Of a stretch of 32,000 nt of DNA, positions 1-32,000 are shown in pieces. The first letter of the stretch is position 1, and every line of letters begins with the position of its first letter. Below the pieces are notes generated by a model, which saw nothing but the letters and a program-made list of their open reading frames with translations, was not told the DNA's origin and ran no database searches. Source of the stretch: Geobacter metallireducens GS-15 (GTDB lineage Bacteria; Desulfobacterota; Desulfuromonadia; Geobacterales; Geobacteraceae); assembly GCF_000012925.1 (NCBI RefSeq), contig NC_007517.1, forward strand, positions 1,710,001-1,742,000, given 5' to 3'. Position numbers and translations under genes: made by a program.

Positions 1-203
1 CGCTGATCGTCCACCAGGGCGATGCTGAGACCGGTCACGTCGTTTTCCCGCATCTCCTTTTTGATCAGCCAGGAGACGTACTCCTTCGTGTAACCGTAAT
101 CTCCCCGTGTCAGACTGTCCGGCTTCTTCGGCATTGTAGAGCAGCCGGCGAGCACAAAGACAACCGCAATCGCGGCCATAAAAAAATGCGTCACTCTCAT
201 CAT
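1..203 (-). CDS. Lipoprotein, probable serine-hydrolase/beta-lactamase-fold protein; N-terminal part only, gene runs off the left edge
   Basis: Not in the ORF track. Reverse-strand translation from ATG at 203 gives MMRVTHFFMAAIAVVFVLAGCSTMPKKPDSLTRGDYGYTKEYVSWLIKKEMRENDVTGLSIALVDDQ. It has a lipobox (L-A-G-C) and a GAAGGGA Shine-Dalgarno sequence just upstream. The 'GLSIALV.D' stretch resembles N-termini of class-C beta-lactamase-fold hydrolases, so the family call is tentative. Confidence 0.6.
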   Translation of the reverse strand, partial: MMRVTHFFMAAIAVVFVLAGCSTMPKKPDSLTRGDYGYTKEYVSWLIKKEMRENDVTGLSIALVDDQ

Positions 204-378
204 TGTTCCCTTCTTTTTACGTCAAGACTAGCCTCTCGTCGCCGAGGCTGAACCGGGCAGCGCCCTCTGGCCTTCCTGTCTCATGGGGAAAAGTTCGTTA
301 CGAAAAACGCAGCGCGCTAGGATCAGATGTAGGCGAGCGGAGATAGAACGATTCCGTATTTTTTGCCATGGGGAACTC

Positions 379-1179
379 TCACAGGAACATTTCCGGCTCT
401 TTCCGGCTTCGGCAGCTCGAACTCAACTGTTCAGCCACCTGCCGTACGTGCGGATCAGTCATTGTTCGTGCCCCAGCGGAACAACCCTTGATACAGGCGC
501 AGCACCTGATGCAGATACTTGGGTCCGTTGCCACCTTGTCCTGAAGGACAATCGCCCCGGTCGGACATGCTGAAACGCACCGTACGCATTTTGTGCATGC
601 AGCCTCTTGGGTAACAGGAGATATGCTTGAAAACAAACCCGACTCCCTGTAGGGGAAGTTCCCCGGCACCTGAAGCAGAGATATGTCTCCGAAATCTTCC
701 ATCATCCCCATTTTCTCCCTGATCATTCTCCCAAAGTCCCTGGCCGCCCTCAAGTCCTCCGTATCAGGTCGCCCGACGGCGATCGGCGTGGCAACTGTAG
801 AATATGAATGCTCCCCGATAAAGGCCCCGGCGGCAACGGGCTTGAACCCCGCTTCCAGGGCTAGGTCCCAAAGTTCCAGCAGGGCATCCTCGTACGCTCT
901 GTTCCCATACACGACGACAATGACCGCCGGTGTACCGTTTGCCATGAGGCGCTGTAATCTGGCGGCTGCCTCGGCCGGGAGCCGTCCGGCATACACGGGG
1001 GCGCCTATGATGACCAACCCATCACGGGTATCCACTTGCCTTTGAACTGCGGCACCGGGTGGCGTCAGATCGAGGTGTTCAACATCGTCAACACCAACTC
1101 CCTTTGCAATGCCTTCCACGACCTTTCTTGTCGTCTGGGTCGGGGAGAAGTAGATCAGTCTTGTTGAGTTTATTGCCAT
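379..1179 (-). CDS. Flavodoxin-like domain fused to a 2x[4Fe-4S] ferredoxin domain (EFR1-type ferredoxin/flavodoxin family)
   Basis: Track ORF 379..1251. The N-terminus 'RLIYFSPTQTTRKV' is flavodoxin-like. The C-terminus carries two Cys clusters, CTKCVRCVSACP and CIRCCACIKGC. The start was moved to the ATG at 1179 (MAINS...), which lies 6 nt after AGAGGG; ATGs at 1185 and 1200 are alternatives. Confidence 0.75.
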   Translation of the reverse strand: MAINSTRLIYFSPTQTTRKVVEGIAKGVGVDDVEHLDLTPPGAAVQRQVDTRDGLVIIGAPVYAGRLPAEAAARLQRLMANGTPAVIVVVYGNRAYEDALLELWDLALEAGFKPVAAGAFIGEHSYSTVATPIAVGRPDTEDLRAARDFGRMIREKMGMMEDFGDISLLQVPGNFPYRESGLFSSISPVTQEAACTKCVRCVSACPTGAIVLQDKVATDPSICIRCCACIKGCSAGARTMTDPHVRQVAEQLSSSCRSRKEPEMFL

Positions 1180-1207
1180 GTTCATCCCTCTTTCGATCAT
1201 TATAGGA

Positions 1208-1696
1208 TCACCGCGAAAACCCGCCGGTACGCCCGCCTGCAAGCCGAACAAGATCAGCCGGCGTAACTTCCAGCGTTCGGTCAGGGCGACCGATGCCGCA
1301 GTAGACGGTCGGCAGGATCGTCAGCACCTCGTCATCAATGAGCGCGGTGGCATTCTCCCAAAGCGACATGGGCGAGACACTTCCCGGCTCCACACCAAGA
1401 AATTCTCTTACCTCCTCCGGCGAAAGGGGTGCGAGGTCGCGGCGGCTTACCCCGATCAAGGCTGCGAGATTTGGATAATCAACCCTTCTGGTGCCCCGGA
1501 GAACAGCCAGAACGAGCCCGCCGCTCCTGATGCGAAAAGCCACGGTCTTAACAATCCGTGATACGTCGAACGTCAGATTTCGGCCCGCCTCTTCCACTGT
1601 CCGCGTTGCCGCATGGGCATGGAGAACAAACGGTATGCCGCTCTTCTCGACGGTCTCCATGAAGGCGCTGAATGCCTCCCCGGCCACAAAGTCCAC
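1208..1696 (-). CDS. YbaK/EbsC-type aminoacyl-tRNA editing (deacylase) domain protein
   Basis: 162-aa ORF. 'VKTVAFRIRSGGLVLAVLRGTRRVDYPNLAALIGV...LAPLSPEEVREFLGVEPGSVSP' is typical of the YbaK/ProX-like fold. The start is GTG, 7 nt after AGGA and 2 nt after the upstream stop codon. Confidence 0.7.
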   Translation of the reverse strand: MDFVAGEAFSAFMETVEKSGIPFVLHAHAATRTVEEAGRNLTFDVSRIVKTVAFRIRSGGLVLAVLRGTRRVDYPNLAALIGVSRRDLAPLSPEEVREFLGVEPGSVSPMSLWENATALIDDEVLTILPTVYCGIGRPDRTLEVTPADLVRLAGGRTGGFSR

Positions 1697-1698
1697 CG

Positions 1699-1884
1699 CT
1701 ATATCCTGTCGGAGAGCAGCGTGCCGCCAACGCCGATGTTGTCGCGCTCCAGTTCGTTGATCAGGATAATGAACTTGTCTTCTGGAATTCCCGTAATTTC
1801 GCTGGCGTCGCGGGTAAGGACCTGCACGAGTTGTGCCTTCTTTTCCTTTGTTACCGCTGCCAAATCAATGGTTATTACCGGCAT
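1699..1884 (-). CDS. 4-oxalocrotonate tautomerase family protein
   Basis: 61 aa beginning M-P-V-I (catalytic Pro1 after Met removal). Length and 'IPEDKFIILINE' match the tautomerase superfamily. AGGAGG ribosome-binding site upstream. Confidence 0.75.
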   Translation of the reverse strand: MPVITIDLAAVTKEKKAQLVQVLTRDASEITGIPEDKFIILINELERDNIGVGGTLLSDRI

Positions 1885-1933
1885 CTCTTTTCCTCCTTGT
1901 CAGTCACCAAACCTGACCAAAGGCTTGGAAAAT

Positions 1934-2782
1934 TCATAAATGGGCAGATGGCTGCCGTCGTTTAAATCGTTCCGTGAATTGCTGCCACGCCTCATCCACA
2001 CCCATTCCATATGACTTGGCGAACGAATCTCCAAATCCGTGCCCATCCTTGATGGCCAGCAGGAACGAGCGGAATCGCGCTTCGTCCAGCCGCTGCAGGT
2101 GAGCGACGAACATGCCGCTCTGGCGGTAGAACATGGGCGGTGTCAGCCCGTATGAATTGGCAAATTTCTTGAAAAAGAAACTCCCATTTGCCTCCGGTAT
2201 GATGCTCTTTCCTTTCAAAATTGCCTCGACCGCCCCTTCCTCGCTCATCTTCTCCGCTCCACCGCCACCGGAGACGACCACGGCCAACCCCTCCTGGAAC
2301 CATGAGGGGAGGGTGGCGTTGTAGCCATAGACCATGCCGAGCCGCTGCCCCAGGTGCAGGTGAGACAACTCGTGGGTCAGGATCCGCCTGATGCGGTCCG
2401 GTTCCTTCCTCAGCCCCCCGGAGAGAAATATCTTCAGGATCACGGCGCCGCGTACTTCTTTCGGCACCCCGGTAAATGCGGCAAAGCTCTCCTCGTCCCG
2501 CGTGACGTAGACCTCAACCGGCCCCGCGAATGGGCCATGCTGCTCCCTTTCCACCGTGGCAATGGCTTCGGCCAGCTCTTTGGCGGCAACCGTTGCCACG
2601 TCCTCGGCCCCCGGCTCCGCGAAGACGCGTCGATCGGTTCCCGTCGGAACGAACTCGGCGGTGGATTTCAAGGCGGCAACGCTGCTCCGCATTAGGGAAC
2701 AGCCGAAGATATTCGTTGCGAGCACGAGTAGCACGAGGAGTCTCGACAAGGTAGTCATCCAATCCGTTACTCTCGCAGACAT
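1934..2782 (-). CDS. Secreted/lipoprotein zinc metallopeptidase (HExxH, MA-clan-like), function unknown
   Basis: 282 aa. The signal peptide ends in lipobox-like 'NIFGCS'. An HELSH(LH) zinc-binding motif is present. The start could also be Met9 (2758). Confidence 0.6.
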   Translation of the reverse strand: MSARVTDWMTTLSRLLVLLVLATNIFGCSLMRSSVAALKSTAEFVPTGTDRRVFAEPGAEDVATVAAKELAEAIATVEREQHGPFAGPVEVYVTRDEESFAAFTGVPKEVRGAVILKIFLSGGLRKEPDRIRRILTHELSHLHLGQRLGMVYGYNATLPSWFQEGLAVVVSGGGGAEKMSEEGAVEAILKGKSIIPEANGSFFFKKFANSYGLTPPMFYRQSGMFVAHLQRLDEARFRSFLLAIKDGHGFGDSFAKSYGMGVDEAWQQFTERFKRRQPSAHL

Positions 2783-2791
2783 GTGTGCTTC

Positions 2792-3688
2792 TCACTGTTT
2801 ATGCAGGTAGCGGGCCTTCAGATTGGCGGGAATCATCCACTCCGCCAGAGTCCGCTTGGGCAGCACCTTCGCGAGCTGCGCAGCAACGGTGTCGACATCC
2901 TTGCCCGTTGCCACCAGATCCCGTGCCTTGGCGTCGAAAAGCCGCAAGTATTCCTTCATCTCCTGCAGATCCTTTTTCGTCGAAAGGGGGCCGTGACCCG
3001 GGACGATTCGCTCCACGTCCATGGCGAGAATGGCGTCGAGGGTCTTTGCCCAGTTGGGGAGGTCGCCGTCGGCAAAGAAGGGGTGGAAATCGGTGAAGAG
3101 GATATCGCCGCTGAAGAGGAGTTTCTGTGCCGGCAGGTAGACAATGGTGCTCCCCGCGGTATGGGAAGGGGCGATACGGAGCAGTTCCACCGTCTCGCCC
3201 CCCAGGTCGATGGTCAGTCGGTCGCTGAACGTCAGCGACGGCAGGACGATCTCGGTGCCGACCATGTCTTCCGGTTTCAGCCCATAGTCGCCGGCTTTTC
3301 TGAGAATCTCGGCCCCGTTTTGGGCCAGCGAGGACCGCTCGGCTTCATGGGAGATGATGGTAGCGCCTTCCCTGGCAAAGACGCAGTTGCCCAAGGCATG
3401 GTCCAGGTGGATGTGGGTGTCGACCACATAGCGGATCGGCTTGGTCGTGACCTTGCGGATGTCGGCGAGGAACCGCTCCCCCTCCTTGGCTGAGAGCAGG
3501 GTATCCACAACCAGCACGCCGTCGCGGCCGATGACGATCCCGGCGTTGGCGGCAAAGCTGTGAGTTGGCGAGGCATCCGTCGCCCCCACGTAGGAGTATA
3601 CGTTGTCGCTGATTTTGGTGAGATCGGCCAAAGCCGGTGTTGCCAGCATCAGGACCAGGATTGGAAACAGCAGGAAGTGCCTTTTCAT
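2792..3688 (-). CDS. Secreted metallo-beta-lactamase-fold hydrolase
   Basis: Track ORF 2792..3724 starts at TTG. The ATG at 3688 (MKRHFLLFPILVLMLATPALA, a clear signal peptide) lies 6 nt after GAGAGGAGAA. MBL motifs seen: 'THIHLDHALG' (HxHxDH), 'PSHTAG', 'FSGDILF' and 'VPGHGP'. Confidence 0.8.
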   Translation of the reverse strand: MKRHFLLFPILVLMLATPALADLTKISDNVYSYVGATDASPTHSFAANAGIVIGRDGVLVVDTLLSAKEGERFLADIRKVTTKPIRYVVDTHIHLDHALGNCVFAREGATIISHEAERSSLAQNGAEILRKAGDYGLKPEDMVGTEIVLPSLTFSDRLTIDLGGETVELLRIAPSHTAGSTIVYLPAQKLLFSGDILFTDFHPFFADGDLPNWAKTLDAILAMDVERIVPGHGPLSTKKDLQEMKEYLRLFDAKARDLVATGKDVDTVAAQLAKVLPKRTLAEWMIPANLKARYLHKQ

Positions 3689-3770
3689 CAATGGTTCTCC
3701 TCTCGAGCATTTCGGTACGGCCAATCATTTGCCGGAATGATGCACTATATGTTAATGTCCCCTAAAAATC

Positions 3771-3790
3771 ACCTGTCCATTGGGACAGTG
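3771..3790. promoter_or_regulatory. lux-box-like palindrome (CTG-N10-CAG core) in the divergent MBL/LuxR intergenic region
   Basis: The sequence is ACCTGTCCATTGGGACAGTG. The inverted repeat CTGTCC-N4-GGACAG is perfect, and 12/20 positions are identical to the Vibrio lux box ACCTGTAGGATCGTACAGGT as I recall it. It sits 17 nt upstream of the LuxR ATG and about 90 nt upstream of the MBL ATG. Confidence 0.4.
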
Positions 3791-3806
3791 ACAATGAGGT
3801 ATATAG

Positions 3807-4547
3807 ATGGAGTGGCTATCACGGAGGGAGGCGGTGAGGCTGCTGGAGCTGATAGATGCATCCAGAAGCTGTGCCGATATGGAAAGGCTCAAACGGCTGT
3901 TCCATTCGCTCAACGATCTTCTATCTTTTGATATGGCCGTTTGTGGTACCGCACGCTTTGACGGAGCCGGGACCATGAATGCCCAGCAGATCATCAACAT
4001 ATCTTACCCCGAGGAGTGGCTCAGTCTTTATGCTGAACATGATTTTGCCGCGGTAGACCCAGTGGTACGCGCACATATAGCAGATTTCTCGGCTAAGCCT
4101 TGGAGCGAAGCATACCTCAAGTGGGGACGTCCGCAGCCATTTCTTTCCCTGGCGGAGGATTTCGGAATCCGCAAGGGTTATAGTTTCGGGGTCTTGTCAT
4201 CAAACGACAGGACAGCAAGCATCTTCTCCCTTTGCGTCAGCGAGAAATACCCAGTGCATACCCCCCAAATACTCGACATCCTGGCCCCGTATTTTCACGA
4301 GGCCCTGCGACGAACCGTGCAGACCGATCTGCCGTCCGCCTGTCTCGCCACCCTTACACCGCGTGAAATCGAGGTGATTAGCTGGCTGGCCAACGGCAAG
4401 AACTACTGGGAAATATCGGTCATACTCGGAATCAGCGAACGGACCGTAAAGTTCCATACTTCAACCATTGTGCAGAAGCTCGGAGCAGCAAACAGATCTC
4501 ACGCTGTGGCTATAGCCATATCAACCGGTTTGATATCTCTGGCTTGA
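3807..4547 (+). CDS. LuxR-family transcriptional regulator with an autoinducer (AHL)-binding-type N-domain; no luxI in the window (LuxR solo)
   Basis: 246 aa. W71-x3-Y75-x8-D84-P85-x13-W99 reproduces the spacing of the invariant TraR residues W57/Y61/D70/P71/W85. The C-terminal GerE/LuxR HTH reads 'LTPREIEVISWLANGKNYWEISVILGISERTVKFH'. GAGG lies 7 nt upstream of the ATG. Confidence 0.85.
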   Translation: MEWLSRREAVRLLELIDASRSCADMERLKRLFHSLNDLLSFDMAVCGTARFDGAGTMNAQQIINISYPEEWLSLYAEHDFAAVDPVVRAHIADFSAKPWSEAYLKWGRPQPFLSLAEDFGIRKGYSFGVLSSNDRTASIFSLCVSEKYPVHTPQILDILAPYFHEALRRTVQTDLPSACLATLTPREIEVISWLANGKNYWEISVILGISERTVKFHTSTIVQKLGAANRSHAVAIAISTGLISLA

Positions 4548-4666
4548 TGTTGGGAGGGGAATACTCTTGCAGTGAAAAAGTTGTGTGCCGGTGTCACCAT
4601 TGAGATTGCTCATGACTCCCTCCCAAATGTTCGGATGCACAGGCCAATTGGATACATGCGCAAACT

Positions 4667-5884
4667 TCACCAGCTCCGGCGGATTGCCATGCGCAGGCGC
4701 CGGGCGGCATCCAGGGCGCCGAAGCCGCCGGCACCCGACCCGTAGGGGGCTTCTCCCCCCATTGTCAGCTTCCATACGTCGGTAATGTTGTAGGAAAGCT
4801 CAGCCTTGACGAGGCCGTCGCCATGCTTCAGCCCCACACTCCAGACCGTCTTCCACTCCCCCCACTCCTCGGTGCGGGTCCAGGCCGTGATGAGCGCAGG
4901 AAGGATTGCCCTATCGAAGAGCAAGATCTCATCCACCGGCGGATCGATGGCATTCCCGGCCAGGGTCATGAGCAGCGTGCCGTCGCCAAAGGCTTTTTCG
5001 GCGCTCAGCGACCCGATGGCCGCATTGCCCAGGTGATCGTTTCTGGAGAAGAGCCCGGCAACTTCCCCCCGGATGACCCACGCCCCCACTACCCGTGACA
5101 GCTCGATACCTATCCCCTCTTCCTCTGCATAGCGGCGTTCCACGGGAATCTCGATGCCGCCGGAAGTCTCCACGGCCTGATCCGTGCGGAATTCCAGGAT
5201 GGGTGCCGGACGGATGCCGGCGCGCACCCACCCCCCCACATCCCACTGGCCGAAGGTGGCCAGAAGGCGGATGGCGCCGAACCCGAGCACCGGCGGCGAG
5301 CTATCCATTTCTCTCAAGGACACCCCCCGGGGAATTTCTCCGTTGATGGGCGCATTTCTGCTGCCGAGCACCGGCAGGCGCCACGGCGTGGTGACCGGGC
5401 AGCCCACGGCCTCGTAACGCACGTCTCCCTTCTGCCCCGAAAGCCGGAGTGCCCACAAGGGGAGCTTTTCGTCGGCATACGGATCGGTCAGATCCCGTGG
5501 AAGAAAGGCGTCGGCCGGGGAGTAACCGTCCGTCTTTCCCCAGCCCAGCTGGAAACGCCCCATCTGCAGGTCGATTTCCGGAGAAAGGGGCAGGCGCAGC
5601 CAGAAGTCCTGCACCGAAAACGGGGGACGGCGGAAATGCCGGTCCGCCGGGTCCAGGAGACGTACTCCCTGGTCGTCGGTTGAAAGCCACTCCCCCCGCA
5701 GGGATGCGGTCAGCCGGGCTTCGCCCAGCTTTTCCTCCCACTTGTTGAAAAGGGTTCCCCAGCCGTCTACAGATGGGCTTTGACCGCGAGCCCGTTCGGG
5801 ATAGACGAACCCCTTTGCCTCGGCGTAACCGGAAAACTCTCCGGCCACGGCAGGGGAAGAGAACAGCGAAACGAACAGAATCAT
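4667..5884 (-). CDS. Outer-membrane beta-barrel protein, DUF1302-like
   Basis: Track ORF 4667..6049. The start was moved to the ATG at 5884 (MILFVSLFSSPAVAGE signal peptide), because the longer form would overlap the upstream gene by more than 140 nt. 'MGRFQLGWGKTDGYSPADAF' resembles the DUF1302 signature. The sequence shows alternating amphipathic strands and a C-terminal aromatic residue (…RRSW). Confidence 0.6.
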   Translation of the reverse strand: MILFVSLFSSPAVAGEFSGYAEAKGFVYPERARGQSPSVDGWGTLFNKWEEKLGEARLTASLRGEWLSTDDQGVRLLDPADRHFRRPPFSVQDFWLRLPLSPEIDLQMGRFQLGWGKTDGYSPADAFLPRDLTDPYADEKLPLWALRLSGQKGDVRYEAVGCPVTTPWRLPVLGSRNAPINGEIPRGVSLREMDSSPPVLGFGAIRLLATFGQWDVGGWVRAGIRPAPILEFRTDQAVETSGGIEIPVERRYAEEEGIGIELSRVVGAWVIRGEVAGLFSRNDHLGNAAIGSLSAEKAFGDGTLLMTLAGNAIDPPVDEILLFDRAILPALITAWTRTEEWGEWKTVWSVGLKHGDGLVKAELSYNITDVWKLTMGGEAPYGSGAGGFGALDAARRLRMAIRRSW

Positions 5885-5907
5885 GCAAAGCCGAAAAGGA
5901 TATCCGT

Positions 5908-6714
5908 TCAATCGCCCCCCTCGCGATTGAGATTCTGCAGGGTGAAGCGGCCCACGGGCTGGGGCTTGTCGTAGCTGATCCGGTCCAGGACGACAGTCGT
6001 CCTGCTTCCTTTCCTGAGGTCGCTCATCTCCCATTTTTTGGCGACCCAATGCCCCTCCAGATGCTGCAGGTCGGAAAGGGTGAAAATCTTGCTCGGCTGC
6101 TTATCCCCTTTCCGATAGAGGTCCATGCGCAGCAGGTAGAGGATGTCCTTGCGCAGGTAGAGGATCTTCTTCTCGTACACGGACCTGCCGGCCCCTTCCA
6201 GGGGGAATGCCGCAATTACGTAGCAGGGCTGGCCGTCAACGGTCTGCTCCCCCTGGAGCGTCACCCTGTATTTTTCGTGGTCGAACTCCTCCATGTCCTC
6301 ATAGTTGAAATCGGTTCCCACGAACGAGGCGTCCCGGTCCTGGGCCGCGATGCGCCGCTCCCGCTTCATTGAGGGAAGGTACAGCCACTGGTCGTCATTC
6401 TGCCCCGCCGGCCGGGAAATGGAGAGGAAGCCGACCTCCTTCACCTCGGGGGGATCGGTAAAGCGGGTCAGGGTCTTGGCGTCACCGGCATATCCCTGGC
6501 GATAACTCTTCCACCCCTTCTTGCGCACCTTCCCCTCCCTGTTGACGACGGCAAGATTGCCGGAATACTGCTGGGTCTTGGAACGGTGGCGGTTTTCAGA
6601 CTCCTTGAGCAGCGCCCGGGCATCCGGGGCCGCGAAGACGGTTCCTGCCAAGAGGGCTGAAATAACCGCAGCAATGACAACCAATGATGTGACCATGGTT
6701 TTCTTGTTACTCAT
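5908..6714 (-). CDS. Periplasmic LolA-like 'outer-membrane lipoprotein-sorting' family protein
   Basis: 268 aa. The Sec signal peptide (…LLAGTVFA/APD) has no lipobox Cys. The length and the 'RFTDPPEVKEVGFL…WLYLPSMKRERRI…FVGTDFNYEDM' pattern match the LolA_like/DUF1329-type fold. GAGGAG ribosome-binding site upstream. Confidence 0.6.
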   Translation of the reverse strand: MSNKKTMVTSLVVIAAVISALLAGTVFAAPDARALLKESENRHRSKTQQYSGNLAVVNREGKVRKKGWKSYRQGYAGDAKTLTRFTDPPEVKEVGFLSISRPAGQNDDQWLYLPSMKRERRIAAQDRDASFVGTDFNYEDMEEFDHEKYRVTLQGEQTVDGQPCYVIAAFPLEGAGRSVYEKKILYLRKDILYLLRMDLYRKGDKQPSKIFTLSDLQHLEGHWVAKKWEMSDLRKGSRTTVVLDRISYDKPQPVGRFTLQNLNREGGD

Positions 6715-6769
6715 CTCTGTCTCCTCGAAAGGTACCTGTCATGGATATTTGTCTCAGCAATCGCCGCGG

Positions 6770-7177
6770 TCACCCCTGCATTGTCAACGGCACACCATAG
6801 GCCGCCGCCAGAACAACGAAGCTGACAATCAGAAAGTAGTGCAAGGGCAGGAGCCTTCCCAATTCCGGTATCTGCGCCGGCCGGAAATAGACCACCTGCC
6901 AGATTAGCCGGAACAGCCAGAAGGAGGCGTAGAAGGTGCTCATGGCAACACCCAGCGGCGTGCCTCCGGCCAGTTCGCTCGTATGGAAGAGGGAAGCGTA
7001 GGCAAAGAACAGGAACATGGGAATCAGAAACAAATGAATCGTGTAGAGTACCCGTGCCGTCAGTATCTTAGTCCCGGCGAAATCCTCCCGCCAGCCGAAC
7101 CCCCGGTAAAAAGAACAGTGACCGATCCCCACCAGGGCGGAGAGAATTCCGCCGATTTTTATCGCTACTTCTGCCAT
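6770..7177 (-). CDS. Small integral membrane protein (about 4 TM helices), unknown function
   Basis: 135 aa, very hydrophobic, in-operon between the permease and the LolA-like gene. No recognisable motif. Confidence 0.55.
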   Translation of the reverse strand: MAEVAIKIGGILSALVGIGHCSFYRGFGWREDFAGTKILTARVLYTIHLFLIPMFLFFAYASLFHTSELAGGTPLGVAMSTFYASFWLFRLIWQVVYFRPAQIPELGRLLPLHYFLIVSFVVLAAAYGVPLTMQG

Positions 7178-7196
7178 AGCGTTTCTTCCTCCTGAT

Positions 7197-9752
7197 TCAC
7201 TCGTACTCGATTGCCTCGGTTATTTTCAGCCGTGCCGCCTGGCGCGCCGGCATCCAGGCGGCCAGCGTCGAGATGAACGGAAGGGCGACGAGAAGCTGGG
7301 CCAGAATTTCCAAGGGATACTCGTGGGGCATGCTCCAGCCGGTGTAGAACCGTGCCACCGCCCCTTCCATGAAGGAGGCAAAGAGGTTGCCGGCCGGAAT
7401 CGCCACGATCACCGCCACCAGCGAGATGACCAGCGCCTCAGCCACGACGCTGCGGACTATCTGCGACGGGATCGCACCCAAGGCCTTCAGTACGCCGATC
7501 TCCCTGGTCCGCTCGGCCACCGAAATGAGCAGTGAGGTGACGATCCCCAGGAAGGCCACCACCAGAGCAAGAAAAACTGTAACCCGCGTCAGGGCGTGAA
7601 AGGCATCGATGGCCTTCTTGATCTCGGCGATGAATTCCTGGCGGGTGGAAATCAACGCCGGCATCTTCCCCGCAAGCTTCGCCCGTATCAAGTTGCGGAC
7701 CTGCCCCACATCCGCTCCGGCAACCACGGATACGTCGTATATGTCCACCCGGTCATCCTGCCAATGGCGCAGATATGTATTCCTATCCAAAAAGATGGAA
7801 CCCTGATCGGAGCCGTAGTCGCGGACCACCGCGGCTATGGGGAAGCGCACAATGCCGGTCGGCGTTTCAAGCTCCACTGCCTGGCCGACCCCCAGATTGA
7901 AACGACGCTGGAAATTTTCGGAAACATAGCACATCCCCTGGCGGCCGACCCCCTGCACTATGGATTGCTCGTTGCCGCTGAAATATTCATATTTGATCCG
8001 CTTCATCACCGGCTCGACCTCATATGAGCTGATGACGATCTGATGTCCCCGGTACAGGGGACGAATCGTTCTCACCGATTCCACTGCCCGCACTCCAGGC
8101 ACCTTCAGCAGTTCCTGCCGCAAGCTTCCGGGGAAGAGGAAATCGGGGCGTGACCAGTTGGCGGACGCCCGCACGTAGAAGTCACTGGTGAGGACGTCGT
8201 CCATCCATTTGACCATCGTAGCCGTCATTGATCCCATATATCCGCCGATCCCCAGCACGAAGGTAAGGGAAAGGGCCATGGCCATGACGGTGCCGGAGGT
8301 CCTGCGTGGAGCTCCCAGGAGGGCGTCGGAGCAGAGCCGCCCCGCCACCGGCGACAGCCCCATGAGCAGCGGGGCAAGGAGGCGCAGGAGCACTCGGGAA
8401 AGCGGCCCTACCAGAAGCACCATCCCCACTCCGCCCAAGGCCATGACGGAAAGGATGAGGGGGGTTCCCACGTATGGGGGAAAGAGGGCCATGAAAATGG
8501 CGCAACCTAAGGCAACAACGCCAGCTGCTATGCGGGGTGCCCGGCTTGCGGCGATGTTCGCCTGGAAAGTTCCTTTGGCAAAGGCCTCGGTGGGGGAGAT
8601 CCTGGAGGCGGCAAGGGACGGATTCCATGCCCCTACCAGAGAGGCGACGACGCCCAGCAGCATCGACTCCAAGATGATTCCCGGAGGAAACCGGACAGAG
8701 CCTCCTGGGGAACTGACCCCATAGATGGTTTCCGTGGTCTGCCCCATCATCCTGAGGAAACCTTCGGCGATAGCCCCCCCGACCAGACAACCGACAGCAC
8801 CGCCAACTAGGCCGATGACCAGCGCTTCCAGCAGAAAGAAGGACTGCACCTGCCTGGGTGTGGCCCCCAGGGCGCGCAATGTGCCGATGTCGCGCCGTCT
8901 GCGGTTCACTGCCACGTTGAAGGCGTTGAAGATGAGAAAGGTGCCGATGGAAAGGGCAAAGCCGCTGGTGACGTTGAAGCCGGCAACGAAATTGTTGACC
9001 GACTGCTCCATCTGCTTGCCCCGGCGATCGGGCGTTTCGACCCGGTAAGCCGGCCCGAGTGCCTTCTCCAGCGTTGCCGTCCCCTGGGCCACCGTTGTTC
9101 CTTCCGCAAGCCGCACATCGATGCGGTCGAAGCGGCGGCCCCGGCCAAAGAGTTCCTGGGCGGCGTAGACATCCACCACCATGAGATTGCCGCCGAAGGC
9201 CTCGGCAAAACCCTTGGGAGATAGAAGCCCCCGCGCCGCCACCCGTTTCACCCCGGTCGGCACCCGTACCGGCAGGGTGTCTCCGGCCTTCAGCCCCGCC
9301 CTTTGGGCAAAGTCGCGGGTGAAGATCGCTGAATCGGGCTGGGCGAGAAAGAGGAGCGGATCGTCCAGGTCGGCGTCATCACCCTCGAAACCGTATTCCC
9401 GCATCTCCCGGTCCCCCAGGAGGTCGACCCCAATTACCATCAGGCTCCCCAGTTCCCCCCGCTCTGGCACCACGATCTGTTCGATGACCGGCGATATTGC
9501 CCGGATGCCCGGAAGGGTCCGGATCTTCTCCTGTACCTCCTCCGGTACACCGCCGGTCGTGGTGATCTGAAGGTGGGCCTTGCCGGCGACCCGGTCGACG
9601 GTGGACCGTATCCCCTTGACCAGGGTCCCCTGGGCGCTCCTGATGGCGCTGAAGGTGGCAACGCCCACCACCACACCCAACAGGGTCAGCAGGGTCTTCA
9701 TCAGGTGCCGCCTCACGTAGGAGAGGGACAGGGTGCGAAGCAGGAAATTCAT
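7197..9752 (-). CDS. ABC transporter permease with duplicated FtsX/MacB-type modules (type VII ABC)
   Basis: 851 aa. There are two repeats, each a TM helix, a large periplasmic domain and three TM helices. The FtsX-like segments 'RRRDIGTLRALGATPRQV' and 'RTREIGVLKALGAIPSQI' occur once per half. The start overlaps the ATPase stop codon (ATGA). Confidence 0.85.
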   Translation of the reverse strand: MNFLLRTLSLSYVRRHLMKTLLTLLGVVVGVATFSAIRSAQGTLVKGIRSTVDRVAGKAHLQITTTGGVPEEVQEKIRTLPGIRAISPVIEQIVVPERGELGSLMVIGVDLLGDREMREYGFEGDDADLDDPLLFLAQPDSAIFTRDFAQRAGLKAGDTLPVRVPTGVKRVAARGLLSPKGFAEAFGGNLMVVDVYAAQELFGRGRRFDRIDVRLAEGTTVAQGTATLEKALGPAYRVETPDRRGKQMEQSVNNFVAGFNVTSGFALSIGTFLIFNAFNVAVNRRRRDIGTLRALGATPRQVQSFFLLEALVIGLVGGAVGCLVGGAIAEGFLRMMGQTTETIYGVSSPGGSVRFPPGIILESMLLGVVASLVGAWNPSLAASRISPTEAFAKGTFQANIAASRAPRIAAGVVALGCAIFMALFPPYVGTPLILSVMALGGVGMVLLVGPLSRVLLRLLAPLLMGLSPVAGRLCSDALLGAPRRTSGTVMAMALSLTFVLGIGGYMGSMTATMVKWMDDVLTSDFYVRASANWSRPDFLFPGSLRQELLKVPGVRAVESVRTIRPLYRGHQIVISSYEVEPVMKRIKYEYFSGNEQSIVQGVGRQGMCYVSENFQRRFNLGVGQAVELETPTGIVRFPIAAVVRDYGSDQGSIFLDRNTYLRHWQDDRVDIYDVSVVAGADVGQVRNLIRAKLAGKMPALISTRQEFIAEIKKAIDAFHALTRVTVFLALVVAFLGIVTSLLISVAERTREIGVLKALGAIPSQIVRSVVAEALVISLVAVIVAIPAGNLFASFMEGAVARFYTGWSMPHEYPLEILAQLLVALPFISTLAAWMPARQAARLKITEAIEYE

Positions 9753-10435
9753 TGTTTGCCTCCGAGGGCGCTGTCACCCTCAACTCGGCCGTCCCGGAGC
9801 TTTATCAGCCGGTCGCAGGCGGAAGCGGCATGGTGGTCGTGGGTGACCATGACGATGGTGGTCCCCCGCTCCCGATGGATGCTGCGAAGCAGGTTCAGGA
9901 TCTCCTCTCCCCGGGCGCTGTCCAGGTTGCCGGTGGGCTCGTCGGCCAGGAGCAGCGGCGCACCGGTGACCAGTGCCCGGGCGATGGCGACCCGCTGACG
10001 CTCGCCGCCGGAAAGCTCGTCCGGGAGGTGGTTCGCCCGTGCCACAAGCCCCACCTCCTGCAGGACCCGCGCAACTTGTCGGCTGATTTCTCCGGAAGAG
10101 ACCCCGGCCAGATGCAACGGCAGCGCCACGTTCTGGTTCACCTTCAAGGTCGGCATCAGGTGGTAGGCTTGGAAGATGTAGGATATCTGCGAGCGGCGAT
10201 AGAGCGACCGCTCCTTCTCGTTCGACCGGGCCAGGTCCTTCCCCGACACTAGCACCTCCCCGGAGGTAGGGATATCGAGCCCTCCCATGAGGTTTAGGAG
10301 CGTTGATTTCCCCGAGCCTGAGGGACCCATGATCGCCACCATCTCGCCGACTCCGATGGCCAGGTCGATCCCGGCCAGGGCCGTTACCTGTGACTTCCCC
10401 TCGTAGCTCTTGCATACGTTGTGGAGTTTCAGCAT
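9749..10435 (-). CDS. ABC transporter ATP-binding protein, MacB/LolD subfamily
   Basis: Walker A GPSGSGKST, signature LSGGERQRVAIARAL, Walker B LLLADEPT and H-loop VTHD. AGGAGG ribosome-binding site. Confidence 0.9.
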   Translation of the reverse strand: MLKLHNVCKSYEGKSQVTALAGIDLAIGVGEMVAIMGPSGSGKSTLLNLMGGLDIPTSGEVLVSGKDLARSNEKERSLYRRSQISYIFQAYHLMPTLKVNQNVALPLHLAGVSSGEISRQVARVLQEVGLVARANHLPDELSGGERQRVAIARALVTGAPLLLADEPTGNLDSARGEEILNLLRSIHRERGTTIVMVTHDHHAASACDRLIKLRDGRVEGDSALGGKQ

Positions 10436-10454
10436 TGCGTACCGCCTCCTTGGT

Positions 10455-11906
10455 TCAAATGGGTGGTTCCGGGCAGACCCATGCCGACTCCTGCCGGAAG
10501 ATCTCCTGGAATTCGCATCGCCCCCGCATCTGGTAGCAGACGGCCCGGCCTCCCAGGACGAAACGAGTGGACCAGAGGTACAGAGGGGAGCCCCGGGTGT
10601 ACCGCTTGCGGGTCAGCTCCATGAGCCCGTCGATGCCGCGCATAAAGAACTCCCGGTCCCCGAAATCGAAGAGCCCCTCCTTGAGCCACGGTTCCATGTT
10701 CCATAAGACATTGCGCCGGACCACCGCCAGCTGCTCCTTCCCCATCGCCTCGGGCGAGTCGTACAGCGTCGCCCGGGCAATCACCCGGTCGAACTGCTCC
10801 GCATCCTCCTCCTGATGCGCCTGCTCCAATTCGCAGATCAGACGCCACTCCTCCCCATTCATGGCCCTGGTGCAGCCGAAGTCGATCAGGCCGAGCCGAC
10901 CATCCAGCATGAAGATGAAGTTCCCCGGATGGGGGTCGGCGCAGAACCAGTGGAGCCGGTAATAGATCCGCATGGTGGCCACGGTGAGGAGGGTGGTGAA
11001 GTGATCCCGCTCCGCCTGGCTCGGATTGCCCGCCAAGAACTGATCCAGATGACAGCCGGTGAGGAACTCGGTGGTCAGGACCCGTTTGGTGGAATAGTCG
11101 TCAAAGACCCGCGGCACCACCACCCGGTCTTCGGTCGTAAAGAGGAGCCGCGCCTCCCGGCAGAAGCGGGCCTCCTGCTCGTAATCGGTCTCCATGAGCA
11201 GCATCTGCTCGATGTCGGCCAGCTTGTCGAGGGTGTTCTGCCAGTCGTTGGTCAGACAGAGGGGCTGGAGCAGGAGCCGGAGGTTGCGCAGGTCGGCTTT
11301 GATGGTCCTGGCAATGCCTGGGTACTGGATCTTCACCGCCACCTCCTCGCCGCTTTTAAGCCGGGCGCGGTGCACCTGCCCCAGGGAGGCGGCGGCAAAG
11401 GCTTGGCGGTCGAAGGAGGCGAACAGCTCCTCCGGTTCACGGCCGAACTCGTCGAGAAACAGCTCCCGCACCAGGGAGAAGTGCATAGGAGGCGCCTCGA
11501 AGTGCAGGGCCGACAGCACCTCGGCAAACTCCTCCGGCACCACCTCGGGGAGATTGGCCAGGAGCTGGCCGATCTTCATCACCGCACCCCGCAGGTACCC
11601 CATGGTGCCGAACAGCCTCAGGGCCGCGGCAAGATGGGCTTCGTTCCGGAGCCTTTGCTTCTCGTCACTATCGGCAAAGCGGCTGCGCAGCCAGTAGGCA
11701 ACATAGCCAATGGTCACCCTGGCCTGGAGGGAGCCGAGGTTCCAGATACGGGAAAACGAGCTGACCGGCACCCTTTTCGTGGCGATACGGGTCACCAGCT
11801 CCGCCAACCGCCGGCCGGTCGGATCAGTTGCAGCATCCTTGGGGAGAAGGTCGAGCAGCGCCTCCATGGTCATCGACTCCGTTGCGTGACGCTTCTCAGG
11901 CTTCAT
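10455..11906 (-). CDS. ABC1/UbiB (AarF) family atypical protein kinase
   Basis: Track ORF 10455..11921. The start was set to the ATG at 11906, 5 nt after GGAGGAGG. ABC1 hallmarks seen: 'GQLLAN…', 'AAASLGQVHRA', 'VAVKIQYPG', 'DPHPGNF' and 'IDFG'. Confidence 0.85.
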   Translation of the reverse strand: MKPEKRHATESMTMEALLDLLPKDAATDPTGRRLAELVTRIATKRVPVSSFSRIWNLGSLQARVTIGYVAYWLRSRFADSDEKQRLRNEAHLAAALRLFGTMGYLRGAVMKIGQLLANLPEVVPEEFAEVLSALHFEAPPMHFSLVRELFLDEFGREPEELFASFDRQAFAAASLGQVHRARLKSGEEVAVKIQYPGIARTIKADLRNLRLLLQPLCLTNDWQNTLDKLADIEQMLLMETDYEQEARFCREARLLFTTEDRVVVPRVFDDYSTKRVLTTEFLTGCHLDQFLAGNPSQAERDHFTTLLTVATMRIYYRLHWFCADPHPGNFIFMLDGRLGLIDFGCTRAMNGEEWRLICELEQAHQEEDAEQFDRVIARATLYDSPEAMGKEQLAVVRRNVLWNMEPWLKEGLFDFGDREFFMRGIDGLMELTRKRYTRGSPLYLWSTRFVLGGRAVCYQMRGRCEFQEIFRQESAWVCPEPPI

Positions 11907-12519
11907 GCGCGCCTCCTCCATCCGGACCGCTGCCGGAGATCACCTGTACGAACATCCGGATCGAATAGTCTATCAAGGCCCGGGATGCTTCTTGGTTGGG
12001 CGACTCGTCGCTGGCCCAGAAGGCGAGCACTCCCAGATAGAGGGACCAGTAGATGGTTATGGCAACGTAATCGGGGGCAGTGGTGAAGCCGTGCCGGCCT
12101 ATGATACGGTGCACGGCGGCAAGGTGGTCCTGCCGGGCAGCTTCCCCCTCCGGGCAGACCGTCTTCCGGGGGAAGGGGCTCAAGGAGCGCTCCAGAACCG
12201 GCCCGAGAAAGGGGCGCAGCGGCCGCAGCCGCCGGAGTCCCGACGCGATGAACAGAAACAGCTCCTCTGCCAGTTCTTCATTCCCGCTGCGGCGTTGCTC
12301 ATAGTCATCCCCCCCGCGGCTGAGCGCTTCGGCAACCATGGTCATGGCCAGGGTCTCCTTGCTGGGGAAATAGTTGAACATGGTGCCGGTGGCCAGCCCG
12401 GCCGCCAGGGCGATGTCCCGGGTGGTGGTGGCTTCGAACCCCTTGCCGCAGAACAGTTTCGCCGCCTTCTCCAGGATGCGGCCGCGGTTTTCCTGCTTGG
12501 CCTGTTCGCTGATGCGCAT
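11896..12519 (-). CDS. TetR/AcrR family transcriptional regulator
   Basis: The N-terminal HTH 'ILEKAAKLFCGKGFEATTTRDIALAAGLATGTMFNYFPSKE' is canonical TetR_N. The ATG at 12519 lies 6 nt after GAAGGGG; the track's first codon is TTG at 12522. Confidence 0.9.
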   Translation of the reverse strand: MRISEQAKQENRGRILEKAAKLFCGKGFEATTTRDIALAAGLATGTMFNYFPSKETLAMTMVAEALSRGGDDYEQRRSGNEELAEELFLFIASGLRRLRPLRPFLGPVLERSLSPFPRKTVCPEGEAARQDHLAAVHRIIGRHGFTTAPDYVAITIYWSLYLGVLAFWASDESPNQEASRALIDYSIRMFVQVISGSGPDGGGAHEA

Positions 12520-12539
12520 CAATTACCCCTTCAATTATA

Positions 12540-12551
12540 TGAGCGCGCTCA
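12540..12551. promoter_or_regulatory. Perfect 12-bp palindrome TGAGCGCGCTCA next to a TATAAT hexamer; candidate TetR operator/promoter
   Basis: The palindrome lies 21-32 nt upstream of the TetR ATG. On the minus strand it is immediately followed by TATAAT (plus-strand 12534-12539). No convincing -35 element was seen. Confidence 0.35.
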
Positions 12552-13211
12552 CTATAACGGCTAACCAAAAGGATGGCAACACAAAAAATGAACATGCTCA
12601 CAAAACGCGAGACACAGACGATTCAACGGGGTGAATCGGATGGAGGGTCAAGCATTGGAGATGGATACAAGTGATCGAAAGAAGGAAAGATTATCAACCC
12701 AGCAAGTCCCTTGCGTCGCGCCATGATTGTGCCTCACCCATATCTGCAGAGGTATCAACCTGGTCGGCAAGTGAAACGTCCAGGGCCTTAATGACCACGG
12801 CACGTATGGCCTGATATGGTAAATGGAAGGCCGTAGTCGGGCACCATATGGGTTAATGATAATGTCACAGATTTTCATTATTTTATAAATGTTCGAGGCT
12901 GTAGCGGCCAAATTTAGAAAATGATGAAATATTGCTTGTTATCTCAATGTTGCTCGTATTCTCCCTATTCGTATTTCTTAGTTTCATGTGCTTGATTCAA
13001 AAAACATCGACATTGTCAGATGTTACCCCCCTCTACCTTCATCGATGTGCATTCGGATCCTGACGGTCTGTTCTTTTGTACCTTCTAAAGAAAAACATTA
13101 TTCTAAAAATTAACATCGCTATAACATGTCGAAATACAAACAAATTACCTATTCATTTGGGTTGTATTGTTCTGCTGTCAATAAAAAAATATAAATTCAA
13201 CAAATATTGTT

Positions 13212-13227
13212 TGGCATGTAGCGTGCT
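13212..13227 (+). promoter_or_regulatory. sigma54 (RpoN) -24/-12 promoter element upstream of the bbs-like operon
   Basis: TGGCATGTAGCGTGCT compared with the consensus TGGCACG-N4-TTGCW. The GG (13213-14) and GC (13225-26) are exactly 12 nt apart. An A/T tract precedes it, and it lies about 165 nt upstream of the first ATG (13392). Confidence 0.55.
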
Positions 13228-13391
13228 AATGAATAGGCCACAGGCATTGTAAAACAATGTCACAATACTGATATTCATAGGTGAGAACTTAGTGAAAACT
13301 ACCTTCTCTTACATTCTAGTTTAGGTTTTTGTGAGAGAAACGGTAAGTAACTGGCATTACATTAACCATGCAGCTGACTGGAGATAATCAA

Positions 13392-14630
13392 ATGAGTAAT
13401 ACCGGATCGTTATCATATCTGCGGATATTGGATTTTACTGGTGAGATTGGACCTTATGCAGCAAAACTATATGCAGGCCTAGGCGCTGACGTTATTCACA
13501 TAGAGCCAATTGCAGGAGATACATTACGTTCAACAGGTCCGTTCTTTGGGAACCGTCCCGGCAAAGAAAGAAGTATGCAATTCATTTATTACAATGCAGG
13601 CAAAAGAGGGTTGGTGTTGGATCTGAAAAAAGAAAAAGGAAAAGAAGTTTTTGTCGACCTGTGTAAGGGCGCTGACATTTTGTTTGAGAGTTTTACACCC
13701 GGTTATCTTGATGAACTTGGCCTTTCTTTTGATGTGTTGAGTGCGGCAAACCCCAAATTGGTACAAACATCCATTACACCATTCGGTAGCTTCGGACCAT
13801 ACAGTACGTATCCCGGTTCCGACCTGACTTGTTCTGCCCTCGGCGGTTTTTTGTATCTGGCCGGTATCGATAACGACAAACCGGTAAGGGCTTGTGACAA
13901 TCAGGCGTACCGGATGGCAGAGGTATACGCAGCAGTCGGGAGTTCGATCGCACTCTTGTTCGCTCAAAAAACCGGGGTGGGCCAATTTGTTGATGTCTCC
14001 TGCATGGAGGCAGTCGGCATGGCCTTGGAGACTGCCGCTCAATGCTGGGACCTCGAAGGGACGCTGAGAAGGGGGCGGGGCAAGGAGGCGGGTTCGGCCA
14101 CGATCCATCCATGTAAGGACGGGTTTATCGCTATCGTCGCCATCGTAGGTAGAAACAAGACGATGTGGACACCTTTTGTCCAGTGGATGAAGGAGGAAGG
14201 TGTTGAAGAATGGGAACTGTTCGACAACGACAACTGGATCAACGCGTCCTACCGGGAGTCCAAGGCTGGATACGAACTGTTCTGCCGCATCTTCGAACGG
14301 TTTACCATGAAGCACACCAAGCAATACCTCTATGACGCCGGTCAGGCCCACCGGGTCGCCGTCAGCCCGGTCAGCAACGGCAAAGACCTTCTGGAAAACC
14401 CCCAGCTGAACCATCACGACTTCTGGCAGCGGCTGTATCACGAACCGGTCGGCGCCGAGGTGGTCTGTCCGGGAGCTCCCTACGAGTTCGGGCACCTCAA
14501 GTGGCGCCTGGGTGATTTTGCTCCCACCTTTGGCCAGCATACCGCCGAGGTGCTGGGCGAATGCGGCTATAGCCGCAGTGAAATCGATGCGCTTGACAGG
14601 GAGGGAGTTGTTCATGTTGCCAAATCTTAA
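13392..14630 (+). CDS. bbsE: Family III CoA-transferase subunit (succinyl-CoA:benzylsuccinate CoA-transferase BbsE-like)
   Basis: Track ORF 13368..14630. The ATG at 13392 lies 7 nt after GGAGA. '[30 protein letters not shown]' is the CaiB/BaiF N-terminal signature. It is paired with a paralogue that overlaps it by 17 nt. The symbol is assigned from operon context only. Confidence 0.75.
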
Positions 14631-15843
14631 AAAGGCCCTTGATGGGATCGTGGTGTGCGACTTTTCCTGGGTGGGGGCCGGTCCGATTGCCACGAACGTC
14701 CTCGGCCAGTGCGGTGCCGAGGTTATCAAGATTGAAAGCAAAAGCCGGCCGGACTTACTTCGGACCGGCGGCCCGTTCAAGGACGGGATCAATGAGGGGC
14801 TGGAACGGAGCGGCTATTTTGCCAACCGCAATCCCAACAAGAAAGGGATCGCGCTGGACATGAGCCATCCCAAGGCACGGGCCGTTGCGGTTCGCCTGAT
14901 CAGGAAAAGCGACATCGTCATCAATAACTTCCGTGTTGGGCAGATGGAGAAGTGGGGGCTCGGGTGGGAGGACGTCCGGAAGATTAATCCGCGGATCATC
15001 TACGTCACCATGAGCCTGCAGGGGGAAACCGGACCGCAGAAGAGCTACATGGGGTTCGGGGTCAATCTTAACGCCCTGTGTGGTCTGACGGCCCAGGCAT
15101 GTTTTCCCGGCGAGCGCCCCTTCGGCACCGGCACGAATTATACCGACCACGTCATGGCCCCGAGCCATACCCTCTTTGGCATCATGGCAGCCTTACTTGA
15201 ACGGGAGCAGACCGGAGAAGGGCAGACCGTGGCCATCTCCCAGCTGAAATCCGCCATCAGCATGGCTCCGACGAGTGCCATGACCTATGCGGCAAACGGC
15301 GACACGCTGGGGCCGGCGGGACTTAGTGATCCGAATGCTGCGCCCCACGGCCTGTTCACGACACTCGGCTACCGGAGATGGATTGCCATTGCCGTGTTCA
15401 GCGAGGACGAATGGCGGGCGCTCAAGAAGGTTATGGGCAACCCCGCTTGGGCCGAGGATGGGAAGTTCGGCTCGTTGCAAAGTCGTAAGGAAAACGAGGC
15501 GGAGTTGAATGAGCATATGGAGGCGTGGACCAGCCGGCAGCACGCGGACAAGATCATGGACGAGCTGCTGCGCAACGGCGTCAGAGCGGGCGTGGTCAAC
15601 GATGCCCGGGGCGCCATCGAGGATGATCACTTGAGGGAGCGGGAGTTCTGGTCGTACCTGGACCATCCGGTAATGGGGCGCACCCTCTACAACCGGGCGC
15701 CGATCCGCCTTTCCAAAACCCCGCTCCGGATGGAAACCGCGGCCCCGTTGCTGGGTCAGCACACCAGGGATGTGCTGAAGGGGATGCTGGACTATACGGA
15801 TGAAGAAATCGCGATGCTCAGCGAGGAAAAGGTGCTTGTGTAG
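14614..15843 (+). CDS. bbsF: Family III CoA-transferase subunit (BbsF-like)
   Basis: Track ORF 14512..15843. The ATG at 14614 ([42 protein letters not shown]) lies 6 nt after GGGAGGGAG. Confidence 0.75.
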
Positions 15844-15876
15844 CTGCCTTTCAATACTACCACCAGGAGAAAGAGA

Positions 15877-17109
15877 ATGGATTTCAGCATACCCGAAGAA
15901 TACATGATGCTCAAAGAGTCGATGCGCGAGTTCGTCAAGCGCGAACTGATGCCGCTGGAAAAGACGCTCTTGGAGCGGGAGCTCTCTCTCTGGACCGAGC
16001 CCGGCCATCTTATCCCCGACGAGGATCACAAGCGGCTCATGCAGAAGACGAAGGAACTCGGATTCTGGGGGCTTGAGGTGGATGAGGAGTTCGGCGGCCA
16101 GGGGCTCGGGATGCTGGCCAAGACCCTGGTTGTGGAGGAACTCTCCAAGAGCCTGGTCGGCTTCTCCAACCACGGCTTCACCCTCCCTCCGGATGCCCCC
16201 AACCTCTATTACCTGCACGAGTGCTGCGGTCCCCGGCAGCGGGAAAAATACTTCGTCCCTTACTGCAACGGCGACGTCGATTCCGCCATGGCCTGTACCG
16301 AGCCGGGCGCCGGTTCGGACGTGAGCGGCCTCAAGACCAAGGCGGTCAAGAAGGGGGATAAATGGGTCATCAACGGGACCAAGTCGTTCATCAGCAAATG
16401 CGACTATGACAACGTCTTCTTCATCGTTATCGCGGTTACCGACCCCTCGGCATCCACCAAAGACCGGTTTACCGCGTTTCTCATCGACCGTGAGCATCCG
16501 GGGGTGCGGATCGGCAAGGAGATTCCGGTAATCGGCCCCATGCCGACCTGGGACCTGATCCTTGAGGATGTGGAAGTGGACGACGATGCCATCCTGGGGG
16601 ATGTGGGGAAGGCATTCATCCCGCTACAAAACCGGTTCGGCGTGCGCCGGATCGAGTTGGCCTCCAGCTGCACCGGCATGGCGGAGCGGCTGATCCAGAT
16701 GATGATCGACCAGGCCAATACCCGCATCACCTTCGGCCAGCCGCTGGCCGAACGGGGGACGATCCAGAACTGGATCGCGGACTCCACCATGGAACTGGAA
16801 CAGGTCCGCTGGCTGCTCTACTACGCGGCCTGGAAATCGGACCAAGGGCACAAGGACCTGCGGATCGAAGGGGCAAGCGTCAAGGTGGCGGCCACCGAAA
16901 TGCTGACCCGGGTGGCGGACCGGGCGATCCAGATCCATGGCGGTCTCGGGGTCTCGCATGAACTGGGGATCGAATACGTGGCCCGCCATGTGCGCCTGTG
17001 GCGGATCGTGGAAGGCCCGTCAGAGGTCCACCGGTGGCTGGTTGCCCGGCAGCTGTTGAAGGAGAAGAAGCCGTACAATCCGTTTATCGTTGCCGCCGAC
17101 GAGGAGTGA
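15877..17109 (+). CDS. bbsG: Acyl-CoA dehydrogenase (benzylsuccinyl-CoA dehydrogenase BbsG-like)
   Basis: 410 aa. ACAD motifs seen: 'CTEPGAGSD', 'WVINGTKSFIS' and the C-terminal 'RIVEGPSEVHR' with the catalytic-base Glu position. Confidence 0.8.
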   Translation: MDFSIPEEYMMLKESMREFVKRELMPLEKTLLERELSLWTEPGHLIPDEDHKRLMQKTKELGFWGLEVDEEFGGQGLGMLAKTLVVEELSKSLVGFSNHGFTLPPDAPNLYYLHECCGPRQREKYFVPYCNGDVDSAMACTEPGAGSDVSGLKTKAVKKGDKWVINGTKSFISKCDYDNVFFIVIAVTDPSASTKDRFTAFLIDREHPGVRIGKEIPVIGPMPTWDLILEDVEVDDDAILGDVGKAFIPLQNRFGVRRIELASSCTGMAERLIQMMIDQANTRITFGQPLAERGTIQNWIADSTMELEQVRWLLYYAAWKSDQGHKDLRIEGASVKVAATEMLTRVADRAIQIHGGLGVSHELGIEYVARHVRLWRIVEGPSEVHRWLVARQLLKEKKPYNPFIVAADEE

Positions 17110-17153
17110 CCCTACATGACGATGTACCGTCTAAACCATACCAGGAGGATGCA

Positions 17154-17924
17154 ATGGGAGTTGATTTCGTAACAGAGGGGAATGTCGCCTACATCACACT
17201 GAACCGTCCCGACGCCATGAACGCGCTGGACCCCGAGGGGCTCGTGCGGCTGGCGGAGATATGGGGCGAGGTGAAAAATAACCCCGAGATTCGGATCGCG
17301 GTGCTGACCGGGGCAGGGGAGAAGGCCTTTTGCACCGGCACGGACATGAAGAAGGCGAAGGTTCCTGATGAATGCATGGCAGCACTCTACTACAAGGAGG
17401 GGCAGCCGATCATCCCGCACATGAAAATGTGGAAGCCGATCATTGCCTGCATCAACGGGTACGCCGTGGGGGGCGGACTGGAGATGGCCCTGGCGTGCGA
17501 CCTGAGGATCTGCAGCACCACGGCCAAATTCGCCCTCACAGAGACGAAGGTGGCAAGCCTTGCCGGCCTGAACGGGACCCAGTGCCTGCCCAGAGCCATA
17601 CCTCAGGCGGTTGCCATGAAGATGCTCCTGACCGGCGAGATGATCGACGCCGCCGAGGCGCACCGGGTCGGGCTGGTGAGTGATGTTGCCGAACCGGACC
17701 AACTGATGGCCCTGGCCCGGAAATACGCGGAAAAGATCGCCTCCAACGCTCCCTTGAGCGTCATGGCGGCCAAGCAGGCTGCAGTGATGGGGATGGACAT
17801 GCCGCTCCCCCATGCCATCGACTTTTCGTACCTGCTGTGGGGAATACTGCGGGACACGGAAGACCGGAAAGAGGGATTCACCGCCTTTGCCGAGAAGAGA
17901 GCGCCCCAGTATCGGGGGAGATAG
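17154..17924 (+). CDS. bbsH: Enoyl-CoA hydratase/crotonase (phenylitaconyl-CoA hydratase BbsH-like)
   Basis: Track ORF 16998..17924. The ATG at 17154 lies 5 nt after AGGAGG. 'ITLNRPDAMNALD', 'GYAVGGGLEMALACD' and 'ETKV' are crotonase oxyanion-hole/Glu motifs. Confidence 0.8.
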   Translation: MGVDFVTEGNVAYITLNRPDAMNALDPEGLVRLAEIWGEVKNNPEIRIAVLTGAGEKAFCTGTDMKKAKVPDECMAALYYKEGQPIIPHMKMWKPIIACINGYAVGGGLEMALACDLRICSTTAKFALTETKVASLAGLNGTQCLPRAIPQAVAMKMLLTGEMIDAAEAHRVGLVSDVAEPDQLMALARKYAEKIASNAPLSVMAAKQAAVMGMDMPLPHAIDFSYLLWGILRDTEDRKEGFTAFAEKRAPQYRGR

Positions 17925-17934
17925 GAGCCGGATC

Positions 17935-18690
17935 ATGCAGATAGTCGTCTTGGCAAAGGTGGTGCCGGATTACGAAGTGCCGTCCGCGGACTTCGAACTG
18001 GTGGGGAACAGAGCCCATCCCCGGTACACGAGGATGATCGGCCTGTACGATGAAAACGCCGTCGAACTCGGCGTGCAGCTGAAGGAAAAACTCGGGGCCG
18101 ACCTGACGGTTGTCTCCTATGGCCGGAACGACGATGTCCAATTTCTCAGAAAAGCGCTCGCCATGGGTGCAGACAAGGTGGTTCTGGTCGAAGGGGATTC
18201 GGACGATCCGTATGTGATTGCCGCCAACCTGAAAGATGCCATCGATCGGCAGGGTACTGTGGACCTGATCCTTGCGGGTCGTCAGTCCTCGGACATGGAC
18301 CGTGGCGTCGTCCCGGGGGTATTGGCCGGCATGCTCGACCTCCCCTTTGTCCCCCAGGCCTGCAGCGTTGAAAGCGTCGACGGGGGGTGGAAAATTTCGC
18401 AGATAACCGAAACAGGGAAGCGGTTGCTGAAGCTCTCCGGCAAGGGGGTACTCTCCATCACCAGCGTCCCGGAGAACGTTCCCCGGATTCCGGCGGTCAA
18501 AGCGATCTTCGCGGCCAAGAAGAAGCCGGTGGAGAAGCTCCCTGAAATAGGGACCGGAAAGATGGCCGTCTCCGAGCTGTCGGTGAGCATCCCCAAGGTC
18601 GAGTCCAACTGTGAACTTATACCGGCCGAGGATATGGACGATGCTGTTCGTGTTCTCTTGAGAAGGCTCAAGGAGGAACGGTACCTATGA
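17935..18690 (+). CDS. etfB: Electron transfer flavoprotein, beta subunit
   Basis: Track ORF 17812..18690. The ATG at 17935 (MQIVVLAKVVPDYE…) has an AGGAG ribosome-binding site. The N-terminus and length (251 aa) are typical of EtfB/FixA. Confidence 0.85.
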   Translation: MQIVVLAKVVPDYEVPSADFELVGNRAHPRYTRMIGLYDENAVELGVQLKEKLGADLTVVSYGRNDDVQFLRKALAMGADKVVLVEGDSDDPYVIAANLKDAIDRQGTVDLILAGRQSSDMDRGVVPGVLAGMLDLPFVPQACSVESVDGGWKISQITETGKRLLKLSGKGVLSITSVPENVPRIPAVKAIFAAKKKPVEKLPEIGTGKMAVSELSVSIPKVESNCELIPAEDMDDAVRVLLRRLKEERYL

Positions 18691-19574
18691 AAACGCTGAT
18701 CATCGAAACGGCCAATGCCAAGATCCTTGGGGAACTGGTAACCGTAAGCAGGCTGTTCGGCCAGGCCCCGGATGTTGTCGTGCTGGGCAGCGGGGAGTTG
18801 CAGGGGAGCTACGGCAAGGCCTACCGGCTTTCCGATACCCTTGGGGCGAACCTCGGCTCCTCCCTCTCCGACCTGATCAAGAGGGAAAGGTACGAGCTGA
18901 TTCTTCTCAGCACGACTGCCATCGGCAGCGGCTTGGCCGGCCCCCTGGCGGTGAGCCTCGGCGCGCCGATTCTGTCCGAGGTTACCGCCATAAGTCCTGA
19001 CCTGACAATCGAGCGGTCCCTCTACGGCTCCAAGGCTGTTGCCCGTTACAAGCTGGAGTCCGGGCCGCTGGTTCTGACAATCAAGCGTAAATACTTCGAA
19101 GCGGCCACGTTGGAAGGAACGACGGCAACCGAAGAATTACCGGTCGGACCGCAGAAAATAACACTTCTGGAAGAGATCGAGGAGGAGCGCACCGGTATTC
19201 CGCTGGAGGACGCCGAGGTCGTGGTGACCGGCGGGCGGGGGATCGGCAGCGGCGACAACTTCTCCATCCTGAAGGAGATAGCCGGAATGCTGAACGGCGC
19301 GGTAGGGGCGTCCCGGGGGGCGGTGGACGAGGGGTGGATGCCGCCCGGCGCCCAGATCGGCCAGACCGGCAAAATCGTCGCGCCCACCGTCTATTTCGCG
19401 GTCGGGGTGTCCGGCGCCAGCCAGCATCTGGCGGGGATTTCCAACGCCAAATGCGTCATAGCCATCAACAAGGACAACGAGGCGAACATCTTCAAACGGG
19501 CCAGGTTCGGCATCGTCGGTGACTACAAAAAGGCGGTCCCGGCCCTGATCAACGCCCTCAAGGAGAACGCCTGA
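18687..19574 (+). CDS. etfA: Electron transfer flavoprotein, alpha subunit
   Basis: ATGA overlap with etfB. The C-terminal FAD-binding signature is 'GVSGASQHLAGISNAKCVIAINKDNEANIF…ARFGIVGD'. Confidence 0.85.
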   Translation: MKTLIIETANAKILGELVTVSRLFGQAPDVVVLGSGELQGSYGKAYRLSDTLGANLGSSLSDLIKRERYELILLSTTAIGSGLAGPLAVSLGAPILSEVTAISPDLTIERSLYGSKAVARYKLESGPLVLTIKRKYFEAATLEGTTATEELPVGPQKITLLEEIEEERTGIPLEDAEVVVTGGRGIGSGDNFSILKEIAGMLNGAVGASRGAVDEGWMPPGAQIGQTGKIVAPTVYFAVGVSGASQHLAGISNAKCVIAINKDNEANIFKRARFGIVGDYKKAVPALINALKENA

Positions 19575-19575
19575 C

Positions 19576-21540
19576 ATGGAACGGATCCCCTACTGGAATA
19601 TCAGCTATGGCCTCCTGATCGACCTCCTCTCCATCCCGGCAATGGCCGTGTTCGGGTACGGGATCTACCGCCACTGGAAACGGATACGCCAGGGGAAGGC
19701 GAGCGTCAGGCAGGGGATTACCCTTGATGCGCTGAAGCTGGGACCGGTTTATGTCTGGTCGTTTCTGACCAGGGGGATCGTGGGTACCCGTATCTACAAG
19801 AAACCGTTCACCGGCATTGCCCACGGCCTCCTGTTCTGGGGGATGGTCGTTTTGACCGTCGGGACCGTGCTGGTCTTTGCAAATGTGCTGTTCGGCATCC
19901 CGGTCTTCACGGGGGAGTTCAATCGCCGGTTCATGGGGGGAGCCCTCGATGCCGCCGGGGTGGCAGCCCTGGCCGGGGTGCTGTTCCTGCTGATACGCAG
20001 GCTTTCCCCACCCGAAAGGCTGACCTGCTTCAAGGCTAACTCGGGCTTCATCCTGATTGAGATCGGGATCATCGCCATCATCATTACCGGCTTCTTTATC
20101 GAGGGGGCACGAATCGCCCAGAACGGCATTGATCCCGGCTCGTTCGTCGGCAACTGGCTCGGGTTCATGCTGCCAACCGGGGAAGGCGGACTCGAACTTC
20201 ATCGGTACCTCTGGTGGCTCCACGGTCTGCTCGTCCTCTCCCTGATCGCCTATATCCCGTTCTCCCCCCTGGCACACCTGGTGCTGGCTCCGGCCAACGC
20301 CGGTCTCGATACCCCGATCCCCGGCCCTAAGATGGGGGTCATCGATTTCGAGGCGTTCGAGGGGGAAGGGGAGGAGGCCCCGTCCCTGGGGGTGAGCAAG
20401 CTGGCCGACTTCAGCCGGAAGAACCTGCTGGACATCTCCACCTGCCTGAAGTGCGGCCGGTGCCACGAGGTCTGCCCCGCGGCCCAGACCGGCAAACATC
20501 TCTCTCCCAAAGGGGTAATGGTCACCCTTGCCGAGTATCTGCAAGAGGGGAAGATGCACGACGACTCGCTCCTGGAAACCATATCCACCGACGCAATTTA
20601 CAGCTGCACCACGTGCGCCGCCTGCATGGAAGCCTGCCCGGTATCGGTGAACCAGCCGAACGCCATCCTCGGCATGCGGCAGCATCTCCTCATGGAGCGG
20701 TCGGAAATGCCCGACATCATGGGGCAGGCGCACCGCAGCCTGGAGGCCCGTCAACATCCCTTCATCGGTACCGGTTTCGGCCCCAACGACTGGCGCAAGG
20801 GGCTGGAGGTTCCCATCTACGAAAGGGGCGCCACCGAATATCTCCTCTGGATCGGCTGTTCGGTTGCCTATGAGGAGCGGACCCAGCATATCGGCCGGGC
20901 TATGGTCGCCATCCTGAAGAAGGCCGGGGTTTCATTCGGCATCCTGGAGGAAAACCGCTGCACCGGCGATCCGGCAAAGCAGATGGGTAACGAATTCCTG
21001 TTTTCGGAGATTGCCGGCCGGAACATCGAGGAGTTTAACGAGCTAGGGGTGACCAAGGTCATCACCATGTGTCCCCACTGCTTTAATAGCTTCACCCGGC
21101 ATTATCCCCTGCTGGGGGCGAAGTTCGAGGTAATCCCCCATGCGGTGCTCATCCGCAGTCTGATAGAGGCAGGGAAGATAACGCTCGCCAACAGCGGCAG
21201 GAGCATCTGCTATCACGATCCCTGCTACCTGGGGCGGCACAACAACGTGCTGTCGGAGCCGCGCAGCGTCGTTTCCTCAATCGGCCACCTGGTGGAGATG
21301 CCGAGGCATGGGAGCGAAAGCTTTTGCTGCGGCGCCGGCGGCGGCAATTACTGGACCGAGGAAGAGGGGACCCGGATCAACCAGACCAGGGCCAAAGAGG
21401 CGCTGGACACGGGCGCAAAAACCATCGCCACGTCCTGTCCGTTCTGCATGCTGATGCTGACGGACGGCCTGAAGAAATTCACGGAAGAACAGATGGTACA
21501 GGATATCGCGGAACTGGTGTGCAGTCAGATGGAAGGGTGA
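19576..21540 (+). CDS. Membrane-anchored Fe-S oxidoreductase (NarI/HdrE-like TM domain plus 2x[4Fe-4S] plus two CCG domains); probable ETF:menaquinone oxidoreductase
   Basis: 654 aa. About five N-terminal TM helices carry conserved His residues ('IAHGLLFWG', 'LWWLHG'). Cys motifs seen: CLKCGRCHEVCP and CTTCAACMEACP, then HdrD/GlpC-type CCG motifs ('MCPHCF', 'FCCGAGGG', 'SCPFCM'). It starts 1 nt after the etfA stop codon. Confidence 0.75.
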   Translation: MERIPYWNISYGLLIDLLSIPAMAVFGYGIYRHWKRIRQGKASVRQGITLDALKLGPVYVWSFLTRGIVGTRIYKKPFTGIAHGLLFWGMVVLTVGTVLVFANVLFGIPVFTGEFNRRFMGGALDAAGVAALAGVLFLLIRRLSPPERLTCFKANSGFILIEIGIIAIIITGFFIEGARIAQNGIDPGSFVGNWLGFMLPTGEGGLELHRYLWWLHGLLVLSLIAYIPFSPLAHLVLAPANAGLDTPIPGPKMGVIDFEAFEGEGEEAPSLGVSKLADFSRKNLLDISTCLKCGRCHEVCPAAQTGKHLSPKGVMVTLAEYLQEGKMHDDSLLETISTDAIYSCTTCAACMEACPVSVNQPNAILGMRQHLLMERSEMPDIMGQAHRSLEARQHPFIGTGFGPNDWRKGLEVPIYERGATEYLLWIGCSVAYEERTQHIGRAMVAILKKAGVSFGILEENRCTGDPAKQMGNEFLFSEIAGRNIEEFNELGVTKVITMCPHCFNSFTRHYPLLGAKFEVIPHAVLIRSLIEAGKITLANSGRSICYHDPCYLGRHNNVLSEPRSVVSSIGHLVEMPRHGSESFCCGAGGGNYWTEEEGTRINQTRAKEALDTGAKTIATSCPFCMLMLTDGLKKFTEEQMVQDIAELVCSQMEG

Positions 21541-21591
21541 GAACGGTCATTTTTCATAAAGAGCGCTGAAAACAACTACAGGAGGAGTGTC

Positions 21592-22032
21592 ATGGCAAAG
21601 GAAGAGGTTAAGCAGAAGAAGACGAAAGAGAAGGAACCCGATATTACCTTCTTTCACCCGGATATACTGGAAGTGCCCAAGGACGGCGGCCTTCCCTATC
21701 TGAAGGGGTATCGTTGCAAGAAGTGCGGGCAACTGGATTTCAAGACTGAGATGTGCACCAACTGTTGGAGTGAGGAGTTCGAAATGGTGCCTCTCTCCCG
21801 CAGAGGGAAGGTCTACAGTTTTTCGGATATCTATATCGGCCAGCAGGGGCTGGCAACCCCATACATCTTCGCCTATGTGGATCTGCCGGAGAATCTGCGG
21901 GTATTCGCCCAACTGGAGGGTGAAGTTGACACCTATCGCTGCGACGAAGAGGTGGAACTGACTCTGGGGCCGATCAGGATGAACAACGATAACCTGCCGA
22001 TCATCAGCTACAAGTTCAAGAAGATTGCCTAA
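21592..22032 (+). CDS. bbsA: DUF35 Zn-ribbon/OB-fold protein (benzoylsuccinyl-CoA thiolase small subunit BbsA-like)
   Basis: 146 aa. CKKCG-x10-CTNC forms a four-Cys zinc ribbon, followed by an OB-fold-like segment. It lies directly upstream of the thiolase-like gene, as in BbsAB. Confidence 0.7.
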   Translation: MAKEEVKQKKTKEKEPDITFFHPDILEVPKDGGLPYLKGYRCKKCGQLDFKTEMCTNCWSEEFEMVPLSRRGKVYSFSDIYIGQQGLATPYIFAYVDLPENLRVFAQLEGEVDTYRCDEEVELTLGPIRMNNDNLPIISYKFKKIA

Positions 22033-22057
22033 CTATTGAAAGAAACGGGAGAAGGTT

Positions 22058-23230
22058 ATGAAATTACAGCGTGAAGTATACATAGCAGGGGTGGGGGAAA
22101 CGAAATTCGGCAAGCATACGGTCGATTTCGATGTGTTGGGGAGGGAGGCTGCTCTGCAGGCGATGAATGGATCGAACATCGACCGACCGGACATGATCCA
22201 GAGCGCCTATGTGGGAAACGGAATGAACGACATGACGACCGGCCAGGCTGTTTTCAGGGGGCTGGGGATGTGCGGGCCCAATCTGCCGATTATCAATGTG
22301 CAGAGCGCCTGTTCAGCCGGCGCCATGGCAGTCTTCTGCGCCATTAAGGATGTGGCCACCGGAGTTACCGACCTCTCCATCGGAGTCGGCACTGAGAACC
22401 ACACCATGCACAGACAGAGCGGAGCCGCGTTCAGTGCGGCCAGGTCAGACATAGAAACCATGCACGGGGCGGTCATGACCGGCAAATACGCCATGCGGGC
22501 GACCCGCTATATGCATGAGACCGGCGCCACCATCGAGGATCTGGCGATGATCACGGTGAAAAACCGCAAGCACGCCACCCACAACCCCTATGCCTGGTTC
22601 AAGGGGGCGATCACGGTGGAAGAAGTGGTCAATTCCCGGATGGTTGCCTATCCCATGACCCTGCAGCAGTGTTGCGGCATTGCCGACGGCGCTGCCGCCG
22701 TGGTGGTCGGTTCCAAGGAGATGATGAAGAAACTGGGGATTGCCAAGCCGGTCAAGGTGGCGGGTGTGGTGGTGGAGTCGGGTCCGTACCATAACCGGCC
22801 GCGGGACATTACCGGCGACGATATCACCGAGACCACTTCGGAAAAGTTGTACGAGGAGTCGGGGATCGGCCCGAAAGAGGTCAATATTCTCGAATTGCAC
22901 GACGCCTTCACCATTGCCGAGCTTCTCTATTACGAATGCATGGGGCTTTGCAAAAAGGGAGATGGCCTCAAGTTCCTGAGGGACGGCCAGTCCACCTATG
23001 GCGGCCAGTGCGTGGTGAGTCCACGGGGTGGGCTGCTCTCCTACGGCCACCCGATCGGCGCTTCCGGTGCGGCCCAGATCGCCCAGAACGTGAAGCAGCT
23101 GCGGGGGGAATGCGGCGGTTACCAGGTCGGTCCGACTCCGAAGGTTGCCATGTCCCACGTCACCGGCGGCGGGCTCTCCGGCACCGAGCATGCGGCGTGC
23201 ACCATGCACATGCTGGTAAAGGGGTGGTAA
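22058..23230 (+). CDS. bbsB: Thiolase-fold protein (benzoylsuccinyl-CoA thiolase BbsB-like)
   Basis: 390 aa. The active-site Cys context is '[11 protein letters not shown]', with '[11 protein letters not shown]' near the C-terminus. It looks like the SCP-x/DUF35-partner thiolase type. Confidence 0.8.
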
Positions 23231-23277
23231 GCGAGGCATCTGACCAATAAATCCTCAACGGGTAAGGAGAGGCAGTC

Positions 23278-24024
23278 ATGAAAGACAGAACAGCACTGAT
23301 AGTGGGAGCGGCAAACGATATAGGAGGGGCGATCAGCGTCCGATTCGCGAAACTCGGCGCGCGAGTCGTCCTGATCGATACGGATCGGCAGGAATTGGAC
23401 AAGGTGTCTGCCCTGGTGGCAGCGGCAGGGGGTGAAGCGGAGGTTATTGCCGTAGACGGTGCAGATTCCGGCGCAGTCAAGAGCACAATAGACGGTATTG
23501 CCGGGAAACACGGCTCGATAGACATCCTGGTCAATGCCATCGACCACAGGGACGGCGTACCGATCACCGAAGGGACCGTCGAGACCTGGGAGCGCTCCCT
23601 GAAAGAAAATATCACTCCGCTGGTCTCCTTCTCCCTGAACGTGATCCCGGTGATGAAGAACAACAAGTATGGCCGGATCGTGAACATCGGCAGCCTCGAT
23701 TATCTGGGGACAGCGAAGCAGGCCAACTACAGCACCGCAAAATCAGCCATCTTCGGGTTGACACGCTCGTTTGCCCTGGAGCTGGCAAAGGACGGTATTA
23801 CCGTAAACCAGATCCTGAAGGGGGACGTCAAGACGGCAGAATGTCCCCTCTCCCCTGAAGAGGAGGAGAAAGGGGCTGCCAAGTTGCCGGTGCAGCGTCT
23901 GGGCAAGCCGGAGGATATTGCCTATGCCGCTGCGTATTTTGCCTCCGGCCTGAGCGGCTATGTCACGGGGCAGAACCTTATCGTCTGCGGTGGCAAGAGC
24001 ATCTATTCGTCAATGTCCGCGTAG
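23278..24024 (+). CDS. bbsC: Short-chain dehydrogenase/reductase-fold subunit with a degenerate nucleotide-binding motif (BbsC-like)
   Basis: 248 aa. The Gly-rich motif reads VGAANDIGG (Asp where TGxxxGxG has its second Gly). NNAG is replaced by VNAID. YSTAK is retained. Confidence 0.7.
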   Translation: MKDRTALIVGAANDIGGAISVRFAKLGARVVLIDTDRQELDKVSALVAAAGGEAEVIAVDGADSGAVKSTIDGIAGKHGSIDILVNAIDHRDGVPITEGTVETWERSLKENITPLVSFSLNVIPVMKNNKYGRIVNIGSLDYLGTAKQANYSTAKSAIFGLTRSFALELAKDGITVNQILKGDVKTAECPLSPEEEEKGAAKLPVQRLGKPEDIAYAAAYFASGLSGYVTGQNLIVCGGKSIYSSMSA

Positions 24025-24052
24025 GGGCGGACGTCACATCGGGAGGAAGATC

Positions 24053-24802
24053 ATGGCAGGTTTACAGGGGAAGGTGGCATTGATAACCGGATCGGCAAGC
24101 GGTATGGGGAAGAAGACAGCGCAGCGGCTTGCGGAAAAGGGGGTGAAGATCGTCATCAACGACATTGTTTCGGAAAAAGTCGATCAGACGGTTAAGGAAT
24201 TTTCGGCACAAGGGTTTGAGGTAATGGGTGTGGTGGCCGACATCTGCAAAACCTCCGCCGTTCAGGAGATGGTGAAAAGCGCGGTCGAGAGGTTCGGCTC
24301 CCTGGATATCCTCGTCAACAATGCGGGGATGGAACGGGCCGGCGCCCTGAGAAATCTCAGTGAGACGGACTGGGATCTGACGGTGGACGTCAACCTGAAG
24401 GGGGCTTTCCTCTGCAGCCAGGCGGCGCATGGCCACATGATCGAACAAGGAGGAGGGCGGATCGTCAATATCGCCTCCAGGGCGTGGCTCGGAGGGGCGG
24501 GACAGGCACCCTACTCATCGGCCAAGGCCGGCCTGGTGGGGCTTACCAGGACCCTGGCACTGGAGCTGGGGCGCAAGGGGGTAACGGTCAACTGCATCGC
24601 TCCGGGCCTCATCCACACCCCCATGTGGGACGAGCTTCCGGAAAAGAACCGGCTCGGCTTTCTTGCCAAGCAACCGATGGGGAAGATCGGTGAGGACGAA
24701 GATATCGCCAATGCTGTCCTCTTTTTCCTGGATGACGAAGCGTCGTTCATTACCGGTCAGGTCTTCTATGTCTGTGGCGGGAGAAGTCTGTTTGCAGGGT
24801 GA
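24053..24802 (+). CDS. bbsD: Canonical SDR (2-[hydroxy(phenyl)methyl]-succinyl-CoA dehydrogenase BbsD-like)
   Basis: Track ORF 23960..24802. The ATG at 24053 follows GGGAGGAAG. TGSASGMG, NNAG, the Ser of 'NIASRA' and YSSAK are all intact. Confidence 0.75.
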   Translation: MAGLQGKVALITGSASGMGKKTAQRLAEKGVKIVINDIVSEKVDQTVKEFSAQGFEVMGVVADICKTSAVQEMVKSAVERFGSLDILVNNAGMERAGALRNLSETDWDLTVDVNLKGAFLCSQAAHGHMIEQGGGRIVNIASRAWLGGAGQAPYSSAKAGLVGLTRTLALELGRKGVTVNCIAPGLIHTPMWDELPEKNRLGFLAKQPMGKIGEDEDIANAVLFFLDDEASFITGQVFYVCGGRSLFAG

Positions 24803-24855
24803 TCGGCAACACCGCAGCCACCGTAACGTCAGGGGTGTGAAAGGAATGGTGAGAC

Positions 24856-24999
24856 ATGAAGAATGAGAATAGTGACAGGTTGGAATACACGAGCGATGAT
24901 GAACTTTTCCCTACGGAAATCACCTTTTCCGGCGGCCTGAAAATTCGTCTGGGATGCTCGGAGGACGGTAAGTCCTACCTGAAGGTAGAGTCTCCCTGA
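24856..24999 (+). CDS. Hypothetical 47-aa protein (below the ORF-track size cut-off)
   Basis: Hand translation gives MKNENSDRLEYTSDDELFPTEITFSGGLKIRLGCSEDGKSYLKVESP*. It fills most of an otherwise unexplained 264-nt gap at the operon end. The ribosome-binding site is weak or distant (AAGGAA 10 nt upstream). Confidence 0.3.
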   Translation: MKNENSDRLEYTSDDELFPTEITFSGGLKIRLGCSEDGKSYLKVESP

Positions 25000-25066
25000 G
25001 AGGTGCCTCGTATCCGGAGCGGCAGGAAGGGGAGACAGTGTACACGGTTTCAAAGGAGGAACAGCC

Positions 25067-25492
25067 ATGATTTCACCGGAACGCTTGCGGGTTTATCGCT
25101 TCTTCGCCTCACTGACGGACGAACAGCTCAAGGATATTGCCTTGATCAGCGAGGAGAAATCCTTTCCCACGGGTAGCGTTATTTTCAAGGAAAACAGTAA
25201 GGCCGACAACCTGATGCTCCTGCTGGAAGGGGGCGTGGAGCTGTTCTACAGCAATGGCGGGGCAGGATCCGCTGCAAACTCCACGGTTTGTTCCGTCGTC
25301 CCCGGGGCGATCTTCGGCGTTTCATCGTTGATAAAACCATACCACTACACTTCTTCCGCCCGGGCGACCAAGCCGGTCAGGGTCGTGGACATCAACGGGG
25401 CGAGGTTGCGGGAGATGTCGGAAAACAATCAGGCCCTGGGGCAGGTGCTGATGAACAATGTGGCCGCAGCGGTGCTCGCCCGCCTGCACTAA
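25067..25492 (+). CDS. Stand-alone cyclic-nucleotide-binding (CNB/CAP-effector) domain protein with no output domain
   Basis: 141 aa. 'FKENSKADNLMLLLEGGVELFY…GAIFGVSSLI…SARATKPVRVV' follows the beta-roll/phosphate-binding-cassette pattern. The FGE Glu is replaced by Val; the Arg is retained. Strong AAGGAGGAA ribosome-binding site. Confidence 0.7.
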   Translation: MISPERLRVYRFFASLTDEQLKDIALISEEKSFPTGSVIFKENSKADNLMLLLEGGVELFYSNGGAGSAANSTVCSVVPGAIFGVSSLIKPYHYTSSARATKPVRVVDINGARLREMSENNQALGQVLMNNVAAAVLARLH

Positions 25493-25522
25493 TGAAGGCT
25501 TTCAACAATCACTAAGGACTAA

Positions 25523-25579
25523 GGCAGTGAAATGCCGCAGATTGCTGACAAATCCAGAATCTGCGGCATTTCACCTGCC
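25523..25579. terminator. Long hairpin between convergent operons (17-bp perfect stem, extendable to 21 bp with one bulge, 14-nt loop)
   Basis: GTGAAATGCCGCAGATT (25527-25543) is the exact reverse complement of AATCTGCGGCATTTCAC (25558-25574). The right arm overlaps the stop codon of the 25571..27028 gene. There is no clear U-tract on either strand. Confidence 0.5.
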
Positions 25580-27028
25580 TGCCGCCGCACTCACACCGGC
25601 AATTCTCCCAAAGGCCAGACATTCGGCAATATTGCCCCCACCCTGATAAACCAATCCCCAGAGGGAACCGAGTTCTCCGGCTCCGTACAATCCCGGTATC
25701 GGATCGCCGAAGGGATCGACGATCTGTGCCCGTTCATTGCGCCGTGGTCCGCCTTGGGTGTTAGCCAGCGAGGGATAAATTTCCATGGCATAAAACGGCC
25801 CGGTATGGATCATGGCCAGATCACTATTTTCCTTAATCTCGCGCCCGAAGAGCGTGTCCTTTCCCGCCCGTACGGATGCATTCCACTGTTTAATGGTATC
25901 ACGCAGGGTCAAACCGGAGATTCCCAGTTGCCGGGCCAGGTCGGCTATGGTCTCAGCCTGCACGATCCAGCCGTTGTCGATCTCTGTACGATTGTCTTTG
26001 CTCCAGGAGTAGCGGCTGCCGGCAGAGCCGAGACCGATCAAGCCGGAAACCGGTTCCCGCTTGCGCTTATTTTCATCAAAAATCAGGTAAAAAGGGATAC
26101 GAGGATAGGAAAGGGCATGGCTGTCGAAGTAATCTACCGCCAATAAACCGGCCTGACGTTCCACGGCGCTTTCGTTAACAAAGCGTTTGCCGTTCCTGTC
26201 GACAAATATCTGGCCGGTGGTGCCGATGGACATCAACAGCGCTGAGTCAAACTCAGGCGCCTTGAATCCGAAGGCGCAGGAGACGCCGTTCATGTGCCAT
26301 AAAGCTGCGCCGACTTTTTGTGCCATGCGAAGCCCGTCCCCCCGGTTGCCGGGATGTCCCAGTGAGTAAAGGGGACTTCCTTTGACGCTGTTTTTGAGCA
26401 TTATCGGGTCGAATTCGTATCCGCCGCTCGTAAGGATGACGCCACGTCTTGCCTGAATCGCAATTTCATCCCCTTTAGACTGGGCAATAACTCCGGTTAC
26501 TTCACCGTTACCACCGGTAACAAGGCGCTTCGCCGGAGTTCGGGTCAGAACCGGGATATTCCTGTGGCGTTCTACGGCCTGGGAGAGCAGCTGCCATAGA
26601 TTCCGGGCAAAGGCCGTTGTTCCCCGGTTAGCGCCTTTTACGACATATCTAATGATCGCCTCGGCGCCGGCAAGTTGAGGATAGCCGGCGCCGCCATAGG
26701 TTTGAAAAGCAACTTCATTGTCTAATGTTTTAAGCCAGTCGGGAGTTTTTGCCGATTCTTCGACAAAAACCCGCAACAATCGATCATCTCTATCCGAATG
26801 GGAAGAATCAAAAAGCGCTCTGACATACGCAAGCGCTTTGATTGGGTCGTTATGGCTGATGAACCCGCCGAAAGAGACCAGGGTATTCCCTCCCCCTTGG
26901 GGGGTGCTTTCGAGAACCAGTGTGGCGGCCCCGGCATCGTGGGCGGCAATGGCCGCCGTCGCTCCGGCGCCGCCATAGCCGATGACGACCACATCAACGG
27001 TTCTGTCCCAACTGGTTGCCGGATTCAT
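25571..27028 (-). CDS. FAD-dependent oxidoreductase (FAD_binding_2: fumarate reductase/succinate dehydrogenase flavoprotein / KstD-like)
   Basis: 485 aa. The N-terminal dinucleotide fold is 'VDVVVIGYGGAGATAAIAAHDAGA'. The C-terminal 'IPGLYGAGELG…GGGNIAECLAFGRIAG' is typical of this family. Confidence 0.8.
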   Translation of the reverse strand: MNPATSWDRTVDVVVIGYGGAGATAAIAAHDAGAATLVLESTPQGGGNTLVSFGGFISHNDPIKALAYVRALFDSSHSDRDDRLLRVFVEESAKTPDWLKTLDNEVAFQTYGGAGYPQLAGAEAIIRYVVKGANRGTTAFARNLWQLLSQAVERHRNIPVLTRTPAKRLVTGGNGEVTGVIAQSKGDEIAIQARRGVILTSGGYEFDPIMLKNSVKGSPLYSLGHPGNRGDGLRMAQKVGAALWHMNGVSCAFGFKAPEFDSALLMSIGTTGQIFVDRNGKRFVNESAVERQAGLLAVDYFDSHALSYPRIPFYLIFDENKRKREPVSGLIGLGSAGSRYSWSKDNRTEIDNGWIVQAETIADLARQLGISGLTLRDTIKQWNASVRAGKDTLFGREIKENSDLAMIHTGPFYAMEIYPSLANTQGGPRRNERAQIVDPFGDPIPGLYGAGELGSLWGLVYQGGGNIAECLAFGRIAGVSAAAGR

Positions 27029-27122
27029 ACCGCTCCCGCTTGACCTCTAATCGGTAAAATGATTCGGAACAGTGTTTGCTCCATTTCCAAGTTTTGCTCC
27101 AGCCTGCCATGGCTGATCCGCT

Positions 27123-27929
27123 TTAGAACAGGCTCAGCAGCATCTTGGTTCCCATCACGATCACCAGCAAGCTAAAAACAAGCCTTAATTTATAAATTGG
27201 CAGGTTGTGTGCCAGTTTTGCGCCAAGCGGCGCAGTCACGATACTTGCGACGACAATACCGAACAGCGCAGGGAGGTAGACAAAACCGAAAGAGTGTGGG
27301 GGAAGCGGCACCTGTAGACCATTAATCACGTAGCCGACAGCTCCGGCCAGCGCGATTGGAAAACCGATTGCCGCCGATGTGCCGATAGCCCGGTGAAAGG
27401 CAACGTTACACCAGACAAGAAACGGGACCGACATGCTGCCGCCGCCGATGCCGACCAAACTGGAAACGCAGCCGATCAGCCCGCCGACGCCAAACAGAGC
27501 TGTACGGCCGGGAAGCTGGCGGTGGGGTTTGGGCTTAATATCGAGCAGCATTCGCGTGGCGATGTAATAGAGGAACAAGACGAAAAACCCTTTGAGAAAG
27601 CGGGTTGAGAGCTGGGCGGCGACCCATGAACCTGTATATGTACCGGCTATGATGCCGAAGCTGATACGTCGCACCACAGCCCAATCCACGGCTCCATGCC
27701 GGTGATGGGCACGCAGGGAGGAAATGGAGGTGAACATGATGCAGGCCAGGGATGTGCCGAGGGCCAGATGGAGGATATGTTCTTCCGGCAGATGCTGGGC
27801 GGTGAACATAAACGTGAGTATCGGCACGATGATCAAACCGCCCCCGACACCAAACAGACCGGCAGAAAGCCCGGCAAATGTCCCGATAGTGATATAGGTT
27901 AACCACATTGGCATCAGCCTTCCCATCAT
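27123..27929 (-). CDS. TauE/SafE (TSUP, DUF81) family anion permease
   Basis: Very hydrophobic, about 8 TM helices. The 'G(L/I)xGxGGG' motif is duplicated ('GLFGVGGGLIIVP' and 'LVGIGGGSMSVP'). The start is ambiguous (TTG 27932, ATG 27929/27926/27914/27908). Confidence 0.8.
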   Translation of the reverse strand: MMGRLMPMWLTYITIGTFAGLSAGLFGVGGGLIIVPILTFMFTAQHLPEEHILHLALGTSLACIMFTSISSLRAHHRHGAVDWAVVRRISFGIIAGTYTGSWVAAQLSTRFLKGFFVLFLYYIATRMLLDIKPKPHRQLPGRTALFGVGGLIGCVSSLVGIGGGSMSVPFLVWCNVAFHRAIGTSAAIGFPIALAGAVGYVINGLQVPLPPHSFGFVYLPALFGIVVASIVTAPLGAKLAHNLPIYKLRLVFSLLVIVMGTKMLLSLF

Positions 27930-27983
27930 CAACGCAAAAACAATCCGCTGCCGGATCCATTATCGCCAACTGGCCGATTCAGG

Positions 27984-29345
27984 TTAAAACCTGTGGGTAT
28001 AGGCAATACTGAAGTTGTTCTGCGAATGCACAAGCCGTGTGTTCGCATTGTCGAACGATTCCTCAAACGCATGGGAATAGGCAAAATCCACCGTGTTCGC
28101 CGCCGAAAAATCATACGAGAATCCTGCCGATGCATGCTTGGTGGGAATGGCGGGTATGACCGCAATCACCGTGTCGGAGCGCATGGCCTGGCTGGCAATC
28201 CGCCCACCGCAGCGCAACGTCCAGTGCCCTGTTCGGTATGCGACACCAAGGGAATAAATCATCTGATCCTTGTAGTTCTGAGGTAAGGAGATATGGATAT
28301 CCTCACCGTTATCGGTCACGAAATGGACCTTCAGGTCTTTCACGGCATTCTTCCAGAAAACCCGCGAGATATCCGCAACCACCAACCAATGTTCGTTGAT
28401 CTGGTGACTGACGCCAATATCCAGCTGGGCCGGCATCTGCAGGCCACCCAACTTTATCTTCCCCTTGAGCGGAATCTGTCCCGCACTCCCGTCGACTGCA
28501 GTCATGGTGGCATTGCCTTCCATGTCCGCCATCCGGCTTTCCATGGTGTACGCGGCGCCAATAATAGTGTCCTTGGACAGTTTGTAGACCCCCCCGATCC
28601 GGGCGCCGAAACCCCACGCATCTATGCCGCTTGCGATGGGTTGATTTTTCGTCATGCTGAAATGAGCGCCGCGTAAGTCGGGGAGTCCTCCCAGTACAGG
28701 GAGCAAGCTGCCGGTAACGCGCCCCCCCTGGATCAGAGCGCCAACATCTTCTGCCGGCAGCAGGAGTTCCAGGTTCAGACCTTCCCACATTGCATCGATG
28801 GCGGCTCCTATGGTCAACTTTTCGTTGATATCGTAGGTTATTGCGAAGGGGACATTCAAAACCAGCAGACGGCTGGAATTATCAAGCCCTGTGTCCAGGT
28901 TGCCGGAGGCACGGGAAAGAAAGGTATTCCTTCCATACTCCGTTCCCAGTCCACCTTGGGCGAACGCACCAAATCCAAGGGTCAGGGGGGCGGCCCGATA
29001 GACAAATCCCGCTTCGGGTGCGGCATAGGGGCCACGGTTATTGGAGTGGGAGTCAGACGAGGCATTTTCCCCTGTTGCCTTATTTTTAGCGGAAATATCG
29101 GTCACAACAACGTCCAGGCCCACGTGGATTTCAGAACCGGCGCCCATCAGCGACAGTGTTGCCGGATTAGTCATCATTCCCGCTGCGCCGACATCAAATG
29201 CCGTTGCGGCCCCCCCCATGCCGCGCGATACGGGGCCAAACCCCTCGAGCCGGAACACATCTGTTGCATAAGACACTCGCAACGTAGTCGACACTATGAT
29301 TGCGACCATTGCCAAGGTGTACGGTGTTACAATTTTATATTTCAT
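27984..29345 (-). CDS. Outer-membrane hydrophobic-compound channel, FadL/TodX/TbuX (OmpP1) family
   Basis: 453 aa. Signal peptide, then 'GFGPVSRGMGGAATAF' (the FadL-family N-terminal hatch signature). The sequence has beta-strand periodicity and a terminal Phe (…AYTHRF). Confidence 0.8.
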   Translation of the reverse strand: MKYKIVTPYTLAMVAIIVSTTLRVSYATDVFRLEGFGPVSRGMGGAATAFDVGAAGMMTNPATLSLMGAGSEIHVGLDVVVTDISAKNKATGENASSDSHSNNRGPYAAPEAGFVYRAAPLTLGFGAFAQGGLGTEYGRNTFLSRASGNLDTGLDNSSRLLVLNVPFAITYDINEKLTIGAAIDAMWEGLNLELLLPAEDVGALIQGGRVTGSLLPVLGGLPDLRGAHFSMTKNQPIASGIDAWGFGARIGGVYKLSKDTIIGAAYTMESRMADMEGNATMTAVDGSAGQIPLKGKIKLGGLQMPAQLDIGVSHQINEHWLVVADISRVFWKNAVKDLKVHFVTDNGEDIHISLPQNYKDQMIYSLGVAYRTGHWTLRCGGRIASQAMRSDTVIAVIPAIPTKHASAGFSYDFSAANTVDFAYSHAFEESFDNANTRLVHSQNNFSIAYTHRF

Positions 29346-29415
29346 TGATTCACCTTTACCGAAAGATATTTTGTTTGCCCTGCCTTGATCGCCAACGGGT
29401 ATGGCTCATTTCTCT

Positions 29416-31125
29416 TTACTTGGGTGAAAGAAGTTTTTTAAACACATTTGGAAACTGCTCCATAGTGTTAACAAACTGGATCATTTCGCCATATTCTTCC
29501 GACAGAGCAGTTTTGTTCATGGGGTCGCATTCAAGCCCCAGGGTCAGCAGGTTTATCTTCTTCTTCTTGCAGTAGGCGATGGCGTCGCGCACCCCGCACC
29601 CCCAGTTGGATGCCCCATCGGTAATATGGATGATAAATGGTTTGCGTGCGCCTGGCTTGAGGCTTATTGCCGTGGCGATGATGGCCTCGCCAGAAGCGGT
29701 TCTGCCATGGGGAGTAACGGAAAAGAATTGGCCCTGCTTGAAAATTTCCGTGATCCGGCAGGTCTCATTCCGTTCGTTGTAGGCAAAGATCCGGGCATTG
29801 GCGTTGTAATCATGGATGGCCGTAAAGAGCGTCTGATAGATGAGTTCTGCCTTTGACCATTTGGTGGGTTCCGACATGGAACCGGTGCAGTCCACAAGGA
29901 GAACTATATCGTTGTGCAATTCGTACTTCGTTTTCTTCAGGTTGAAAATAGAGCCGGTTGTGGGCGCCCGGTATAGGCGCGTGCGATCGATCCTCCCCGA
30001 ATCCAGGCCTCTGCTGAAGGAGATGTTTCGCTGGGCAGCCAACTGGAGCACTGTTTTCAGCTTGTAGAGGAGGGCGTTATCGACATTCTTCTTCGCCGGC
30101 ATGACGATGTCATTCCCTTCCACGCGAACCACATCGCCAAAATTGGCCACGAGCAGTCGTACCTGCTCGGTGAAATCCACATGCTTCGTCTCAATAGTGC
30201 TTTCGATCTCGTCCGCAAAACTCAGGAGGGTAGCCTTGACCGCGTCCATTTCCTGGTCTTCCTGAGCCACGTCTTCCGTGAAATCCGCGGAAAGCAGAAA
30301 GGGGTCCTTCCTGTCGGCCGGCCAGAATTTCACCATTTCCAGCAACTCATTGAAAATGGAGGCATAACGGTTCAACCGGTATTCACAGCGTTCAGTCACG
30401 CTCGGCAGAGCGGCGCAGTGTGTGATCAAATCTTCCACAATGGAGTTAAGAAGCGCCATGGGTTTGGTATAGGGCTGGCTTGTGGAGGCTCTTCCAGCCA
30501 TTTCCACGACGGAATGATCCTCGTAAGGTTGTTTGTAGGTTTCTTGTTCCGCATCGGCGGCGATCCGCCACCAGATGTGCAGCAGCTCGCTGAATGAGGG
30601 GGGGCTGATGAACTGTTTTGCCGCTTTCGCAATCTCCCATTCCCGGGCCTTTGCCGCATACAGGCCGAGGATGCTCCTGTTGGCAACGAGATCCGCATAA
30701 ACCTTTTCCGCAATATCCAGAAAGAGGGAAAATTTGTATGCATACATCGGAGGGAGTTCGAGTTTTGTCTGGGCCAGCTTCAGGACATGGCCGGTCCATT
30801 CCGTCTTCAGGTAGGCGCTTCTGATGGCGAGCCCTATTGCAATGTCGGCCTGAACTGCGGGGATCGGATAGCGTCCCATGATCGGTGAGGGATCAATTTC
30901 GATGCTGTCGGATCGGGTAATCGGCATTCCTTCCCAGACTACGCTGCCGCTGTTTCTGCCGACTTGAGAAACCACCTTTCTGATGCCACGCAGCAATTTC
31001 GCCAGTTCCAGTATCTCAACGGGCGATTTGTCCCTGCGCCAGTATTCGGAAAAACCGTTTTCACCGGCTATCAGGAAACGTTCCTGAGCTTTACCGTCCC
31101 GAGAGGTTTTTTCGGAATGAATCAT
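29416..31125 (-). CDS. VWA (MIDAS) domain protein with a large uncharacterised N-terminal region; partner of the upstream AAA+ ATPase (BssF-like by position)
   Basis: 569 aa. The C-terminal ~190 aa carry the MIDAS elements 'LLVDCTGSMS' (D-x-T-x-S), 'HGRTASGEAI' (Thr) and 'IHITDGASN' (Asp). The N-terminal ~380 aa show no motif I recognise. The start overlaps the ATPase stop codon (ATGA). Confidence 0.7.
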   Translation of the reverse strand: MIHSEKTSRDGKAQERFLIAGENGFSEYWRRDKSPVEILELAKLLRGIRKVVSQVGRNSGSVVWEGMPITRSDSIEIDPSPIMGRYPIPAVQADIAIGLAIRSAYLKTEWTGHVLKLAQTKLELPPMYAYKFSLFLDIAEKVYADLVANRSILGLYAAKAREWEIAKAAKQFISPPSFSELLHIWWRIAADAEQETYKQPYEDHSVVEMAGRASTSQPYTKPMALLNSIVEDLITHCAALPSVTERCEYRLNRYASIFNELLEMVKFWPADRKDPFLLSADFTEDVAQEDQEMDAVKATLLSFADEIESTIETKHVDFTEQVRLLVANFGDVVRVEGNDIVMPAKKNVDNALLYKLKTVLQLAAQRNISFSRGLDSGRIDRTRLYRAPTTGSIFNLKKTKYELHNDIVLLVDCTGSMSEPTKWSKAELIYQTLFTAIHDYNANARIFAYNERNETCRITEIFKQGQFFSVTPHGRTASGEAIIATAISLKPGARKPFIIHITDGASNWGCGVRDAIAYCKKKKINLLTLGLECDPMNKTALSEEYGEMIQFVNTMEQFPNVFKKLLSPK

Positions 31126-32000
31126 CGATATTCTCTGGTGTGCTGTTGCCAGGTGTGGTCGAACAGAACGTATTCATTGCCGACGCTCTCGGTGTACCCC
31201 TTGTTGACATGGAGACCGATGAGCACCGACTCAAGCGCCTCCTGGCTGGTCTGGAGACTCACGGCCAGGGCCTGTCGCAAGCTTGCGCCGACTGCCATCA
31301 TATCGCCGATCATGAGGGCCGTTCTGGTCGATACGTCGATCCTGAGATCGGAATGGCTTCTCAGGAAGTTAAGGGCGGAGATGATGTCGTCTGCCTGCAC
31401 AGCGGAGATGCCGGTTTTTTTTACCAACACCTCTCTTTCCACGTCGTTTGGCAGATAATCCATCAGCAAAAAGTAAAAGCGATCACGCAGGGCGGCATCG
31501 AGCAGTTCAGTCCCGACAAAGTCGTCCCCCTCATTCAAGGTGGCAAAGAACACCACCCCTTTCGCCACGTTTACCTGTCCCAGCTCTTCGAGCCAGACCT
31601 CGCGGCTGTCGGACAAGAGGGAGAAAAGCATATTCAAGGCCTTCGGGTGTTCCGGCCGGTTGATCTCTTCCAGGTGAATGACACAGTTGGGGGTCTGGAT
31701 AGCCTCGGGGAACAGAAACTGTTTATATTTCGTCTCTCCGGCTTCCAGTGCGTATTCACCAAACAGCTGGCCAGGCTCGGAAAGTATGCCGACTTGAAAC
31801 GTCGATAACGGGTTCTGGTAGATGGCGGCATACTGCCTTACCAGGGAAGACTTTCCACATCCCTGCCTACCGGAGATCAGCACGTTCACCGGTTTTTTTT
31901 GCGATAGCTGGTGGATCTTTTCAAAAATATCCGCCACGTCCTTGCTTACATAAAAATAGGGATCTTCCTGGGGTACCGATAAGTTACTCTGTTTACTGGC
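31122..32000 (-). CDS. MoxR/CbbQ/NorQ-class AAA+ ATPase (BssE-like by context); probably truncated at the right window edge
   Basis: Walker A 'SGRQGCGKSSL' and Walker B 'CVIHLEEINR'. The track starts it at GTG 31937, but that codon has no properly spaced ribosome-binding site. The frame stays open for all 21 codons up to position 32000 (ASKQSNLSVPQEDPYFYVSKD-), so the true start is likely beyond the window. Confidence 0.75.
   Translation of the reverse strand, partial: ASKQSNLSVPQEDPYFYVSKDVADIFEKIHQLSQKKPVNVLISGRQGCGKSSLVRQYAAIYQNPLSTFQVGILSEPGQLFGEYALEAGETKYKQFLFPEAIQTPNCVIHLEEINRPEHPKALNMLFSLLSDSREVWLEELGQVNVAKGVVFFATLNEGDDFVGTELLDAALRDRFYFLLMDYLPNDVEREVLVKKTGISAVQADDIISALNFLRSHSDLRIDVSTRTALMIGDMMAVGASLRQALAVSLQTSQEALESVLIGLHVNKGYTESVGNEYVLFDHTWQQHTREYR

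Follow-up and report, generated by a model that had tools for sequence, protein, structure and literature searches.

The right end of the window, the 32,000-nucleotide stretch of Geobacter metallireducens GS-15 DNA analysed here, carries a co-directional run of genes on the minus strand. It begins with bssE, the tutH homologue (31122..32000, open to the window edge), whose product is a MoxR/CbbQ-NorQ-type AAA+ ATPase of 294 aa in full, and continues with bssF (29416..31125), which encodes a putative VWA/MIDAS adaptor protein of 569 aa. The two reading frames overlap, given that the bssE stop TGA and the bssF ATG share the four bases ATGA at 31122-31125, in the sequence ...CGATGATTC... A TodX/FadL-type outer-membrane hydrocarbon channel (27984..29345, minus strand; Pfam Toluene_X, 9e-41) lies 70 nt 3' of bssF, as todX also follows bssF in Geotalea sp. 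SG265 and Citrifermentans bremense. A scan found no terminator-like site between bssF and todX, and the total count of such sites was no higher than in shuffled sequence. Next comes a TauE/SafE (TSUP) permease (27123..27932, minus strand; Pfam TauE, 1.8e-57), which is probably outside the system core because the closest genomes lack its gene. The run ends with the gene of a FAD_binding_2 flavoprotein resembling flavocytochrome c and fumarate reductase (25571..27028, minus strand; Pfam FAD_binding_2, 7e-47). It matches NCBIfam flavo_cyto_c at 5.8e-59, below the cut-off, and is kept 3' of bssF in several Geobacteraceae loci with 64-74% identity. Pfam confirms all three downstream products that had been proposed for this strand, a position occupied by bssG-L in betaproteobacterial bss operons. 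No Rfam match was found across the window, and matches to a sigma-54 promoter in the window were no commoner than chance; one well-placed sigma-54 site lies upstream of bssD, outside the window.

A public contig (L001), 100% identical to the window across 12,585 bases, extends it past the right edge. There, the gene order is bssD-bssC-bssA-bssB-bssE-bssF on a single strand, the genes upstream of bssE encoding an activase of 348 aa, a BssC_TutF protein of 57 aa, a glycyl-radical enzyme of 862 aa and a BssB_TutG protein of 75 aa, with a gap of 141 nt between bssB and bssE. The top NCBIfam match of the activase is TIGR04003 (rSAM_BssD) at 412.6 bits, below the equivalog cut-off of 496, and its PFLE_PFLC score exceeds the cut-off. 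The 862-aa protein matches Pfam PFL-like and Gly_radical; this BssA shares 96% identity with the Geotalea and Citrifermentans copies and 70-74% with those of Aromatoleum. The set of glycyl-radical enzyme, BssC/TutF, BssB/TutG and BssD-type activase is that of a benzylsuccinate synthase operon, and bbsA and bbsB, both above their NCBIfam equivalog cut-offs, are present in the window. Full-length bssE spans 9120-10004 of L001, the window copy being without the first two codons only. Since bssD, bssC, bssA and bssB lie directly upstream on an identical contig, the pair is the bssE/bssF of a canonical bssDCABEF operon of a Geobacteraceae bacterium. This bears out the original prediction, which had taken the pair for the BssE/BssF equivalent and had set as a check the extension of the contig beyond position 32000, where bssD/C/A/B were indeed found directly upstream on the same strand. 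The proteins are orthologous to BssE and BssF of the bssDCABEF operons of Thauera, Aromatoleum/Azoarcus, Geobacter and Desulfobacula, with the same gene order, the same sizes (294 and 569 aa) and bssDCAB likewise upstream; identity to the named bss operons is 49-90% for BssF and 65-95% for BssE, and no essential difference was seen.

On the evidence of its sequence, BssE is a clade-7 MoxR-class AAA+ ATPase. It matches both Pfam profiles by which it was to be checked, AAA_5 (7e-19) and CbbQ_C (5e-5), carries the nucleotide-binding motifs and is encoded directly after bssB, as is characteristic of BssE/TutH. The solved sequences nearest to it are midasin AAA modules (2.5e-21), NorQ (5e-13) and CbbQ (5e-10). 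Translation places the Walker A motif, GRQGCGKS, at 31848..31871 and a Walker B variant, VIHLEE, at 31665..31682, both on the minus strand; in the latter, Glu-Glu replaces the canonical Asp-Glu. The Walker A pattern GxQGCGKS is invariant in 129 BssE homologues and the Glu-Glu Walker B, HLEEINR, in 130, among which sensor 1, the Arg finger, sensor 2 and the helix-2-insert region are, together with Walker A, invariant or nearly so. By analogy with its relatives, BssE should form a hexameric ring. The Glu-Glu Walker B is unusual, a point against the ATP-driven mechanism proposed below.

BssF belongs to a family that is conserved along its full length. Its 284 homologues are named vWA domain-containing protein or BssF, the family is small, with 246 clusters at E<=1e-3 among the 1.8 billion proteins of the library searched, and no curated Pfam or NCBIfam family was found for it. 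BssF shares 54% identity over 99% of its length with Desulfobacula toluolica BssF (P0063), 48-51% with the proteins of Aromatoleum, Herminiimonas and Desulfosarcina loci, and 89-90% with those of Citrifermentans bremense and Geotalea sp.; this full-length homology to proteins named BssF, and the position directly 3' of bssE within a bssDCAB-containing operon, identify it. The AlphaFold2 model of the monomer, of moderate quality (pLDDT 75, pTM 0.49) and low confidence in the shaft region described below, shows helices that form an N-terminal domain, then a linker of low confidence, then the VWA domain. Judging from sequence and model, the build of BssF is three-part like that of NorD and CobT, with a helical N-domain, an acidic linker and a basic, highly conserved segment before the VWA domain.

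The VWA domain spans residues 397-566 (29428..29937, minus strand). The Pfam VWA match, over residues 406-534, is weak (E=4.7e-4; 20.9 bits against a cut-off of 23.8). The predicted VWA fold is secure, however, because BssF homologues score above this cut-off and because Foldseek searches with the AlphaFold model returned VWA/MIDAS domains only, all with probability 1.0. The top match was the VWA domain that NorD contributes to the NorQD complex (9qhg_G, E=2.3e-5, target-normalised TM-score 0.57), and the Rea1/Mdn1 MIDAS domains came next; Pfam CobT_C gave no match to the window BssF. The MIDAS, checked by translation on the minus strand, consists of D412-C-T414-G-S416 (29878-29892), T476 (29698-29700) and D503 (29617-29619). 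Its residues are invariant in the BssF family down to 24% identity, the second position being Thr here (DxTxS) and Ser in the wider family. The locus thus presents the arrangement of the MoxR/VWA remodeller class, to which NorQD, CbbQO, CobST and RavA-ViaA belong: a clade-7 MoxR-type ATPase gene paired with that of a C-terminal VWA protein with a complete MIDAS. Four cysteines, C456, C510, C519 and C533, are invariant among close homologues; a four-cysteine metal or Fe-S site in the VWA domain was considered as a feature of the BssF family and rejected, given that C456 and C519 are near-invariant family-wide and C510 and C533 vary.

The N-terminal helical domain (residues ~35-311; 30193..31023, minus strand) is family-specific. 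Its helices were modelled with a pLDDT mostly of 75-93, and S26, W29, P87, D94, E140, Y156, R250 and Y254 are invariant in BssF down to 24% identity. The N-terminal ~380 residues have no Pfam or NCBIfam match, and no fold could be assigned when the model of residues 1-395 was compared with solved structures (best E=0.2), nor by sequence profiles. This domain is presumed to dock BssF to its client and to the ring.

Between the N-domain and the VWA domain, the basic conserved segment RGLDSGRIDRTRLYRAPTTGSIFNLK (residues 372-397; 29935..30012, minus strand) is a candidate 'shaft' or 'finger' entering the pore of the BssE ring. G377, D380, R383 and L384 are invariant throughout the BssF family, and the pLDDT of the segment is low in spite of this strong conservation. 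When compared with solved structures, the BssF family profile matched CobT (9uka_G, E=9.8e-7) over ~180 residues that take in the linker and the shaft and extend to the first strand of the VWA domain, making BssF residues ~300-405 remotely homologous to the CobT linker and shaft. The segment itself, at BssF 373-406 in this comparison, aligns with CobT 380-413, where G384, D387, R390 and L391 are identical to the invariant four of BssF. This stretch falls inside the CobT fragment Q373-R413, the shaft, an element that is inserted into the CobS ring and becomes ordered. As far as the alignment tells, BssF ~372-405 is homologous to the CobT shaft, and by analogy it would insert into the BssE pore; in NorQD, the client does not mature without the equivalent finger. 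Taken together, the readings made earlier from the letters are all confirmed: the ATGA overlap is there, the Walker A and B motifs described as intact were verified with the nuance of the Glu-Glu in Walker B, the C-terminal VWA domain with complete MIDAS was verified with the nuance of its weak Pfam match, and the N-terminal ~380 residues said to hold no placeable motif are empty of Pfam and NCBIfam matches, the remote CobT likeness lying at ~300-405.

The association of the two genes extends well beyond this genome. A bssE homologue lies directly upstream, on the same strand, of 112 of the 126 BssF-family genes with enough upstream sequence. The genes usually overlap or are spaced by <=30 nt, and the identical 4-nt overlap, typical of Geobacteraceae copies, was seen in 17. 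A BssA-like glycyl-radical enzyme (32-96% identity) and an activase are present in most BssF loci where the flanks allow, so that the E-F pair is conserved beside fumarate-adding enzymes, including distant alkylsuccinate-synthase-like ones, and the BssF family is tied almost exclusively to the fumarate-adding-enzyme loci of known hydrocarbon degraders. There are exceptions on both sides. No bssE was detected at three Desulfosarcina bssDCAB-bssF loci (the fetched sequence reaching 10 kb to either side in L036 and L037, and ~6 kb downstream in L029), and no glycyl-radical enzyme within 10 kb of the E-F pair in L091, L101 and L109. Moreover, the 7-gene mas cluster of HxN1, as described, is without an E-F pair (PMC12358834).

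Among characterised systems, NorQ/NorD, which inserts the non-haem iron FeB into nitric oxide reductase (9qhg and related PDB entries), likewise combines a MoxR ring with an adaptor composed of N-domain, long disordered linker and VWA-MIDAS with a pore finger. In structure, nothing matches the BssF VWA better than NorD, and by sequence NorQ ranks among the top matches to BssE. Homology of BssF to NorD or CbbO at the sequence level was sought and not detected with either profile, the likeness being structural only. The N-domain of NorD is unrelated to that of BssF, and the client of NorQD is a membrane haem-copper oxidase, whereas the presumed client of BssEF is a soluble glycyl-radical enzyme that is not known to need metal insertion. 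Among solved proteins, only CobT, of the aerobic cobaltochelatase CobNST (9uka and related PDB entries), resembles BssF significantly in sequence beyond the bare VWA core, but this similarity is confined to the ~180 residues, and the M48C-like N-domain of CobT was undetected in BssF. CobS/CobT also works with a CobN partner in a cob context, neither of which occurs at the bss locus: Pfam and NCBIfam profile searches found no cobN or other cob genes in the window or L001. BssE gave a faint match to NCBIfam PD_CobS, 21.9 bits against a cut-off of 558. BssF groups with BssF proteins rather than with CobT, to which its relation is remote (E=1e-6). Finally, the Rubisco activase CbbQ/CbbO likewise pairs a CbbQ_C MoxR ATPase with a VWA/MIDAS adaptor for one metabolic enzyme and offers the model, in concept, of a remodeller by which a blocked active site is opened again, but the likeness is at class level only, CbbO being larger and its N-terminal region unrelated to BssF.

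Fumarate-adding glycyl-radical enzymes carry out the first step when toluene, xylenes, methylnaphthalene and alkanes are broken down anaerobically; they are desired as biocatalysts and are difficult to make in active form. The explanation that we favour, and hold to be fairly probable as a whole, is that a BssE hexamer drives the BssF adaptor to remodel such an enzyme, benzylsuccinate synthase being the likely client. BssE would form the hexameric AAA+ ring, and BssF would be its dedicated adaptor, with an N-domain, an acidic flexible linker and a basic shaft (~372-405) plugging the ring pore, the MIDAS of its VWA domain being offered to an acidic client residue. By hydrolysing ATP, BssE would twist or pull the shaft, and BssF would relay the force to the glycyl-radical enzyme. 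Most probably this would serve to open or re-seat the alpha-beta-gamma complex, at its glycyl-radical domain and beta subunit, letting BssD install or re-install the glycyl radical; which step is assisted is speculative.

In experiments in vitro, radical installation was inhibited by the beta subunit, although catalysis depends on this subunit (PMC10239695), and therefore something in the cell has to manage this conflict. BssE was reported to be indispensable for the degradation of toluene, and Azoarcus CIB with an insertion in bssF could not grow on toluene or m-xylene (PMC5874301); this insertion may be polar on downstream genes. On the other hand, active recombinant benzylsuccinate synthase has been produced in Aromatoleum evansii with a construct that lists bssA, B, C and D only (PMC13298812). 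Fe-S-containing alpha-beta-gamma complexes and active enzyme have been obtained without BssF and, by the listed construct, without BssE, and therefore neither is strictly required for assembly or activation. A narrower version of the favoured explanation, a 'glycyl-radical enzyme activase-helper' in which the ring and the BssF shaft and MIDAS pry open the closed complex for BssD, by dislodging the beta subunit or drawing out the glycyl-radical domain, is only a tentative possibility.

Two other roles for the pair appear unlikely, and about equally so. BssE/BssF could be a cofactor-insertion or assembly chaperone that opens the apo-enzyme for [4Fe-4S] insertion into BssB/BssC, or for the mounting of the small subunits on BssA, rather than acting at the radical step. 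NorQD and CobST, the closest characterised relatives, both serve metal insertion, a [4Fe-4S] cluster is found in the beta as well as in the gamma subunit, gamma is needed for the solubility of alpha, and TutH and IbsE routinely accompany the enzyme as a co-expressed 'chaperone' in E. coli production. However, the Fe-S complexes and active enzyme obtained without BssF and, by the listed construct, without BssE speak against a chaperone, general Fe-S machineries are normally enough for such clusters, and C510 and C533 vary family-wide, so that BssF has no conserved metal-delivery site. Alternatively, the pair could be a repair or quality-control machine like CbbQO, which frees or dismantles radical-quenched, oxygen-damaged or product- or inhibitor-trapped enzyme and takes no part in first activation. 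The architecture agrees with CbbQ/CbbO, and benzylsuccinate synthase is extremely oxygen-sensitive and post-transcriptionally regulated (PMC7285207). A repair role is also compatible with active enzyme being formed without E and F in short-term heterologous expression, yet the genes being needed for sustained growth. Nevertheless, the literature examined describes no form of benzylsuccinate synthase that is inhibited and needs an activase, and repair overlaps mechanistically with the favoured remodelling, as re-opening for re-activation, to the point that sequence alone cannot separate them. It is highly improbable that BssE/BssF is a chelatase motor of the CobS/CobT type, or some generic MoxR/VWA pair, unrelated to the neighbouring glycyl-radical enzyme, whose operon position is incidental: CobT is the best solved-structure match of the BssF profile, BssE has its faint PD_CobS match and in a few cases no glycyl-radical enzyme lies within 10 kb of the E-F pair, but the CobT match is partial, the PD_CobS score is far under its cut-off, cob genes are missing nearby and this small family sits almost exclusively at fumarate-adding-enzyme loci, a synteny by which this view is largely refuted.

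The genes bssE and bssF have been recognised for more than 20 years as conserved operon members. The pair is already known and named and is no new kind of system, and the novelty implied by the original prediction did not survive, given that NCBI annotates BssF as a vWA protein and that bssE and bssF were assigned in 2020 to two superfamilies, AAA+ and von Willebrand factor, with uncertain function (PMC7285207). No published MoxR-type mechanistic treatment of BssE/BssF was found in the open-access literature, subscription reviews being outside the search, and a 2026 review of glycyl-radical enzymes leaves bssE/bssF unmentioned. What is added here is the predicted three-part architecture of BssF, the alignment with the CobT shaft and the E-F linkage in 112 of 126 cases. 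The NorQD and CobST structures of 2026 provide a concrete mechanical template for BssF, with its putative shaft, MIDAS, linker and N-domain, and work guided by this template might raise the yields of active enzyme. If the pair does act as an activase-helper, this would resolve the in vitro paradox of a beta subunit that blocks activation yet is needed for catalysis, and BssE/BssF would become the first known case of an AAA+ remodeller servicing a radical enzyme. The same role would then apply to the fumarate-adding enzymes whose loci carry the pair, whether bss-type, nms-like or alkylsuccinate-synthase-like.

The gene pair at the right edge of the window is bssE/bssF and belongs to a canonical toluene island, bssDCABEF plus bbs. 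The bssE ORF (31122..>32000, minus strand, open to the window edge) encodes a MoxR-class AAA+ ATPase (Pfam AAA_5 7e-19, CbbQ_C 5e-5), and bssF (29416-31125, minus) encodes a 569-aa protein with a weak Pfam VWA match. The TGA stop of bssE and the ATG of bssF share four bases (...CGATGATTC...), as the original prediction had read them. A 176-kb public contig assembled from run SRR10239438 (L001) is 100% identical to window positions 19416-32000 and continues beyond the edge; there the full ATPase is 294 aa, the window missing its first two codons. The exact 569-aa BssF sequence is present on many public contigs. Genes of the bssD/C/A/B type had been proposed to lie past position 32000, and on L001 all four are found directly upstream of bssE, on the same strand: a 348-aa radical-SAM activase, a 57-aa BssC_TutF protein, an 862-aa glycyl-radical enzyme and a 75-aa BssB_TutG protein. 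The best NCBIfam match of the activase is rSAM_BssD, at 412.6 bits (below the equivalog cut-off of 496), and PFLE_PFLC scores above its own cut-off. A divergent XylR/MobR-type sigma-54 activator with V4R and Sigma54_activat domains precedes bssD (L001 2435-4195, minus). Beside it, a sigma-54-like -24/-12 element, TGGCACAACTGCTGCT, occurs at L001 4711-4726 (plus), beyond the right window edge and about 65 nt 5' of the bssD ATG. Its position fits a sigma-54-driven bss operon; across the locus, the number of such matches is not above chance.

Downstream of bssF, Pfam agrees with the predicted same-strand run of a Toluene_X/FadL channel (27984-29345, minus), a TauE/SafE (TSUP) permease (27123-27932, minus) and, as its last member, a 485-aa FAD_binding_2 flavoprotein (25571-27028, minus) resembling flavocytochrome c, fumarate reductase and ketosteroid dehydrogenase. 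Other Geobacteraceae loci (L007, L008, L010, L011 and L080; 64-74% identity) also have the flavoprotein downstream of bssF, and it could conceivably act in the handling of fumarate or succinate. The permease, between todX and the flavoprotein gene, is missing from the closest genomes. The benzylsuccinate beta-oxidation (bbs) genes lie on the plus strand of the window, with BbsA at 274.7 bits and BbsB at 821.5 bits against equivalog cut-offs of 250 and 750; genes alongside them encode CoA-transferase, acyl-CoA dehydrogenase, hydratase, SDR and ETF. Family homology of BssF and the bss operon context together support the original prediction as regards the identity and setting of the pair.

Several other features were observed in the window. 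Within the bbs operon (17812-21540, plus), the bbsH-like and bbsA genes are separated by genes for ETF beta and alpha and for a 654-aa Fe-S/CCG-domain oxidoreductase whose membrane part is nitrate-reductase-gamma-like, which suggests a dedicated electron route from benzylsuccinyl-CoA dehydrogenase to the membrane. A 141-aa protein with a cyclic-nucleotide-binding domain only, and no DNA-binding domain, is encoded in the interval that separates the bbs genes from the bss genes (25067-25492, plus); it adjoins a called 47-aa ORF, and both are kept in all identical or near-identical contigs. About 850 nt without a convincing ORF (12523-13367; G+C 0.48-0.50 against 0.56-0.64 around it) separate a divergent TetR-family gene from the first bbs-type CoA-transferase gene; an Rfam search of this stretch matched no family, and it is presumably the bbs regulatory region. 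Adjoining the toluene island is a minus-strand cluster (4667-12522) that might serve as a module for export or against solvent stress; its members are a MacB-type ABC exporter (made up of an 851-aa FtsX/MacB_PCD permease and an ATPase), a LolA-like protein, an ABC1 atypical kinase and a TetR regulator. At 2792-4547, a metallo-beta-lactamase-fold protein (minus) stands back to back with a LuxR-type regulator with an autoinducer-binding domain (plus), and these could be a quorum-sensing or quorum-quenching pair unrelated to bssE/bssF.

BssF belongs to a family with 284 homologues in a 90%-identity protein collection, named 'vWA domain-containing protein' by NCBI; this name and a published assignment (PMC7285207) place BssF proteins among the VWA proteins, a point that the original prediction had left open. 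The Desulfobacula toluolica homologue (54% identity, 99% coverage) is itself named BssF. With one genome taken per species, 79 loci encode a relative, the closest being those of Geotalea sp. SG265 (90%) and of Citrifermentans bremense R1 (89%); most are in organisms known or suspected to degrade hydrocarbons anaerobically (Aromatoleum, Geotalea toluenoxydans, Desulfosarcina, Herminiimonas sp. CN, NaphS2, N47 and Desulfosporosinus Tol-M). The protein is conserved end to end (columns of a 38-sequence alignment average 60% identity), and full-length relatives are found down to 24% identity. An NCBIfam search with the 569 residues returned no match, and the Pfam VWA hit is weak (residues 406-534, E=4.7e-4, 20.9 bits, below the 23.8-bit cut-off). 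Despite this score, the C-terminal VWA domain with a MIDAS that had been read from the sequence is borne out. In an AlphaFold2 model (pLDDT 75, pTM 0.49), a helical N-domain (about 35-311, mostly pLDDT 75-93) is followed by a low-confidence stretch, a few strands, the segment 372-394 and a compact VWA domain (397-566). Foldseek matched this model to VWA/MIDAS domains only among solved structures, the best being the NorD VWA domain of the NorQD complex (9qhg_G; E=2.3e-5, target-normalised TM-score 0.57), with the Rea1/Mdn1 MIDAS domains next. The MIDAS residues D412, S416, T476 and D503 are invariant in the family; at position 414 most members have Ser, and the window protein has Thr. Four VWA cysteines (C456, C510, C519 and C533) are invariant among close homologues, and C456 and C519 alone are near-invariant family-wide. 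The N-domain modelled separately matched no solved structure (best E=0.2), which is consistent with a view from studies of NorQD, by which VWA proteins associated with MoxR have N-domains that are specific to the client and lack conservation.

Apart from the MIDAS, the most conserved element of BssF is RGLxSGKIDRRRLYRAPTTGxxF (residues 372-394), a segment of low model confidence and yet extreme conservation, in which G377, D380, R383 and L384 stay unchanged even in relatives of 24% identity. Residues 372-405 are basic (net +5), and the preceding linker, 280-333, is acidic (net -11). When a wide-family BssF profile was compared with solved proteins, the one significant match beyond generic VWA domains was cobaltochelatase CobT (9uka_G; E=9.8e-7), with profile positions 261-440 aligned to CobT residues 281-459 and the four invariant residues to identical CobT G384, D387, R390 and L391. 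A 2026 preprint on CobSTN describes CobT Q373-R413 as disordered in the apo complex; upon nucleotide binding, it enters the ring of CobS 'like a central shaft'. CobT_N binds a small AAA+ subdomain, a linker of about 90 residues remains disordered, and the VWA domain touches the client CobN through its face near the MIDAS site. The 2026 NorQD structures follow the same logic, with a finger essential for client maturation. By this homology, BssF very probably carries the same element, a candidate for insertion into the BssE ring pore.

The nearest solved sequences to the ATPase are the midasin AAA modules (2.5e-21), NorQ (5e-13) and CbbQ (5e-10). Across 130 homologues, Walker A (GxQGCGKS), sensor 1 (ATxN), the RF arginine finger and sensor 2 (SxR) are invariant or nearly so. 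Both Walker motifs had been described as intact; this holds for Walker A, and Walker B is a variant, VIHLEE (HLEEINR; 31665-31682, minus), with Glu-Glu for Asp-Glu. As it is invariant in all 130 sequences, Glu-Glu is, at the level of sequence, a signature of the BssE family. The helix-2-insert region (E77, G79, L81, G83, T92 and Y94) is likewise largely invariant or nearly so, as would be expected if the insert grips the equally invariant candidate shaft of BssF.

The pair is closely linked to fumarate-adding enzymes. Of the BssF-family genes, 126 come with 1.2 kb or more of upstream sequence; in 112 of these the directly preceding gene on the same strand is a bssE homologue, usually overlapping or within 30 nt, and with the same 4-nt overlap in 17; three loci (L018, L020 and L022) have the reversed order bssF-bssE. 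Where flanks allow, nearly all close relatives lie beside BssA (44-96% identity), BssC and BssD. Distant relatives (24-33%) are still preceded by a BssE homologue (50-60%) and are often near an activase and a glycyl-radical enzyme only about 32-37% identical to BssA, a divergence that suggests alkylsuccinate-synthase-type clusters. Two different BssF-family genes share one contig in L113, L131 and L150, and in the latter two each is preceded by its own BssE homologue, which implies a separate pair for each paralogous fumarate-adding enzyme. In five loci (L029, L036 and L037 of Desulfosarcina; L024 and L051), bssDCAB is followed directly by bssF and bssE was not found in the fetched sequence (10 kb each side for L036 and L037; a shorter downstream flank for L029, where it is about 6 kb, and for L051; only 284 nt downstream for L024). 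The same Desulfosarcina genomes hold further complete pairs beside other fumarate-adding enzymes, suggesting that the ATPase could be shared in trans. Around the pairs of three metagenome contigs (L091, L101 and L109; BssF 26-29% identical), no BssA-like enzyme or activase was found within the flanks of about 10 kb each side; either the gene for the client lies elsewhere, or another client is served by this subfamily.

In the best-supported reading, a BssE hexamer would dock BssF by way of the N-domain and shaft of BssF; its MIDAS site and N-domain would jointly engage the fumarate-adding enzyme, which ATP hydrolysis by BssE would then remodel. The beta subunit of benzylsuccinate synthase inhibits radical installation in vitro yet is needed for catalysis (PMC10239695), which makes a factor that transiently opens the alpha-beta-gamma complex attractive. 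Installation is possible in vitro with the activase alone (PMC10239695). Active enzyme has been made in A. evansii from a construct that lists only bssA, B, C and D (PMC13298812), which counts against an obligatory role for BssE/BssF. Functions of the pair in cofactor insertion or in repair are viable alternatives to such remodelling. A chelatase identity of the CobT type, which the original prediction had considered, is excluded by gene context and family thresholds.

The identity of bssE and bssF, their assignment to two superfamilies, AAA+ and von Willebrand factor, and their uncertain function are already published (PMC7285207, 2020), and novelty is low in that these are known genes. BssE has been reported as essential, and an Azoarcus CIB bssF insertion mutant did not grow on toluene or m-xylene, an effect on downstream genes being conceded as possible (PMC5874301, 2018). 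We found no paper in the open-access literature that develops a MoxR/VWA mechanism for these proteins, and they are absent from the text of a 2026 review of glycyl-radical enzymes. The present analysis contributes a mapping of BssF, with the homology of its shaft, onto the NorD/CobT template, and this gives a long-standing small question a sharp experimental form.
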